46,339 nucleotides of DNA from an uncultured Gammaproteobacteria bacterium. GTDB taxonomy: Bacteria; Patescibacteriota; Patescibacteriia; UBA1558; GWA2-36-10. Position numbers and translations under genes: made by a program. This document shows, piece by piece, positions 1-46,339 of this stretch. The notes under the pieces were generated by a model, which ran no database searches, was not told the origin of the DNA, and saw only the letters and a list, made by a program, of their open reading frames with translations. How positions within the stretch are numbered: the first letter of the stretch is position 1; each line of letters begins with the position of its first letter. The stretch covers positions 2,234 to 48,572 of the forward strand of contig CAYUER010000004.1 of NCBI GenBank assembly GCA_964443785.1. Reading direction: 5' to 3'.

Positions 1-57
1 TATTTAGTATCAATCTGTTATTTAGTTTATCATAACAGCCATTAACTGCAATATTAT

Positions 58-97
58 AAAAAAATTGCGCCCCTCGACCGGTGATCGGACGAGGGGC
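58..97 (-). terminator. intrinsic terminator of the 103..399 gene
   Basis: GC hairpin GCCCCTCG/CGAGGGGC (69-76 pairs 90-97) with inner CCG/CGG (78-80 pairs 86-88). On the minus strand it is followed by a T-run (A-run 58-64 on the plus strand). Confidence 0.7.
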
Positions 98-102
98 AGA
101 AT

Positions 103-399
103 TCAAGCAGAGGTGCGCTCCATGGTAGCCTTGTAGTGATGATCGAGCATGTCGCTGATCTTCCGAGCGTCGAGATTCATGCTCTTGAGCATTTCTTGGA
201 ACTTGGCATCCTGGGGGATGCGTCCGTTGTTGATGAAGATGGGGATCAGGACACCACTAAAGAGTCCTGAGTTTTCGTGACCATCTTCTTGCATGGTCCT
301 CAGTCTCTTCAGGGTAGACCAGAAGTGCTCGTCTTCTAGATTCGCCACCCAATGGATAGCGTGACTTTCGAAATGGAGAAGAGTAGGTTGTTTTGCCAC
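103..399 (-). CDS. hypothetical protein, high-GC cassette copy 1 (98 aa); weak similarity to the N-terminal half of the 2083..2547 product
   Basis: ORF with a GTG start preceded by AAGGAGG at 6-nt spacing. It has its own promoter and terminator. Codon style is GC-rich, unlike the neighbours. I recognise no family. Confidence 0.65.
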   Translation of the reverse strand: MAKQPTLLHFESHAIHWVANLEDEHFWSTLKRLRTMQEDGHENSGLFSGVLIPIFINNGRIPQDAKFQEMLKSMNLDARKISDMLDHHYKATMERTSA

Positions 400-445
400 A
401 AGCTTCCTCCTTGAAGAACGATGAACGGTTGTACGGGAACATCTT

Positions 446-474
446 ATACTAACATTTATTGGCTATTTAGTCAA
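446..474 (-). promoter_or_regulatory. sigma70-type promoter of cassette 1
   Basis: Minus strand reads TTGACT (469-474), a 17-nt spacer, then TAGTAT (446-451) with a TGn extension. The -35 region TTGACTAAAT is identical to that of cassette 2. Confidence 0.55.
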
Positions 475-533
475 TAGCGTCATTTGCCTGAAAGTACAGC
501 TTTGCTATAAAATAGAAGATATACATCATATTT

Positions 534-995
534 ATGTTAAAAATCACTATAGTAGCGGTCGGTAAAATCAAAGAGAAATTTTGGCAAACAGCCATAGAGG
601 AATATAGCAAAAGATTGAAGCCATATGCTGTACTTAATTTTGTAGAAATAAAAGCTGAGTCATTTTCTAGTCAAAATAAAAAACAGGCACAAGCTAATGA
701 AAATCAACGTCTTATAAATGCTTTAGAAAAATATAATAAACAAAATGTTTATTTATTAGCAGAAGCTGGTCAAGAATTTGATTCTCTAAAATTTGCAAAA
801 TTTATGGCCAAGCAGTCAGAGATTATTTTAGTCATTGGCGGAGCCTTGGGTTGGGCAGAGGAGATCAAACAAAAATATCCACAAACAATTTCTTTGTCTC
901 AGCTGACTATGCCTCATGAGATGGCGAGAGTAGTCTTACTAGAGCAAATATATAGAGCTGTGAGTATTATCAAAGGCAAAGAATATCATTATTAA
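534..995 (+). CDS. rlmH: 23S rRNA (pseudouridine1915-N3)-methyltransferase RlmH (SPOUT)
   Basis: 153 aa. N-terminal MLKITIVAVGKIK, a VIGGALGW glycine-rich loop and a C-terminal LLEQIYRA..YH tail are typical of RlmH. Confidence 0.85.
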   Translation: MLKITIVAVGKIKEKFWQTAIEEYSKRLKPYAVLNFVEIKAESFSSQNKKQAQANENQRLINALEKYNKQNVYLLAEAGQEFDSLKFAKFMAKQSEIILVIGGALGWAEEIKQKYPQTISLSQLTMPHEMARVVLLEQIYRAVSIIKGKEYHY

Positions 996-1003
996 GTAGT
1001 TTC

Positions 1004-1032
1004 TTGACTACTTTTTATTTTTACTATATAAT
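1004..1032 (+). promoter_or_regulatory. sigma70-type promoter of the arsR-sdpI pair
   Basis: TTGACT (1004-1009), a 17-nt spacer, then TATAAT (1027-1032). Confidence 0.65.
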
Positions 1033-1057
1033 TAGATATATATCTAAATATCTAATT
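1030..1057. promoter_or_regulatory. probable ArsR/SdpR-type operator (three half-sites)
   Basis: AATTAGATAT (1030-1039) is followed by its inverted partner ATATCTAA twice in tandem (1040-1047 and 1048-1055). TTAGATATATATCTAA (1032-1047) is a perfect 16-nt palindrome overlapping the -10 box and the transcription start. Confidence 0.5.
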
Positions 1058-1065
1058 AAATAGCC

Positions 1066-1335
1066 ATGTCTTTGACTAAAACCTTTGCTGCTCTATCAGA
1101 ACCAAATCGCCAGAAGATTTTGGATTTATTGAAAAAAGGCGAGTTGTCGGTCAATGAAATTGGTAAATATCTAGATGTGACTACTCCGACTTTGTCTCAT
1201 CACCTCGATATTTTGAAAAGAGCTGATTTGATTTCTAGTCGTCGTAGCGGTCAGCAAATTATTTATTCTCTAAACTTTAGTATTTTAGAAGAAGTAGCCG
1301 AAAAAATTGCGAAATTTTTAGCAATTAAAAAATAA
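1066..1335 (+). CDS. ArsR/SmtB-family (SdpR-like) transcriptional repressor
   Basis: 89 aa winged HTH: ALSEPNRQKILDLL...LSVNEIGKYLDVTTPTLSHHLDILKRADLI...R.GQQIIYSL. Confidence 0.85.
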   Translation: MSLTKTFAALSEPNRQKILDLLKKGELSVNEIGKYLDVTTPTLSHHLDILKRADLISSRRSGQQIIYSLNFSILEEVAEKIAKFLAIKK

Positions 1336-1354
1336 ATAATAATAAATTAAATTT

Positions 1355-2020
1355 ATGAGATCAGCAATTAAATTGAGTTGGAAAAGCGAAGCTTGGTGTA
1401 TCTTGGTCACCTTGGCGACTGTGGCTTTGAGTTTTTATTTTTATGCGCACTTTCCTGAGCAGGTAGTGGGTCATTGGAATTTTGCTGGCCAGCCAGATGA
1501 CTGGACTAGTAGAGCCGGCGGTGCTTTTGGTATGGTAGGAGTTTTGATTTTTATGTATGTTTTATTTTTGGCTTTGCCAATGCTTGATCCCAAAAAAGAT
1601 CGTTATGCGGATTTTGAAAAAGTTTATCATTTGTTCAAGAATATCATGGTAACTTTTTTTGCTGTTATTTATGTTTTATCTGGTCTATATAATTTAGGTT
1701 ATCCGATTCAGATTCAATTTTGGGTGCCCTGGTTGGTTGGTTTATTGATGATTTTGATTGGCAATTATTTAGGTAAATTGAAACGCAATTGGTTTGTCGG
1801 TATCAAAACACCTTGGACTCTGTCATCGGAAAATGTCTGGAACAAAACTCATCGGGTCGGTGGCTGGATGTTTATCGTCTTTGGTGTTTGCATCATCATC
1901 TCACCAAATTTACCCTATGCCTGGGGCGCTGGTATATTTGTCGGTGGTGCGGTACTAGCTACTTTTGGCTCAATGCTCTATTCCTATATAGTGTATCTAC
2001 AAGAGAAAAAAAATAAGTAA
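1355..2020 (+). CDS. SdpI/YhfL-family membrane protein (DUF1648 + SdpI immunity-like domain)
   Basis: 221 aa, multi-pass. N-terminal HFPEQVVGHWNFAGQPDDW (DUF1648-like). GNYLGKLKRNWFVGIKTPWTLSSENVWNKTHR matches the SdpI family core. It follows the ArsR gene after a 19-nt gap, as in sdpR-sdpI. Confidence 0.75.
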   Translation: MRSAIKLSWKSEAWCILVTLATVALSFYFYAHFPEQVVGHWNFAGQPDDWTSRAGGAFGMVGVLIFMYVLFLALPMLDPKKDRYADFEKVYHLFKNIMVTFFAVIYVLSGLYNLGYPIQIQFWVPWLVGLLMILIGNYLGKLKRNWFVGIKTPWTLSSENVWNKTHRVGGWMFIVFGVCIIISPNLPYAWGAGIFVGGAVLATFGSMLYSYIVYLQEKKNK

Positions 2021-2072
2021 AAAAAATTCAGGGCTCGTCTCGCTCTGCGTGAGCAGTAGCGGACGAGCCCTG
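2019..2072 (-). terminator. intrinsic terminator of the 2083..2547 gene (may also stop sdpI)
   Basis: Long GC hairpin: CAGGGCTCGTC (2029-2039) pairs GACGAGCCCTG (2062-2072), with inner CGCT/AGCG and CTGC/GCAG stems. On the minus strand a T-run follows (A-run 2019-2026), which overlaps the sdpI stop codon. Confidence 0.75.
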
Positions 2073-2082
2073 TGTTGTGTGC

Positions 2083-2547
2083 TTAGTGCACGCGGAGTCC
2101 CAGCCTGCGGGCCGTCAGTTCTAGCGCAGTAATGGCCTCGATGCGCCAGTGTCCTTTCTCATCCTTGGTGGCCCTCAGCTTTTTGGCTGCGATCAGTCGC
2201 CGCACTTCTCGTGGCGGTAGCCACAAGATTTGTGCTGCTTCGATGCAGCTGATGTGTCCGCTGAGCTGTTCAAAGATGAGGCGGATGTTCTCGCTGATGT
2301 CATGGGGATTTACTCTCAGCCTTCGGCAAAGCTGGGTAAAATCCATGTTCTCCGGGATGATGCCATCGGACAGGATAATGGGCCTGTAGATGTCGTTGAA
2401 CACCCTGACTTCATTGTCCTGTTTGCTGCCATGTCGTGCCAGCGAGATGCTGTAGACCAGGTTCACAGCCTCTTTGAACACCTCCTTTTGGATGTCGTCA
2501 GCCTTGGCCCACCAGGACAAGCAGGGGATCTCTTGGTTCAGGTCCAT
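2083..2547 (-). CDS. hypothetical protein, high-GC cassette copy 2: unknown N-terminal domain + C-terminal excisionase/MerR-type HTH
   Basis: AAGGAGG lies 5 nt before the ATG at 2547; an in-frame GTG at 2553 is an alternative start. The C-terminal ISCIEAAQILWLPPREVRRLIAAKKLRATKDEKGHWRI fits the HTH_17/excisionase pattern. The N-terminal half weakly resembles the 103..399 product. Confidence 0.7.
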   Translation of the reverse strand: MDLNQEIPCLSWWAKADDIQKEVFKEAVNLVYSISLARHGSKQDNEVRVFNDIYRPIILSDGIIPENMDFTQLCRRLRVNPHDISENIRLIFEQLSGHISCIEAAQILWLPPREVRRLIAAKKLRATKDEKGHWRIEAITALELTARRLGLRVH

Positions 2548-2607
2548 GTTCACCTCCTTGTAGACGTTGCATTGTGTGCGGTTGCCGGGCTAAAAGAGCG
2601 GAGGCGT

Positions 2608-2636
2608 ATTATGCACTATTTTAGAGATTTAGTCAA
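2608..2636 (-). promoter_or_regulatory. sigma70-type promoter of cassette 2, -35 box inside the elp3 3' end
   Basis: Minus strand reads TTGACT (2631-2636), a 17-nt spacer, then CATAAT (2608-2613). The -35 context TTGACTAAAT matches cassette 1. Confidence 0.5.
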
Positions 2637-4226
2637 GTAGGTGCCCTGAAGTTTGTAGCCTAGTTTGCGATAGTAATTGCGGACACCAATGCCAGAAATA
2701 ACGGCTATTTTTTTTATTTTATAGTCGCGAGTGATTGTTTCAGCTTCTTGCATGAGGCGTTTGCCTAGGCCCAGGTGTTGGGTTTTGCCAATTTCATCAT
2801 CCAGATTTTCATCGTAGACTGGTATCATCTGGCCATAGACATGGAGCTCGCGCACGATAGAGGCACTTTTGAGCTCCGGAAAGATGTTATTTTTTAAATC
2901 ATGATTGATACGCAAACGCAAAAAAGCATAGACCTTGCTGCGGTCTTTATTTTCAAAGCTTAAAAATATTTCTTTACCACCACTAGCGTCATATTCGCGG
3001 TGGACCAATTCTAAATCTTTGAGTTCATATTTATCATCGCGCACTTCGCGACAGCGTAAGCACTGACAAGAGGCTCCCTGTTTTTTGAGTTCAGCTTGTA
3101 AAAATTGGCGGAGATTAGTTATTTTATTGCCAGCTACTATACTTTCTTCTGGAATATCGCGAATCAGGCGATTGATACGCATGTAGGGTGGGACTATTTT
3201 TTTGACAGCGAGGAGCAAATCCAGCAATTGTTTTTTGGTATATGGTTTATATTTTTTAGCTTTGTACCAGCCATAGAGTTCAGCAAATTCGTTGACTACA
3301 CAGGGATATATTTTGATTTGGTCAGGTTGCAAATCAGGGGAGTTGAAAACATACTGAAACATAGCCAAATCTTTTTTGGGAGTAGAGCCAGGTAAATCTG
3401 GCATATAGTGGTGATCTACTTTGAAGCCGGTTTCTTTGAGTAGGTGAGTAGCCTTGATACTTTGCTCAATACTATGTCCGCGTTTGATGAGCTCTAGTAT
3501 TTTATTATCAGTATGCTGGACACCGAGCTGGACGCGTGTGGTACCCAGTCGACGCATTTTTTTAAGCTCAGTCGGGTTGATATAGTCTGGTCTAGTTTCT
3601 AGAGTCAGACCAATGATTTTATATTTAGCAGTTTCGTTTATTTTTTGTTCTTTTTCCAAAGTAAAAGCTTTTCTTTTTTTCTTTTGGCCGAATATGTTGG
3701 CGGCATAAAAACAATCACGGATAAATTCATCTTGATAGTGAGTAGGATAGACAGACCAAGTGCCACCCAAGACCAGTATTTCTAGTTTGTCGACAGCGTG
3801 TCCATTATTTTCTAGAGCTTGGATGCGCATAGTCACCTGGCGAAAGGGATCAAAGAGATTCATCTTGGCCCGGGCGGCGGCTGGCTCATTGGACAGATAG
3901 CTTTTGGGCATGCCGACCTCTGTCGGGCAGTAGACACATTTGCCAGGGCAGACAAAGGGCTTGGTGAGCACCGTGATGACTGATACGCCTGATAGTGTTC
4001 GTACAGCTCTTTTTTTGAGTAGCTGTTCGAAGCTACTATCAGCTTTTATTTTATTTTTTTTCAACAATTGACGATAGGCAAAAATCAAGGTAGCCTTAGT
4101 ATTGGCTGGCAGTTTGCGAGAGCTAAAAGATTGGCGCAATTGTTTAGAAAAATCCAAATCAGTGGCATATTTTTGCCCCATGAGCTCCAGCACAATTTCT
4201 TCGTATATTTTATTATTTTTTTCCAT
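2616..4226 (-). CDS. elp3: Elp3-type tRNA uridine(34) carboxymethyl-forming enzyme homolog (radical SAM + GNAT acetyltransferase)
   Basis: Radical-SAM cluster motif CPGKCVYCP. ETRPD, RVQLGVQ and KxDHHYMPDLPGS blocks and the GNAT motif QHLGLGKRLM all align by eye with Dehalococcoides and eukaryotic Elp3. The ATG at 4226 (MEKNNK) is preferred over the ORF-track start at 4373; the ATG at 4178 is also possible. Confidence 0.85.
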   Translation of the reverse strand: MEKNNKIYEEIVLELMGQKYATDLDFSKQLRQSFSSRKLPANTKATLIFAYRQLLKKNKIKADSSFEQLLKKRAVRTLSGVSVITVLTKPFVCPGKCVYCPTEVGMPKSYLSNEPAAARAKMNLFDPFRQVTMRIQALENNGHAVDKLEILVLGGTWSVYPTHYQDEFIRDCFYAANIFGQKKKRKAFTLEKEQKINETAKYKIIGLTLETRPDYINPTELKKMRRLGTTRVQLGVQHTDNKILELIKRGHSIEQSIKATHLLKETGFKVDHHYMPDLPGSTPKKDLAMFQYVFNSPDLQPDQIKIYPCVVNEFAELYGWYKAKKYKPYTKKQLLDLLLAVKKIVPPYMRINRLIRDIPEESIVAGNKITNLRQFLQAELKKQGASCQCLRCREVRDDKYELKDLELVHREYDASGGKEIFLSFENKDRSKVYAFLRLRINHDLKNNIFPELKSASIVRELHVYGQMIPVYDENLDDEIGKTQHLGLGKRLMQEAETITRDYKIKKIAVISGIGVRNYYRKLGYKLQGTYLTKSLK

Positions 4227-4890
4227 GAGTGATATCAAAAAAGATTTGCAAAATGTGTATGACTCTATAGCCAAAGACTTTTCTAATACTAGATATGTGC
4301 CTTGGCAGGAGTTATCCGTTTTTATACCATATTTGCCTGACGGGGGCAAGATTTTAGACTTGGGTTGTGGCAATGGTCGCTTGTTGAAAGTGATCCAATC
4401 AGCTGGTAAAAAATACGAATATTTGGGTGTTGATTTTAGTGCTCAGTTATTAGAACAAGCTCGTCAGCAATTTCCAGATGAAAATTTTGAGCAAGCCGAC
4501 ATGAGTAAACTAGATTTTCCAAGCAATAGTTTTGATGTCATTTGTCTCGTGGCTTCTTTTCATCATCTAGATAACAAAAAAGAAAGAGAGGAATTGTTAA
4601 ATAAAATGTATTGTTGGTTGAAACCCGGTGGAGTACTTTTTATGACCAACTGGAATCTACTGCAGCCAAGGTATATCCAATATATTTTCAAAAATATTAC
4701 ACAGAAAAAATCTTGGAATGATTTTTTTATACCTTACACCTCACCAGATAGGCAGAGTGTCAATTGGCGCTACTATCATCATTTTACCAAATTAGAGCTA
4801 AAGTCTTTATTATTAAAAGCTGGTTTCAAGCTAGAACCATTGGGTCTTTACAAAAGTAAATACAATTTAAATTGTCTAGTGAAAAAATAG
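4225..4890 (+). CDS. Trm9/ALKBH8-type class I SAM-dependent methyltransferase (putative tRNA cm5U34 methyltransferase)
   Basis: Matches remembered yeast Trm9 blocks:
- VY..IA..FS.TRY.PW (here VYDSIAKDFSNTRYVPW)
- DLGCGNG
- SFHHL....ER.......LKPGG......W
- DFFIPY
- RYYHHFTKLEL
Start taken at MSDIKK (ATG 4225). Confidence 0.75.
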   Translation: MSDIKKDLQNVYDSIAKDFSNTRYVPWQELSVFIPYLPDGGKILDLGCGNGRLLKVIQSAGKKYEYLGVDFSAQLLEQARQQFPDENFEQADMSKLDFPSNSFDVICLVASFHHLDNKKEREELLNKMYCWLKPGGVLFMTNWNLLQPRYIQYIFKNITQKKSWNDFFIPYTSPDRQSVNWRYYHHFTKLELKSLLLKAGFKLEPLGLYKSKYNLNCLVKK

Positions 4891-4892
4891 AG

Positions 4893-5300
4893 CTACTTTA
4901 GATCTAAAAATTCTTCTTCATCATCAAAGCCATAGTCATAAACAATCTCCTCACCTTTGGAGATTTTTTTGAGGGCTTTCATCATCAGATAGCGATCATT
5001 TCTATGTTTTGGGTAATAGATATCAGCGTTGGGATTTTTTCGATCATGATTGTAGATCGATCCATAGCCAAACATGATGCAGTCTTTGCGATGAGTTTCC
5101 AAATACATTGGATAAAAGGTCAATAAGTCAGATTCATTGTCCAGATATTTCACATCTTTTTTGGATAGATAAATGACGGGGAAAGTTTCAATGATTTCTC
5201 CTTTTTTGATATCAGCGGTGGCGACCACACCTAGTCCTTTGCCGGGAGTTTCCACAATTTTGATTTTGGTTGGCGGGATGATTTTGAATTTTTTGGTCAT
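4893..5300 (-). CDS. SET-domain protein (putative protein-lysine methyltransferase)
   Basis: 135 aa: GKGLGVVATADIKKGEII, YNHDRKNPNA (NHSCxPN-like) and GEEIVYDYGF (ELxxDY-like). Confidence 0.75.
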   Translation of the reverse strand: MTKKFKIIPPTKIKIVETPGKGLGVVATADIKKGEIIETFPVIYLSKKDVKYLDNESDLLTFYPMYLETHRKDCIMFGYGSIYNHDRKNPNADIYYPKHRNDRYLMMKALKKISKGEEIVYDYGFDDEEEFLDLK

Positions 5301-5944
5301 ATTTTATTTTTAAAATGTATTTTTATATTTTCAAAAACTTGTGGCCAATTGGGGCAAGGAATGACATGGAGCTGGCTATCAGTCCTATGATGATCATAGA
5401 GAAATATTGTGCCTTCGTATCCTTTGTTTAAAAATTCCAATAGTTTAGCATTGTCATCGATGATGCCTAAAATTTGGGGGTATAGTTCTTGTAAAACTCC
5501 AGCCTTCCATTTATTGCCTTCAGGGTGCGGGACACTCATGGGTTTGCAGATAATCGGTGCCACTGGAAAACCATGTTTATCAAGCCAAATTTTTGTGCCT
5601 TCTATGACACTGGTCGGTCGGACAGTGATATAAGCTGCTACCGGTATGATTTCATTTATTTTATTTAAATAAATATTAGCATCTTCAATAAGCGGTAGAT
5701 TTTCTTGTAGCTCATTCGAGTGTATTTCTTTGTCTATCCATTGTTTGGCTTCATCGTGTTGCCAGTAGGGGACATTGCTAGTGTAGCGGTATTTTTCGAT
5801 GATTTCTTTGACTGATAAATTTTCAGGATTGCCAAAATTTTCTTGGAGTTTGGATACTAGATGACCGATAGTATAAGACAAAGTCTCATCAATATCAACC
5901 GCCAAGCCGGCAATTTCAATTTTTGGGAGAATATTTTTATTCAT
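5297..5944 (-). CDS. HAD-superfamily hydrolase (5'-nucleotidase NT5C-like)
   Basis: DxDxT nucleophile motif VDIDETLS near the N-terminus and a late IIDDN acidic motif. It has a 4-nt ATGA overlap with the downstream SET gene. Confidence 0.6.
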   Translation of the reverse strand: MNKNILPKIEIAGLAVDIDETLSYTIGHLVSKLQENFGNPENLSVKEIIEKYRYTSNVPYWQHDEAKQWIDKEIHSNELQENLPLIEDANIYLNKINEIIPVAAYITVRPTSVIEGTKIWLDKHGFPVAPIICKPMSVPHPEGNKWKAGVLQELYPQILGIIDDNAKLLEFLNKGYEGTIFLYDHHRTDSQLHVIPCPNWPQVFENIKIHFKNKI

Positions 5945-6058
5945 GGCCTAAGTTTAGCCAATTTTTTATAATATGTAAATTGCCCTGGGCAAATAGCTTT
6001 CGATTGTGTTTTTTTGGGGCATTATGATAAAATAATACATATTATTAATATCAAATAT

Positions 6059-7426
6059 ATGGATGCTAGTATTTTTCGCTCTTATGATGTGCGCGGTATT
6101 TATCCTCAGCAAATAGATATAGAGCAGGCCAAGCAGATAGCCTTAGCCTATTTGAGCGTAGTCAGTCGTAAACTTCATCGGCCAGTACATAGTTTGAAGA
6201 TAGTGGTAGCGCGTGATGTGCGCGAAGCTTCTGAGCCATTGATGATGGCAGCCTTGGAGATATTTTTGCAATATGGAGTAGAGGTTTATGATTTGGGTTT
6301 GGTTTCTATCAATGATTTTTATTTTGCCCTGGGTCACTACAAGTACAATGCTGGATTCATGGCTACAGCTTCGCACAATCCTGCTCAGTATGGCGGATTT
6401 AAGATGGCTATCAATAGTACGGAGTATACTGATAGTATAAAATTTTTGAGTGGTCAACAAATATACAAGGAAATGGATCGTCTGGCTGATTTTCATCCCG
6501 AGCAGAAAAAAGGCAAATTAAAAAATCAGGATATCAGCAAAGATCATATCAAACATATTTTATCTTTTGTTGATGTCAAAAAAATAAAAAAATTAAAAGT
6601 TTTAGCTGATACTGGCAATGGCATGGTTGGTTTGATTTTGCCAAAATTATTTGACAAGTTACCAGTGGAGTTGATTAGTATTTTTTCTGAGCTTGATCCC
6701 AAGTTTGCCAATCGTCCACCAAATCCTCTAGCCAAAGATGCTCATCTAGCAGCTAGCAAAGAATTATTGAAACATAAGGCTGACCTAGGTGTGATGTTTG
6801 ATGTCGATGGTGATCGCATGTTTTTGATCGATGAAAAAGGGCAATTTATCAAAGGTGATATGACTTTACTTTTGATTGCTAAAATGTTGCTCAAAAAAGA
6901 AGTCGGGGCTGGCATTGTCTATAATCTGATTTGTTCGCACGCTGTCCCTGAGCTGATCACCCAATGGGGTGGGCGAGCTATCCGTAGTGAAGTCGGCTAT
7001 ATCAATCTAGCGAGGCATATGCATCTAGAGCACGGCATCATGAGTGGAGAAGTGTCTGGTCATTTTGCTTTTAAAAATAATTTTTACGCCGACTCTGGCT
7101 TGATTGCCTTGGTCTTGGCACTGCAAGCAATTTCAGAAGATGGTCGACCACTTTCAGAGATTATCAGTGATTTCAATCTATATTGTCGGGCCGATGAGCT
7201 CAATGTAGAGGTGGAAAATATTGCAGCTAAACTAGAGAAATTACGCTATCACTATCGAGATAATATCAAAGACGAAATTGATGGCCTGACTGTCGAGCTG
7301 GCTGACTGGTGGTTCAATGTCCGCCCATCAAATACTGAGCCATTATTGAGAGTGACTGTCGAGGCCAAAGATAAGCAGTCAGCCGAGCAACATCAGCAGG
7401 AGATTTTACAAGTAATCAAGAGCTAA
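6059..7426 (+). CDS. phosphomannomutase/phosphoglucomutase (alpha-D-phosphohexomutase)
   Basis: Catalytic loop TASHNPAQYGGFK, metal loop FDVDGDR, sugar loop GEVSGH and phosphate loop RPSNTEP. ATG at 6059 (MDASIFRSYDVRG) is preferred over the TTG at 6014. Confidence 0.9.
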   Translation: MDASIFRSYDVRGIYPQQIDIEQAKQIALAYLSVVSRKLHRPVHSLKIVVARDVREASEPLMMAALEIFLQYGVEVYDLGLVSINDFYFALGHYKYNAGFMATASHNPAQYGGFKMAINSTEYTDSIKFLSGQQIYKEMDRLADFHPEQKKGKLKNQDISKDHIKHILSFVDVKKIKKLKVLADTGNGMVGLILPKLFDKLPVELISIFSELDPKFANRPPNPLAKDAHLAASKELLKHKADLGVMFDVDGDRMFLIDEKGQFIKGDMTLLLIAKMLLKKEVGAGIVYNLICSHAVPELITQWGGRAIRSEVGYINLARHMHLEHGIMSGEVSGHFAFKNNFYADSGLIALVLALQAISEDGRPLSEIISDFNLYCRADELNVEVENIAAKLEKLRYHYRDNIKDEIDGLTVELADWWFNVRPSNTEPLLRVTVEAKDKQSAEQHQQEILQVIKS

Positions 7427-7439
7427 TGATTGGAGTTTT
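7426..7439 (+). repeat. 14-nt direct repeat, copy 1 (ATGATTGGAGTTTT) overlapping the PMM stop
   Basis: Identical to 7526-7539, the first 14 nt of murI. The spacing is exactly 100 nt. Confidence 0.9.
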
Positions 7440-7525
7440 TTCCCGCGTAGCGGGACCCCGCTGCGCGGGGGATTCAGTAGGCTAATTGGTTATAAAAATT
7501 TTTAAATGAAAAGAATTATAAGGTT
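7440..7525. other. inserted spacer with two adjacent GC hairpins
   Basis: TCCCGC-GTA-GCGGGA (7441-7455) and CCCCGC-TGC-GCGGGG (7456-7470). An alternative single 11-bp stem (7444-7454 pairs 7457-7467) is possible. The rest is AT-rich. Confidence 0.6.
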
Positions 7526-7539
7526 ATGATTGGAGTTTT
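7526..7539 (+). repeat. 14-nt direct repeat, copy 2 (start of murI)
   Basis: ATGATTGGAGTTTT, identical to 7426-7439. Confidence 0.9.
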
Positions 7540-8365
7540 CGATTCAGGCTTTGGAGGTTTAACAATTTTTAAAGCTATTGAAAAAAAATTACCCCACTTT
7601 GACTATATTTATCTTGGTGACAATGCTCGCGCACCGTATGGCAATCATAGCCAAGAAGTGATTTATGAATATACTAAGCAAGCGGTCGATTATTTGTTTA
7701 GCCTGGGTTGTGATTTGATAATTTTGGCTTGTAATACAGCTTCGGCCGAGGCTTTGCGTAAATTGCAGCAGGAATATTTGCCCAAGCAATATCCGCATAA
7801 AAATATTTTGGGAGTTATCAGACCATTAGCCGAGGCCGCAGGTGTGGCTACAAAAAATAAAGTAATAGCAGTCATGGGTACTCGCAGTACCGTAGAGTCA
7901 AAATCATACATCAGAGAATTGCAGTTGCAGGACCTGCCTCGCCAGACGCGAGTCAAGGCGGGTAAAAAAATCAAAGTAGTACAACAAGCTTGTCCTTTGT
8001 TGGTTCCCTTGATAGAAGAAAATTGGGAAAAGACCCCCGAGACCAAAATGATTTTGAAAAAATATGTTCGCCCACTGAAAAGTCATTTTCCGGATACAGT
8101 TATCTTGGGTTGTACTCATTATGGTTGGCTACAAAAAGATATTCAAAGATATTTTGGCAAAAATATAAAAGTTTTGGATAGTGGTCAGATAGTAGCTGAT
8201 AAATTAGCAGAGTATTTATCGAAGCATACTGAGTATGCTAAAATAAAAAAAAGTAAAAACAAAACAATATTTTTGACGACAGATGATCATAAAAGATTTG
8301 AACATTCAGCGGAAAAATATTTAGGGAGAAAAATAAAAGCAAAAACAATTAATTTATCTAGCTAA
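7526..8365 (+). CDS. murI: glutamate racemase
   Basis: IGVFDSGFGGLT, LGDNARAPYG, ILACNTASA and LGCTHY motifs, including the two catalytic Cys contexts. Confidence 0.9.
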   Translation: MIGVFDSGFGGLTIFKAIEKKLPHFDYIYLGDNARAPYGNHSQEVIYEYTKQAVDYLFSLGCDLIILACNTASAEALRKLQQEYLPKQYPHKNILGVIRPLAEAAGVATKNKVIAVMGTRSTVESKSYIRELQLQDLPRQTRVKAGKKIKVVQQACPLLVPLIEENWEKTPETKMILKKYVRPLKSHFPDTVILGCTHYGWLQKDIQRYFGKNIKVLDSGQIVADKLAEYLSKHTEYAKIKKSKNKTIFLTTDDHKRFEHSAEKYLGRKIKAKTINLSS

Positions 8366-8375
8366 ATAAAAATAT

Positions 8376-9305
8376 ATGCAAAATAAAGTTACAATCATAG
8401 GAGCTGGTATGGTGGGCTCGACTTTGGCTTATAGTCTGGTGATCCAAGACATTGCCGAGGAAATAGCTATTATCGATATAGACCAAAAATTAGCTCAAGC
8501 CCAGGTCATGGACTTACAACACGCTGCCCCATTCACTAGACACACCAACATAAAAGTCGGTACTTACAAAGACTGTGCTGATAGTAGTGTGGTAGTAGTC
8601 ACCTGTGGCTCAGCTCAAAAGCCAGGAGAGACTCGTTTGGATTTGATAAACAAGAATACTAAAATAATCAGAGAGGTGGTGCCACAAATATTCAAAGCCA
8701 ATCCGCAGGCAGTGATTTTGATGATTACCAATCCAGTCGATGTTTTGACTTATATTGCTATTTCGATGTTTCCCAAAAAGAAAAATCAAATTATTGGCAG
8801 CGGCACTACTTTGGATTCTGCTCGCTTTAGACATTTGTTGAGTCAAAAGTTAAATATCAATACTCAGAGTATTCATGCCTATATCATGGGTGAACATGGT
8901 GATAGTGAGTTTCCAGTCTGGAGTACAGCGACAGTCGGCAACAATCACATAGACACTTATAAGACTTTGAGCGCAAAAGATAAGCTAGCTATTTTTGATA
9001 AGGCTAAAAATGCTGCTTATGCTATCATTGCTGGCAAGCAGTCAACTTATTATGGTATTGGATCGGCTGGCGCCTCTATCATCCAATCAATTTTGCATGA
9101 CAAGCGGACAGTTTTACCAGTTTCTCATTTGATCGAAAACATTTATGGCGTTAATAAAGTTTGTTTGAGTACGCCGGTCATTATTGGTCGTAAAGGCTTG
9201 GTAGGAGAGCTGCCACTACAATTGTCTAAAGAAGAAAAAGCTAGTTTTATAAAATCAGCACAAGTACTCAAAAAAGCGATTGCCTCTGTGACAAAAATTG
9301 GATAA
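8376..9305 (+). CDS. ldh: L-lactate dehydrogenase (LDH/MDH family)
   Basis: Rossmann motif IIGAGMVGS, ITNPVD, the substrate-binding Arg in GSGTTLDSARFR and the catalytic His in GEHGDSEFPVWS. Confidence 0.8.
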   Translation: MQNKVTIIGAGMVGSTLAYSLVIQDIAEEIAIIDIDQKLAQAQVMDLQHAAPFTRHTNIKVGTYKDCADSSVVVVTCGSAQKPGETRLDLINKNTKIIREVVPQIFKANPQAVILMITNPVDVLTYIAISMFPKKKNQIIGSGTTLDSARFRHLLSQKLNINTQSIHAYIMGEHGDSEFPVWSTATVGNNHIDTYKTLSAKDKLAIFDKAKNAAYAIIAGKQSTYYGIGSAGASIIQSILHDKRTVLPVSHLIENIYGVNKVCLSTPVIIGRKGLVGELPLQLSKEEKASFIKSAQVLKKAIASVTKIG

Positions 9306-9357
9306 AATTGTATAGTTTATTTGGTTGTTATAAGAATTAAAAATATATATACTATAT

Positions 9358-12300
9358 ATGTCTAATAAAATAATCCAAAGTAAAAAGCTCTGGTTTCTTA
9401 GTTTTTTAACTTTTCTGCTCCTCAGCATCAACTCTAGTCAAGCAGCTACTTCTCTAGGCTCTCGTCTTTCAGGCTACATCCTCCTCCAAGTAGAATCACT
9501 AGGAGAAGCTTGGTATATCATCCCCAAAGAACAGAAAAGAGTCTACCTCCAAAATGGTAGTGTAGCCTACCAAGCTATGCGTGAACTCTCCTTAGGTATT
9601 ACCAATAGCAATCTCGCTAAAATACCAGTAGGCATAGAACCAAGGTTTAATGATGTAGATACAGACTCTGATGGCCTCTCTGACAATCTAGAAAAAGGAT
9701 TAGATACTGATCCTAATAAAGCAGACACTGATAATGATGGCTTCTCTGATGGCAATGAAATAAAGAATAACTATAGCCCTTTAGGACCAAACAAACTAAG
9801 CTATGATAATACTTTAGTTAATAGACTAAAAGGATATATCCTTTTGCAAGTAGAAAAACAAGGACAAGCTTGGTATCTAAATCCTAAAGACGGTAAAAGA
9901 TACTACATGCAGGATGGAGAAGCAGCCTACAATATCATGAGATTCCTATCTTTAGGTATTACTAATAATAATCTTAAGTTAATACCAATTTCAGATAGAA
10001 AGTTTACTAGTACCAATAATGGTAATTCTTCTTCTGCTAATCAAGGAAACAACAACAATAATAATTCTACTTCTACACCGCCGACTACACCTCCGGGTAA
10101 TGGAAATGGCGGTGGAGGCGGTGGTGGCGGAGGTGGCTCCAATCCACCAAGCGCTGATACTCAAGTGCCCACAACACCGACTAATTTATTAAGCTCAATC
10201 TCAGGAACTCAAGTTTCTCTTTCTTGGACTGCATCTTCTGACAATGTTGGAGTGAGTGGCTATCAAATACTAAGATCAACTACTAATGGTTCTGGTTATG
10301 CTCAAATTGCTACATCCAATACCAACTCATATACCAACACAGGTTTAAGTATTGGTACTACATATTACTATGTAGTCAAAGCTTATGATGCAGCTGGTAA
10401 TATTTCTGCCAATTCTAGTCAGGCTCAAGCTACGCCAGCTGATACTGTGGCACCAACAGTACCTAGTAATTTAGTTGCTTCTGCTTCTGGATCTCAAATT
10501 TCTCTTTCTTGGACAGCGGCCACCGATAATGTAGGTGTGGTACAATACTTGATTGAGAGATCTGCTACCTCCGCTATTTCTGGTTTTACAGAAATAGCCA
10601 CTAGCACAACCTCAGTATATGTTAACACTCGCTTAGCAGTTAATTCTACTTTTTATTATCGTGTCAGAGCTCAAGACGCAGCTGGTAATATTTCAGTATA
10701 TTCATCAGTAGCCTCAGCCACCACTGATAATAGTATAGTTGTTCCAGATACTCAGGCGCCAACAGTCCCAAGTAGTCTTTCAGCTGCTGCCTCTGGCACA
10801 CAAGTTTCTCTTTCTTGGACTGCATCTTCTGACAATGTTGGAGTGAGTGGCTATCAAATACTAAGATCAACTACTAATGGTTCTGGTTATGCTCAAATTG
10901 CTACATCCAATACCAACTCATATACCAACACAGGTTTAAGTATTGGTACTACATATTACTATGTAGTCAAAGCTTATGATGCAGCTGGTAATATTTCTGC
11001 CAATTCTAGTCAGGCTCAAGCTACTGTACCAGTGCCAGTAGACACTCAAGCACCCACTGCTCCGACAACTTTGACGGCAGTAGCTGCCAGTAGAGAAGTG
11101 GCTTTATCTTGGGGTGCTGCTAGTGACAATACGGCGGTGACTGGTTATCAAATTTTACGATCAACCACCAATGGCAGTGGATATGGCTTGGTGTCTACCT
11201 CTAATACCACTGTATATGTAGATATAAATTTAACAAACGGTACTACATATTATTATGTGGTAAAAGCCTATGACGCAGCTAACAATATTTCTGCTAATTC
11301 TAATCAAGCGCAAGCTACGCCAGTCGATAGTGTGGCACCCAGTGTCCCAAGTAATTTGACAGCTACTGTTTCTGGCACACAAGTTTCTCTTTCTTGGGTA
11401 GCTTCTACTGATAATGTAGCAGTGTCACAATATTTGATAGAAAGATCAAGTAGCAATACTTCTAGTTTTACACAAATTGCTACCTCTAATACCACTTCTT
11501 ATACTAATATTGGTCTCACTAATAATAATATTTATTATTACCGCGTCCGAGCGCAAGATAGTAGTAGTAATTATTCTGGATATTCTAATACGGCTAGTGC
11601 TACCGTAGGAACTGTTGTGACTAGCAACCCTAGTATCACTGCCGTGTCTGGAAGTATCAGCTATGGTCAGACGGCGACTATTACGGGAACTAATTTTGGA
11701 TCAAAATCCCAAGTGAGCCCACTGGTGTATGATACTATGGAGTCGGGTAGCTTTAGTCCAAATTGGGGTTCAACCAATCAATTAATAGTTGGTTCAAATT
11801 CTGCTAACAAACGTCATTCCAATTCTAATTATTATGGTACGCAAAATTTCCAAGGCAATTTACGCACCTACCCCAATGTGCCACCAGACGGCAGCGGTTA
11901 TGGTGCTAATGGTTATTTTACTGGTTCAAATAGCCAATTGAGCGATACTTGGTATGGACGTTATTGGTTCAAGCTTGATAATAACTTTGATTTTGGCACT
12001 ACTGGTGAGCCACAAGGCGATGGCAACTTGGCCAATATTAAAATATTCCGTTTGTGGAACCCAGGTAACGTAGATGAAAATTTTGTTGCTGCTACCCAAG
12101 GTTATAATGGTGGTAATATAATTTATACTACCGAACAAACTTTGGAGACAACACATTATATGCCTAGCAATACTTCTGCTTGGACAAAAAATGTTTGGCA
12201 TGTATTTGATTTTGAATTTAAAGAGGGTAGTCTAAATGCTAGTAATGGTATTTTCAGAATGTGGTTTGACGGTAAATTGATTGAAGAAAACAGAGCGGTC

Positions 12301-15243
12301 ATGACTAGGCAGGACTTTGATTTATTAAAGAGACCTCTAATTCTTGGTTTTTATAATTCTTGGTCAGATGGTAATACTGATCGTGATGATTTTTATATTG
12401 ATGATGCTTATATTGATGGTACTTGGGCTAGAGTTATGTTGTGCGATCAATCAACTTGGAATGATTCAGTCAACAGACATTGTGAAATACAATCACCGCA
12501 AAATACTTGGAGCAACACTTCAATCCAGATTGCCGTGAATACTGGCTCATTTACCGCTGGTCAGACAGCCTATATGTATGTAGTGGATAGTAATGGTAAT
12601 GTAAACGCAAGTGGCTATCCAGTTGTTATTTCTGGTATTGCTACTGTCGATACTCAGGCTCCTACTACGCCAAGTAGTCTAAACGCCTCAGTTTCAGGTA
12701 CAACTATTTCATTATCTTGGACCGCCTCAACAGACAATGTTGGAGTTTCCCAATATTTGATTGAAAGATCAACTTCAGCTTCTTCTGGTTTTTCTCAAAT
12801 AGCTACCTCTAATACTACTTCTTATAGTAATAGTGGTTTAGCTAATAGCACAACTTATTATTATCGCATCAGAGCTCAAGACGCAGCTGGTAATAATTCC
12901 GGTTATTCTAGTACGGCTAATGCTACTACGGGAGTAGCTCCAGCAAGTAGCGGTAATTTGATTCAAAATAGTTGGGATTTTTCTAGTTCATCTTGGGATG
13001 CTGACGCTATTGGCACAAATCCTTGGTCACCCATTACTAACTTTACTTTTACCAGTGGTCAGAGTGATCCATTTGGTACGAACAAAGCTTTTAGGATCGC
13101 TATTCCAGGTGCTCGTGGTTGGCAACAGCGCGACTCTATGCCAGATTTGAATTTAAACTATGATGCGGTGACCGCTTCTGTTTATGTCAAATATGGTAGT
13201 GCTGCTAATTTTATCTTTGGCATCACTCAGACGGATGTCTCTTATACAGTAGGAGAGTTTGAACAGACATTTAATTTTGATGCCAATGGTGTGCCGACTT
13301 GGTCTAGTAGCAATACTCATCCGCAAGATGGGCATACTGTCACTAATGTTGGCAATGGTTGGTATAGACTCTCAGTCACCTACAATTTAGCTAGCAGAGG
13401 TATCAAAAATCATCCTTTCTCAGCTAGGGTGACTCCGGCTGGTCAATATTCTGGTGGCGCTTATGCTTATATTACTGGTTTTCAATTAGAATCAGGTACT
13501 GTAGCTACTGCCTATGTTGAGAAGCCAAGTGGCTCTGGTGATACTCAAGCGCCAAGTGCACCGGCTAATCTTTCAGTCTCAGTTTCTGGCACACAGGCAA
13601 CTTTATCTTGGAGTGCTGCTAGTGATAATACAGCAGTGACTGGCTACCAAATATTAAGATCTACTACTAATGGTGGTGCTTATACGCAAGTAAATACTGC
13701 AAACACCACGTCATATACTCATACTGGTTTGACGGCTGGTACTTATTACTATGTAGTGAAAGCTTATGATGCAGCTGGAAACTATTCAGCTAACTCTAAT
13801 CAAGTGATAGTGACTATTGCCAGTCAAGCTGATACACAAGCACCCACGGCGCCTAGTAATTTGACCGCCACTGCTTCTGGTAATCAAATATCTTTGAACT
13901 GGACTGCTTCAACCGACAACGTTGGTGTCTCTCAATATCTGATTGAGAGTTCTATTGGCGGTGGTAGTTATTCTCAAGTTGCTACCTCTAATTATACCTC
14001 TTATACCATGATGAGTTTAGCTGACAATACCGCCTATTCTTGTCGAGTCAGAGCTCAAGATGCAGCCGGTAATATGTCTCTCTATTCTAGTGTAGCTAAT
14101 GCTACGACTGGCACTGGATCAAGCTCCGGTAGTGTCAGTATTTCTGGAGTCAATGATAATACTATTTCTAATAATCAATCTATTACTATTTCTGGCAGTG
14201 GTTTTGGTACAAAAATTGCAGTTGGTGGCATAGTTGGTCCCCCAGTACTTTGGGATAATTTTGAAGATGGTACCAACGGACAATTAGTGCAAGCTACGGC
14301 CGCTAAATGGGATAGAGTGCGTAGTGATAATTTGAGTGGTCCTAGATATTATTCTGGCGCTATAGATGGCTCTATGGGCGTGAGAACTGGATCGGGCATA
14401 TACAATGGTGTGACAGCCGGCACAACTAGAACATTAATAGAAGATGATGAATTCCGCAGCTTGTATTTAGATTATTATATTAAGGCTTATAAAGGTGCCG
14501 GTTTATTACAAAGATCAAATAAACAAGTGATGATTTGGAGCGCCAATGTCGGCGTGAGTGAAGATGGCCCCAATACAGCATTTTGGCAAATAACGCAAGG
14601 TAGTGGAGAACCACCATTTGCGTTTTCTGAATATTCTTGCGCCAATGATCCTTTTTCTATAGTTTATGGCAACGGTTGGGGAATAGATGAATTTACGACC
14701 GCTCGTCATGTTCAAATCGAATATCGCCGGCCTTCAGTTGCTGGTGTTAATAATGGGTATTTACGCATGTGGTATGATGGTGTCTTAGTATCCGAGGATT
14801 CTTCTTTTGGCAGCTATTCTTGTAACCCAGATACAAATTATTTAGATAATTTATACATAGGCCATTATCAAGACATAGATTCAGCTATCGAACCAATTTA
14901 TAAGTGGATTAGTTGTCCCGGTGATTCTCGTTGTGATCAGTGTCCAGCTGGCGCTAGTGGTTGCTCTGTTAATAATGAAAATTGGCTACCTGCTCGTCAA
15001 GATGAATTTTTTTACGACAATATTTATATTGACAAATCCATTGCTAGAGTAGAAATTGGCAATGCCTCCACCTATGGCGCTTCTACTAGACGAGAAATAC
15101 AAGTACCAATGTCGTGGAATAACGGATCTATCCAATTTACTGTTAATAAAGGAGGACTGAGCAGTGGCCAGACTGCCTATATATATGTTTTAGATAGCAA
15201 TGGCAATGTTAATGCCAATGGTTATCCTGTAACTATAAATTAA
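9358..15243 (+). CDS. giant secreted surface protein (1961 aa)
   Basis: Approximate domain order:
- Signal peptide.
- An unassigned ~60-aa repeat (RL.GYILLQVE..G.AWY..P....R.Y...G..AY..MR.LSLGITN.NL..IP) at ~9460-9640 and ~9820-10000.
- The two repeat copies flank TSP3-like Ca-binding DxDxDG repeats (~9650-9790).
- An N/G-rich linker.
- Six FN3 repeats (~10150-11610).
- An IPT-like domain plus jelly-roll module (~11620-12640).
- One FN3 repeat.
- A CBM-like domain (~12945-13530).
- Two FN3 repeats.
- A second IPT-like plus jelly-roll module (~14115-15240). Confidence 0.85.
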   Translation: MSNKIIQSKKLWFLSFLTFLLLSINSSQAATSLGSRLSGYILLQVESLGEAWYIIPKEQKRVYLQNGSVAYQAMRELSLGITNSNLAKIPVGIEPRFNDVDTDSDGLSDNLEKGLDTDPNKADTDNDGFSDGNEIKNNYSPLGPNKLSYDNTLVNRLKGYILLQVEKQGQAWYLNPKDGKRYYMQDGEAAYNIMRFLSLGITNNNLKLIPISDRKFTSTNNGNSSSANQGNNNNNNSTSTPPTTPPGNGNGGGGGGGGGGSNPPSADTQVPTTPTNLLSSISGTQVSLSWTASSDNVGVSGYQILRSTTNGSGYAQIATSNTNSYTNTGLSIGTTYYYVVKAYDAAGNISANSSQAQATPADTVAPTVPSNLVASASGSQISLSWTAATDNVGVVQYLIERSATSAISGFTEIATSTTSVYVNTRLAVNSTFYYRVRAQDAAGNISVYSSVASATTDNSIVVPDTQAPTVPSSLSAAASGTQVSLSWTASSDNVGVSGYQILRSTTNGSGYAQIATSNTNSYTNTGLSIGTTYYYVVKAYDAAGNISANSSQAQATVPVPVDTQAPTAPTTLTAVAASREVALSWGAASDNTAVTGYQILRSTTNGSGYGLVSTSNTTVYVDINLTNGTTYYYVVKAYDAANNISANSNQAQATPVDSVAPSVPSNLTATVSGTQVSLSWVASTDNVAVSQYLIERSSSNTSSFTQIATSNTTSYTNIGLTNNNIYYYRVRAQDSSSNYSGYSNTASATVGTVVTSNPSITAVSGSISYGQTATITGTNFGSKSQVSPLVYDTMESGSFSPNWGSTNQLIVGSNSANKRHSNSNYYGTQNFQGNLRTYPNVPPDGSGYGANGYFTGSNSQLSDTWYGRYWFKLDNNFDFGTTGEPQGDGNLANIKIFRLWNPGNVDENFVAATQGYNGGNIIYTTEQTLETTHYMPSNTSAWTKNVWHVFDFEFKEGSLNASNGIFRMWFDGKLIEENRAVMTRQDFDLLKRPLILGFYNSWSDGNTDRDDFYIDDAYIDGTWARVMLCDQSTWNDSVNRHCEIQSPQNTWSNTSIQIAVNTGSFTAGQTAYMYVVDSNGNVNASGYPVVISGIATVDTQAPTTPSSLNASVSGTTISLSWTASTDNVGVSQYLIERSTSASSGFSQIATSNTTSYSNSGLANSTTYYYRIRAQDAAGNNSGYSSTANATTGVAPASSGNLIQNSWDFSSSSWDADAIGTNPWSPITNFTFTSGQSDPFGTNKAFRIAIPGARGWQQRDSMPDLNLNYDAVTASVYVKYGSAANFIFGITQTDVSYTVGEFEQTFNFDANGVPTWSSSNTHPQDGHTVTNVGNGWYRLSVTYNLASRGIKNHPFSARVTPAGQYSGGAYAYITGFQLESGTVATAYVEKPSGSGDTQAPSAPANLSVSVSGTQATLSWSAASDNTAVTGYQILRSTTNGGAYTQVNTANTTSYTHTGLTAGTYYYVVKAYDAAGNYSANSNQVIVTIASQADTQAPTAPSNLTATASGNQISLNWTASTDNVGVSQYLIESSIGGGSYSQVATSNYTSYTMMSLADNTAYSCRVRAQDAAGNMSLYSSVANATTGTGSSSGSVSISGVNDNTISNNQSITISGSGFGTKIAVGGIVGPPVLWDNFEDGTNGQLVQATAAKWDRVRSDNLSGPRYYSGAIDGSMGVRTGSGIYNGVTAGTTRTLIEDDEFRSLYLDYYIKAYKGAGLLQRSNKQVMIWSANVGVSEDGPNTAFWQITQGSGEPPFAFSEYSCANDPFSIVYGNGWGIDEFTTARHVQIEYRRPSVAGVNNGYLRMWYDGVLVSEDSSFGSYSCNPDTNYLDNLYIGHYQDIDSAIEPIYKWISCPGDSRCDQCPAGASGCSVNNENWLPARQDEFFYDNIYIDKSIARVEIGNASTYGASTRREIQVPMSWNNGSIQFTVNKGGLSSGQTAYIYVLDSNGNVNANGYPVTIN
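10210..10433 (+). repeat. perfect 224-bp direct repeat, copy 1 (FN3 unit)
   Basis: Base-for-base identical to 10801-11024 by manual comparison. The offset of 591 nt (197 codons) is in frame. Confidence 0.9.
10801..11024 (+). repeat. perfect 224-bp direct repeat, copy 2 (FN3 unit)
   Basis: Identical to 10210-10433. Confidence 0.9.
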
Positions 15244-15264
15244 CTATTTTGCAATTTAACAAAA

Positions 15265-15289
15265 AACATCCTAATTTAGGGTGTTTTTT
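15265..15289 (+). terminator. probable intrinsic terminator after the 1961-aa gene
   Basis: AACATCCT/AGGGTGTT stem of 8 bp (one G-U) with a 5-nt loop, followed by a run of six T. Confidence 0.5.
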
Positions 15290-15291
15290 GA

Positions 15292-15320
15292 TTGACTTTT
15301 GGAAAAATTTGTGCTATAAT
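15292..15320 (+). promoter_or_regulatory. sigma70-type promoter upstream of the 1312-aa gene
   Basis: TTGACT (15292-15297), a 17-nt spacer, then TGcTATAAT (-10 box at 15315-15320). Confidence 0.6.
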
Positions 15321-15338
15321 AACATATGTAAGTTTATA

Positions 15339-15381
15339 TTGGCTACGGCCCCTTGTAGGGCTATGGCCAATTTTTTATTTT
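15339..15381 (+). promoter_or_regulatory. terminator-like hairpin + T-run inside the leader of the 1312-aa gene
   Basis: TTGGCTACGGCCC...GGGCTATGGCCAA hairpin (15339-15370) followed by TTTTTTATTTT. It lies between the predicted promoter and the ATG at 15390. Confidence 0.45.
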
Positions 15382-15389
15382 AAAAAACT

Positions 15390-18300
15390 ATGAATCGTCG
15401 TTTGCTTGTCACTACACTATTATTATCTGGTCTTATTTTGACCTATTTTAATATTGCTGGCGCCGCCCCCTTGGCCGATAGGCTCAAGGGCTATATTTTA
15501 TTACAAGTACAGAGCCGGGGAGAGGCTTGGTATGTCATTCCCAGCGAATCAAAGAGAACTTACTTAGCTAATGGCCAGGTGGCATATAGCATCATGTCCA
15601 AATTGGGACTAGGTATTACTAATGCTAATTTACAAAAAATTCCAGTCGGCATTGATTCTCGGATAGTGGATATTGACAGCGATGGCGATGGCTTGGGCGA
15701 CAAACTTGAAGAGGGCTTAAAGACTAATCCCAATCACACCGATAGCGATGGTGATGGTTATGACGATTTTGATGAGGTCACTCATGATTATAGTCCCTTG
15801 GGTAAGGCAAAAAATGTTTATGACCAAGCTTTGGTCAATCGTTTGAAAGGAAAAATTTTGTTGCAAGTAGAGGAGAAGGGGCAGGCTTGGTATGTGCACC
15901 CAGTCAATGGCCGCCGTTATTACATGAAAGATGGTCCATCAGCTTATGAGATTATGCGTTTCTTATCTTTGGGTATTACTAACGCTGATTTGTCCCAAAT
16001 TGCTATCTCTAGTTTTAGTGCGGGCTTGCCAAATACAGTATCTGGTGATACTCAGGCACCCACTGCACCTAGTAATTTAACAGCCACAGCTAGCTCTACG
16101 CAGATTACTTTGAATTGGTCAGCGGCGACTGATAATATTGCCGTCACTCAATATCGGATTGAGCGCTCAACTAGCGCGAATTCCGGCTTTAATTTTTTAG
16201 CTACAGTAAATATCAGAAATTATATTAATACAGGGTTAGCGGCCAATACTACTTATTATTATCGTGTCCAAGCTGTGGATGCGGCTGGTAATATATCTGG
16301 CTATTCTAATGTAGCTAGTAGCCGGACTGCTCAGGCCGTTGTCGATACCCAGGCACCGACTGTGCCTAGCAATTTGATAGCCACAGCGACCTCTACTCAA
16401 ATTAGCTTAACTTGGGTAGCAGCGACTGATAACATTGCTGTGGTCAAGTATGAGATTGAGCGATCCACCTCAGCTAGCAGTGGTTTTGCTAATATTGTCA
16501 GTGTGACTAGTAATTCTTATATTAACACTGGTTTGAGCGCGAGTACTAGATATTATTATCGAGTGCGAGCACTAGATGCGGCCGGTAATGCTTCTAGCTA
16601 CTCTAGTATTGTCAATGCTACTACGGGAGCTCAATCAACAACACCACCGCCACCAGCTAGCGACACTCAGGCGCCGACTGCACCTAGCAATTTGACAGCG
16701 AGTTCTACAGCTACTCAGGTTGTTTTGAGTTGGTCAGCTTCTAGTGACAATATAGCAGTGACTGCCTATCGTGTTTTACGTTCCAGCACAAATGGTAGCG
16801 CCTATGTCCAGATAGCAAGCTTGGGCTCTAGTGTTTATAATTATACCGATAATAATTTATCAGCTGGTACTTATTATTATGTCGTGGTGGCAGTTGATGC
16901 AGCGGCCAATGTTTCGGCCAACTCTAATCAAGCTCAAGTAAATGTCATTGGCGAAATTGCTCCTGAGCAATATGTAAATATTGAGCAACCATATAGTGAT
17001 AAAATAGTTGTGGCTAGTATTGAGGCTCCAGAAAATACGAATTATTCTTGGTATAAAAACAACACTCTGCTTGAGAGTGGTTCCTCTGCTACTACTTTTT
17101 TAGCTCATTTTGATGGGGATTTGCTTAATAACAATGAAAATCCATTGCTACAGAGTGGCATCAGCTACGCTAGCGGTAAGTTTGGTCAAGGCATGAGGGG
17201 TAAGGCGCAATATCCGGTAGCCAATAATTTAAATTTTGACGAAGGAACAATAGAATTTTGGTTGACTCTAGACCAGCCTTTAAGTAGCGGTGTGTATAAT
17301 ACCGATCCTTATGTTTTTAACTACATTAATAGTAGTAATTATCAGAAGATAATGATGAACATAAAGGCTGATATCGGTGCCCTAGTTTTTACAGTACACA
17401 GTGGTAGCGCTGATGTTGACTGGAGTGAAGCCGTGCAGATAAATACTCTATACAATGACACTCCGGCCAATCAAGCATTTTTCGTGTCTATGACTTATTC
17501 CAAGTCTACCAATAAATCCAGCCTATATTTAAATGGTTTTAAAATAGCTCAAGATGACTTTTCTGGCTTTAATTTTGATCCAGCCAATAGTAATTTGATC
17601 ATTGGCAATAACTATGCAGTCATTGATGAATTTAGGATACTGAATAAATCTTTGTCAGCAGAACAAATTATGCATGATTATACTCGTGGCAAAGCATTTG
17701 AGTCGAATGAAGTGTATTATGCTGGCACCAAAAATAATAATGATAATTTGCAATTAAGTATTAATTTGGCGGGTGCTAATTATACAGCTAACGCCTTGGT
17801 AAAAAATCCAAAGATTACAAATATATCACCAGATGCTTATGTCTTGTCAAATCGTAGTAGCATCAATTTGAGTTTTAATTCTGTTAGCTCGGCTACTTGT
17901 CGTTATGGTAAACAGGCGGATAATTTTAGTGATTTACCATATGCAGTGAGTGGCAGTGGTACTAGCCATAGTATTAGCTATGTGGTGGGCAGCACAGTAT
18001 CTTCCCATGATTTTTATATCAAATGTCAATCCGACTCAGATGGAGATGACTATGCTTTTTATAGGCGCCTGAGAGTTTTGCCAAGCTTAGATAACAACTG
18101 GCCAAAAATGGGCGCTATTATTTGGGGTAATAATATTAGCAGTAGTGAGGTGACCACTTTAGCTAAGTATGATTTATTGAGTTTAGCCAAAGATAACATC
18201 TCTCGATCTAGCCTGTTAAATCAGATAAAATCGATCAATGAAAAATTGATATTACTACCCTATGTCAATGCTCCTGATAATAATATCAGCTATGGCATCA

Positions 18301-19328
18301 GTAGCTTTGCGCACTATGATTTTTACGAAAAATTATCTGATAGCTGGAGATTAAGAAATAAAGATGGTCAATATATCACCAATTTATATTTCCCCAATGT
18401 CATGAATTATAATTTGTTGACTAGCGTGCCTTGGGCAGAGACCTTGTCTCAGCATATAGAGGATACAATTATCAGTCGTGGTGATTGGGATGGAGTTTGG
18501 TATGATGTAGTAGATACAAATTTTTGGTGGATTTATGATTATCAACTAAATCGTTTTACTCAATATCCAGACTTTGATTTAGACGGAGTCAATGAGGATT
18601 TGAACAATACAGCTGATTATAATAAAGCTAGAAATATTTGGGCTGATGGCTTAGCTCAAATCATGACCCTAACCAGACAAGCAATGGGTCCGGATTCTAT
18701 CATCATTGGTAATAATGGCGACATCAATCCGCAGCTATATAATGGTAAAATGTGGGAGCGTTTTTTATACTATCATGACACCACTTTTTCTAATAATTTA
18801 TCAGCTTATTTGAGCATCAATAATAGTAATAGTTTTGCTTATTGGAATAGCAATACAGCCTCCCCTCATTTTAATTGGAACTTATTTGAAATGAATACTT
18901 TCACCAATTATCAGAGACATCGTTTGGGCTTGGCTGCCAGCTTGCTTGGTGGAGTGTATTACAACCCATCGAATCGCAATAATTATAGACAGCTTTATTG
19001 GTACGATGAATTTTGGGTGGATTGGAGCACCGGTGAAACTAGTAATACTGCTAGCAATGGCAGAGGTTATTTGGGTCAGCCAGTTAGCGAAGCTTATTCA
19101 ATCGGCACTGATCTCTGGCGTCGTGATTTTCAGCACGGCATCGTGGTAGTCAATAGCAGCGCCAGTTTAGCCAATATTAATTTGGGCGACACATTTAGAC
19201 ATATCAAGGGTTCGCAAGATGCCATTGCTAATTCTGGCCAATCAGTTTCAGAGCTGGCTCTACCAGCCTATGATGCTAGGATATTATTGACCACCAAGAC
19301 CAATGATCCTCTGATAAGTGTTCACTAA
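15390..19328 (+). CDS. giant secreted surface protein (1312 aa)
   Basis: Approximate domain order:
- Signal peptide, then the same repeat-TSP3-repeat N-terminal module as the upstream gene.
- Three FN3 repeats (DTQAPTAPSNLTA...YYYRV.A.DAAGN).
- A Laminin_G_3-type block (EGTIEFWLTL, LYLNGFKIAQ, IDEFRILNKSLSAEQI).
- A C-terminal ~400 aa with a GDWDGVWYDVVD motif reminiscent of GH114/GHL TIM barrels. This last assignment is a low-confidence guess. Confidence 0.85.
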   Translation: MNRRLLVTTLLLSGLILTYFNIAGAAPLADRLKGYILLQVQSRGEAWYVIPSESKRTYLANGQVAYSIMSKLGLGITNANLQKIPVGIDSRIVDIDSDGDGLGDKLEEGLKTNPNHTDSDGDGYDDFDEVTHDYSPLGKAKNVYDQALVNRLKGKILLQVEEKGQAWYVHPVNGRRYYMKDGPSAYEIMRFLSLGITNADLSQIAISSFSAGLPNTVSGDTQAPTAPSNLTATASSTQITLNWSAATDNIAVTQYRIERSTSANSGFNFLATVNIRNYINTGLAANTTYYYRVQAVDAAGNISGYSNVASSRTAQAVVDTQAPTVPSNLIATATSTQISLTWVAATDNIAVVKYEIERSTSASSGFANIVSVTSNSYINTGLSASTRYYYRVRALDAAGNASSYSSIVNATTGAQSTTPPPPASDTQAPTAPSNLTASSTATQVVLSWSASSDNIAVTAYRVLRSSTNGSAYVQIASLGSSVYNYTDNNLSAGTYYYVVVAVDAAANVSANSNQAQVNVIGEIAPEQYVNIEQPYSDKIVVASIEAPENTNYSWYKNNTLLESGSSATTFLAHFDGDLLNNNENPLLQSGISYASGKFGQGMRGKAQYPVANNLNFDEGTIEFWLTLDQPLSSGVYNTDPYVFNYINSSNYQKIMMNIKADIGALVFTVHSGSADVDWSEAVQINTLYNDTPANQAFFVSMTYSKSTNKSSLYLNGFKIAQDDFSGFNFDPANSNLIIGNNYAVIDEFRILNKSLSAEQIMHDYTRGKAFESNEVYYAGTKNNNDNLQLSINLAGANYTANALVKNPKITNISPDAYVLSNRSSINLSFNSVSSATCRYGKQADNFSDLPYAVSGSGTSHSISYVVGSTVSSHDFYIKCQSDSDGDDYAFYRRLRVLPSLDNNWPKMGAIIWGNNISSSEVTTLAKYDLLSLAKDNISRSSLLNQIKSINEKLILLPYVNAPDNNISYGISSFAHYDFYEKLSDSWRLRNKDGQYITNLYFPNVMNYNLLTSVPWAETLSQHIEDTIISRGDWDGVWYDVVDTNFWWIYDYQLNRFTQYPDFDLDGVNEDLNNTADYNKARNIWADGLAQIMTLTRQAMGPDSIIIGNNGDINPQLYNGKMWERFLYYHDTTFSNNLSAYLSINNSNSFAYWNSNTASPHFNWNLFEMNTFTNYQRHRLGLAASLLGGVYYNPSNRNNYRQLYWYDEFWVDWSTGETSNTASNGRGYLGQPVSEAYSIGTDLWRRDFQHGIVVVNSSASLANINLGDTFRHIKGSQDAIANSGQSVSELALPAYDARILLTTKTNDPLISVH

Positions 19329-19340
19329 TTTATTAAATTA

Positions 19341-19376
19341 AAACACCCAGCCCTTCGCGAAGGGCTGGGTGTTTTT
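19341..19376. terminator. bidirectional intrinsic terminator between convergent genes
   Basis: CACCCAGCCCTT-CGCG-AAGGGCTGGGTG, a perfect 12-bp stem (19344-19355 pairs 19360-19371). It is flanked by an A-run on the 5' side and a T-run on the 3' side. Confidence 0.85.
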
Positions 19377-19388
19377 TGTATGGTATTT

Positions 19389-21434
19389 TTACATCATAGC
19401 AATCAAGAGGAGGGCTACGATATTCAAAATTTTGATCATGGGGTTGATAGCCGGACCAGCAGTATCCTTGTAGGGATCGCCGACTGTGTCACCAGTGACG
19501 GCGGCCTTGTGAGCATCAGAGCCCTTGCCACCGTGGTGTCCGCTCTCAATGTATTTTTTGGCGTTGTCCCAGGCACCGCCACCAGAGGTCATAGAGATAG
19601 CGACAAATAGACCAGTGATGATACTACCGACGAGTAAGCCTCCCAAGACAGTGAAGCCATTGGCACCAAAAGCCACTTTGATGATGACTGGCACCAAGAC
19701 GGGGATCAAAGCTGGTACAATCATTTGCTTCAAAGCACCCTTGGTCACGATATCGACCGCTGCACCATAGTCTGGCTTTTCACTACCATCCATGATACCG
19801 GGTTTAGCTTTGAATTGACGACGCACTTCTTTGACGACATAGCCAGCAGTCTTACCCACAGCTTCCATGGATAGAGCACCAAAAATATATGGCAATAATC
19901 CACCGATGAATAAGCCGGTCAAGACATAGGGGTCATCCAATTTAAATATGATATTGAGCCCAATATTTTCTAAGTCCTTGGTATAGGCTGCAAACAAAAC
20001 TAAGGCTGCTAATCCAGCAGAAGCAATAGCATAACCCTTGGTCACAGCTTTGGTGGTGTTGCCGACAGCATCGAGAGGGTCAGTGACAGAGCGAACGCTC
20101 TCTGGTAGGCCAGCCATTTCAGCAATGCCACCAGCGTTGTCAGTGATTGGTCCATAGGCATCGATAGTGACGATGATGCCAGCTAGCGATAACATGCTCA
20201 TAGCAGCCACAGCGATGCCGTATAGACCAGCAAAGCTATAAGCAGCGATGATACCAGCGACAATGACCAAGACTGGCCAAGCAGTGGATTTCATGCTGAT
20301 AGCTAATCCTTGAATCACATTGGTGCCGTGACCAGTTTCTGAGGCAGCGGCGATTGATTTGACGGGCTTGTATTTGGTAGAGGTGTAATACTCAGTGATG
20401 AATACAATCAGACCAGTCACTACTAGACCCACTATACTAGAGTAAAAAATTTCTAAATAACTTTTGTAGACCAAATCAGACATGAGCTCTTTGGTGATAA
20501 AGTAAAAAGAAATGACAGTCAATCCACCGGCCACCAAAAGACCTCGGTAGAGAGCCTTCATGATAGAGCCGTTTTTTTCTACATCAGCGACACTTTCTTT
20601 TTTGTTTATTTTGATAAACCATAAAGAAATCAAAGAGGTGACTATAGCTACAGCACCCAAAGCCAAAGGATAAATCACAGCGTTTTCTAGGGCTTGACCA
20701 CTAGCATCTTTGAAAGATAGGGCGCCCAAAAGCATCGTCGCTACTAGAGTGACAGCGTAGGTCTCAAATAAGTCAGCAGCCATACCAGCGCAATCACCGA
20801 CATTGTCACCGACATTGTCAGCAATGACAGCTGGGTTGCGAGGATCATCTTCAGGGATACCAGCTTCGACTTTGCCGACCAAGTCAGCGCCGACATCAGC
20901 TGCTTTAGTGAAGATACCGCCACCCAGTCTAGCAAAGACTGAGATCAAGCTACCACCAAAACCCAATCCCACTAGATGAGGGACAGTGATAAATGGTAAG
21001 ACATAAAGTATAGCTACACCAAAGAGAGCGAGACCCACTACTAGCATACCAGTCACTGAGCCACCCAAGACAGCCATACGCATGGCTGATTGGATATCTT
21101 TTTTGGCGGCTTCAGTAGTGCGGACATTGGTACGAACTGAGACATTCATGCCGATGATGCCAGCGGCAGCTGATAAGATAGCACCGACAATAAAGGCCAA
21201 AGCTGTGCCAAAATCAATGGCTACCCACAATATAATAAATAGAGCAGCCGCTAGATAGGCAATAGTTTTGTACTGTCTGATTAGATAAGCTTTGGCTCCT
21301 TCTTGGATAGCCTTGGCAATTTCTTTCATTTTGTCATCACCAGCTGGACTTTTTAAAATACGAGTAATCATCCAAGCACCAAAACCGATGGACAATAGAG
21401 AAGCTAAAATAGTAAGTAATTTAATTGTTCCCAT
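19389..21434 (-). CDS. hppA: membrane-bound H+-translocating pyrophosphatase, K+-independent type
   Basis: 681 aa polytopic protein with [20 protein letters not shown] and [13 protein letters not shown] motifs. GNTTKA (Lys rather than Ala) is the established marker of K+-independent PPases. Confidence 0.9.
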
Positions 21435-21469
21435 ATTTTTTTAGTTTAGTTAAATATTATTTTAGAAAT

Positions 21470-22729
21470 TTATTTTTTAGCACTTTTCTTTTTGCTAGTT
21501 TTTTTGCCTTCCTCTTCCTTTGCAGTATCTTCTTCTTCGTTATTTTCTGCTTCGGTCTCAGCTATTTGCTCGGTAGCTTCTTGAGGAGCTTCTTTTGCTG
21601 GACTATTGGGAGACATGATGTCTATTTTCCAGCCAGTGAGCTTGGCAGCTAGTCGAGCATTTTGTCCGCCGCGGCCGATAGCTAGCGAGAGTTGGTCATC
21701 ATTGACAATTACTTTGGCAGTTTTGTTGTCTTCGTCAATTTCTATTTTACTGATATTAGCAGGGCTCAAGGCATTAGCGATAAAAGTTTTGGGGTCGTTG
21801 TTCCAGTGGATGATATCTATTTTTTCACCACCTAGTTCATTGATGACTGTCTGGACTCTAGCACCACGCTGACCAACACAGGAGCCGATAGGATCGATAT
21901 TTTCTTCGCTAGTATAGACAGCGATCTTAGTGCGAGCGCCAGCTTCACGAGCAATCGATTTTATCTCGACAGTGCCAGCAGCAATTTCTGGTACTTCGGT
22001 TGCAAACAATTCTTTGACTATTTCAGGATGAGTGCGTGATAAGATTATTTCTGGTCCTTTGGTGCCCATGCGTACAGCAGAGATAAAGAAATTGAGGCGA
22101 GTGCCGATATTGTAGCCTTCGCTACGGATCTGCTCTTCGGGTGGTAGGATACCACTGGCTTGGCCTAGGTCGACAATAAAACGGCGACCCTCGCGTCTTT
22201 GGATGGTACCTAGAGTGAGCTGACCTTCCTTATCCTTGTATTCACTGAAGATGTGATCTCTCTCGGCTTCTCTCAAGCGTTGGATGATCACTTGTTTGGC
22301 AGTTTGGGCAGCCATGCGACCATATTCTTCGGGGACAGGCAGCTTGGTTTCGATCACGTCGCCAATCTTGTAGTCACTATTGATGGCTTGAGCTTCGGAG
22401 ATCATGATTTCAGCGCGAGGATTAAATTTTTTAATCATTTCTTCTTCACTGATTTCTTCGCCTGCTTCTTTGCGAGCATGCATTTCTTCAAGCTGCTTTT
22501 CTTGCTCTTCTAGGTCGACATTTTCGACTACAGTTTTTACGTCAAAAACTGCTGTTTGACCATTGTCAGCATTGAAGACTACTTTGATATTTTGATTAGG
22601 GGTGCCGTATTCTTTGCGGTAGGCTGCAGCCAAGGCCGCTTCAATGGCACCGATGACTGCCTCAGTCGACAGGTTTTTTTCTTGGCAAACCTGCTTGATG
22701 GCAGCTAGCATCGTGTTGTTAGTGGACAT
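21470..22729 (-). CDS. nusA: transcription termination/antitermination factor NusA
   Basis: N-terminal NusA domain, an S1 domain and two KH domains (GSCVGQRGARVQ, AIGRGGQNARLA), plus a charged E/K-rich C-terminal tail. Confidence 0.9.
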   Translation of the reverse strand: MSTNNTMLAAIKQVCQEKNLSTEAVIGAIEAALAAAYRKEYGTPNQNIKVVFNADNGQTAVFDVKTVVENVDLEEQEKQLEEMHARKEAGEEISEEEMIKKFNPRAEIMISEAQAINSDYKIGDVIETKLPVPEEYGRMAAQTAKQVIIQRLREAERDHIFSEYKDKEGQLTLGTIQRREGRRFIVDLGQASGILPPEEQIRSEGYNIGTRLNFFISAVRMGTKGPEIILSRTHPEIVKELFATEVPEIAAGTVEIKSIAREAGARTKIAVYTSEENIDPIGSCVGQRGARVQTVINELGGEKIDIIHWNNDPKTFIANALSPANISKIEIDEDNKTAKVIVNDDQLSLAIGRGGQNARLAAKLTGWKIDIMSPNSPAKEAPQEATEQIAETEAENNEEEDTAKEEEGKKTSKKKSAKK

Positions 22730-22814
22730 GATGTAGATTTAACTTATAAAAATAAGCTAGTCTATCATCTAAACTAGCTTAACAAACATATTCTACGGTA
22801 TTTTGGCAGATTAG

Positions 22815-23153
22815 TCAATAGTCATTGATAGGGAAGCGTTTTATTTTGGCGGTGTTTTGCTGTAGATAAATGACCATAATTTCTAATTGCCAATCAGCCC
22901 AAGGAGCAAAGAGGTAGCTACTTTTGGCCATTTTTTTGATTTTAGTACGGTTGATCATTTCTTCAGCATAGCCATAGCGGTGATTGCGGCGAGTTTTGAC
23001 TTCAATACCATAGAGCAGACCATCTTTACTCATGATCAAATCAAGTTCGCCGTAGCGAGTCAGATAATTTTTGGTTAAAAATTCAAAACCACGATCAAGA
23101 TAATATTTGAGCGCAATTTTTTCTCCCAGAGTGCCTAGGGATTTTTTGGACAT
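22815..23153 (-). CDS. yraN: YraN-family (UPF0102) endonuclease-like protein
   Basis: 112 aa: GE..A..YL...G......N......GELDLI......L..IEVKTR pattern. Confidence 0.75.
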   Translation of the reverse strand: MSKKSLGTLGEKIALKYYLDRGFEFLTKNYLTRYGELDLIMSKDGLLYGIEVKTRRNHRYGYAEEMINRTKIKKMAKSSYLFAPWADWQLEIMVIYLQQNTAKIKRFPINDY

Positions 23154-23197
23154 AAAAACAGACTCTTAGCCTGTTTTTATTTTTGAGTAGGATAAAC

Positions 23198-23608
23198 TTA
23201 TTTTTTAGCTTTTGGTAGCCACTTATTAAACTCTACATTTTCTTCTCTTTGTTTTTTTAGTTGGGGCAAGGTGCGGAAATAGTAAATAGTCAAATAGCCA
23301 AACCAAGCTAGAGTGCCCAAGAGCCAGAGTAGTAGCCACAATCTTGAGCCTAGGTATAGAGCCCTAGTCTCTCTAAAAAATATAAAAAGCAAACCAACTA
23401 TACCAGTACTCCAAGCAAAGCTAGTAATTTTTTTGTAAAAAGGTTTTTTAAAACCAGGGTTTTTACTGAGTCTTTTTTGAGCCCAAACAGCCAGAATAAT
23501 AAGTAACACCACTAAGCCATATAGACCTACGCGAAAAGGCACAGATAGTGTTTCGACAGTGTAGGGGCGCATTAAATAAGACCAGTCAAATAATTTTGTT
23601 AGATCCAT
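23198..23608 (-). CDS. hypothetical membrane protein (136 aa, about 3 TM)
   Basis: Hydrophobic segments, a basic C-terminus, and a terminator hairpin at about 23155-23185. Confidence 0.5.
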   Translation of the reverse strand: MDLTKLFDWSYLMRPYTVETLSVPFRVGLYGLVVLLIILAVWAQKRLSKNPGFKKPFYKKITSFAWSTGIVGLLFIFFRETRALYLGSRLWLLLWLLGTLAWFGYLTIYYFRTLPQLKKQREENVEFNKWLPKAKK

Positions 23609-23671
23609 AATATTGATTTATATGAGATATGTTAGATAATTTAGCAAATAAAGTCAATCCCATTGTAAAAT

Positions 23672-23697
23672 AAAAAACCCCCAAAGCCACAGGGGGT
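23672..23697 (-). terminator. intrinsic terminator of the methyltransferase gene
   Basis: Minus strand reads CCCCC-TGTGGCTTT-GGGGG followed by TTTTTTA. Confidence 0.6.
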
Positions 23698-23705
23698 GTC
23701 AAACT

Positions 23706-24311
23706 TTATTTTTTGATAAAAATCAAGCCAAAGTGGTATGGCCCAGCCTTAAATTGTTGCACTAGCTCTAGACTGAGTTGATTGGCAATATCTATTATTT
23801 TGTTGGGTTGGGCCAATCTTTCTTTGGCTGGTCCAAAGGACAGATCATTATCCGCCCAATCAATGACTAGCAGTTTGGCTCCGGCTTTTAACAAACGAGT
23901 AGCCTCTGATAGTATTTCAAAATGTTTTTGGGATTGATACAAGACATTGACCAAGATAGCGGCGTCGAGGCTTTGATTGTTGATCTTGGTTGCGCCAATA
24001 ATTTCTAAATTGCTCCAGACGGTTTTGATATTATTGAGACCAGATATTCTCGCTTTGGACTCTAGCTCTGATAAGATATTTTTGACAACATCGACAGCAT
24101 AGACTTGGCCTTGGTCGCCGACTAGTCGAGCAGCCTGCAATAAAAATAAACCACCACCAGCTCCTAGGTCGCCGACCATGTCGCCTTTTTTGAGCTGCAA
24201 AAAATCAGTCAATATTTTTCCAGCATCCATCAACTCACTTTTTCCACCAACATTTTTGGGTGAAAAATTTTGCTTAGTGCTTGGTGTTTGTGTTTGGAGT
24301 AATTGGTCCAT
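23706..24311 (-). CDS. class I SAM-dependent methyltransferase
   Basis: Motif I VGDLGAGGG and a typical Rossmann-fold layout. ATG at 24311 (MDQLLQ) is preferred over the TTG at 24356. Confidence 0.7.
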   Translation of the reverse strand: MDQLLQTQTPSTKQNFSPKNVGGKSELMDAGKILTDFLQLKKGDMVGDLGAGGGLFLLQAARLVGDQGQVYAVDVVKNILSELESKARISGLNNIKTVWSNLEIIGATKINNQSLDAAILVNVLYQSQKHFEILSEATRLLKAGAKLLVIDWADNDLSFGPAKERLAQPNKIIDIANQLSLELVQQFKAGPYHFGLIFIKK

Positions 24312-24378
24312 ATTTTTTCTATCTTTATTATACCAGAAAATATGATTATCCGCCAAGGGTTTTTTTTGTTTTCTATAG

Positions 24379-24407
24379 TTGACTTTTATGATTAATTCAG
24401 TTATAAT
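24379..24407 (+). promoter_or_regulatory. sigma70-type promoter of tRNA-Glu
   Basis: TTGACT (24379-24384), a 17-nt spacer, then TATAAT (24402-24407), about 22 nt before the tRNA 5' end. Confidence 0.65.
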
Positions 24408-24429
24408 CTGCTCTGTATTTTATGTTTTT

Positions 24430-24504
24430 GGCCCTATCGTCTAATGGTTAGGACACCAGGTTTTCATCCTGGCAATCGGGGTTCGATTCCCCGTGGGGTC
24501 ACCA
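24430..24504 (+). tRNA. tRNA-Glu (anticodon UUC), CCA encoded
   Basis: Manual cloverleaf:
- acceptor GGCCCTA/TGGGGTC
- D stem GTCT/GGAC
- anticodon stem CCAGG/CCTGG with loop TTTTCAT
- T arm CGGGG-TTCGATT-CCCCG
- discriminator A followed by CCA. Confidence 0.9.
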
Positions 24505-24572
24505 GACCAGCAATAAGCAATAAAATAATTGAAGGAACAGCCAAGATAGGTTGTTTTTTATTTATTTTTTCA

Positions 24573-24601
24573 TTGACACTTTGGTCAAATGATGTTAGTA
24601 T
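24573..24601 (+). promoter_or_regulatory. sigma70-type promoter of the cold-shock gene, giving a ~120-nt leader
   Basis: TTGACA (24573-24578), a 17-nt spacer, then TGtTAGTAT (-10 box at 24596-24601). A long 5' UTR is typical of csp genes. Confidence 0.55.
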
Positions 24602-24728
24602 CATGGTCAAGTGATTGCTTGGTAGATTTGGTAAAAATTGAGCAAAGCACCACTTATGCATGCACTAGCGGAAATATAGTCGAATTTCTAGCTTATATAT
24701 GCTTTAATTCACTATTATTTCTAAAATT

Positions 24729-24929
24729 ATGCAAGGCAAAATCAAGAAATTAGTAAATGATAAACATTTTGGTTTTATCACCCCAGAGGACGGCAGTAAA
24801 GATTTATTTTTTCACGCCAATGAATTGAGCGGAGTTTCCTTCGATCAATTGCACGAAGGTGATACTGTCAGTTTTGAAGTTACTGACACTCCAAAAGGAC
24901 CAGCTGCTGTTAAAGTCAGCTTAGTCTAA
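24729..24929 (+). CDS. cspA: cold-shock domain protein
   Basis: 66 aa with RNP1-like KHFGFI and RNP2-like LFFHA motifs. Confidence 0.9.
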   Translation: MQGKIKKLVNDKHFGFITPEDGSKDLFFHANELSGVSFDQLHEGDTVSFEVTDTPKGPAAVKVSLV

Positions 24930-24953
24930 TATCTCTTAGATAATAAGACATTT

Positions 24954-24997
24954 AAACCAGCCCAGCCTCTTAGCTAAGAGGCTGGGCTGGTTTTTTT
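24954..24997. terminator. bidirectional intrinsic terminator
   Basis: CCAGCCCAGCCTCTTA/TAAGAGGCTGGGCTGG stem (24957-24972 pairs 24975-24990), flanked by an A-run and a T-run. Confidence 0.8.
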
Positions 24998-26348
24998 AAC
25001 GATTAATATAGTTTTGGTAGTCACTAGTATTTTGCCATTTGGCAAAGGGGATAGTCGGGTGGACAGTTTTACCGCCAAAGCGGATAGACTGTTTGATGGC
25101 TTGCTCAGAGTAGCCACTATAGCTATAGGCATTGACTAGGACGGCCCAGTCGCGAGCATTGATTTGGTAGCTACCTAGATTATTCTTGAGCCAGTTTTTT
25201 AAATAAGCAGAATTTTTTGACTCTAGAGTATTGGGGTTTTTGAGACGGGCCAGCACTTCGTTGATAGTGCGACCATAGCCATAGGGGTTGTACTGGTGGT
25301 CAATTTCTTCTTGGTCAGGATAGCCATCGTAGTCACTATCTAGACTATTGTTGTATATTTTTTGACCAGCGACTTGGGGAGCGGTGACAGATTGTTGTTT
25401 TGGTAAAGTAGTGAAACTATAGCCAGTGGCTTCTATCTTTTTATTGTACAAGCCTTTTTCCACAACGATTTTATAATAATAAGTAGTATTCGGATTGAGC
25501 TTGGTCAAAAAAACTTCGTGTTCACTTCTAGGGGTGGCACTGGCTACTATTTTTTGCCTGAGACTATTTGGCTTAGTGCCATAATAGATAGTGCTTTGGG
25601 TGACATAGTTGCTTGACCAGGTCAAGAAAGCACTAGAATCACTGATTCTATTGGTGTCCAATTGCAAGGGTTTGATATTGCTGATCGCTAGGTTAGAGCC
25701 ATTTTGTGCGCCATGAGAAGTAGTAAAAATTAAATATTTTGTCTCGCTATTTTTATCTTTATCAACTGCTGTGATTTCCGCAGCGTAGCGAGTATTGGCT
25801 TTGAGTTTGTAGATATAATTAACATGAGAAGTCACATAAGAATTGTAGCTGACACTAGAGCGTTTTGTTTGCTCCATTTCCCAGTAAGTGATTTTACCTC
25901 TGGTGACTTCGTCCGTGTCCCAAGAAATAGCTACAGCATTACCAGTAGTTTGTAATATTTTGTATTTAGTAATTTCTGGTTTTTGGTTGTCAGTCATATT
26001 CTTGGTAGAAAAAGATTGGACAAAAGTTTCTACCTTGTGGCCAGAATTATCCTCAGCTACTATTTTGTAATAGTAGGTTTTATTTTTTTCCAAGCCAGTC
26101 AAAACACTTTCATGAAGATAGTCATACACTCCATAACCCATGCTCATAGTCAAATTATCAGCAGTGAGGCCATAGTGGACTGAGCCCTTGGTGGCTTGGG
26201 TAGTGTACCAAGAGACATTGATCATTTTGTTGCGGGGATTGTAGACCTTGATATTGGAGATGACTACGGTTTCTGCTCTACCAAAAAAAGGCAGGATTAG
26301 ACCAGCGAGGATAATGATTATGAGGCTGTACTTACCTAGGTATTTCAT
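24996..26348 (-). CDS. secreted FN3-repeat protein (450 aa)
   Basis: Signal/anchor peptide. Three FN3 / purple-acid-phosphatase-N-like repeats (NVSWYT...G.V.YG...YYYKIV). A TSP3-like DSDYDGYPDQEEIDHQYNPYG motif is shared with the two giant proteins. The C-terminal domain is unassigned. Confidence 0.75.
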   Translation of the reverse strand: MKYLGKYSLIIIILAGLILPFFGRAETVVISNIKVYNPRNKMINVSWYTTQATKGSVHYGLTADNLTMSMGYGVYDYLHESVLTGLEKNKTYYYKIVAEDNSGHKVETFVQSFSTKNMTDNQKPEITKYKILQTTGNAVAISWDTDEVTRGKITYWEMEQTKRSSVSYNSYVTSHVNYIYKLKANTRYAAEITAVDKDKNSETKYLIFTTSHGAQNGSNLAISNIKPLQLDTNRISDSSAFLTWSSNYVTQSTIYYGTKPNSLRQKIVASATPRSEHEVFLTKLNPNTTYYYKIVVEKGLYNKKIEATGYSFTTLPKQQSVTAPQVAGQKIYNNSLDSDYDGYPDQEEIDHQYNPYGYGRTINEVLARLKNPNTLESKNSAYLKNWLKNNLGSYQINARDWAVLVNAYSYSGYSEQAIKQSIRFGGKTVHPTIPFAKWQNTSDYQNYINR

Positions 26349-26415
26349 AATTTTGAAAATAATATATAATTATAGCATATATTGGTTTATCTGTCAATAT
26401 TAAAAAAGCCTAATG

Positions 26416-27084
26416 TTATAGGCTTTTTTGAGAGATTACGGCTTTTTTCTCTATTTTAAGATAGTGGATACTCTTACCAGCTTTGAGGTGTTTTTCTTCA
26501 AAACAAGTCTTTATTTTTAACTCGGGCTTTAGATTTTTTTGTTTATAAATATCAACTATTTTTTTATTGATTTTCAAACCTTTTTCTTTGGCGGATTTTA
26601 TGGCAAAGTTGAATAATTTTTTATCATCAGTTTTGAGATGAATTAGGGCTTTATTTTTTAAAATTAAATCGTACTTATCTAAAAATTTTTTTGATACCAA
26701 TCTTTTTTTGGCTTGTTTTTTGCGGGGGTAAGGATCAGGGAAGGTGATCCAGATCTCATCGACTGATTGTGGGGGAAATATTTTTTCCAAAAAATCAACC
26801 TGAAAGCGGACGAATAATAAATTTTTTATTTTTTTGTCCAAAGCTTTTTTGGCGCCATGCCACAATCTCTCGCCTTGGATATCGATGCCAATATAGTTGG
26901 TGCTGGGATTTTTCTCAGCCAAAGCCAAGCTATATTCACCTTTGCCGCAGCCCAATTCTAAAATTATTTTATCACTTTGTTTGATAAATTTTTTTAATTT
27001 TTTGGCAAAATCTTGATCGCCAAACTCCAATACATTGGTAAATGATTTGAGCTCAGCAAATTTTTTCATTTTTTGTCTAGCCAT
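26416..27084 (-). CDS. trmB: tRNA (guanine46-N7)-methyltransferase
   Basis: ILELGCGKGEYSL, YIGIDI and ITFPDPYPRKKQAKKR blocks. Confidence 0.85.
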   Translation of the reverse strand: MARQKMKKFAELKSFTNVLEFGDQDFAKKLKKFIKQSDKIILELGCGKGEYSLALAEKNPSTNYIGIDIQGERLWHGAKKALDKKIKNLLFVRFQVDFLEKIFPPQSVDEIWITFPDPYPRKKQAKKRLVSKKFLDKYDLILKNKALIHLKTDDKKLFNFAIKSAKEKGLKINKKIVDIYKQKNLKPELKIKTCFEEKHLKAGKSIHYLKIEKKAVISQKSL

Positions 27085-27197
27085 ATTAGTAGCTTATATT
27101 ATTTTAGCCGAAAAGAAAATACACTACAAAATATTGACTTAAGTAGCGATTTATTTTAAAATAATATATCTGTTATTATTTAATTCAATGATTGGAT

Positions 27198-28244
27198 ATG
27201 CGTATTTTGGCTATCGAAACATCATGTGATGAGACTGCCTTGGCTGTCTTGCTTGAGCGAGGTGGCTCTTTGTTTTTAGAGAAAAACGCTGTCTATTCAC
27301 AAGTTGATATTCACAAAAAATATGGCGGCGTAGTCCCAGAAGTAGCTTCGCGCAAGCATCTAGAAACCATCATGCCGCTGCTAGAGCATACTTTGGGCAA
27401 AAATAAATTAAAAAATATTGATTATATCGCTTTTACCCAAGGTCCAGGCTTAGTCACCTCTTTGGTCCTGGGTGTAGCCACTGCCAAAGCCTTGAGCGCA
27501 GCTAGCGCCAAGCCATTATTGCCCATCAATCATCTCGAAGGACACATATATTCCAACTGGTTGAGTCATTCAGTATTACAAAAAAATACTCTAGATATTT
27601 TTCCTAGTATTATTTTGGTAGTTTCGGGTGGACACACCGAGCTGATACTGATGAGCGGTCATGGTCAGTATCAGTTGATCGGGCAGACCATGGATGATGC
27701 TGTGGGTGAGGCTTTTGACAAAGTGGCCAAACTATTAAAACTCGGCTACCCCGGTGGCCCGATAGTCAGTAAGCTGGCAGCTCGAGGCGATGCTCAAAAA
27801 TATGAATTCCCCAGACCAATGATCAATAGTCATAATTTTGACTTTAGCTTATCGGGATTGAAAACTGCTATTTTATATTTTTTGGAAAAAAAGAAAAAAA
27901 TCAATCAGCAAGATGTGGCGGATATTTGCGCTGGTTTTCAGACAGCGGTGACTGATGTCTTGGTCAAGAAAACTATGGCCGCAGCCAAATTTCACGGTGC
28001 TCGGTCCATCATGCTAGCTGGCGGAGTGTCGGCCAATACCTTTTTAAAAGATAGCTTGCAAAAACAAGCTGATCAATTATCTTTACCATTTTTTGCTCCA
28101 GAGCTGAAGTTTACCGGCGACAATGCAGCGATGATAGCCGCGGCTGCTTTTTATGGTTTGAAATACAAAAAAGCACGGATTGTCACTGGCGACAAGGTCA
28201 TTCAGCTCGAGCCAAGAGCCAATTGGCAGCTAGTCAAAAAATAA
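27198..28244 (+). CDS. tsaD: tRNA N6-adenosine threonylcarbamoyltransferase TsaD
   Basis: MRILAIETSCDET, INHLEGH, SGGHTE and GYPGGP motifs. ATG at 27198 is preferred over the TTG at 27192. Confidence 0.9.
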   Translation: MRILAIETSCDETALAVLLERGGSLFLEKNAVYSQVDIHKKYGGVVPEVASRKHLETIMPLLEHTLGKNKLKNIDYIAFTQGPGLVTSLVLGVATAKALSAASAKPLLPINHLEGHIYSNWLSHSVLQKNTLDIFPSIILVVSGGHTELILMSGHGQYQLIGQTMDDAVGEAFDKVAKLLKLGYPGGPIVSKLAARGDAQKYEFPRPMINSHNFDFSLSGLKTAILYFLEKKKKINQQDVADICAGFQTAVTDVLVKKTMAAAKFHGARSIMLAGGVSANTFLKDSLQKQADQLSLPFFAPELKFTGDNAAMIAAAAFYGLKYKKARIVTGDKVIQLEPRANWQLVKK

Positions 28245-28251
28245 TATTTTT

Positions 28252-28280
28252 TTGAGTAATTTTATCTAGTAAGGTATAAT
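28252..28280 (+). promoter_or_regulatory. sigma70-type promoter of tsaE-valS
   Basis: TTGAGT (28252-28257), a 17-nt spacer, then TATAAT (28275-28280). Confidence 0.55.
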
Positions 28281-28326
28281 GAAAATATCAGAAATTTTTT
28301 GTTAGGATTATTAATTTTTATAAACA

Positions 28327-28758
28327 GTGAAAGAATATTTAGCTAAAAACTCTAAAGAAACAGAAAAAATCGCTCAAGATTTGGTGAAGAAGTTGGCCGG
28401 TGGCGAGCTTTTGGCTTTGGTGGGAAATTTGGGAGCCGGCAAGACAGTTTTCGTCAAAGGCTTGGCCAAGGCTTTTGGTATTACAGAAAATATCACTAGT
28501 CCTACTTTTGTCTTGATGAAAATCTATCAGACCAAACATCCGACCATCAAGCGTTTGGTACATATAGACTGTTATCGCTTGGAGCAATTGGGCGACTTGG
28601 AAGAAATAGGTCTGGCTGATTATTTGCATGATCCAGAAAATGTCGTTGTGATTGAGTGGGCTGACCGGATTGCTAATTTGCCAAAAAACACTATCAATAT
28701 TAATATTGAATATATCAATAATCAAGAAAGGCGAGTGACTATTAGCGACTATGAGTGA
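28327..28758 (+). CDS. tsaE: tRNA t6A37 biosynthesis ATPase TsaE
   Basis: P-loop GNLGAGKT, SPTF and HIDCYR motifs. GTG start. It overlaps valS by 8 nt. Confidence 0.8.
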   Translation: MKEYLAKNSKETEKIAQDLVKKLAGGELLALVGNLGAGKTVFVKGLAKAFGITENITSPTFVLMKIYQTKHPTIKRLVHIDCYRLEQLGDLEEIGLADYLHDPENVVVIEWADRIANLPKNTININIEYINNQERRVTISDYE

Positions 28759-31294
28759 TCAGAACGAGCAATTGGATTTGCCCAAGGCCTATGAGCCAGC
28801 CAAGTACGAACAAGATATCTACCAACTATGGTTAGATAGTGGTTTTTTTAATCCCGATAATTTACGGACCGATGGCCCAGCCTTTACCATCTCTATGCCA
28901 CCGCCTAATGCCACTGGTATTTTGCATATCGGACATGCTGCTGGCTTAACTGTGCAGGATATAGTGATTCGTTATAAAAGATTGCAGGGCTATAAAGCAC
29001 TGTGGGTGCCTGGCACTGATCACGCCTCTATTGCTACGCAAACAAAAGTAGAAAAAATTATAGCCAAAGAAGGTACTGATCGTCATACTTTGGGTCGAGA
29101 AAAATTTTTGGAACGAGTGAAACAATATGTAGCTGATTCTCAAGATACTATTCGTAATCAAATCAGGCGCATGGGTTCGAGTTGTGACTGGTCGCGTGAG
29201 CGTTATACTTTTGATGACGGTTTGTCGCGAGCGGTTAATGAAGCTTTTATCCGGATGTACAATGACGGTCTTATTTATCGTGGCTACCGCATTGTCAATT
29301 GGTGTCCACGCTGCGCCTCGACCATAGCTGATGATGAGGTGGAGCATGAAGAGCAAGCAGCAAAATTGTACTATATCAAGTATGGTCCTTTTGTCGTAGC
29401 CACTACCAGACCAGAGACCAAGCTAGCTGACACAGGTGTAGCGGTCCATCCAGATGATGAGCGCTATCATCAGTATATTGGTCAGACTTTGGATATTGAT
29501 TTAGCTGGACACAAGATCAAGGTCAAAGTTTTTGCTGACAAAAGCATTGACCAATCTTTTGGCTCGGGAGTAGTCGGTGTCACACCAGCTCATAGCTTGG
29601 TGGACTATGATTTTGCTCAAAAAAATGCTTTGGAAATTATCAAACTCATAGATGAACAAGGTAAAATATTGGCTAGTGGCGGCCAGTATGTCGGCCTAGA
29701 TGTTTTGCAGGCTCGTCAGCAATTTGTGACTGATTTGCAAGCAGCTGGCTTGTTGGAAAAAACAGAAGATATAAAAAATAATTTATCAGTTTGCTATCGC
29801 TGTCAGACAGCCATAGAACCACTGCCCTCTGAGCAATGGTTTGTAGCGGTTGATAAAAAAATTCCTGGTCGTGACAAATCTTTGAAACAACTTGCCGTGG
29901 AAGTAGTTAAGCACAAAGATATTCATATCATGCCTCATCGTTTTGAAAAAACATACTTCAATTGGATGGAAAATCTACACGATTGGTGTATTTCTAGGCA
30001 ATTGTGGTGGGGGCATCGCATACCGATTTGGTATACTGCTGATAAAAAAATAATCGTTGCCCATGATCAGGCCGAGGCTAAGCTCAAAGCTGGTAATCAA
30101 GATATAGTGCAAGATCCCGACACTTTGGATACTTGGTTTTCTTCAGCCTTGTGGACTTTCTCTACTTTGGGTTGGCCAGAAGATACCAAGGATTTACAGC
30201 TCTATCATCCAACCGGTTTGATGGAGACTGGTTATGATATTATTTTTTTCTGGGTGGCTAGGATGATCTTGATGACAGAATATTTATTGGGTGAAAAACC
30301 TTTTGGCATTGTTTATCTGCATGGCTTAGTTCGTGATAAGGATGGTAAAAAAATGAGCAAGTCTTTGGGTAATGGTATTGAGCCAATCGAAATGATTGAT
30401 AAATACGGGGCTGATGCCTTGCGCTTGTCTGCAGTGATGGGTACTACACCGGGCAATGACTCAAGGTTATACGAAGAAAAAATCGCTGGCTATAGAAATT
30501 TTGTCAACAAACTTTGGAATATTTCACGTTTTATTTTTTCAGCAGTCAAAAATATCCATAGAGTCAAGGAACAGCCAGAACCAAAAACTTTGGCGGATGC
30601 CTGGATTTTGTCCGAGTTCAATGATTTGGTAGAGCAGGTCACCACAGACTTTCATAAGTACAATTTATCTGGCGCTGGTGAAAAGCTTTATGAGTTTACT
30701 TGGTCAAAGTTGGCTGATTGGTATTTGGAGCTAGCTAAATTTGAAAAAGATAAAGATGAAATTTTACTCTATATTTTAGAGCGCTTATTGGTGATGTGGC
30801 ATCCTTTTACACCCTTTGTGACGGAGTTGATTTGGAAACAGTTTAAGCCAGAGCACTTGCTGATGATTGAGCATTGGCCCAAAGCTAAAAAGCAAGATAC
30901 ATCAGCTGTAAAATCTTTTGCAGAATTGATGGAGCTAGTTTCTATGATTCGCAATTTGAAAGCAGAAAATAAAATGCGTAGCGCTGATAAACCAGATTGC
31001 TATATTGAGAATAATTTATTAGTCAAAGAGTCAAAATTAGCTGCGGCTTATTTGGCGGGAGTGACTTTGCAAAATAGCGTCATCGATGGTGTAAAATTCA
31101 ATACTAGCGCTGGTTATTTTATCATCAATTTGCACAAACCATTGAAAGATCAGGAGCTAGCTAGTCTCCAAAAATATATAGCTGAACTAGAAGCCAAGCT
31201 AGCTAATAAAGCTTTTGTAGAAAATGCACCGCGGCCCATAGTCGATGAAACAAGACAAAAATTAGAGCAAGCCAAGAAAAAAATAACCCCCTAA
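28751..31294 (+). CDS. valS: valine--tRNA ligase
   Basis: PPPNATGILHIGHA (HIGH) and KMSKSLGN (KMSKS) motifs, an editing-domain TTRPET block and a C-terminal coiled coil. Confidence 0.95.
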   Translation: MSDQNEQLDLPKAYEPAKYEQDIYQLWLDSGFFNPDNLRTDGPAFTISMPPPNATGILHIGHAAGLTVQDIVIRYKRLQGYKALWVPGTDHASIATQTKVEKIIAKEGTDRHTLGREKFLERVKQYVADSQDTIRNQIRRMGSSCDWSRERYTFDDGLSRAVNEAFIRMYNDGLIYRGYRIVNWCPRCASTIADDEVEHEEQAAKLYYIKYGPFVVATTRPETKLADTGVAVHPDDERYHQYIGQTLDIDLAGHKIKVKVFADKSIDQSFGSGVVGVTPAHSLVDYDFAQKNALEIIKLIDEQGKILASGGQYVGLDVLQARQQFVTDLQAAGLLEKTEDIKNNLSVCYRCQTAIEPLPSEQWFVAVDKKIPGRDKSLKQLAVEVVKHKDIHIMPHRFEKTYFNWMENLHDWCISRQLWWGHRIPIWYTADKKIIVAHDQAEAKLKAGNQDIVQDPDTLDTWFSSALWTFSTLGWPEDTKDLQLYHPTGLMETGYDIIFFWVARMILMTEYLLGEKPFGIVYLHGLVRDKDGKKMSKSLGNGIEPIEMIDKYGADALRLSAVMGTTPGNDSRLYEEKIAGYRNFVNKLWNISRFIFSAVKNIHRVKEQPEPKTLADAWILSEFNDLVEQVTTDFHKYNLSGAGEKLYEFTWSKLADWYLELAKFEKDKDEILLYILERLLVMWHPFTPFVTELIWKQFKPEHLLMIEHWPKAKKQDTSAVKSFAELMELVSMIRNLKAENKMRSADKPDCYIENNLLVKESKLAAAYLAGVTLQNSVIDGVKFNTSAGYFIINLHKPLKDQELASLQKYIAELEAKLANKAFVENAPRPIVDETRQKLEQAKKKITP

Positions 31295-31314
31295 GTCGGG
31301 GGTTATTTATTTTT
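31281..31314. terminator. bidirectional terminator between valS and pilB
   Basis: AAATAACCCCC/GGGGGTTATTT stem (31281-31291 pairs 31298-31308). The loop contains the valS stop codon, and a T-run follows. Confidence 0.75.
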
Positions 31315-33036
31315 TTAATCTTTTACTTTACTGAATACTTCTTGGACAGAGGTGATACCTTCGAGAGCTTTGAGTAAACCATCTTGGAGCATGGTGATCA
31401 TGCCATTTTTGACAGCTAGATTTTCTATTTCATACTCGGAGACATTGCCAGCCAAAATCAATTTTTCTATTTCGGGAGTCATCATAAATATCTCATAGAT
31501 ACCGACGCGTCCTTTGTAGCCTAGATTGTGACATTGGTCGCAGCCTTTGGCAGTATAAAATTTTAGGTTATTGACATCAGCGACTGAGTGGCCCGATTCG
31601 GGGGCAATGGCACTGAGTGTTTTTAGTATTTCCGCGGTAGTAGCTGTATCTATAGTATTGTCTTCTATTTTACAGTGAGGACAGAGGCGTCTGACCAAGC
31701 GTTGGCCAATGATAGCATCTAGGGCAGGCGCTAGTAAAAAAGATTGGACACCCATCGCTAGTAAGCGGGGAATAGTAGCAGCTGCAGAGTTGGTATGCAT
31801 CGAGCTGAGCATCAAATGGCCAGTCAAAGCTGCATTGATAGCCACATCAGCAGTTTCTAAATCACGGATTTCACCAACCATGACTATATCAGGATCTTGG
31901 CGCAAGATAGCTCTCAGCCCGCGAGCAAAAGTATAACGAGTACTTTTTTCTTCTTCGGATTTGTTATCAGCAGCCGCATTGCTTTCTACTTGGCTTTGGA
32001 TGATGCCAGGTAGTTTGTATTCAATCGGATCTTCTAGAGTGATGATTTTGGTTTCTGGGCGATTGAGTTTGTTGAGGATGGCGTAGAGGGTGGTGGTTTT
32101 ACCAGAGCCAGTAGGACCGGTAGCGATGAGCATGCCATTTGGTTTGGTCATCTGGCGACTGAGGTCATTGTAGGCTTTGCCCTTGAGACCTAGATCATCA
32201 AATTGCAAGCCGGTGCTAGAGGCACGCAGCAAACGCATGACAATGCTCTCACCATAGACTGATGGTATGATAGAGACGCGGACATCGACTTTGTCATTGC
32301 TCAAGGTGATGGAAAATCTGCCGTCTTGCGGTTTGTTGCCAGTGTTTAGTTTTAGTCCAGCGAGGAGCTTGATGCGAGAGCCTATTTTTTCACTAGCTTC
32401 TTTGGGCATAGCTAGAGCATTGTACAGTGCGCCATCAATACGAAAACGGACTTTGACATCATTTTCTTCGGCTTCGATATGGATATCAGAAGCCAAAAAT
32501 TTTAGACCAGCAGCAATGACTAGGTTTATTGATTCGGTCAGGCCAGTTTCTTTGACTAGATTTTGTAAAGACTCAAAATTAGTGAGTTTTTCATCAAATT
32601 TACTAAGCGCCTCCTCAGTAATATTGATGCCTTCTAGGTGGATGATAGTCGGTATCTTGGCGTATATTTTGCTAGCGATCTCAAAGCTATTTTCTGAAAT
32701 CATGTAGACTTTGACCCGGGCATGATGTATGTCGCCTAGCTCTTTGGCTAGATTGGACACTTGAGGATTGTTGGGGTTGATAGAAGCGAGTCGGATCTCT
32801 TCACCAGTAAATAAAAAACAAATAGTCTGCAAAGCTTCAGCTTGCTCCTCACTGATGAGCTTCAAGGCTTCCTGAGAAATAGGAAATTTATCGAGATTGA
32901 TATAGGACAAGCCCAAAGCAGTCGCCTTTTTTTCTACTTCATTTTCTTTTTCTTTGGTCGCAATATCAGTCAGTTTGCTGTTGAGCTTTTGAGTGACTTC
33001 ATCAGAAAATGGTTGAGATTTTTTTGCATCATCCAT
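31315..33036 (-). CDS. pilB: type II/IV secretion (type IV pilus assembly) ATPase, GspE/PilB family
   Basis: GspII_E N-terminal domain, Walker A GPTGSGKTTT, Asp/His boxes and the tetracysteine motif CPHC...CDQC. Confidence 0.85.
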   Translation of the reverse strand: MDDAKKSQPFSDEVTQKLNSKLTDIATKEKENEVEKKATALGLSYINLDKFPISQEALKLISEEQAEALQTICFLFTGEEIRLASINPNNPQVSNLAKELGDIHHARVKVYMISENSFEIASKIYAKIPTIIHLEGINITEEALSKFDEKLTNFESLQNLVKETGLTESINLVIAAGLKFLASDIHIEAEENDVKVRFRIDGALYNALAMPKEASEKIGSRIKLLAGLKLNTGNKPQDGRFSITLSNDKVDVRVSIIPSVYGESIVMRLLRASSTGLQFDDLGLKGKAYNDLSRQMTKPNGMLIATGPTGSGKTTTLYAILNKLNRPETKIITLEDPIEYKLPGIIQSQVESNAAADNKSEEEKSTRYTFARGLRAILRQDPDIVMVGEIRDLETADVAINAALTGHLMLSSMHTNSAAATIPRLLAMGVQSFLLAPALDAIIGQRLVRRLCPHCKIEDNTIDTATTAEILKTLSAIAPESGHSVADVNNLKFYTAKGCDQCHNLGYKGRVGIYEIFMMTPEIEKLILAGNVSEYEIENLAVKNGMITMLQDGLLKALEGITSVQEVFSKVKD

Positions 33037-33136
33037 ATTTTTTTCTTAGTCTATACTTATGATAAATTATACTTTTGCTGACACATAAAGTCAATCAAAA
33101 AATCACCGATTTTTGAGCGGTGATTTTTAGTAAAAA

Positions 33137-34111
33137 TTATCTAGTGAGGGCAGGCAGATTTTTATGGGCAAAGCGGTGGATTTTACTATGGCTTGGTGTC
33201 TTGCCGTTGAGGCGGAGGAAGATATTGGTCCAGAGTAGATTATAAAAGGCACCAAAGAATGAAGTTATGAGTAAAAAGATAGCAATAGCCGCAAAAGCAC
33301 CGATGATGATCAATAGATAAAATACCAAGGGACTCATCTGCATCAAAAGTGCCAAAACCAAGAAAGGAGCAAAGACAAAGGCAATGGCCGCAAAACCAAT
33401 GACCACATAAGCAATAGCAAACATCAGTATAGTGATGGCACTCTCTATAGTAATCATCCAATTGGCGCGGAATAATTCCCAGCCGTTGTTAAAGGCGGCC
33501 CAAAGCTTTTGGTTGTAAATCATGATATAGGCCATACCAAAACGAGTAGCAAAAGAAATCATGACTATCAGTGGTACAAGCAAGAAGAAAACAATCAAAG
33601 ATAACAAGAAATAAAAGGTCAGACCATTTTTGACAGTTACCAAGTCAATCATTGGGCTAATGACAAAAATAATAAAGAAATAACCAATCACAGTGTTGAT
33701 TAGATTGATGCCGAGTAATGGCCAGAATTTTTCGAGGGCCACAGCTAGGGCGTTATTTGATTTGGCTTTGCCGTTTTTGGCGTATTTGGCTGCACTGTAT
33801 ATCAGGGCTCCCTGTGAAGAAATCGCCAAAATCAAAATAATAGCATAAATGATAAATAGTCCAATGAGGGTAATGTAGCTATCGAGCATGGACCAGTTAA
33901 TTTGATTTTGGGTAGCGAGTCTTTCAATACTGCGCCACCAAGTGATGATCCATGAGCCGAGAAAATCAGGACTAGCATTTTGGAAATTGAAAGCCATTTT
34001 GACTTCGTTGAAACCGAGGAGTGAAGCAAATAGGCCAAAAAATAATAAATGAAAATTTTGTTTTATAATTTGCCACGATTGGCTAAAAATTTTACGATAA
34101 AATGGTTCCAT
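33137..34111 (-). CDS. hypothetical polytopic membrane protein (324 aa)
   Basis: About 7 hydrophobic helices. A terminator hairpin lies at about 33102-33124. I cannot assign a family with confidence. Confidence 0.55.
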   Translation of the reverse strand: MEPFYRKIFSQSWQIIKQNFHLLFFGLFASLLGFNEVKMAFNFQNASPDFLGSWIITWWRSIERLATQNQINWSMLDSYITLIGLFIIYAIILILAISSQGALIYSAAKYAKNGKAKSNNALAVALEKFWPLLGINLINTVIGYFFIIFVISPMIDLVTVKNGLTFYFLLSLIVFFLLVPLIVMISFATRFGMAYIMIYNQKLWAAFNNGWELFRANWMITIESAITILMFAIAYVVIGFAAIAFVFAPFLVLALLMQMSPLVFYLLIIIGAFAAIAIFLLITSFFGAFYNLLWTNIFLRLNGKTPSHSKIHRFAHKNLPALTR

Positions 34112-34222
34112 ATTTTTATTTTTAAATTTTATTTTACAGCAACATTATTATAACATATTTTGCCTGAATACAAAAGAACAGCTTTCTACTGTGCTGTTCT
34201 TTTCAATGAATCATTTATATTT

Positions 34223-34573
34223 TTAATTTGTTGGTATTTTGAGCCAAGCAATTTTAGCTAGTAACAATACCAATAGTGTGTAGCCAAGGGAGATAGAGAA
34301 ATCTTTATAAAAATCTTTTTTAGAATATTTTTCTATTTTATTTTTGGCAATTATTTTTTTGCTACCATGATGCAGTAATACAAAACCAAAGATATTGGTC
34401 GCCCAATAGCCAGCAATCATAGCTGGTAAAAAGATATTTTTGTTGACCAAGCTACACAGGTAAGCAAAGCCATAAGCTAAGGGTAGGTTGATGATCAGAT
34501 CATTCCACCAGGACAATGGAGAGAGTAAATATCCAATCAAAACAATAATCCCACCACTAATTTTTTCTTGCAT
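34223..34573 (-). CDS. hypothetical small membrane protein (116 aa)
   Basis: 3-4 TM segments. It starts 7 nt after the stop of the upstream antiporter gene, and a terminator hairpin lies at about 34173-34202. Confidence 0.5.
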   Translation of the reverse strand: MQEKISGGIIVLIGYLLSPLSWWNDLIINLPLAYGFAYLCSLVNKNIFLPAMIAGYWATNIFGFVLLHHGSKKIIAKNKIEKYSKKDFYKDFSISLGYTLLVLLLAKIAWLKIPTN

Positions 34574-34580
34574 AGGTATT

Positions 34581-35510
34581 TTAGCTGTTGATAAAATATT
34601 CAGTCACAACAAAAATTATCCAAAATATAAATAATAAAAAGCCCTCTTTTTTGGAAATGGTTTTGTTGCTGCGCATAAAGAAAGATAAGACACAAGCCGA
34701 GAGAAACATGAAGCCACCAGTGACATAGGTGATTTGCTGAGGAAAAGAAAAGGGGCTGAGTAGAGCTAGGATACCGACTACTATGGTGCCGTCAGCCAAT
34801 ACCGTGCCCAAGATGTCGCCAATAGCCAGAGACTCGTTATTTTTTTTGACTGCCTGCAAAGAAAATAGCATCTCCGGTATGGTCGTGCCCACACCGACAA
34901 TCAACATGCCGATCAATATAGGTGAGACAGCCAGATTGTGAGCTAAAGCGCTAGCTGAGGTGACAGTAAAATGCGCACCAAAGAGTAGCACGTTCATGCT
35001 CAAGAGTAGTAGGATAAAATTTTTACGGCTATTATGGTCATTTTTTATTTTTGGAGCTTCACCGGGATTATTTTTGAAAGCAAAATAATAAAATATGATA
35101 CCAGTAATTATCAAGCTGATACCCTCTAGGCGAGAGTAGTAGCCATCAGAGCCCAAGACAATGGGCATCAGAAATAAAAATGGATAGACCAGATTATTTT
35201 TTAATATTTTACTTTCTATTTTTATATTTTTACCCGATAGGGCGATGATGATGGCAATCACTAGGGTCATATCTACGACATTGGAGCCAAACAAAGTGCC
35301 CAGACCAAAAGCAGGCGTGCCCTCCAAAGAGGCATTGATAGAGATAAAAGTTTCGGGCAGTATGGAGATGACAGCGACAATGATAAAGCCAATGATATAT
35401 TTGGATAGCTGAAAATTTTCAGCTAGCAGGACAGCATACTTGGTCGCCCAGATAGCACCTCTGATCACTAAAAATAAGGCAACAGCTAGAATAATAATAT
35501 TTTGGAACAT
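34581..35510 (-). CDS. Ca2+/Na+ antiporter (CaCA/YrbG family)
   Basis: Two alpha-repeats: GLGTLFGSNVVDMTL and GVGTTIPE...GDILGTVLADGTIVVG. Confidence 0.75.
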   Translation of the reverse strand: MFQNIIILAVALFLVIRGAIWATKYAVLLAENFQLSKYIIGFIIVAVISILPETFISINASLEGTPAFGLGTLFGSNVVDMTLVIAIIIALSGKNIKIESKILKNNLVYPFLFLMPIVLGSDGYYSRLEGISLIITGIIFYYFAFKNNPGEAPKIKNDHNSRKNFILLLLSMNVLLFGAHFTVTSASALAHNLAVSPILIGMLIVGVGTTIPEMLFSLQAVKKNNESLAIGDILGTVLADGTIVVGILALLSPFSFPQQITYVTGGFMFLSACVLSFFMRSNKTISKKEGFLLFIFWIIFVVTEYFINS

Positions 35511-35565
35511 ACTTTTGTAACTAATATGTTATATGATAGCCAAAATTGTCAGTTCTGTAAAACAA

Positions 35566-35601
35566 ATCCAGCCCAGCCCTTCGTGAAGGGCTGGGCTGGA
35601 T
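35566..35601 (-). terminator. hairpin terminator after ftsH
   Basis: ATCCAGCCCAGCCCTT-CGTG-AAGGGCTGGGCTGGAT, a perfect 16-bp stem. On the minus strand it is followed by TTGTTTTAC. Confidence 0.65.
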
Positions 35602-35616
35602 GAAGTGGAGATTTAT

Positions 35617-37425
35617 TTAAGCCATGATAGCTTCAAATTCTTCTTTTTCAATAGTTTCTTTTTCAATCAAGTGAGCAACTATTTTTTCCATCTTATCTTT
35701 ATTTTCCTTGATGGTAGTTTCAGCAGTCTTTAAGGCATTTTTGATGTAGTGAGAAATTTCTTCATCAATGATTTCTGCTGTCTTTTCACTATAGTCACGG
35801 CGTTCATGTATTTCTTTGCCGAGGAAGATCATTTCTTCTTTTTCACCAAAGGTGCGTGGTCCTAGCTTGGGATCCATACCATACTGAGTCACTATTTGTC
35901 TGGCCATTTGAGTCACGCGCTTGAGATCATTGCTTGCGCCAGTGGTGACTTCATCGAAAAATATTTTTTCCGCTGCAAAGCCTCCAAGCAATACTGCCAT
36001 ATTATCGATAAAGTCAGAATAGCTAGTCATTTTTTTCTCTTCGTCTGGGAGATTGATAGTGTAGCCAGCTGCTCGTCCGCGAGAAATGATCGATACCTTG
36101 TGGACTGGATCAGAGTGGGGTAGGACATGAGAGATGAGAGCGTGTCCAGCCTCATGATAGGCAGTGATTTTTTTCTCTTTGTCTGACAAAATATGAGATT
36201 TTCTTTCGCGACCCAAGAGTACGCGCTCGATGGCATCCAAGACATCTTGGCCTTTGATTTTTTTCTCATTTCTTTTGGCAGCGACTATAGCTGCTTCATT
36301 CAAAAGGTTAGCAAGATCTGCTCCTGAAAACCCTGGAGTTCTTTGGGCGACTATTTTGAGATTGACATCTTCAGCTAGTGGTTTATTTTTGGCGTGTATT
36401 TTCAAAATTTCTTCACGGTCTTTGATATCTGGTAGATCGATCACTACTTGGCGATCAAAGCGTCCGGGCCTTAAGAGAGCTGGATCCAAAACATCTGGTC
36501 TATTGGTCGCAGCAATGACAATGATATTGGTTTGATTGTCAAAGCCGTCCATTTCGACAAGGATTTGGTTCAATGTTTGCTCTCTTTCATCGTGTGAGCC
36601 TCCTAGGCCAGCGCCACGCTGTCTACCGACAGCGTCTATCTCATCTATAAAGATCAGACAAGGGGCAGCCTTTTTGGCTCGCTTGAATAGATCACGGACA
36701 CGGGAAGCGCCTACACCAACAAACATCTCCACAAACTCTGAGCCAGAGATGTGAAAGAAGGGCACCTTGGCTTCACCAGCGACAGCGCGAGCTAGGAGAG
36801 TTTTGCCAGTGCCAGGAGAGCCGAGTAGTAAGACACCGCGGGGTATTTTGGCTCCGACATCGATGAATTTTTGAGGGTTGCGTAAGAAGTCAACTATTTC
36901 TTTGAGATCTTCTTTGGCTTCAGAAGCACCAGCCACATCACTAAAATTTACTTTGTTGTTTTGGGAGGCCATCTTGGCGCCAGATTGACCAAAAGACATG
37001 GCGCGGTTGTTGACACCTTGGACTTGGCGCATCATGAACCAGACCACAGCAATGATGATGATCAAAGGCAAGAGGTATGGTAAGAGTGCTAGCCACCAGA
37101 CGCCTTCACCGCTTTCATCTTTGACGCTGATATCGACAGCTGATATTTTTTCTGGGCTGACACCGTAGTTGTTCAAGAGATCGCTCAAGGGTTCATTGAT
37201 TTCTTTGTAGGCTACAGCCTTGGTATCATCTTTGAGAGTGATGTCTAGCTTGCTACCACTGACCGTGATATTTTTCACTTGATCAGTGTTTATTTGATTG
37301 ACCAATTTGGCTACACTGATTTCGGCAGTTTTTTGTTTGGAAGCATCAAAAAAACTAAAAATTCCCAACAATAAAAATAACAGCAGAAAAAATATAGCAA
37401 TATTTTTTATATTTTTATTCATCAC
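35617..37425 (-). CDS. ftsH: ATP-dependent zinc metalloprotease FtsH
   Basis: N-terminal TM pair, Walker A GSPGTGKT, Walker B IIFIDEID, second region of homology, and the zinc motif HEAGHA. Confidence 0.95.
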
Positions 37426-37565
37426 AGATCTAAAAATTATTTATTTATAATATCAGCTACTGAGAAAATTATATTTATAATTTTAGAGTAGCATAACACT
37501 ATTTATTTTAGCACCAAAAGCCGATATTGTCCCGTTTGGTCCTGTTTTTGCCCAGGGGGCAATGT

Positions 37566-38762
37566 TTAGGCTTGGGTAGTTTCGACTGGAGTAGCTTCGC
37601 TTGACTCTTCTGTTTTGGTAGTTTCTACTTCAGTTTTTTCAGCTACTTTTTCTTCTTTGGCTTTTTTTGGTCCTTTGAGAGAGAGGCCGAGGCGGTGATT
37701 TTCTGGCTCAATGCTCAAGATAGTAAAATCATAGCTTTCACCAACTTTGATAGCAGCCTCAGGAGAATTGATTTTTTTGTCGCTCAATTCAGAAATGTGG
37801 ACCAAGCCATGGATATCGTGATCGAGCTCGACAAAAGCACCAAAAGGATTGACCTTCAAGACTTTGCCTTTGACCTTGTCGTTGATTTTGTATTTTTCTT
37901 GGACAGTGGTCCAGGGGTCTTTTTGCAATTTTTTGATAGAGAGAGAGATTTTGGTATCTTCTATTTCGATGATTTCAGCTTCGACGATATCACCGACCTT
38001 GATGATGTCGCGTGGGTCATCGATTCTTTGCCAAGCTAGCTCAGAGATATGGACCAAGCCCTCGAGGCCATCGCCAAATTCTACAAAAGCACCAAAGTTG
38101 ACCACGCCAGTGACCTTACCTTTGACTTTGTCACCGACTTTGAATTGAGAGACAACTTTTTTCTGCTTGTCATCCCAAGCAGCTTTTTCAGAGACAATCA
38201 ATTTTTCGTCTTTTTCATTGACATCAATGATTTTGGTTTTTAATAATTGATTGGTAAAACTTTTGAGGTGAGTCAATATTTTATTTTTATCACCACCTTC
38301 GATGCGAGGATAGTGCTCAATGGTCAATTGGGATACTGGTAAGAAACCAATGACATTGCCAATCTTGATCATCAAACCGCCTTTGTTGGCATCGATGACT
38401 TTGGAGTCAACAATTTTGCCTTCTTTGTATAATTTTTCCAAATTGTCCCAAGCTTTTTTGTGGCCAGCTTCACGCAAGGATAGTTCCATGTAGCCATTTT
38501 CATTGTCTAGGCCCACCACGGTAGCTTGCGCTACATCGCCAATTTTTAAATTAGAAAACTCAGTAGACTCATCGTAGATTTCGCGACCACGAATAATACC
38601 GGTAGTAATACCGGCTAAGTCTAGATAAATCTCATTTTTAGAGATGCTGATTACAGTACCTTCTACCAAGTCGCCAATTTTAGGAACTTTGATAGCGTCA
38701 GTTTGCTGCAACAAAAGATCCATTGGGTGGTCAGAAGTTGCTGTAGGTTTTTTGCTTGTCAT
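37566..38762 (-). CDS. rpsA: 30S ribosomal protein S1 (four S1 domains)
   Basis: Repeated G..V.G.V......G.FV.......G..HISEL OB-fold units and an acidic/Thr-rich C-terminal tail. Confidence 0.85.
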   Translation of the reverse strand: MTSKKPTATSDHPMDLLLQQTDAIKVPKIGDLVEGTVISISKNEIYLDLAGITTGIIRGREIYDESTEFSNLKIGDVAQATVVGLDNENGYMELSLREAGHKKAWDNLEKLYKEGKIVDSKVIDANKGGLMIKIGNVIGFLPVSQLTIEHYPRIEGGDKNKILTHLKSFTNQLLKTKIIDVNEKDEKLIVSEKAAWDDKQKKVVSQFKVGDKVKGKVTGVVNFGAFVEFGDGLEGLVHISELAWQRIDDPRDIIKVGDIVEAEIIEIEDTKISLSIKKLQKDPWTTVQEKYKINDKVKGKVLKVNPFGAFVELDHDIHGLVHISELSDKKINSPEAAIKVGESYDFTILSIEPENHRLGLSLKGPKKAKEEKVAEKTEVETTKTEESSEATPVETTQA

Positions 38763-38867
38763 TTAATTATTAATTTGTTAACCCGTGGCTTGAAAAGCCG
38801 CAAGTTCTTGAAAGGCCAGCAAAATTCGACCCCTCAAGATGCTTATTAAATAAAATTAAGTTGCTTT

Positions 38868-38896
38868 ATATTAACATAAACCTTTAAAAAAATCAA
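38868..38896 (-). promoter_or_regulatory. sigma70-type promoter of rpsA, giving a ~100-nt structured leader
   Basis: Minus strand reads TTGATT (38891-38896), a 17-nt spacer, then TGtTAATAT (-10 box at 38868-38873). Confidence 0.5.
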
Positions 38897-39144
38897 GGGG
38901 TGTCCATAGGCGCGCCCAAGTAGCTTTTTTGTCTGCAAAAAGGCTTATTTTTAGTCATTTTTTGAGTTTATCCCAGCTAGAGAATTAAAAATTTATGGGT
39001 CTTATTTTAAAGTAAAATTTTTGATGAGAAAATTCATTTTTTGCCCAATTTTTAAGGCTAATATGATTCTCTAACGGGATTTACTTTTATCAAAAATCAT
39101 GTTAAAATTAGGATGATTTAATAAGATTAATTTGGTAAAAATCT

Positions 39145-39750
39145 ATGTATATTTCATGGTCTGGCTATAACTATTTTAAGATCCAAAATAGTCAGCATAG
39201 TATTGTTTTGAATCCCTATGCCTTGGACAAGAATTTTAAATATGGCAAAGTCAAAGGCGACATTGCTATCTTTACTGATCCCCAAAAAATCACTGACTGC
39301 AAGCTCGACGAAGAAGTCATGCTGATCGATAGTGCTGGTGAATACGAAACCAAGGATATTTTTGTTTATGGTCGTCAGACCAACGGTCATCTGATTTATT
39401 TGATTATTTTTGAAGATGTGCGTATTGCTTTTTTGGGTGAGCACAGCGGTCAAGCACTGACAGACAAAGATTTAGAGCTCGTGGAGGGGGCAGATATTTT
39501 GATCTTGCCAGTCGGTGGCAATGAGCTAGCTAACGCTAAGCAAGCCAATAGCTTGATTGGCCAGATTGAGCCACGCCTAGTCATACCAAGTGGCTACGAA
39601 GTCAAAGAGCTTAAAAACAAAGCAGACTCCCTAGATATCTTTGTCAAAGAGTTTGGCGTCAAAGTAGAGGAGCATGACAAATTCAAAATTAGCGCCAAAG
39701 ACTTGCCGCAGGATGATGTAAAACTGATAGTACTCAAACCACAATTATAA
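39145..39750 (+). CDS. MBL-fold (Lactamase_B_3/UPF0173-like) protein lacking the HxHxDH metal motif
   Basis: The N-terminus ISWSGYNYFKIQ...IVLNPY resembles the ITWLGHS.F.I....I.IDP pattern. At the expected HxHxDH position the sequence is IAIFTDPQKITD. Confidence 0.5.
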   Translation: MYISWSGYNYFKIQNSQHSIVLNPYALDKNFKYGKVKGDIAIFTDPQKITDCKLDEEVMLIDSAGEYETKDIFVYGRQTNGHLIYLIIFEDVRIAFLGEHSGQALTDKDLELVEGADILILPVGGNELANAKQANSLIGQIEPRLVIPSGYEVKELKNKADSLDIFVKEFGVKVEEHDKFKISAKDLPQDDVKLIVLKPQL

Positions 39751-39752
39751 TT

Positions 39753-40106
39753 ATGATTATTTTACACCAAAACAAAAATAAAATTTATTTAGCGTATTTT
39801 TTCACTTTAGTTTTTTTTGTTGGTCTACTTCTAGCCTGGCAAAAGCTCAGCCCCAGCTCACAGGCTGCTAGTCAGCCAACTGAGCAGTCTCTGGCCTCAA
39901 TAGTAGAGGTAGATATGCTATCTGATGTCAAAGCTGGTCTAGAGCTAGCCAAGCTACAGTGGGACGATATGCAGGATCAGATAGCCAAAGCCGAGCAACA
40001 GGAAAAGCTATTAGCTAGCGCTCAAGCATTTTTAAATAGTAAATCATCGACAACGCCGACTAGTACGACGCAATCGTCTAGTACTGCCACTACAAGTATT
40101 AAATAG
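39753..40106 (+). CDS. hypothetical membrane-anchored protein with a Ser/Thr-rich tail (117 aa)
   Basis: Single N-terminal TM segment, a short coiled region and an [17 protein letters not shown] tail. It is tightly packed between neighbours (2-nt and 4-nt gaps). Confidence 0.5.
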
Positions 40107-40110
40107 TTTT

Positions 40111-42627
40111 ATGCCAAAAGTAAAATCAAATTCTCCCAAAGAAAAAAATTCTGACGAAAAGAAATTAGACCCAGCTATCAGCGACAACAATCGTGGTCGA
40201 GTAGAGTCTTTGTCTCTAGCCGAAGAAATGCAAAGCTCCTACTTAGACTATGCTATGAGTGTCATCGTCTCTCGTGCCTTGCCTGATGTGCGTGATGGTT
40301 TGAAGCCAGTGCATCGTCGCATTCTCTATGCTATGTGGAGCGTCGGCCTCAAGCACAATGTCAAATTCAGAAAATCAGCGACCGTAGTCGGTGAAGTGAT
40401 GGGTAAATACCATCCCCATGGTGACTCAGCTATTTATGACACTATGGTGCGCATGGCCCAAGACTTTGCGATGCGCTACACCCTAGTCAATGGCCAAGGA
40501 AACTTTGGCTCCATGGATGGTGATGGTGCAGCGGCCATGCGCTACACTGAGGCCAAGCTGCAAGCTCTAGCTGAAGAGTTGATGCTTGATATTGATAAAA
40601 ATACTGTTGATTTTGTACCAAACTATGACGGTTCGCATCAAGAGCCAAAAGTTTTGCCAGCCAAATTGCCCAATCTTTTGCTCAATGGCGCTACAGGTAT
40701 TGCTGTCGGTATGTCGACCTCGATACCACCACACAATCTAGGTGAATTGATCGATGCTACTACAGCCATTATCGACAATCCCGACACTAGCATTGATGAA
40801 CTTTTGGAGTTTGTCAAAGGACCTGACTATCCGACTGGCGGTGTGATCTATAGCGCTGAAGACATCAAGACGGTCTATGCTACTGGTCGTGGCGGTATTG
40901 TCTGTCGTGGTGAAGCAGAGATCACTGAGACCAAGGCTGGTCAATATCAGATCATCATCACTTCTATACCTTTTCAGGTCAACAAGGCGACCCTACTAGA
41001 AAAAATCGCCCTCTTGGTCAAAGATAAAAAAATCGATGGCATCAGAGATTTGCGCGACGAATCAGATAGGCATGGTGTACGTGTAGTGATCGAGCTCAAG
41101 AAAGAAGCCTATCCCAAAAAAGTTTTAAACAATCTTTATAAGTACACTCAGCTGCAAGAAACTTTTCATGTCAACATGTTGGCTCTAGTTGATGGTTTGC
41201 AGCCAAGAGTCTTGACTCTCAAGAGTATTCTCGAAGAATACATCAAGCATCGTCAGGTAGTAGTGGTCCGTCGTACGCAGTATGACTTGGATAAGGCCAA
41301 AGATAGAGCCCATATTTTGGAGGGCTTGAATATTGCTCTGGATAAGATCGACATGGTCATCAAGACTATCCGTGCCTCCAAAGATAAAGAAGTAGCCAAA
41401 GTCAACTTGATGACCAAGTTCAAGCTGTCTGAAAGACAGTCGCTGGCTATCTTGGAAATGCGTTTGCAAAACTTGGCCAATCTCGAGAGACTAAAGATCG
41501 AGCAAGAATTGAAAGACAAACTCAAGCTCATCAAAGAGTTGACCGCTATTTTGAATAGCAAATCCAAAGTCTTATCTATCATCAAGGATGAGCTCAAAGA
41601 TTTGCGCGATCGCTTTGCTGATGAGCGTCGTACTCGCGTGGTCAAGTCCGCCGTCAACAAGATGAATACCGAAGATTTGATCCCCAATGAATCTACTGTC
41701 ATCACCCTGACACATGATGGCTATATCAAGCGTTTGTCGCCAGAGATTTTCAAGACTCAAGGGCGCGGTGGCAAGGGAGTGATTGGTCTGACTACCAAGG
41801 AGCAAGATGAGGTGCAATTATTCTTGGCTACCAACACTCATGCTGACTTGATGTTTTTCACGACCAAGGGTAGAGCCTTTCAGCTCAAGGCCTACGAAGT
41901 GCCAGCCATGTCTCGTACCTCCAAAGGACAAAATATCGTCAATTTTCTCCAGCTCTCTCCGGAAGAAAAAATTTCCTCTATTTTGCAGAGTGAAGATTTC
42001 AGTGCTTTCAAATATTTTGTCATGGTCACTCGTCTAGGTATCATCAAAAAAGTAGCCTTGGATCAGTTTAGCAATGTCCGCCGTTCAGGCCTGATCGCTA
42101 TCAAGCTAAAAGGCGACGATGCTTTGAATTGGGTCCAGCCATCGACTGGCAAGGATGACATCATCCTAGTGACAGCCAATGGCCAGTCTATCCGTTTCAA
42201 AGAAAAAGATGTGCGTGATATGGGACGCAATGCCGCTGGTGTGCGCTCAGTACGCTTAAAGAAAAATGATGAAGTAGTCGGTTTTGATATCATACCAGAG
42301 GGTAAGGCGGGCAAGGACGAACAGCTCTTTGTCATCATGCACAATGGTTTTGGTAAGCGCACAGCCTTGTCTGCCTACAAAGTCCAAGGACGCGGTGGCT
42401 CAGGCATCAAGACTGCGCAAATCACTGCCAAGACAGGCACTATAGCTGGCGCTCGCATTATCAGTGCGCGAGCAGAAAATGAAGATATCATCATCATCTC
42501 CAAAAAAGGTCAAGTCATCAGACTGCCTATAAAATCAGTCAGTATCCTAGGACGCGCTACCCAAGGTGTGCGTTTGATGCGCTTCAAAGATGCTGATGAC
42601 AAAGTGTCAAACATTACTTTTATCTAA
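40111..42627 (+). CDS. gyrA: DNA gyrase subunit A
   Basis: [22 protein letters not shown], the catalytic-Tyr context AAMRYTE, and C-terminal beta-pinwheel repeats containing a QGRGGKG GyrA-box-like motif. Confidence 0.95.
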
Positions 42628-42649
42628 TTTAGCTACTAGCTAAGACTTC

Positions 42650-43663
42650 ATGAGCGACAGAATAATATCAGCGGTAGAGCAGAGCTCTGACAAAGTGCTG
42701 GATCTGACTTTACGGCCACAAAGTTTGCAGGACTACATCGGCCAGAGTCAGGTCAAGGCCAATCTTGATATTGTCCTCCAAGCTGCCAAAGGTAGGGGCG
42801 AGCCACTAGATCATGTCTTGCTCTATGGTCCTCCTGGCTTGGGTAAGACTACCTTGGCTCATATCATTGCCAAGGAGATGGGTGCTGGTATCAAGGTCAC
42901 CTCAGGGCCTGCCATCACCAAAGCTGGTGACCTGGCAGCGGTGATCACTAATCTCCAACCCGGAGATGTCCTATTCATTGACGAGATCCATCGTCTCAAC
43001 AAAACTATCGAAGAAATACTTTATCCAGCCATGGAGGATTTTGCTTTGGATATCATCTTGGGTAAGGGGCCATCTGCTCAGATTTTGAGACTAGATTTGC
43101 CAAAGTTTACTTTGATTGGCGCTACTACTAGATACAATCTTTTGTCTTCACCACTCCGCGATAGATTTGGTATGACTTTTCGCTTGGATTTTTATAATCC
43201 TGAGGAGCTATCAGATATCTTGAAGCGTTCGGCTCATATCTTGGGAGTAGAGACTGCGCCAGCAGCCAGAGCCGAGATTGCCTCCCGTAGTCGAGCTACG
43301 CCGCGTATTGCCAATCGCGTCTTGAAGCGTGTCCGCGACTACGCTCAAGTAAAAGCTGATGGCAATATCTCGCTCGACCTGACCAAAAAATCTCTAGACC
43401 TGATGGCCATAGACCAATATGGCTTGGATGATCTCGATCGCAGGCTGCTGAAAGTAATAATTGATAATTTCAAAGGCGGACCAGTGGGCCTCAATACCTT
43501 AGCGGCTGCTGTCCAAGAAGAGGCTGGTACTATAGAAGAGATCATTGAGCCCTACTTGATGCAGCTTGGGTTTTTAGCCCGTACTGCCAAAGGCCGCGTG
43601 GCTACACCCAGGACCTATGAATATTTTGGACTGAAAGCGCCAGAGGACGGGAAGTTGTTTTAG
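42650..43663 (+). CDS. ruvB: Holliday junction branch migration helicase RuvB
   Basis: [12 protein letters not shown], Walker [10 protein letters not shown], Walker [10 protein letters not shown] and the sensor TTR. Confidence 0.95.
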
Positions 43664-43681
43664 TGGTTAATTATATAAATA

Positions 43682-44275
43682 ATGCAGTATGTAGTTTTTT
43701 TAGGAGCAATTGCCAACATAGCTGGTGTCTATGTCTATATCAAGCAGACTTTAAAAGGTGAGACTAAGCCAAATCGAGTCACTTGGCTAATGTGGTCAAT
43801 AGCCCCACTAATTGCTACGGTGGCAGCGTGGTCAGATGGAGTGCGTTTAGCAACCTTGCCAGTTTTCATGGCGGGCTTTGCGCCATTGTTGGTTTTTGTT
43901 GCCTCGTTCATTAATAAAAAGGCTTATTGGAAACTAGAAAAATTTGATTATATTTGTGGCGGTTTATCTATTTTAGCTTTGATTCTGTGGGCCATCACCA
44001 AGCAGCCTTTAGTAGCAATTATTTTTGCCATTGCTAGTGATTTATTTGCGGCTGTTCCAACATTGATCAAGTGCTGGAAGTATCCGGAGACAGAATCCAT
44101 AGAAGCTTATACCACTGGGACATTCAATGCTGTGACTAGTTTTTTTGCTTTAAAAACTTTTGGCGCGTCAGAATTATTGTTTCCCATCTATTTAGTAGTA
44201 ATAAATTTTTCATTAGCAATAACTGTTTATAGGGGAAATATTTTACATAAAAAATTGAGTAGTAAAGTTATTTAA
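43682..44275 (+). CDS. hypothetical polytopic membrane protein (197 aa)
   Basis: About 6 hydrophobic helices and an N-terminal Y.YIKQTLKGETKPNRVTWLMW motif. I recognise no family. Confidence 0.55.
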   Translation: MQYVVFLGAIANIAGVYVYIKQTLKGETKPNRVTWLMWSIAPLIATVAAWSDGVRLATLPVFMAGFAPLLVFVASFINKKAYWKLEKFDYICGGLSILALILWAITKQPLVAIIFAIASDLFAAVPTLIKCWKYPETESIEAYTTGTFNAVTSFFALKTFGASELLFPIYLVVINFSLAITVYRGNILHKKLSSKVI

Positions 44276-44279
44276 AAAT

Positions 44280-44633
44280 ATGTCTTTTGAAAATATACCT
44301 AGTGACATTAACTATAAAGAATTATTAGACTTTAAAAAGGTTGATATCAATGGTGTTCCAAGCGGTACTTGGTGTTTTGTGGTTAGTGAAAATTATACTA
44401 TTTTTTTAACAGCCTCTACGCATAAAAATTTATTTGATTCTTGTGGGGTCGATCCCGAAAAAACATTGACTGAGGGTTACGTGAAGTTTGATCTTGAACA
44501 TAAAGTACAGGATGTTGATTTTAAAAATTCTTGGTATCAATCTACACCAGGATTTAAAGGGTCGTCAGAAGATTTGCAAAAATTACAAAAAGCTATTGAC
44601 GAAATGATTAGGGAAAAATTAGCCAGGAAATAA
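44280..44633 (+). CDS. hypothetical protein (117 aa)
   Basis: ORF tightly packed between neighbours (4-nt gaps). No recognisable motif. Confidence 0.45.
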   Translation: MSFENIPSDINYKELLDFKKVDINGVPSGTWCFVVSENYTIFLTASTHKNLFDSCGVDPEKTLTEGYVKFDLEHKVQDVDFKNSWYQSTPGFKGSSEDLQKLQKAIDEMIREKLARK

Positions 44634-44637
44634 AAAG

Positions 44638-45174
44638 ATGAAACCTAAGCTTCTCCTGCACACCTGTTGCGCGCCCTGCTCAATCTATGTTTTACAAAAA
44701 TTGTCAGCTGGCTATCAGGTGACAATTTATTTTTACGATCCCAATATTCACCCACGCTTAGAGTATAACAAGCGTCGTGATGAGTTGAAAAAATACTCAG
44801 AAAAATTGCAAATAGATTTTATAGAGGGTCCTTATGATAGTGCCAACTGGCTTGATAAAACAAAAGGCCTAGAACATGAGCCAGAAAAAGGTAAAAGGTG
44901 TGAGGTTTGTTTTGATATCCGTTTAGCAGAATCAGCCCGCTATGCCAAGGAACAAGGTTTTGACTATTGGACTACAGTCTTATCAATCAGCCCCCACAAG
45001 AGTGCTGAGCAGATCAATCGCATTGGCGTGAGGATTGCTGATATTGTGGGCTTGCCATTTATCACAGCTGATTGGAAGAAAAATGAGGGCTTCAAAATAG
45101 CTAGTCAGCTATCAAAAGAAGAGGGTTTTTATAGACAGGATTATTGTGGGTGTATTTACTCACAGAAAAATTAA
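44638..45174 (+). CDS. queH: epoxyqueuosine reductase QueH (DUF208)
   Basis: LLHTCCAPCS, C..C (RCEVC) and a C-terminal YRQDYCGC cysteine pattern. Confidence 0.8.
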   Translation: MKPKLLLHTCCAPCSIYVLQKLSAGYQVTIYFYDPNIHPRLEYNKRRDELKKYSEKLQIDFIEGPYDSANWLDKTKGLEHEPEKGKRCEVCFDIRLAESARYAKEQGFDYWTTVLSISPHKSAEQINRIGVRIADIVGLPFITADWKKNEGFKIASQLSKEEGFYRQDYCGCIYSQKN

Positions 45175-45176
45175 CA

Positions 45177-45231
45177 CCCCCTCTCTTTCTCCCCCTAATT
45201 TAGGGGGAGATGTCCGGTAGGACAGAGGGGG
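45177..45231 (+). ncRNA. candidate cis-regulatory RNA (three-way junction) sequestering the queA ribosome-binding site
   Basis: Outer stem CCCCCTCT (45177-45184) pairs AGAGGGGG (45224-45231). The inner 10-bp hairpin is TCTCCCCCTA-ATT-TAGGGGGAGA (45188-45210) and the second hairpin is GTCC-GGTA-GGAC (45212-45223). The 3' strand of the outer stem is the only SD-like element and sits 10 nt before the queA ATG. Confidence 0.4.
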
Positions 45232-45241
45232 TAAGAAATAT

Positions 45242-46279
45242 ATGAACATAAAATTATTTTATTATCATTTACCAACTGAGCTTATTGCTCAAAAGCCTAT
45301 CAGTCCGCGTGATCATTCACGCTTGTTTGTTTTTGATCGAATAAGTAAAAAAATACAACATAAGCATTTTTATGACTTAGCTGATATGCTAGGGAATGAT
45401 GATGTCTTGGTGCTCAATGAAACTAAAGTTTTTCCAGCCAGACTCAAAGCCAAGAAAAAAACTGGTGGTGTTTTAGAAATATTTTTGTTGCAAGAAATAG
45501 CTGTGAATAGCTACCAGGTGATGGTCGGCGGTCGGCGCTTTAGTGTCGGCGACCAAATAGATTTTGCTAGGAATTTTTCAGCTCACTTCATAAAACAAGA
45601 AAAAGATAATATTTGGCAAATCAAGTTCAATGTCTCTGGGCGGACCTTGGACAAAAAAATAGAGCAGTATGGGCAGACGCCTTTGCCTCCATACATCAAA
45701 GCCAAAGATACTAGGGCTGTCCGCCAGCGTTACCAGACTACCTATGCCAAAAACAGAGGCTCGGTAGCGGCGCCGACCGCCGGACTACATTTTACTCCTC
45801 AACTTCTAAAAAAATTGCAGAAAAAAGGTGTGCAAATTTTCAAAGTCACCCTCCATGTTGGCCTTGGTACCTTTGCGCCAGTGACTGCTACAGATATTAC
45901 TCAGCATCATATTCACAAAGAGTGGGTAGAGATAGATCAACGGACTGCCAAGGCTTTGAATGATCTAAAAAAACAAGGTAAAAATATTATTGCTGTCGGT
46001 ACTACTACAGCTCGTAGCCTAGAAGCTATGAGTGATGCCAGTGGCCAGCTCAAGAGTGGCAAAAGTTGGGTGGATATTTATATTTATCCTGGATACAAGT
46101 ATCGTTTTGTCGATGAATTGATTACTAACTTTCATTTGCCAAAAAGTTCGCTACTATTTATGGTCTCGGCTTTAGCTGGTCGGCAGGCGATCATGGATTG
46201 CTATCATTTGGCTGTCCAGAAAAAGTATCGTTTCTTTTCTTTTGGTGATGCGATGTTTGTTACCAAAAATCGTCTCTAA
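45242..46279 (+). CDS. queA: S-adenosylmethionine:tRNA ribosyltransferase-isomerase
   Basis: F.Y.LP.ELIAQ.P...RD.SRL, LPPYI, YQT.YA...GSVAAPTAGLHFT, VTLHVGLGTF.PV, AVGTT..R.LE and F.SFGDAM blocks. Confidence 0.95.
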   Translation: MNIKLFYYHLPTELIAQKPISPRDHSRLFVFDRISKKIQHKHFYDLADMLGNDDVLVLNETKVFPARLKAKKKTGGVLEIFLLQEIAVNSYQVMVGGRRFSVGDQIDFARNFSAHFIKQEKDNIWQIKFNVSGRTLDKKIEQYGQTPLPPYIKAKDTRAVRQRYQTTYAKNRGSVAAPTAGLHFTPQLLKKLQKKGVQIFKVTLHVGLGTFAPVTATDITQHHIHKEWVEIDQRTAKALNDLKKQGKNIIAVGTTTARSLEAMSDASGQLKSGKSWVDIYIYPGYKYRFVDELITNFHLPKSSLLFMVSALAGRQAIMDCYHLAVQKKYRFFSFGDAMFVTKNRL

Positions 46280-46284
46280 AAAAC

Positions 46285-46318
46285 AACACTAGTACCTGGT
46301 TGGTACTAGTGTTTTTAA
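46285..46318 (+). terminator. intrinsic terminator after queA
   Basis: AACACTAGTACC/GGTACTAGTGTT perfect 12-bp stem (46285-46296 pairs 46302-46313) followed by TTT. Confidence 0.75.
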
Positions 46319-46339
46319 GAAACTTCCATGCTATGGTAT

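Follow-up and report, generated by a model that had tools for sequence, protein, structure and literature searches.

The question raised by this locus of an AT-rich Patescibacteria genome is what two small, GC-rich genes on either side of rlmH and an SdpR/SdpI-type gene pair do, and whether they arrived from elsewhere. The earlier note drew attention to them as two co-oriented cassettes and offered three explanations: a duplicated accessory gene family acquired horizontally, what is left of a mobile or phage-derived element, or a small family of regulators, some carrying a DNA-binding domain and some lacking it. The window, meaning the whole stretch of 46,339 nucleotides that was analysed, contains the following features at its start, with the promoters, leaders, ribosome-binding sites (RBS) and terminators being predictions:

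55-103, minus strand: intrinsic terminator of cassette 1, with hairpin arms at 63-80 and 86-103 and a T-run at 55-62
103-399, minus strand: cassette 1 coding sequence, the short paralog; 98 aa with a GTG start, a four-helix domain alone and a C-terminal ..SA tail
400-474, minus strand: cassette 1 leader, RBS and promoter; scanned as TTGACT-17-TAGTAT (474-446), with the -35 box at 474-469, the -10 box at 451-446 extended by a TG upstream, and AAGGAGG at 412-406
534-995, plus strand: rlmH, a SPOUT methyltransferase gene (PF02590, E 2.5e-46); an AT-rich neighbour, 78-88% identical in relatives
1004-1335, plus strand: SdpR-type ArsR-family repressor gene, coding sequence 1066-1335 (HTH_5, E 6e-14)
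1355-2020, plus strand: SdpI/DUF1648 membrane protein gene (PF13630, E 7e-19, and PF07853)
2020-2072, minus strand: intrinsic terminator of cassette 2, a hairpin at 2029-2072 followed by a T-run; adjoins the convergent sdpI stop codon
2083-2547, minus strand: cassette 2 coding sequence, the long paralog; 154 aa with a four-helix N-domain and a C-terminal MerR/Xis-type winged helix-turn-helix (HTH) at residues ~103-150
2548-2636, minus strand: cassette 2 leader, RBS and promoter; scanned as TTGACT-17-CATAAT (2636-2608), with the -35 box at 2636-2631, the -10 box at 2613-2608 and AAGGAGG at 2559-2553
2616-4229, minus strand: elp3, a tRNA U34-modifying radical SAM/GNAT enzyme gene (TIGR01211, 550 bits against a cut-off of 350); the family's invariant upstream neighbour in every locus covered, its start approximate and inferred from orthologs of 535-547 aa

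The cassettes are real as compositional objects. Against a GC content of 40.2% for the 46-kb window, the cassette 1 ORF (103-399, minus strand) has a GC of 0.50 and a GC3 of 0.62, and the cassette 2 ORF, taken as 2083-2553 (minus strand), reaches 0.55 and 0.72. GC3 is 0.25-0.49 in all remaining window ORFs of at least 70 aa, and the two cassettes are the only outliers. Their codon choice is shifted relative to the background (CTG 0.44 versus 0.08, ATC 0.91 versus 0.39, AAG 0.64 versus 0.22), a pattern that the likely highly expressed genes rpsA, nusA and ftsH do not match. Such strongly atypical values favour reading the GC-richness as a donor signature, left by horizontally acquired accessory genes or the remnants of a mobile or phage element. 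An HTH of excisionase/Xis type in the long protein lends itself to the same reading, as do sharply bounded allelic segments (below), which replacement from an external pool could produce. The orthologs speak against import: all of them have a GC3 of 0.57-0.72 between flanks of 0.25-0.46, and the cassettes keep a high GC3 even at saturated dS, so no amelioration has occurred. Every allele maintains GC3-rich codon usage.

Position argues in the same direction. Family genes lie between elp3 and glyA in 13/13 related Patescibacteria loci with flanking context, at Elp3 identities of 68-95% (in L004 and L008, glyA is beyond the contig end). Only 27 family clusters came out of an exhaustive HMM search through 1.84 billion representatives, and the members with examinable context are all in the elp3-glyA interval except for the short-only gene of L014. 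Neither an integrase nor a transposase was found around the cassettes in the window or in any related locus, and the cassettes have no flanking repeats or attC-like core. Searches with the cassette proteins found no phage or plasmid homologs, no useful PHROG match and no PADLOC match, and the long protein scores 20.5 bits against the excisionase model TIGR01764, below its cut-off of 28.8. In several pairs of loci, moreover, the dS of cassette 2 is close to that of sdpI and arsR. Recent horizontal acquisition and mobile or phage remnants, which cover the first two options of the earlier note, are largely refuted by these results, and the donor reading is now unlikely. Of the refuting pattern that the earlier note named, half is found: relatives show conserved neighbours, but the cassettes' composition is not ordinary. 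Judged by their distribution, both cassettes are vertically placed residents of the elp3-glyA interval. Distant relatives have the short and long genes adjoining or fused directly between elp3 and glyA, without rlmH-arsR-sdpI between them, so the bracketing of these three genes by two cassettes is a derived state.

Named element types were also considered as identities for the cassettes. An excisionase or recombination directionality factor was rejected on the sub-threshold TIGR01764 score, the absence of an integrase neighbour and the lack of phage or plasmid homologs. Integron gene cassettes were rejected because the 3' palindromes are terminators without cores, no intI is present, and the genes have their own promoters and are split by rlmH-arsR-sdpI. 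A type II toxin-antitoxin or known defence system was likewise set aside, given no PADLOC match, Pfam and NCBIfam matches to an HTH only, and the occurrence of the proteins as paralogs and fusions.

The two cassette proteins are distant paralogs, as had been suspected from an ungapped similarity. BLASTP aligns them without gaps at 9/38 identities (E 1e-5), and hhalign of the two families gives a 93.8% probability over 85 columns (E 1.8e-7). AlphaFold models, the other comparison that the earlier note had proposed, show the same helix order in both proteins. They have in common a four-helix domain of ~90-95 aa, for which Pfam, PDB and BFVD hold no relative, with the core E..W(W/V) ... (L/V)xPI...(D/N)GxIP...F ... 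I(S/D/N)(D/E). Invariant in a joint alignment of 15 sequences are E8, W14, P58, G64, I66, P67, F72 and I86, numbered on the 156-aa ORF from GTG 2553. Other lineages encode fusions of short-like and long-like proteins (233-248 aa), whose N-terminal half matches by hhalign at 96.1% (E 3.6e-9) and C-terminal half at 98.6% (E 9e-16); in L015 and L020 the short gene is followed by an adjoining long gene, 1 nt away in L015. That the genes are instead two unrelated, fast-evolving orphans with chance similarities could draw on a pairwise identity of only ~16-24% and on the probably coincidental leader motif and exact 10-mer identity discussed below. This reading is extremely improbable. The profile comparisons already refute it, as do the fused proteins; both window proteins, both families and the fusions are picked up by a joint profile. 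The cassettes are, in addition, the sole two GC3 outliers in 46 kb, and the anomaly recurs in all orthologs.

Domain analysis separates the paralogs into a member with and a member without a DNA-binding domain. The long protein probably starts at ATG 2547 rather than GTG 2553, since this gives 154 aa as in all homologs and the GTG overlaps the RBS. Its residues 105-138 match HTH_17 (PF12728) at E 3.2e-6 and 27.7 bits, barely above the cut-off of 27, and a precomputed PF12728 match is present on 5/7 homologs. In its AlphaFold2 model (pLDDT 87.6), the C-terminal elements are helices at 103-110 and 114-122, strands at 128-130 and 136-139, and a helix at 140-150, that is, a helix-turn-helix followed by a beta wing. 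Foldseek matches the model to BldC, RacA and the Pukovnik Xis with a probability of 1.0 and TM-target values of 0.63-0.85. The short protein is modelled at a pLDDT of 81.8, with no fold match in PDB or BFVD and no match in Pfam, PHROG, PADLOC or NCBIfam; its orthologs are 23-87% identical. The third option of the earlier note, one small family whose regulators may or may not carry a DNA-binding domain, agrees with these domains and models and with the fused and adjoining forms. Cassette 1-family proteins all end in ..A, which could be a degron, though this is speculative.

Each cassette appears to be an independent transcription unit, with a predicted sigma70-like promoter, leader, strong RBS and intrinsic terminator. 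The identical -35 context reported for both at a 17-nt spacing is there: the window has exactly two copies of TTGACTAAAT, one at 465-474 and one at 2627-2636 (both minus strand), against an expected count of 0.19, and as many were reached in 1/100 shuffles. The cassette 2 copy, however, falls within the last elp3 codons (..YLTKSLK*) and reads TTGACAAAAT in several orthologs, so the exact identity is partly coincidence; the recurring -35 feature is TTGAC[AT]AAA. The proposed kinship of the leaders fared worse. The motif CCCGTACAACCG shows no conservation among cassette 1 orthologs, and the window copy of cassette 1 carries a 28-nt deletion in its leader, so the resemblance is probably due to chance. 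The shared AAGGAGG and the GC hairpin with T-run in each cassette (63-103 and 2029-2072) stand as described. The cassette 1 hairpin is inverted repeat I8 (18 nt, 83% complementary) and is kept in orthologs where the coding sequence is not, and the cassette 2 terminator is kept with compensatory changes (RNAalifold helix 16).

The most striking property of the cassettes, missed by the earlier note, is their hypervariability. They are discrete alleles with sharp boundaries within highly conserved flanks. Between L006 and L017, Elp3, SdpI and RlmH are 95%, 96% and 88% identical, and cassette 2 and cassette 1 only 32% and 30%. Nucleotide identity drops from 0.85-0.97 to 0.35-0.55 precisely across both cassettes; the breaks lie just 3' of the -10 box and, at the other end, at either the stop codon or the terminator. 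The allele classes of the two cassettes assort independently, which counts against tight allele-specific co-evolution of both proteins, and dS forms a mosaic along the locus. In comparisons of the window with L009, L001, L004 and L008, cassette 2 has a dS of 0.38-0.46, near that of sdpI and arsR (0.48-0.79), and a dN/dS of 0.24-0.31, versus 0.03-0.12 for flanking genes; the cassette 2 protein is clearly under purifying selection. The alleles may be ancient and shuffled by recombination, although repeated import from an unsampled pool would look much the same. A fixed position combined with near-total difference between close strains suggests a previously undescribed strain-specific regulatory locus.

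Discrete hypervariable alleles between conserved flanks resemble phage immunity regions and pherotype loci. The cassettes might accordingly be read as a domesticated immunity or addiction module, whether repressor and anti-repressor, toxin-antitoxin-like or a specificity module working with SdpR/SdpI, with an arms race or self/non-self discrimination behind its hypervariability. The 1-nt spacing of the short and long genes in L015 would suit such a module, and so would the ..A ends of the cassette 1 family if the speculative degron were real. The identity matrix and the dS mosaic further show two allele classes of sdpI, whose occurrence tends to follow the cassette 2 class. Against this, the proteins have no PADLOC match and no toxin-like domain, and paralogy and fusion in some lineages are unexpected for a toxin and its antidote. 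In the window's clade, the cassettes are 1.5 kb apart under separate promoters, and in distant clades no sdpRI lies between or next to the paired genes. Such a module is therefore rather unlikely.

The cassette transcripts are unusually structured. Relative to synonymous-codon permutations, the coding sequences of 18 independent cassette alleles fold with a mean z of -2.7, against -0.78 in 48 control genes (Mann-Whitney p 2e-5), with some alleles showing no excess (cassette 2 of L006, z -0.1; L019, z +0.35) and background genes also descending to about -4 (nusA). Whole cassette transcripts reach z -3.1 and -6.2 against dinucleotide shuffles. RNAalifold finds compensatory pairs at 31/108 in cassette 2, exceeding the 10/136 of the sdpI control, a weak signal given a covariation term of -0.57 kcal/mol and a structure drawn from the same alignment of 8 sequences. 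A structured or dual-function RNA as the main product, with GC-richness reflecting RNA structure and the ORFs secondary, would account for this folding, yet it is very unlikely: the protein is under purifying selection, and the AlphaFold folds are confident, with a recognisable HTH. Neither RNA sequence nor predicted structure is kept between allele classes, and an Rfam search of positions 1-3000 gave no family match, the sole match being RUF6-5 at 21 bits versus 70 (E 0.62). GC3 kept in every allele, together with the stable folding, suggests selection on mRNA structure or codon choice, which may affect stability or translation control, rather than to foreign origin.

The explanation favoured here, with somewhat better than an even chance of being right, is a lineage-specific Patescibacteria DNA-binding regulator and a partner paralog without a DNA-binding domain, under diversifying selection. 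The long member would be a small DNA-binding regulator, combining a novel four-helix N-domain with a MerR/excisionase-type winged HTH; the short member, the N-domain alone, would be its partner or antagonist through N-domain contacts, and a small regulatory switch might result. That they act together is suggested by the fused and adjoining forms in other lineages. Alleles may be swapped by homologous recombination through the conserved flanks, namely the promoter and elp3 end, the terminator and the housekeeping neighbours, and discrete, divergent alleles exchanged in this way point to diversifying or balancing selection on specificity. A more far-reaching and highly improbable proposal makes the elp3-glyA interval a strain-identity or specificity switch, in which two independently exchangeable hypervariable regulator cassettes are held polymorphic by balancing selection and their non-native G/C-ending codons and structured mRNAs tie translation to decoding capacity. 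If true, it might serve, for instance, to tell apart hosts, partners or kin in an episymbiont, and the wobble-U34 modification by Elp3, whose gene always lies immediately upstream, could be part of that decoding capacity.

Among known systems, the genes between the cassettes match the Bacillus subtilis-type SdpR/SdpI arrangement, an ArsR-family SdpR-type repressor gene being found next to an SdpI-family membrane protein gene, as the earlier note had it. The repressor scores 98.4 bits against NF033789 SdpR, 1.6 below the cut-off of 100, and its gene has a predicted promoter (TTGACT-17-TATAAT, 1004-1032) with an overlapping palindrome at 1019-1063 (I4, I5). No sdpC-like toxin gene was seen. These genes are neighbours of the cassettes rather than members of the family and are absent between or beside the cassette pair in distant relatives.

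Streptomyces BldC (6amk, 6ama), B. subtilis RacA (5i44) and the mycobacteriophage Pukovnik Xis (4j2n) superpose on the last ~50 residues of the long protein, its HTH_17 match, with an rmsd of 1-2.5 A. BldC/RacA/Xis-type proteins consist essentially of the HTH alone or with a coiled coil, whereas the long protein carries its HTH after a ~95-aa four-helix domain and, unlike Xis-type proteins, has no integrase partner here. Integron cassettes and attC clusters without an integrase are likewise small, co-oriented, compositionally odd ORFs ending in imperfect palindromes. The palindromes of this locus differ in being GC-stem and T-run terminators without RYYYAAC or GTTRRRY cores, and the cassettes in having a promoter each, no integrase, housekeeping genes between them and a fixed position.

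Other parallels are regulatory. Agrobacterium TrlR, truncated and TraR-like, reportedly pairs with TraR in inactive heterodimers; there, too, one paralog has an oligomerisation or sensor domain plus a DNA-binding domain and the other lacks the latter. Unlike TrlR, the cassette paralogs are ancient (~16-24% identity) rather than a recent truncation, both are hypervariable, and their interaction is a supposition. Polymorphic loci that set specificity and have discrete alleles between conserved flanks include the Bacillus comQXP pherotypes, the agr groups of staphylococci and the immunity regions of heteroimmune phages, which share with the cassettes sharp identity breaks, several divergent allele classes among close relatives and evidence of recombination. 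The cassettes depart from them in having no secreted peptide, kinase, processing enzyme or phage gene, and in comprising two separate units that assort independently and whose alleles are compositionally anomalous.

Two genes in the window stand apart in composition. The GC content of the whole stretch is 40.2%, and across the 46 kb every remaining ORF of 70 aa or more has a GC3 value of 0.25-0.49, leaving cassettes 1 and 2 (cas1 and cas2) as outliers. Each appears to be a complete transcription unit, with promoter, leader (predicted at about 45-60 nt), ribosome-binding site, and hairpin with T-run. The AAGGAGG Shine-Dalgarno sequence and GC hairpin that an earlier note ascribed to both cassettes are indeed located in each.

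Features of the two cassettes
103-399, minus strand: cassette 1 ORF, 98 aa, GC 0.50, GC3 0.62
474-446, minus strand: predicted sigma70-like promoter of cassette 1, TTGACT-17-TAGTAT (promoter scan)
412-406, minus strand: ribosome-binding site of cassette 1, AAGGAGG (sequence)
63-103, minus strand: GC-rich hairpin of cassette 1, then T-run (sequence, inverted-repeat search)
2083-2553, minus strand: cassette 2 ORF as listed, 156 aa, GC 0.55, GC3 0.72
2636-2608, minus strand: predicted sigma70-like promoter of cassette 2, TTGACT-17-CATAAT (promoter scan)
2559-2553, minus strand: ribosome-binding site of cassette 2, AAGGAGG (sequence)
2029-2072, minus strand: GC-rich hairpin of cassette 2, then T-run (sequence, inverted-repeat search)

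Cassette 2 almost certainly starts at ATG 2547, because all homologs share the resulting length of 154 aa and GTG 2553 overlaps the ribosome-binding site. The identical -35 10-mer claimed for the two promoters, TTGACTAAAT, occurs twice in the window, both times at a cassette promoter (expected 0.19; two copies reached in 1/100 shuffles). The cassette 2 copy, however, sits within the final codons of elp3 (..YLTKSLK*), with the -10 box just beyond the elp3 stop (2608-2636; 2616-2618), and several orthologs read TTGACAAAAT there. In L001, L004 and L009 (L-numbers denote related loci compared with the window) this promoter lies apart from the elp3 end. Orthologs keep neither the exact 10-mer nor the leader motif, and both were dropped as family signatures; the motif, once proposed as a feature common to the two cassettes, is not conserved among cassette 1 orthologs. 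RNAalifold draws a leader hairpin in which ACUCCUU pairs with AAGGAG; L006 shows one compensatory change there. This ACUCCUU may be an anti-Shine-Dalgarno element; it lies 1-7 nt past the -10 box, possibly outside the transcript.

The cassettes are separated by rlmH, an SdpR-type ArsR repressor gene and an SdpI/DUF1648 membrane protein gene, identities that domain models confirm, and elp3 (TIGR01211, 550 bits) lies upstream of cassette 2. An AT-rich palindrome of 19-21 nt, TTTTACTATATAATTAGATAT / ATATCTAAATATCTAATTAAA, overlaps the arsR/sdpR promoter (TTGACT-17-TATAAT, 11/12 matches; 1004-1063) and is a likely SdpR autorepressor operator. The starts of elp3 and a divergent UbiE-like methyltransferase gene lie no more than about 20 nt apart (window ~4100-4375; L002 3660-4304 and 4324-5940), and the mechanical ORFs 2616-4373 (minus) and 4102-4890 (plus) overlap, so that both divergent promoters must fall inside coding sequence. 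Gene content fits Patescibacteria, with giant fn3 surface proteins, a T4P-type ATPase, LDH, an H+-PPase and Elp3. Three fn3/Ig-repeat proteins, at 9358-15243 (1961 aa), 15390-19328 (1312 aa, also with GHL15 and laminin-G-like domains) and 24996-26348 (450 aa), are probably cell-surface proteins, a kind common in Patescibacteria.

The two cassette products are evidently paralogs, as had been suspected. BLASTP similarity is weak (9/38 identities, E 1e-5); hhalign-type comparison of ortholog-built profiles aligns 85 columns at 93.8% probability (E 1.8e-7). AlphaFold2 models (pLDDT 87.6 for the long protein of cassette 2, 81.8 for the short protein of cassette 1) share an identical helix order, and in both a conserved ..PI...(D/N)GxIP.. 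turn joins helices 2 and 3. The long protein adds a C-terminal winged HTH that matches Pfam HTH_17 at 27.7 bits against a cut-off of 27 and whose model superposes on BldC, RacA and mycobacteriophage Xis. Membership of the predicted HTH in the HTH_17/MerR-like class is thus clear from the fold and narrow on sequence. Excisionase function was rejected, the excisionase model scoring below cut-off and no integrase being present. The shared N-domain matches nothing in Pfam, NCBIfam, PHROGs, PADLOC, PDB sequences, PDB folds or BFVD folds, and constitutes a protein family lacking a Pfam, PDB or BFVD relative.

This family is very rare. Word-indexed protein searches returned 7, 3 and 15 proteins; when 1.84 billion representative proteins were searched exhaustively with a profile, 27 clusters matched at E up to 1e-3. 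Members take three forms:

Architectures of the family
Short, ~100-130 aa: N-domain alone
Long, ~145-170 aa: N-domain and HTH
Fused, 233-248 aa: short-like N-terminal half and long-like C-terminal half

For the fused proteins, hhalign gives 96.1% (E 3.6e-9) between the N-terminal half and the short family, and 98.6% (E 9e-16) between the C-terminal half and the long family. A literature search returned no description of the family or the locus. The family locus occurs in a genome record titled Patescibacteria; L005 (CAYRIU010000026.1), titled "uncultured Gammaproteobacteria bacterium", carries the same Patescibacteria-type locus as L002 and is probably a mislabelled MAG, since its title conflicts with the rest. 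The C-terminal residue is A in nearly all short-family proteins (TSA, ASA, ATA, KAA, PAA; window tail at 103-111), and the last codons and stop of the short gene (GCCGCCTGA in L006 and L017) belong to the conserved flank, not to the variable segment. Speculatively, this tail may be a C-terminal degron.

Flanking context is available for 13 loci, all metagenomic (L001, L002, L004, L006, L008, L009, L010, L012, L013, L015, L017, L019 and L020), the distant homologs having been reached through the fusion alignment and direct look-ups. In 13/13 the family occupies the interval that follows elp3 and precedes glyA-folD; in L004 and L008 the contig ends before glyA. Within the window's clade, where Elp3 is 85-95% identical, the order is elp3, long gene, sdpI-arsR-rlmH on the opposite strand, short gene, glyA. 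More distant relatives, at 68-75% Elp3 identity, differ: in L015 and L020 the short gene is immediately followed by the long one, in L012 and L013 the two are fused, and in L019 the long gene stands alone; none has the sdpRI-rlmH block between family genes. Since the distant pair is adjacent or fused without the block, the bracketing of rlmH-arsR-sdpI is a clade-specific layout of an older pair. L001, alone among the genomes, has a third GC-rich paralog between elp3 and the long gene (5350-5835; 161 aa, N-domain and HTH, GC 0.52), which carries a TTGACAAAAT promoter and a terminator of its own. The sole member seen outside the elp3-glyA interval is a 118-aa short-only protein in L014 (6007-6363, on the 291-kb contig Ga0257124_1000006).

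Islands of such composition are usually read as recent imports, and the earlier note listed horizontal acquisition and remnants of a mobile or phage element among three possible explanations. The fixed elp3-glyA position argues otherwise. No integrase, transposase, flanking repeat or attC-like core was found at the locus, no integrase neighbours any locus examined, and searches for phage and plasmid homologs returned none. With PHROG and PADLOC matches also lacking, a mobile-element or phage origin was rejected, as were integron cassettes, for want of attC cores and integrase. Comparison with relatives, which the earlier note had proposed, reveals conserved neighbours and a composition that is not ordinary: GC3 is 0.57-0.72 for cassette orthologs in 8/8 clade loci and 0.25-0.46 in flanks. 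Between the window and L009, L001, L004 and L008, cas2 dS (0.38-0.46) resembles that of adjacent sdpI and arsR (0.48-0.79) and lies below that of elp3 (about 1.0), which indicates that the cassette was co-inherited with its neighbours; dN/dS is 0.24-0.31 for cas2 versus 0.03-0.12 for flanks. In deeper pairs dS is saturated and GC3 still high, so the composition is maintained rather than a fading donor signal. The cassettes thus appear to be no recent import, and repeated import from an unsampled pool, or a mobile remnant, is improbable. Resident genes holding strongly non-native GC3 over the long term contradict the customary reading of such islands.

Cassette alleles are hypervariable within this stable setting, the chief new finding of the analysis. 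Between L006 and L017, Elp3 is 95% identical, SdpI 96% and RlmH 88%, whereas cas2 is 32% and cas1 30% identical. Sliding nucleotide identity is 0.85-0.97 in the flanks and falls to 0.35-0.55 exactly over both cassettes. The cas2 break runs from just past the -10 box to the stop codon, with promoter and terminator hairpin conserved; the variable part of cas1 takes in the promoter and stops a few codons short of the stop, with terminator conserved. In-situ divergence is unlikely because cassette synonymous sites are saturated and the flanks nearly identical. At least five cas2 classes, mutually 26-50% identical, are present (window, L001, L004, L008 and L009; L002; L010; L006; L017), alongside five cas1 classes (window and L009; L001; L002 and L010; L006; L017). 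L001 has the window's cas2 class with another cas1 class, and L002 and L010 share one cas1 class across two cas2 classes; the two sets do not coincide and assort independently.

Synonymous divergence varies along the locus. Between the window and L002, dS is 0.55-0.75 for the methyltransferase gene, elp3 and rlmH, 1.5-1.7 for cas2, sdpI and arsR, and 1.5 for cas1. Between the window and L009, the methyltransferase gene (1.97) and elp3 (1.06) are more diverged than cas2, sdpI and arsR (0.38-0.54), with rlmH (0.76) and cas1 (0.70) in between. Such a mosaic is what would be expected if alleles were exchanged through the conserved flanks by homologous recombination; it also suggests that cas2-sdpI-arsR moves as a single block. 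SdpI (window 1355-2020 and orthologs) itself forms two classes, 68-72% identical to one another: window, L001, L004, L008 and L009, corresponding to cas2 class A, and L002, L006, L010 and L017. An immunity- or addiction-type module, possibly linked to sdpRI, is an unlikely alternative reading; the cassettes belong to no recognised toxin-antitoxin or defence system.

Smaller differences occur between the genes. L006 has a ~70-nt GC-rich palindromic insert (3993-4065; ..CCCCCTTAACAGGGGGAC..CCCCTGTTAAGGGGAGG..) between the cas2 terminator and sdpI, absent in L017, and L008 has a shorter CCCCTTGATAAAGGGG (~5520-5540); these may represent a small mobile inverted-repeat element. A further ~300 nt between arsR and rlmH in L006 (5119-5478) is absent in L017, the flanks being otherwise ~90% identical.

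Several causes of the raised GC3 were considered. Usage in the cassettes and in the rest of the window is 0.44 and 0.08 for CTG, 0.91 and 0.39 for ATC, 0.64 and 0.22 for AAG, and 0.30 and 0.06 for AGG. Translational optimisation was rejected because the cassettes raise G/C-ending codons throughout, unlike the likely highly expressed rpsA, nusA, ftsH and H+-PPase genes, in which NNC reaches 0.43-0.57 and NNG and CTG are avoided. GC-biased gene conversion is unlikely as sole cause because sdpI and arsR have the same history of recombination as cas2 yet are AT-rich. Elp3-specific codon dependence remains a low-probability idea, as enrichment extends beyond the split boxes read by xm5U34 tRNAs.

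Coding-sequence folding was scored against permutations preserving protein and codon counts. Folding z-scores are -5.3, -3.7, -5.9, -0.1, -3.5 and -4.3 for cas2, -3.2, -3.3, -1.4, -1.9, -1.3 and -2.7 for cas1, and -3.7 to +0.35 for ten more genes of the family drawn from other classes and clades. The family mean, with one value per independent allele, is -2.7, versus -0.78 (minimum -3.95) for 48 control coding sequences (Mann-Whitney p 2e-5). Across eight cas2 transcripts, RNAalifold predicts 108 pairs with compensatory change in 31/108, versus 11 +/- 2.4 in column shuffles, 4-13 in slid controls and 10/136 in sdpI; covariation contributes little to the energy (a term of -0.57), and the structure was drawn from the alignment on which it was tested. 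Covariation is thus suggestive, and the folding-energy excess is the firmer result. The cassettes match no Rfam family, and that RNA is the main product is highly unlikely. The maintained GC3, together with the folding excess, suggests that the mRNA itself is under selection, whether for its stability, its rate of translation or its resistance to AU-directed RNases, and the locus offers a natural case in which to test whether mRNA structure and codon choice are selected.

The evidence best supports a lineage-specific regulatory pair; chance is scarcely credible. The long protein would bind DNA through its MerR/Xis-type HTH, and the short paralog, without an HTH, would act with or against it through the shared N-domain, an interaction suggested by the domain they have in common and by the fusion or adjacency of their genes in various lineages. 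That the allele classes are sharp and assort independently points to selection, diversifying or balancing, on some specificity. The same independence argues against strict allele-specific pairing and is a weakness of a simple partner model. Genomes of Patescibacteria (CPR) are tiny and encode few recognisable regulators, and the organisms live in obligate dependence on a partner. If the reading is true, a conserved locus with two hypervariable regulator alleles that assort independently would offer a rare way into strain-level specificity in this uncultured group.

The population pattern resembles that of pherotype or immunity loci, although none of their components is present. Small wHTH regulators with a partner lacking a DNA-binding domain are a kind already known. 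What is unusual in the present case, analysed by computation in about a dozen metagenomic loci, is the new domain, the cassette-like hypervariability at a fixed housekeeping locus, and the maintained non-native composition.

Follow-up and report, generated by a model that had tools for sequence, protein, structure and literature searches.

The DNA-binding domains of BldC of Streptomyces and RacA of Bacillus subtilis are winged helices of the MerR-like type that lack an effector domain. Both proteins bind DNA as multimers, and they serve as regulators or architectural proteins of the chromosome and not in recombination. Excisionases such as Pukovnik Xis (gp37) and Tn916 Xis have a winged-helix fold and belong to the Pfam family HTH_17 (PF12728; NCBIfam TIGR01764). 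Phage morons are extra genes of deviant composition that lie between conserved genes and carry their own promoter and terminator. Bacteroidetes have few Shine–Dalgarno (SD) sites and an intact anti-SD, and their rare strong SDs, as in the case of bS21 and bS18, are regulatory (Jha et al. 2020, PMC7797042).

The window analysed here is a stretch of 46,339 nucleotides from one of the tiny-genome Patescibacteria. It carries two related small genes near elp3, X1 and X2, which an initial annotation had called cassettes 1 and 2. X2 had been regarded as a precise foreign insertion with an excisionase-type helix-turn-helix (HTH), a domesticated regulator being offered as the alternative. Our analysis makes it rather probable that X2 is a resident, vertically inherited and family-specific DNA-binding regulator or architectural protein and not a mobile cassette, with X1 as its likely partner.

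Results

X2 is an open reading frame (ORF) of 154 amino acids on the minus strand (2086–2547, ATG start, stop codon 2083–2085; coding sequence with stop 2083..2547). The ORF list gives an alternative of 156 amino acids from a GTG (2083..2553, minus strand). The shorter form is preferred because the GTG falls within the SD site AAGGAGG (2553–2559), the ATG (2545–2547) lies 5 nt past this site, and the database relatives are 154 amino acids long. The ORF has 55% G+C (0.548) compared with 39% for the genome, and its third-position G+C (GC3) of 0.72 ranks 12th among 746 ORFs, for which the mean is 0.38 (sd 0.083). In 200-nt steps, G+C is 0.51–0.57 across 2001–2600 and mostly 0.29–0.45 in the neighbouring DNA. 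The non-coding parts of the unit are also GC-rich (leader 0.56, 3′ end 0.55, against 0.355 for all intergenic DNA). The GC-rich unit against the elp3 stop codon described in the initial annotation is therefore real. Codon usage in X2 (CTG 0.53, AAG 0.50) differs from that of EF-Tu (GC3 0.38, no CTG), which indicates a general GC shift and not the host's preferred codons, so a high-expression codon bias was rejected. A codon link to Elp3 through avoidance of AAA, GAA and CAA found no support either, since the shift is not confined to such codons and is shared by about 20 unlinked genes.

The predicted promoter of X2, TTGACT-17-CATAAT (2636..2608, minus strand), matches 10 of 12 consensus positions. 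As first annotated, its −35 box (2631..2636) lies inside the last elp3 codons and is formed by Leu-Thr codons; the −10 box (2608..2613) lies 2 nt past the stop codon of elp3 (2616–2618). Judged from the −10 position, transcription would start near 2601, giving a 5′ leader (2548..2601) that is G-poor and contains the SD. A CCUCC-like motif after the −10 box is probably located at or before the transcription start. The leader folds no better than shuffled sequences. An SD-sequestering leader or RNA switch was rejected on the same grounds, as the leaders of eight units were no better than shuffles (z −0.05 to +1.47). No Rfam family was found in 1–4600. The intrinsic terminator (2019..2072, minus strand) comprises a predicted hairpin at 2029–2072 (−36.2 kcal/mol, z = −9.35) and a T-run at 2019–2026, which overlaps the TAA (2018–2020) of the convergent sdpI as initially noted. 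Predicted promoter, ORF and terminator together make X2 a self-contained, moron-like unit whose composition differs from its flanks, and an SD precedes X genes in most genera.

The AlphaFold model of X2 (pLDDT 88.5, pTM 0.80) has two domains. Residues 99–154 (2086..2253, minus strand) form a MerR/excisionase-type winged HTH, with helices at 101–108, 112–120 and 138–148 and strands at 126–128 and 134–137; this HTH with its beta hairpin wing can be superposed on solved HTH_17/MerR members. HTH_17 scored 27.7 bits (cut-off 27; residues 105–138 of the 156-amino-acid form) and 27.5 bits in a genome scan with the neighbouring genes, a narrow margin, and the initial HTH assignment thus survived the profile search. 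The excisionase model TIGR01764 stayed below its cut-off (20.5 against 28.8 bits). Foldseek matched the C-terminal part over about 50 residues to BldC, RacA and Pukovnik Xis. TM scores normalised to the target were 0.73–0.84 for BldC, about the same for Pukovnik Xis (rmsd 1.1–2.5 Å for the two), and 0.61–0.64 for the RacA DNA-binding domain; the BldC and RacA structures are PDB 6ama, 6amk and 5i44. RacA was also the best hit in the PDB profile search (E = 1.4e-4), and Xis gp37 followed with E = 2.9e-4.

Unlike BldC and RacA, X2 carries its HTH at the C-terminus, behind a family-specific helical domain of 98 residues (four helices; residues 1–98; 2254..2547, minus strand). This domain had no match in Pfam, NCBIfam, PHROGs, PADLOC, the PDB profile search or Foldseek (best E = 2.2). 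Because it has no known relative, its role is only a guess. X2 joins this new four-helix domain to a MerR-type winged helix.

Both strands of GC-rich DNA tend to contain long ORFs, and here 2230..2640 on the plus strand is one of them. X2 might accordingly be an ORF that arose by chance within a structured, GC-rich RNA, or the product of an assembly chimera. However, dN/dS is 0.24–0.32 for X2 (0.04–0.05 for elp3), ORF length is conserved across genera, the structural model is confident, a Pfam HTH was found and Rfam gave no match; the same arrangement is also present in assemblies that different studies made independently. For practical purposes these data refute both possibilities. X2 is a real gene under purifying selection, and it evolves fast.

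X1 (103..399, minus strand) encodes 98 amino acids and is a paralogue of X2 without the HTH. It has a GTG start, the SD AAGGAGG, a GC3 of 0.62, a predicted promoter TTGACT-17-TAGTAT (446..474, minus strand) and a terminator hairpin with T-run (59..97, minus strand; −26 kcal/mol, z = −5.17). The shared N-terminal region proposed for the two cassettes was borne out by BLASTP (E = 1e-5) and by a profile–profile comparison of X1 with the N-terminal domain of X2 (probability 97%, E = 8.5e-11 over 50 columns); the two have in common a 50-residue module with the motif PI..DG.IP. In genera g6, g9 and g16, forms of 234–267 amino acids have an X1-like module fused ahead of X2, and in genome G031 X1 and X2 are adjacent genes. 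Because X1 is fused ahead of X2 or adjoins it in other genera, it is a likely partner of X2. This series, with X1 alone, beside X2 or fused to X2, predicts a protein–protein interaction, and from it we infer that X1 interacts with X2, likely as a helix-less partner that modulates it. The two promoters were also reported to share TTGACTAAAT. Exact copies do occur only at these two sites, but matches with one mismatch are no more frequent than expected by chance. Both exact copies are −35 regions, one of them dictated by Elp3 codons, and the case for TTGACTAAAT as a shared operator is weak.

The neighbours of the locus are elp3, sdpI, arsR, rlmH and glyA. Members of the X family were found in 22 genomes from 13 genera, all in one family (f1) among the genomes compared, and the conserved upstream neighbour is elp3 (radical SAM and GNAT domains; 2616..4226, minus strand). 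A family HMM located the X ORF directly after elp3 on the same strand in 21 genomes, with a gap of 50–146 nt; in G020 it lies farther downstream, adjoining glyA. In most genomes of genus g1 an rlmH-arsR-sdpI block on the opposite strand (534..2020, plus strand) separates X2 from X1. The X family appears to be a small one that occupies a variable region between elp3 and glyA, where the ancestral, order-wide arrangement is elp3-glyA-folD.

Since elp3 and glyA enclose X in 13 genera, and a promoter that drives glyA where X is lacking lies upstream, X might control the neighbouring tRNA-modification genes (elp3, trm9-like) or glyA-folD and stay at the junction for that reason. We regard this as rather unlikely. 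X2 is closed off by its own terminator, three genes lie between X2 and glyA in genus g1, numerous genomes that have elp3-glyA-folD manage without X, and the fixed position may just mark the site of an ancestral insertion.

The initial annotation had named relatives without X as a case that could overturn the insertion proposal, and the outcome was divided: they have the same Elp3 C-terminus, but no GC-rich intergenic DNA. In these genomes TGCTATAAT stands immediately past the elp3 stop codon, and elp3 is followed directly by glyA. A comparable promoter spans the elp3 stop, with a −35 box GTGACT formed by Elp3 Val-Thr codons and a −10 box ahead of glyA. The promoter at the elp3 stop thus does not belong to the cassette as such. 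Tight packing, which had been taken as the mark of an insertion, is normal here, as the median intergenic gap of the genome is 34 nt. The DNA identity of X2 to the closest relative (0.79–0.89) equals that of the flanks (0.78–0.89 over most of elp3). Only when set against the order-wide arrangement elp3-glyA-folD is X2 an insertion, and then an old one.

The X tree follows the genera. Genus g1 forms one clade (98/97), the members of g6 group together, and G031, labelled as g12, groups with g9 in both the X and the Elp3 trees. GC3 of X exceeds that of elp3 in 22 of 22 genomes. The presence of X2 in close relatives and the persistence of its GC excess do not fit a recently acquired island undergoing amelioration, and a precise, recent insertion of foreign DNA is not supported, given the occurrence of X at this spot across the family. 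Third-position changes from GC to AT per GC site number 0.26 in X2 and 0.45 in elp3, and the implied equilibrium GC3, although based on small counts, is 0.54 for X2 against 0.40–0.47 for the flanking genes. dS rises from 0.46 in X2 to 0.58 in sdpI, 0.79 in arsR and 1.08 in rlmH. The low dS of X2 may reflect synonymous constraint but is no proof of it, because a recombination tract explains the gradient equally well.

Some observations would suit a currently mobile, site-specific single-gene cassette of integron or moron type, whose recombinase acts in trans and which repeatedly targets the 3′ end of elp3. The distribution of X is patchy across genera and may to some degree reflect repeated gain, and other GC-rich genes of the genome are also patchy among relatives. 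X2 was found in six of the seven genus g1 genomes searched (G000 included); G006 has X1 only, and L013 has an extra tandem paralogue, so that paralogues are both won and lost at this locus. Within this genus, the X2 of the window is nearest to those of G001 and L013, its Elp3 is nearest to those of G005 and G003, and the breakpoint of this discordance lies near 2550–2616; the conflict indicates allele exchange by recombination, or hidden paralogy. Nevertheless, present mobility is very improbable and is disfavoured. There are no attC-like or direct repeats at the unit borders, the tree follows the genera, divergence from the nearest relative is that of the flanks, genomes that lack X have a counterpart of the flanking promoter, and G000 has just two family members, both at the elp3 locus.

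The search for elements of mobility agrees with a resident gene. No flanking direct repeats were found around the X2 unit, nor imperfect inverted repeats besides the terminator, and the contig of X2 (C4) encodes no recombinase, which confirms the initial report that integrase and flanking repeats are absent. The tyrosine recombinases of the genome are limited to contigs C9, C49 and C28, and no serine recombinase occurs in the genome. X2 thus does not lie with a partner integrase on an att-bounded element, as a functional excisionase would. Nor does it fit an integron cassette, as it has its own promoter and terminator, with no attC-like repeat and no integrase nearby, and its neighbours and the absence of PHROG hits do not point to a phage or prophage location; PADLOC gave no hit.

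Discussion

Our study suggests that X2 is a conserved regulator-like gene of its family, and of the two proposals in the initial annotation it is the domesticated regulator that is supported. How the gene arose is a separate matter. X2 may be the relic of a mobile element: an excisionase (recombination directionality factor) or phage regulator may have inserted behind the promoter at the elp3 end, ahead of glyA, in an ancestor of the family, and the host may have retained it as a regulator after its recombinase was lost. Among the nearest folds and profiles are phage and transposon excisionases (Pukovnik gp37, Tn916 Xis, P2 Cox) and numerous HTH proteins of phages, the X unit interrupts the order-wide elp3-glyA adjacency, and it is self-contained and of deviant composition. 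Against this, neither a recombinase nor att-like repeats lie near X2, PHROG and PADLOC hits are lacking, and full-length relatives make up no more than a few dozen clusters out of 1.84 billion representatives. Because the non-mobile regulators BldC and RacA have the same fold, a mobile origin does not follow from the fold by itself. We consider such an origin possible but the less probable case; it concerns descent and is compatible with the role that we propose for X2 today.

As a resident regulator, X2 would be expressed on its own transcript, from a sigma-70-type promoter across the elp3 stop, with an SD-bearing leader of 50–60 nt and a strong intrinsic terminator. Its modelled winged helix of the BldC/RacA/Xis kind would bind DNA, and X2 may act through it as a regulator or as an architectural protein. 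The four-helix domain most likely serves in self-association or partner binding, and X1, which corresponds to the N-terminal module alone, would likely modulate X2. Candidate targets are the region of its own promoter and the glyA-folD promoter. In contrast to excisionases, X2 has no partner integrase or att repeats and has stayed in place on the time scale of the family. Like phage morons, it is a promoter-gene-terminator unit of deviant G+C between two conserved genes; unlike them, it lies in a cellular chromosome, its promoter position exists without it, and it has been conserved from genus to genus by vertical inheritance.

X2 belongs to a genome-wide class of GC-rich, SD-led single-gene units in a genome otherwise without SDs. 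As in Bacteroidetes, SDs are nearly absent from ordinary genes, and a small class, which includes X1 and X2, keeps strong ones. In contrast to Bacteroidetes, the SD-led genes here are GC-rich, fast-evolving accessory genes and not ribosomal protein genes. Because 16S rRNA is missing from this assembly, the anti-SD was read from relatives, in which the 3′ end of 16S rRNA keeps ...CACCUCCUUUCU.

In these reduced genomes, a mobile insertion should not be called from an unusual G+C content combined with tight boundaries and a helix of excisionase type. Here this signature belongs to an old resident gene. The X locus is a clean, alignable example, in 13 genera, of a persistent GC-rich SD-led unit in an AT-rich, almost SD-free genome, and its persistence makes the cause of the lasting GC-richness testable by comparative and population analysis. 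A speculative extension, to which we give a low chance, is that X1 and X2 are members of a class under separate control, made up of a few dozen GC-rich, leadered, SD-led and terminator-bounded units, kept by selection over family-level time while ordinary genes are leaderless or lack an SD, with X2 as a DNA-binding regulator inside the class. If this were true, translation of the class would depend on the availability of the intact anti-SD of the ribosome, and these bacteria would have a switchable second 'dialect' of gene expression.

The X2 gene and its product

Every element of the X2 unit listed in the initial annotation (ORF, promoter, terminator and GC-rich stretch) was found, and its observation that this unit abuts elp3 (2616..4226, minus strand) was confirmed. 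The ORF at 2083..2553 (minus strand) was listed as 156 aa with a GTG start. This GTG falls within the ribosome-binding site AAGGAGG (2553-2559), an ATG (2545-2547) lies 5 nt past that site, and all close database relatives of X2 are 154 aa long. Therefore, the X2 product is 154 aa. The promoter TTGACT-17-CATAAT (2636..2608, minus strand) has its -35 within the final elp3 codons, and the T-run of the terminator hairpin (2029-2072, minus strand; -36.2 kcal/mol, z = -9.35) overlaps the stop codon of sdpI. X2 has a GC of 0.548 and a GC3 of 0.72, 12th among 746 ORFs whose GC3 averages 0.38 (sd 0.083), in an assembly of 814 kb, 53 contigs and 39.2% G+C. GC is 0.56 in the non-coding leader and 0.55 at the 3' end, compared with 0.355 in intergenic DNA overall, and GC-richness thus covers the entire transcription unit, beyond the codons. 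Two ORFs antisense to X2, 2230-2640 (+) and 2132-2389 (+), of 136 and 85 aa, merely result from its high GC and do not indicate genes.

The C-terminus of X2 scored narrowly above the Pfam threshold for HTH_17 (27.7 bits; threshold 27) and under that of TIGR01764 'excise'. AlphaFold, given 14 family members, produced a confident model (pLDDT 88.5, pTM 0.80) that has a winged helix at 101-148 preceded by four helices (residues 18-96). Foldseek matched only its final ~50 residues, to BldC, RacA and Pukovnik Xis, with TM reaching 0.84 of the target yet E of at least 0.03; many phage excisionase/MerR-like proteins were matched as well. In a comparison with PDB sequences, the profile of the family formed by X2 and its neighbour X1 (hereafter X) matched RacA (1.4e-4) and Xis gp37 (2.9e-4), and also P2 Cox and Tn916 Xis. 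PHROGs and PADLOC gave no matches for X2. Modelled by itself, the N-domain had a pLDDT of 84, and a fold search with it gave no match (best E = 2.2). A 50-residue module of this domain is shared with X1 (cassette 1 of the initial annotation), a 98-aa protein encoded at 103..399 on the minus strand; hhalign gives the match a probability of 97% with E = 8.5e-11. The genome has no member of X besides these two, and its only other HTH_17 protein is encoded on contig C11. X2 is a new domain architecture among MerR/excisionase-type HTH proteins.

An addition to the elp3-glyA-folD locus

A word-based search among 5.8 billion proteins retrieved only 7-10 clusters of X2 relatives, and an exhaustive profile search of 1.84 billion representatives found a few dozen full-length clusters, other matches being confined to the HTH. 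Among 60 relatives searched, five of the six remaining members of the genus carry X2, and weaker matches came from further genera in the family. The loci of two relatives, 79% and 48% identical, have the gene order seen here: elp3, X2, sdpI/arsR/rlmH on the other strand (534..2020, plus strand, in the window) and an X1-like ORF, followed by glyA wherever the contig extends far enough. Just left of the window (contig C4, ~2130-2233), a run of N with the same ~50-nt sequence AATATTGCAGTTAATGGCTGTTATGATAAACTAAATAACAGATTGATA on either side resembles a scaffold join that was left unmerged, between X1 and glyA.

Stretches beyond the end of elp3 from 42 genomes were searched with the X family HMM. 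In 21 of these, X is the ORF immediately after elp3, on the same strand with a gap of 50-146 nt; in G020 it lies farther downstream, adjoining glyA, which brings the total to 22 genomes in 13 genera. In the G020 locus (L063, C6:1500-7200), a 372-aa ORF of unknown kind (2469-3587, GC 0.44) between elp3 and X could be a mobile-element gene. X proteins come in two sizes, one of 105-156 aa and a longer one of 234-267 aa that begins with an additional X1-like module. The complete genome G031, from a different genus, has a 95-aa X1-like ORF directly ahead of a 149-aa X2-like ORF. Ten genomes, seven from the family and three from other families of the order, have glyA directly after elp3, with folD next wherever the fetched stretch extends that far; in five of the ten, a mere 4-15 nt separate elp3 from glyA. 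The ancestral order is thus elp3-glyA-folD, to which X was added in this family alone.

Gene content at the locus varies. L013, the locus of a close relative, carries a third X family member between elp3 and X2 (5350-5835; 161 aa, GC3 0.60, 24% identity to X2), and the congener G006 (L069, C22:3500-8100) has elp3, a 125-aa X1-like ORF, glyA and folD, with neither X2 nor the rlmH block at that locus. No rlmH was found in the whole G006 genome (completeness 100%) or in G031, G010 and G015, so the rlmH-arsR-sdpI block is variable too. In the congener locus L034 (G002:C6:30720-34415), an in-frame TAG interrupts elp3 close to its 3' end; loss of gene function, an error in sequencing or recoding could each account for this.

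The Elp3 C-terminus, …GTY(L/M/V)TK.L(K)*, is identical in pattern with or without X. In a clade without X the junction reads …GTGACTAAAAATTTAAAA TAG TGCTATAATAAAGTC ATG(glyA), in which the Elp3 Val-Thr codons supply the glyA -35 and the -10 lies directly past the elp3 stop. At the X-less loci L029, L033, L041 and L046, glyA starts 6 nt past the TATAAT adjoining that stop; the glyA mRNA therefore looks essentially leaderless, with its promoter inside elp3. In the same frame the window reads …TTGACTAAATCTCTAAAA TAG TGCATAATA, followed by the GC-rich X2 leader, so a promoter in the final elp3 codons exists without X too and X lies downstream of it.

Descent, exchange and GC content

The initial annotation had read the tight packing of the compositionally foreign X2 unit as consistent with a precise insertion, and had offered a domesticated regulator or a mobile-element relic as readings of its excisionase-like HTH. 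Compact packing is normal in this genome, in which intergenic gaps have a median of 34 nt and 44% are 20 nt or less, and the family is present in 13 genera; a recent foreign insertion is not upheld. As had also been stated, there are no direct repeats flanking X2 and no integrase beside it: tyrosine recombinases are on contigs other than C4, and the genome has no serine recombinase. The domesticated regulator is the favoured part of that reading. In the X tree the source genus forms a single clade (98/97), members of genus g6 group together, and G031, labelled g12, joins g9, matching its place in the Elp3 tree. Branches of X exceed those of Elp3 several times in length (terminal branches have medians of 0.49 vs 0.17). 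With dN/dS of 0.24-0.32, compared with 0.04-0.05 for elp3, X2 is a genuine gene on which purifying selection is relaxed.

Within the genus the trees conflict. The window's Elp3 is closest to G005 and G003, whereas X2 and sdpI are closest to G001 and L013, with a breakpoint at ~2550-2616. DNA identity to L013 is 0.79-0.89 in X2 and 0.78-0.89 over most of elp3; identity to G005 falls to 0.56-0.62 in X2 whereas elp3 holds 0.79-0.94. This pattern points to mosaic homologous exchange among congeners rather than transposition.

GC3 of X exceeds that of its own elp3 in 22 of 22 genomes, which are related and hence not 22 independent trials, although 13 genera agree; examples are 0.82 vs 0.37 in G034 and 0.16 vs 0.10 in G013, a 27%-GC genome. 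A high-expression codon pattern was rejected for X2, since EF-Tu has a GC3 of 0.38 and a CTG value of 0, compared with 0.53 in X2; the codon bias is a general GC shift. Third-position changes polarised among three close sequences comprised 28 GC-to-AT and 15 AT-to-GC changes in X2. Loss per GC site was 0.26 in X2 vs 0.45 in elp3, and the implied equilibrium GC3 was 0.54 vs 0.40-0.47 in flanking genes; these small counts suggest that X2 loses GC more slowly than its neighbours and is not in free decay.

Proposed function

X2 would be a small DNA-binding protein acting through its C-terminal winged helix. Winged helices of the type found in BldC, RacA and excisionases assemble as multimers on DNA (see also PMC11963761). 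The N-terminal helical domain may be a family-specific interaction module, and X1 would be the same module without the winged helix. Because X1 is fused or adjacent to X2 in other genera, the classical fusion argument suggests a physical X1-X2 interaction, and therefore the two may form a regulator-modulator pair or an architectural protein in two parts. The X2 promoter region, TAATAC(T/G)CCT(T/C)CGCTCTTT, is conserved in four congeners, including G003 and G005, whose X proteins are just 36-49% identical to that of the window. This region and the glyA-folD promoter would be the first candidate targets.

A class of GC-rich genes with Shine-Dalgarno sites

The genome appears to start its genes in two ways. 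Almost no ordinary ORFs have a Shine-Dalgarno (SD) site, and a -10-like hexamer lies 4-12 nt ahead of the start in ~40-45% of them, compared with 19% in the control. Among ORFs with GC3 of at least 0.6, 14 of 22 have a properly spaced GGAGG or AGGAG, compared with 6-10% in all other GC3 classes under generous start choice (1-3% by a stricter count), and a start-proximal -10 is rare. Class members include a pilin-like protein, a lipoprotein and orphans, which have no mutual similarity. The link between SD and high GC is also seen in G031, where AGGAGG-N4-9-ATG occurs 65 times vs 22 for the reversed control. Of its first 30 sites, 20 lead into an ORF of at least 60 aa, with a mean GC3 of 0.57 and a GC of 0.49 vs 0.39 in the flanks. 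A type IV pilin-like gene (FTLIELMIVVVI…; C22:305-709 in the source genome, L106 in G031) ranks with the GC-richest genes led by an SD in both genera, its GC3 being 0.73 and 0.81, respectively. Two other GC-rich genes of the source genome are patchy among relatives, being GC-rich in most carriers of Patescibacteria family f1 and less or not so in other families.

A literature search found no paper on this two-dialect pattern. The closest published parallel is the SD-poor Bacteroidetes, whose anti-SD is sequestered and where the few strong SDs serve to regulate bS21 and bS18 (PMC7797042). Some Parcubacteria lack any anti-SD (PMC9297842), whereas the present lineage retains it: the 16S 3' end reads …GGAUCACCUCCUUUCU in a congener and three family members, so the anti-SD, as read in these relatives, is intact. 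X2 is a well-resolved, old member of a GC-rich, SD-led gene class of Patescibacteria.

Follow-up and report, generated by a model that had tools for sequence, protein, structure and literature searches.

An Elp3 gene head to head with a Trm9-type methyltransferase gene: a predicted wobble-uridine pathway in Patescibacteria

What would a bacterium do with a gene for Elp3 and, starting from the same spot on the opposite strand, a gene for a methyltransferase resembling Trm9? The question is raised by one end of the window, by which we mean the whole 46,339-nucleotide stretch analysed here, from contig CAYUER010000004.1 of an uncultured member of the Patescibacteriota. According to reviews, cm5U and mcm5U belong solely to archaea and eukaryotes (PMC7694415); one from 2017 reports that bacterial homologues of Trm112-dependent methyltransferases could not be detected (PMC5372719). 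The earlier note on this DNA, made from its letters, read the two genes as consecutive steps of one tRNA modification pathway. That reading is supported, since the in silico tests on Elp3, on the Trm9-type residues and on co-occurrence all agree. Among the other genes of the window are bacterial ones (NusA, TsaE, RlmH, MurI, FtsH, GyrA, RuvB and QueA), and mnmE/mnmG were not seen within its 46 kb.

The locus and its Elp3

Both genes were confirmed at the coordinates of Table 1, with each motif quoted for them found in the translations. The mechanically called reading frames, 2616-4373 and 4102-4890, overlap and each have a TTG start; from homologue lengths and from N-terminal alignments in 60+ loci, the true starts are the ATG at 4226 for Elp3 and the ATG at 4225 for the methyltransferase. 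These start codons share CATG, so that there is zero intergenic DNA between the two genes. The same overlap is found in 29 of the 31 closest loci despite diverged flanking sequence, and in this clade it would put the expression signals of each gene inside the first codons of the other and so make the pair one compact unit. A promoter/terminator scan around CATG returned only 9-of-12 matches, at background frequency. Shine-Dalgarno motifs are nearly missing from the entire window, so their absence at the pair is uninformative. A GC-rich stretch at 2000-2600 was considered as a structured RNA and set aside, Rfam having found only the tRNA in the window.

Table 1. Features of the Elp3–methyltransferase locus and the tRNA gene of the window
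Feature	Position	Strand	Remark
Elp3 gene, 536 aa plus stop	2616..4226	-	predicted radical-SAM/GNAT tRNA U34 carboxymethyl (cm5U) synthase
Elp3 basic N-terminal extension, residues 1-71	4014..4226	-	without counterpart in DmcElp3
Elp3 radical-SAM [4Fe-4S] motif CPGKCVYC, C93/C97/C100	3927..3950	-	aligns with DmcElp3 C23/C27/C30
Elp3 acetyl-CoA pocket residue K147	3786-3788	-	
Elp3 acetyl-CoA pocket residue K269	3420-3422	-	
Elp3 Zn-binding CxCxxC, C387/C389/C392, in linker	3051..3068	-	translation and alignment
Elp3 acetyl-CoA pocket residue E460	2847-2849	-	
Elp3 acetyl-CoA pocket residue H462	2841-2843	-	
Elp3 KAT-domain acetyl-CoA motif QHLGLGKRLM	2751..2780	-	translation and alignment
Elp3 acetyl-CoA pocket residue Y518	2673-2675	-	
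CATG, overlapping divergent ATG starts of Elp3 and methyltransferase	4224..4227	.	palindrome
Trm9-type class I SAM-dependent methyltransferase gene, 221 aa plus stop	4225..4890	+	predicted tRNA (cm5U34)-O-methyltransferase
N-terminal Trm9 signature VYDSIAKDFSNTRYVPW with Y12 and R23	4255..4305	+	ScTrm9 Y18, R29; alignment
SAM-binding motif I DLGCGNG	4357..4377	+	translation
Acidic SAM-ribose ligand D70	4432-4434	+	ScTrm9 D72; alignment
H113-H114, catalytic and uracil-recognising	4561..4566	+	ScTrm9 H115/H116; roles from PMC4678810
WNLLQ, W143...Q147	4651..4665	+	ScTrm9 W145, Q149; alignment
DFFIPY	4720-4737	+	Y171 = ScTrm9 W168
RYY, R182-Y-Y184	4768-4776	+	ScTrm9 R241, Y243; after DFFIPY, joint feature 4720..4776
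N214	4864..4866	+	ScTrm9 N271, proposed uracil O2/N3 reader; L-INS-i alignment
tRNA-Glu(UUC)	24430..24504	+	plausible substrate by analogy only

The minus-strand gene had been called a full Elp3, and so it proves: it scores 550.2 bits against TIGR01211 ELP3, where the cut-off is 350, over profile positions 37-522 of 522, and the catalytic residues are kept. Pfam Radical_SAM and Radical_SAM_C match as well; the Pfam GNAT models match weakly (E ~1e-3), and alignment to solved Elp3 structures spans the whole KAT/GNAT domain. Its full-length PDB matches are led by the archaeal MinElp3 (418 bits), followed by DmcElp3 (384) and eukaryotic Elp3 (about 330). DmcElp3, from Dehalococcoides mccartyi (PDB 5L7J, 5L7L, 6IA6), shares with it the CX3CX2C spacing and the pocket residues, with K147, K269, E460, H462 and Y518 of the window protein falling on its K77, K193, E386, H388 and Y441 (DmcElp3 residues from PMC6367351). 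The Zn-binding cysteine triad is conserved in bacterial and archaeal Elp3 and missing in eukaryotic Elp3 (PMC6367351). From the family membership and the conserved catalytic residues, we infer that the window Elp3 is a cm5U34 synthase.

The two proteins differ at the N-terminus, DmcElp3 having 459 aa and no extension. Residue 72 of the 536-aa window protein aligns with DmcElp3 residue 2, leaving 71 residues ahead of it, and the first 72 residues hold 15 K/R versus 8 D/E. The earlier note took this extension to be of the archaeal/eukaryotic type, which is borne out in that these 71 residues, basic in overall character, fit, by description, the basic aa 1-75 region of MinElp3, which binds tRNA (PMC6367351); eukaryotic Elp3 likewise carries a basic N-terminal extension. 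The extension is conserved at the protein level in most CPR loci, with tblastn alignments beginning at query residues 1-12.

The tRNA-Glu(UUC) gene had been offered as a nearby substrate. It is where it was placed, but the link to the pair did not hold up: it lies 20 kb away, and across 60 loci the pair has no conserved tRNA gene in its neighbourhood, so that argument is dropped. DmcElp3 does bind Dehalococcoides tRNA-Glu(UUC) in vitro (PMC6367351).

The methyltransferase compared with Trm9

Methyltransf_25 and Methyltransf_11 match the plus-strand protein at E ~1e-23, indicating a class I SAM fold, and the Pfam and NCBIfam scans gave generic class I matches only. The NCBI name for these bacterial proteins is just 'class I SAM-dependent methyltransferase', while the JGI/KEGG pipelines label some bacterial family members TRM9 or ALKBH8. 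Because Pfam and NCBIfam hold no Trm9 model, an HMM was made from 108 fungal Trm9 sequences. It scores the window methyltransferase at 87 bits over its full length and the two other class I methyltransferases of the window, serving as controls, at 3.5 and 4.3 bits; among the 1,939 ORFs of 67 related loci plus the window, its matches are the 66 target methyltransferases and nothing else. When a profile built from 14 CPR sequences was searched against 177,635 PDB sequences, YlTrm9 (Yarrowia; 5cm2_Z) came first, at 92.3 bits and full length, with the next match at 72.5. By the profile search and the HMM, no other characterised methyltransferase appears as near to the window protein as Trm9. The earlier view of it as Trm9-type is thus upheld, since in these scores and in its essential residues it groups with Trm9 and not with generic class I enzymes.

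Other identities were tried. NCBIfam scores led us to reject BioC (60 bits versus a cut-off of 185), UbiE (59 versus 216) and CmoA (31 versus 193). By summed score, a single-sequence PDB search had Trm9 behind a plant phosphoethanolamine methyltransferase with two domains; the profile search favoured Trm9. The AF2 model has a pLDDT of 92.8, and Foldseek finds Trm9 first, with 3sm3 and METTL6 very close behind, a result consistent with the assignment without being discriminating.

Yeast Trm9 is inactivated by mutating R29, D72, H116, W145, W168, R241, Y243 or N271 (PMC4678810). The window counterparts of these eight essential residues are R23, D70, H114, W143, Y171, R182, Y184 and N214. Identity across 108 CPR sequences is 97% or more at every one of these positions but 171, where 71 have W, 31 Y and 6 F. 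R182 and Y184 are invariant, R at position 23 is present in 107/108 CPR and 108/109 fungal Trm9 sequences, and position 214 is N in 105/108. The equivalence of N214 with ScTrm9 N271 is the least certain of the eight, as HMMER puts N214 two columns off. The window protein has Y at the place of the essential ScTrm9 W168; bar W/Y at this one stacking position, the active-site residues are identical to those of eukaryotic Trm9. All eight are also conserved in 148 cluster representatives, and they are kept by the Trm9-like partner in Dehalococcoides, a branch that has diverged further (fungal HMM: 67 bits versus 87 for the window protein).

The similarity does not extend to the surface on which Trm112 docks. 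The interface positions V59, F78 and A110 of YlTrm9 are at least 96% hydrophobic in fungi and only 3-8% hydrophobic in the CPR sequences, which have K, D/E and D/N there; the window has K, E, D and Dehalococcoides K, E, P. At V102 the hydrophobic share falls from 94% in the fungi to 41% in CPR, and where YlTrm9 has R115 there is S. A motif scan of the window and the loci turned up no Trm112-like ORF, a weak negative. With the hydrophobic docking patch swapped for charged residues, the bacterial methyltransferase is probably Trm112-free and acts alone. It also differs from eukaryotic Trm9/ALKBH8 in lacking RRM and AlkB domains. Judging by its residues, then, it may well be Trm9-like in its working, yet with the docking patch lost it does not belong under the heading of a Trm9-Trm112 holoenzyme.

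The pairing across species

A methyltransferase-based scan with one genome per species gave 67 loci with flanks of about 10 kb, of which one was cut at a contig end, leaving 66 informative. Co-occurrence of the two genes in relatives was where the earlier note had put its proposal at risk, and in 64 of these 66 species loci Elp3 is divergently adjacent, upstream of the methyltransferase. Nearly all loci with a named phylum are CPR/Patescibacteria. Across loci, the identities of Elp3 and methyltransferase to their window counterparts co-vary (r = 0.96). In a separate Elp3-based sample of the Dehalococcoidia/Chloroflexota type, a divergent Trm9-like gene is present in 4/4 informative loci; one is D. 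mccartyi CP019867.1, with 43 nt between the two genes, so the crystallised Dehalococcoides mccartyi Elp3 has a Trm9-like neighbour as well. The earlier note had implied a tie of the pair to the long form of Elp3 and to CPR, and this part fails, because the short Dehalococcoides Elp3 also stands beside such a gene. The Elp3–methyltransferase pairing is not chance.

This bears directly on the idea that chance or annotation has put a generic UbiE/BioC-like methyltransferase next to Elp3, or that the contig is an archaeal or eukaryotic contaminant. BioC and UbiE are the best NCBIfam matches, and several related records bear odd taxonomic titles. Those matches, however, are far under their cut-offs, as given above, the match that stands out is Trm9-specific, the pairing is conserved in 64 species, and the window carries bacterial genes. 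We regard an artefact of this kind as hardly tenable; the 64-species pairing together with the Trm9 profile and HMM results effectively refutes it.

A second possibility is that the methyltransferase derives from Trm9 and has taken another substrate, such as a carboxylated nucleoside other than cm5U, a carboxylate on a protein or small molecule, or an intermediate of the cell envelope, and sits beside Elp3 through shared SAM use or regulation. At least three loci have family members without an adjacent Elp3 (L066, L067, L073/L074), and there are fusions to a WecG glycosyltransferase (five 50%-identity clusters) and to NUDIX (two clusters), which together hint that the family may exceed a cm5U role; the generic matches from curated libraries are also what this reading would allow. 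Yet the fused forms, like the others, keep every Trm9 residue for which a contact with the cm5U carboxylate or the uracil ring has been proposed, the divergent adjacency spans two phyla, and the NUDIX-fused member is still paired with Elp3. We consider another substrate unlikely.

A predicted route to mcm5U34

We put the probability at about three in four that Elp3, making cm5U34, and the Trm9-like enzyme, converting it to mcm5U34, form a minimal bacterial Elongator-type wobble-uridine pathway. The stand-alone Elp3, its basic N-terminal extension assisting, would attach to U34 tRNAs at the anticodon stem-loop and cleave SAM at the [4Fe-4S] cluster; with acetyl-CoA used in the KAT domain, it would produce cm5U by placing a carboxymethyl group at C5 of U34. 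The Trm9-type methyltransferase would then move a methyl group from SAM to the cm5U carboxylate, and the resulting mcm5U34 may afterwards be 2-thiolated. We infer the methyltransferase step because of the Trm9 homology, the intact cm5U/SAM pocket and the near-obligate gene linkage.

It could also be that Elp3 makes cm5U and that the end product is not mcm5U but an ncm5U-type or novel nucleoside, the Trm9-like step being a transient or accessory methyl ester or falling on another atom. The chemistry after cm5U is incompletely understood, and some doubt persists over what Trm9 acts on in vivo, both in yeast, where ncm5U builds up in trm9 mutants (PMC3110198), and in Haloferax, where trm9 and trm112 mutants are without cm5U (PMC6144793). 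Still, the tested Trm9-family enzymes, from yeast, human (ALKBH8), Arabidopsis and Haloferax, all yield mcm5U (PMC4678810, PMC6144793, PMC3177185), and the active-site residues are unchanged in the window methyltransferase, which makes a different end product very unlikely.

The predicted mcm5U34 pathway shares its two catalytic families and their presumed order with eukaryotic Elongator plus Trm9-Trm112 or ALKBH8-TRMT112 (mcm5U34, mcm5s2U34). It differs in being without the Elp1/2/4/5/6 partners, and the window Elp3 has the bacterial/archaeal Zn-cysteine motif. To our knowledge, Elp3 and Trm9 are separate genes in the eukaryotes studied, whereas in the window they are physically coupled. In the archaeal Elp3/Trm9 system of Haloferax volcanii (HVO_2888, HVO_1032), Elp3 is stand-alone as in the window, and mcm5U has been demonstrated there (PMC6144793). 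Haloferax Trm9 requires Trm112 in vivo, whereas the bacterial proteins seem not to depend on it. For the head-to-head CATG start overlap, we found no description in archaea. The bacterial MnmE-MnmG (plus MnmC) and CmoA/CmoB systems likewise target C5 of U34, presumably for the same decoding purpose, with enzymes and chemistry unrelated to those of the pair.

Our literature search, which did not include Glatt et al. 2016 (PMC5018218), found no paper on a bacterial Elp3–Trm9 pair. Within that search, the novelty that the earlier note had tentatively suggested holds for the bacterial pair and is limited otherwise, since Elp3 is already known to be clustered with a Trm9 homologue in Sulfolobus solfataricus (PMC2584109) and the JGI/KEGG labels exist.

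On balance we lean towards a wider proposal: that mcm5U34, or perhaps mcm5s2U34, is made in Dehalococcoidia and in a large part of CPR/Patescibacteria by a self-sufficient stand-alone Elp3 and a Trm112-independent Trm9 inherited as one unit. No simpler form of the Elongator pathway would then be known, and in these reduced genomes the unit might take the place of MnmE/MnmG, one clade having compacted it to shared CATG starts with the expression signals of each gene inside the coding sequence of the other. The pair predicts mcm5U in bacteria, for which the reviews do not list it. Dehalococcoides mccartyi is cultivable. As its Elp3 has moreover been purified already in several laboratories (PMC6367351), the prediction is directly testable.

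For annotation, the assignment corrects a routine gap, these proteins carrying only a generic NCBI methyltransferase name. If the pathway is real, the family would supply a Trm9 that is by nature free of Trm112, for studies of mechanism and structure, and bacterial Elp3, studied until now solely as a structural model, would have its in vivo purpose explained. Elongator-type wobble chemistry would then be used by bacteria of at least two phyla, which would bear on how the pathway spread among bacteria, archaea and eukaryotes.

Identity of the two enzymes

The plus-strand gene (4225-4890) is a Trm9-type enzyme and not a generic methyltransferase, as the earlier note had proposed from sequence motifs, and four independent tests agree on this: a PDB profile search, a fungal HMM, eight essential residues and Foldseek. 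Pfam and NCBIfam return generic class I matches only, and these curated libraries contain no Trm9 model. With a profile of 14 homologues from Patescibacteria-type relatives (CPR) searched against all PDB sequences, Yarrowia Trm9 (YlTrm9, PDB ID: 5cm2_Z) ranks first at 92.3 bits over the full length, the runner-up being 20 bits lower. We also trained an HMM on 108 fungal Trm9 sequences. It gives the window methyltransferase 87 bits over residues 6-208, versus 3.5 and 4.3 bits for the window's two other class I methyltransferases. When it was run on the 1,939 ORFs of the window and 67 related loci, its only matches were the 66 target proteins. Yeast Trm9 is inactivated by alanine at any of R29, D72, H116, W145, W168, R241, Y243 and N271 (PMC4678810), which correspond to window R23, D70, H114, W143, Y171, R182, Y184 and N214. 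All eight are retained across 108 CPR sequences, in which the W168 position holds W, Y or F, and the wider family, sampled by 148 representatives, keeps them too. The AF2 model has a pLDDT of 92.8 and its top Foldseek match is Trm9 by a small margin. Some family members were already labelled TRM9 or ALKBH8 by the JGI pipeline.

The minus-strand gene (2616-4226) is Elp3. Against NCBIfam TIGR01211, for which the cut-off is 350, the product reaches 550 bits; it contains Radical_SAM and Radical_SAM_C domains and aligns end to end with the solved Elp3 proteins, at 418 bits to the archaeal MinElp3, 384 to Dehalococcoides mccartyi DmcElp3 and about 330 to eukaryotic Elp3. Alignment and translation place the Fe-S cysteines at C93, C97 and C100, and the Zn cysteines, of the bacterial/archaeal type, at C387, C389 and C392. 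The acetyl-CoA pocket residues K147, K269, E460, H462 and Y518 correspond to K77, K193, E386, H388 and Y441 of DmcElp3 (PMC6367351). The alignment to DmcElp3 leaves a K- and R-rich stretch of 71 residues ahead of the point where DmcElp3 starts. It matches the basic extension of MinElp3 (aa 1-75), which binds tRNA and which DmcElp3 lacks (PMC6367351), so the remark in the earlier note that this N-terminus is unlike the short Dehalococcoides form was correct, and on translation of both genes all of its motifs were found at the expected place.

The methyltransferase differs conspicuously from YlTrm9 at the surface where Trm112, the Trm9 partner in eukaryotes and Haloferax, would dock. The interface in YlTrm9 has a hydrophobic core of V59, F78, V102, A110, P112 and F116 (PMC4678810). 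At the V59, F78 and A110 positions, fungal Trm9 is at least 96% hydrophobic, and the CPR proteins instead have K/R, D/E/N and D/N/S, with 3-8% hydrophobic; in the Dehalococcoides methyltransferase the first two are K and E. Hydrophobic residues at the V102 position fall from 94% in fungal Trm9 to 41% in the CPR proteins, and S replaces R at the hot spot R115. With the docking core having lost its hydrophobic residues, the bacterial enzyme is predicted to work without Trm112. A motif scan of the window and related loci found no Trm112-like ORF near the pair, which counts as weak evidence.

A shared start codon and a conserved pair

The mechanically called ORFs, 2616-4373 on the minus strand and 4102-4890 on the plus strand, overlap. 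Homologue lengths and N-terminal alignments from more than 60 related loci place the true starts at ATG 4226 for Elp3 (536 aa) and ATG 4225 for the methyltransferase (221 aa, as in its homologues). Because both ATGs lie on one CATG palindrome, there is zero intergenic DNA. Of 31 loci in the window's clade, 29 (L001-L012, L014-L024, L026-L030 and L065) keep the exact overlap despite diverged flanks; in less closely related loci, most spacers measure 0-266 nt. The promoter and ribosome-binding signals of either gene must sit inside the first codons of its partner, and those codons are AT-rich on both sides of CATG.

The earlier note had suggested measuring co-occurrence in relatives. A scan of one genome per species, using a pattern derived from the methyltransferase and blind to Elp3, gives 67 loci, and in 64 of these Elp3 is immediately upstream on the opposite strand. 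One locus ends at a contig edge, and in two (one Peregrinibacteria and one Peribacteria MAG) Elp3 was not found within 6 kb. Across 58 loci, identity to the window Elp3 tracks identity to the window methyltransferase (r = 0.96). Chance falls far short of explaining so conserved a pairing. A few family members (L066, L067, L073/L074) are not linked to Elp3. Others, with examples in loci L070-L074, carry C-terminal fusions to a WecG/TagA glycosyltransferase (proteins P0406, P0447, P0456, P0472 and P0483) or to a NUDIX hydrolase (P0491 and P0500), and these fused proteins retain the residues of the Trm9 active site. Elp3 still accompanies the NUDIX fusion in L071, and the WecG fusion in L073/L074 is unpaired. 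Unlinked and fused members therefore leave room for additional roles of the family.

Starting with the DmcElp3 sequence from the PDB alignment, we collected Dehalococcoidia/Chloroflexota Elp3 proteins and inspected the contigs around them. D. mccartyi CP019867.1 encodes a methyltransferase of 224 aa divergently from Elp3, 43 nt away, and three further genomes have the same arrangement, making 4 of 4 informative Dehalococcoidia-type loci. On the fungal HMM these partners reach 57-67 bits, and on the CPR profile 85-112 bits; the catalytic residues are intact in L068 and L069, the two that were aligned to the family. Hence, the module is not tied to CPR or to the long form of Elp3. RuvB and QueH are also near Elp3 in Dehalococcoides (L068, L069, L077).

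Two other genes are recurring neighbors in relatives, at distances up to about 6 kb from the pair: serine hydroxymethyltransferase (SHMT), at 36 loci, and FolD, at 27. SHMT is just beyond Elp3 in the loci inspected (L008, L071), and both genes are absent from the window. Their recurrence may come from synteny within the lineage or from a connection with one-carbon/SAM supply. In L075 the genes after Elp3 are PMM, MetK and AdoHcy hydrolase.

The rest of the window and its host

The remainder of the window is plainly bacterial by gene content, with NusA, ValRS, PilB, FtsH, S1, MurI, GyrA and RuvB, and RNA-modification genes are plentiful (RlmH, TrmB, TsaD, TsaE, QueH, QueA). The closest relatives with a phylum named in the record carry the label of Patescibacteria/CPR metagenome-assembled genomes. 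Many related records are titled 'uncultured Gammaproteobacteria bacterium' (L001, L003, L005, L007 and others), one 'uncultured archaeon' and one 'Oceanicoccus sp.'; the pairs in these oddly titled MAGs are 40-95% identical to the window's, and the titles are probably placeholders or errors. Among 37 window genes, almost none has a Shine-Dalgarno-like motif upstream, weak ones occurring at QueH and QueA only, and the upstream regions are A/T-rich; translation initiation in this organism appears to proceed without such pairing.

Features of the window and of related loci
Feature	Position	Strand	Remark
Weak paralogue of the HTH_17/excisionase-like ORF	103-399	-	GC-rich
HTH_17/excisionase-like ORF	2083-2553	-	directly downstream of Elp3
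CATG palindrome	4224-4227		both start codons, 2-base overlap; from translation
SET-domain protein, 135 aa	4893-5300	-	putative lysine methyltransferase
HAD/NT5C-like gene	5297-5944	-	upstream of SET gene, 4-nt overlap
Fibronectin-III/Ig-like repeat protein, 1,961 aa	9358-15243
Fibronectin-III/Ig-like repeat protein, 1,312 aa	15390-19328		also Laminin_G_3, GHL15
Fibronectin-III/Ig-like repeat protein, 450 aa	24996-26348
RNA-modification genes and second class I methyltransferase	534-995, 23706-24356, 26416-27084, 27192-28758, 44638-46279
SHMT/FolD neighbor examples	L008:2237-3499; L064:845-1681; also L071

In composition the excisionase-like ORF stands far apart (GC 0.55, GC3 0.72, versus about 0.40 for the window), and together with its weak paralogue it flanks a low-GC block at 534-2020 (RlmH, ArsR, SdpI). 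Members of their blastp cluster occur in 16 related loci besides the window, 17 sources in all, and no Rfam family matches this region. SET-domain proteins are unusual in bacteria, and this one is encoded convergently with the Trm9-like gene across a 2-nt gap. Neither it nor the HAD/NT5C-like gene falls in the 25 most widespread ORF clusters of the related loci, so neither is a widely conserved neighbor. The three fibronectin-III/Ig-like repeat proteins are probably surface proteins.

The predicted pathway

In this organism, Elp3 would form cm5U34 from SAM and acetyl-CoA, as is established for archaeal Elp3 and Elongator. The Trm9-type enzyme would then methyl-esterify cm5U34 to mcm5U34, the reaction of yeast, human, plant and Haloferax Trm9 (PMC4678810, PMC6144793). 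Family identities and conserved pairing support this two-step pathway, the central proposal of the earlier note, and we put the chance that the pair makes mcm5U34 at roughly three in four. The tRNA-Glu(UUC) suggested there as substrate is plausible only by analogy. Its gene is 20 kb away and not linked to the pair, and across 60 loci no tRNA gene recurs in the neighborhood. Immediately upstream of this tRNA gene, a second class I methyltransferase is encoded, itself uncharacterised.

Elp3-Trm9 gene clustering has been described in Sulfolobus (PMC2584109), and mcm5U with Trm9-Trm112 has been described in Haloferax (PMC6144793). In a 2020 review, Bacteria are credited with cmnm5U, mnm5U and nm5U alone (PMC7694415), and another review reports that searches detected no homologues of the Trm112-dependent methyltransferases in bacteria (PMC5372719). 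Bacterial Elp3 itself is already known from the DmcElp3 structures and as a family named by NCBI. The earlier note was aware of no described bacterial Elp3-Trm9 pair, and in the text returned by full-text literature searches we likewise found nothing linking bacterial Elp3 to a Trm9 homologue. The steps are those of the known pathway; the bacterial module differs in belonging to a new domain, in being compact and in being probably Trm112-free. Its enzymes are homologous to known ones and were partly anticipated by automated annotation. The module spans two phyla and contradicts a statement of the review literature, and the mcm5U34 prediction is directly testable in a cultivable organism.
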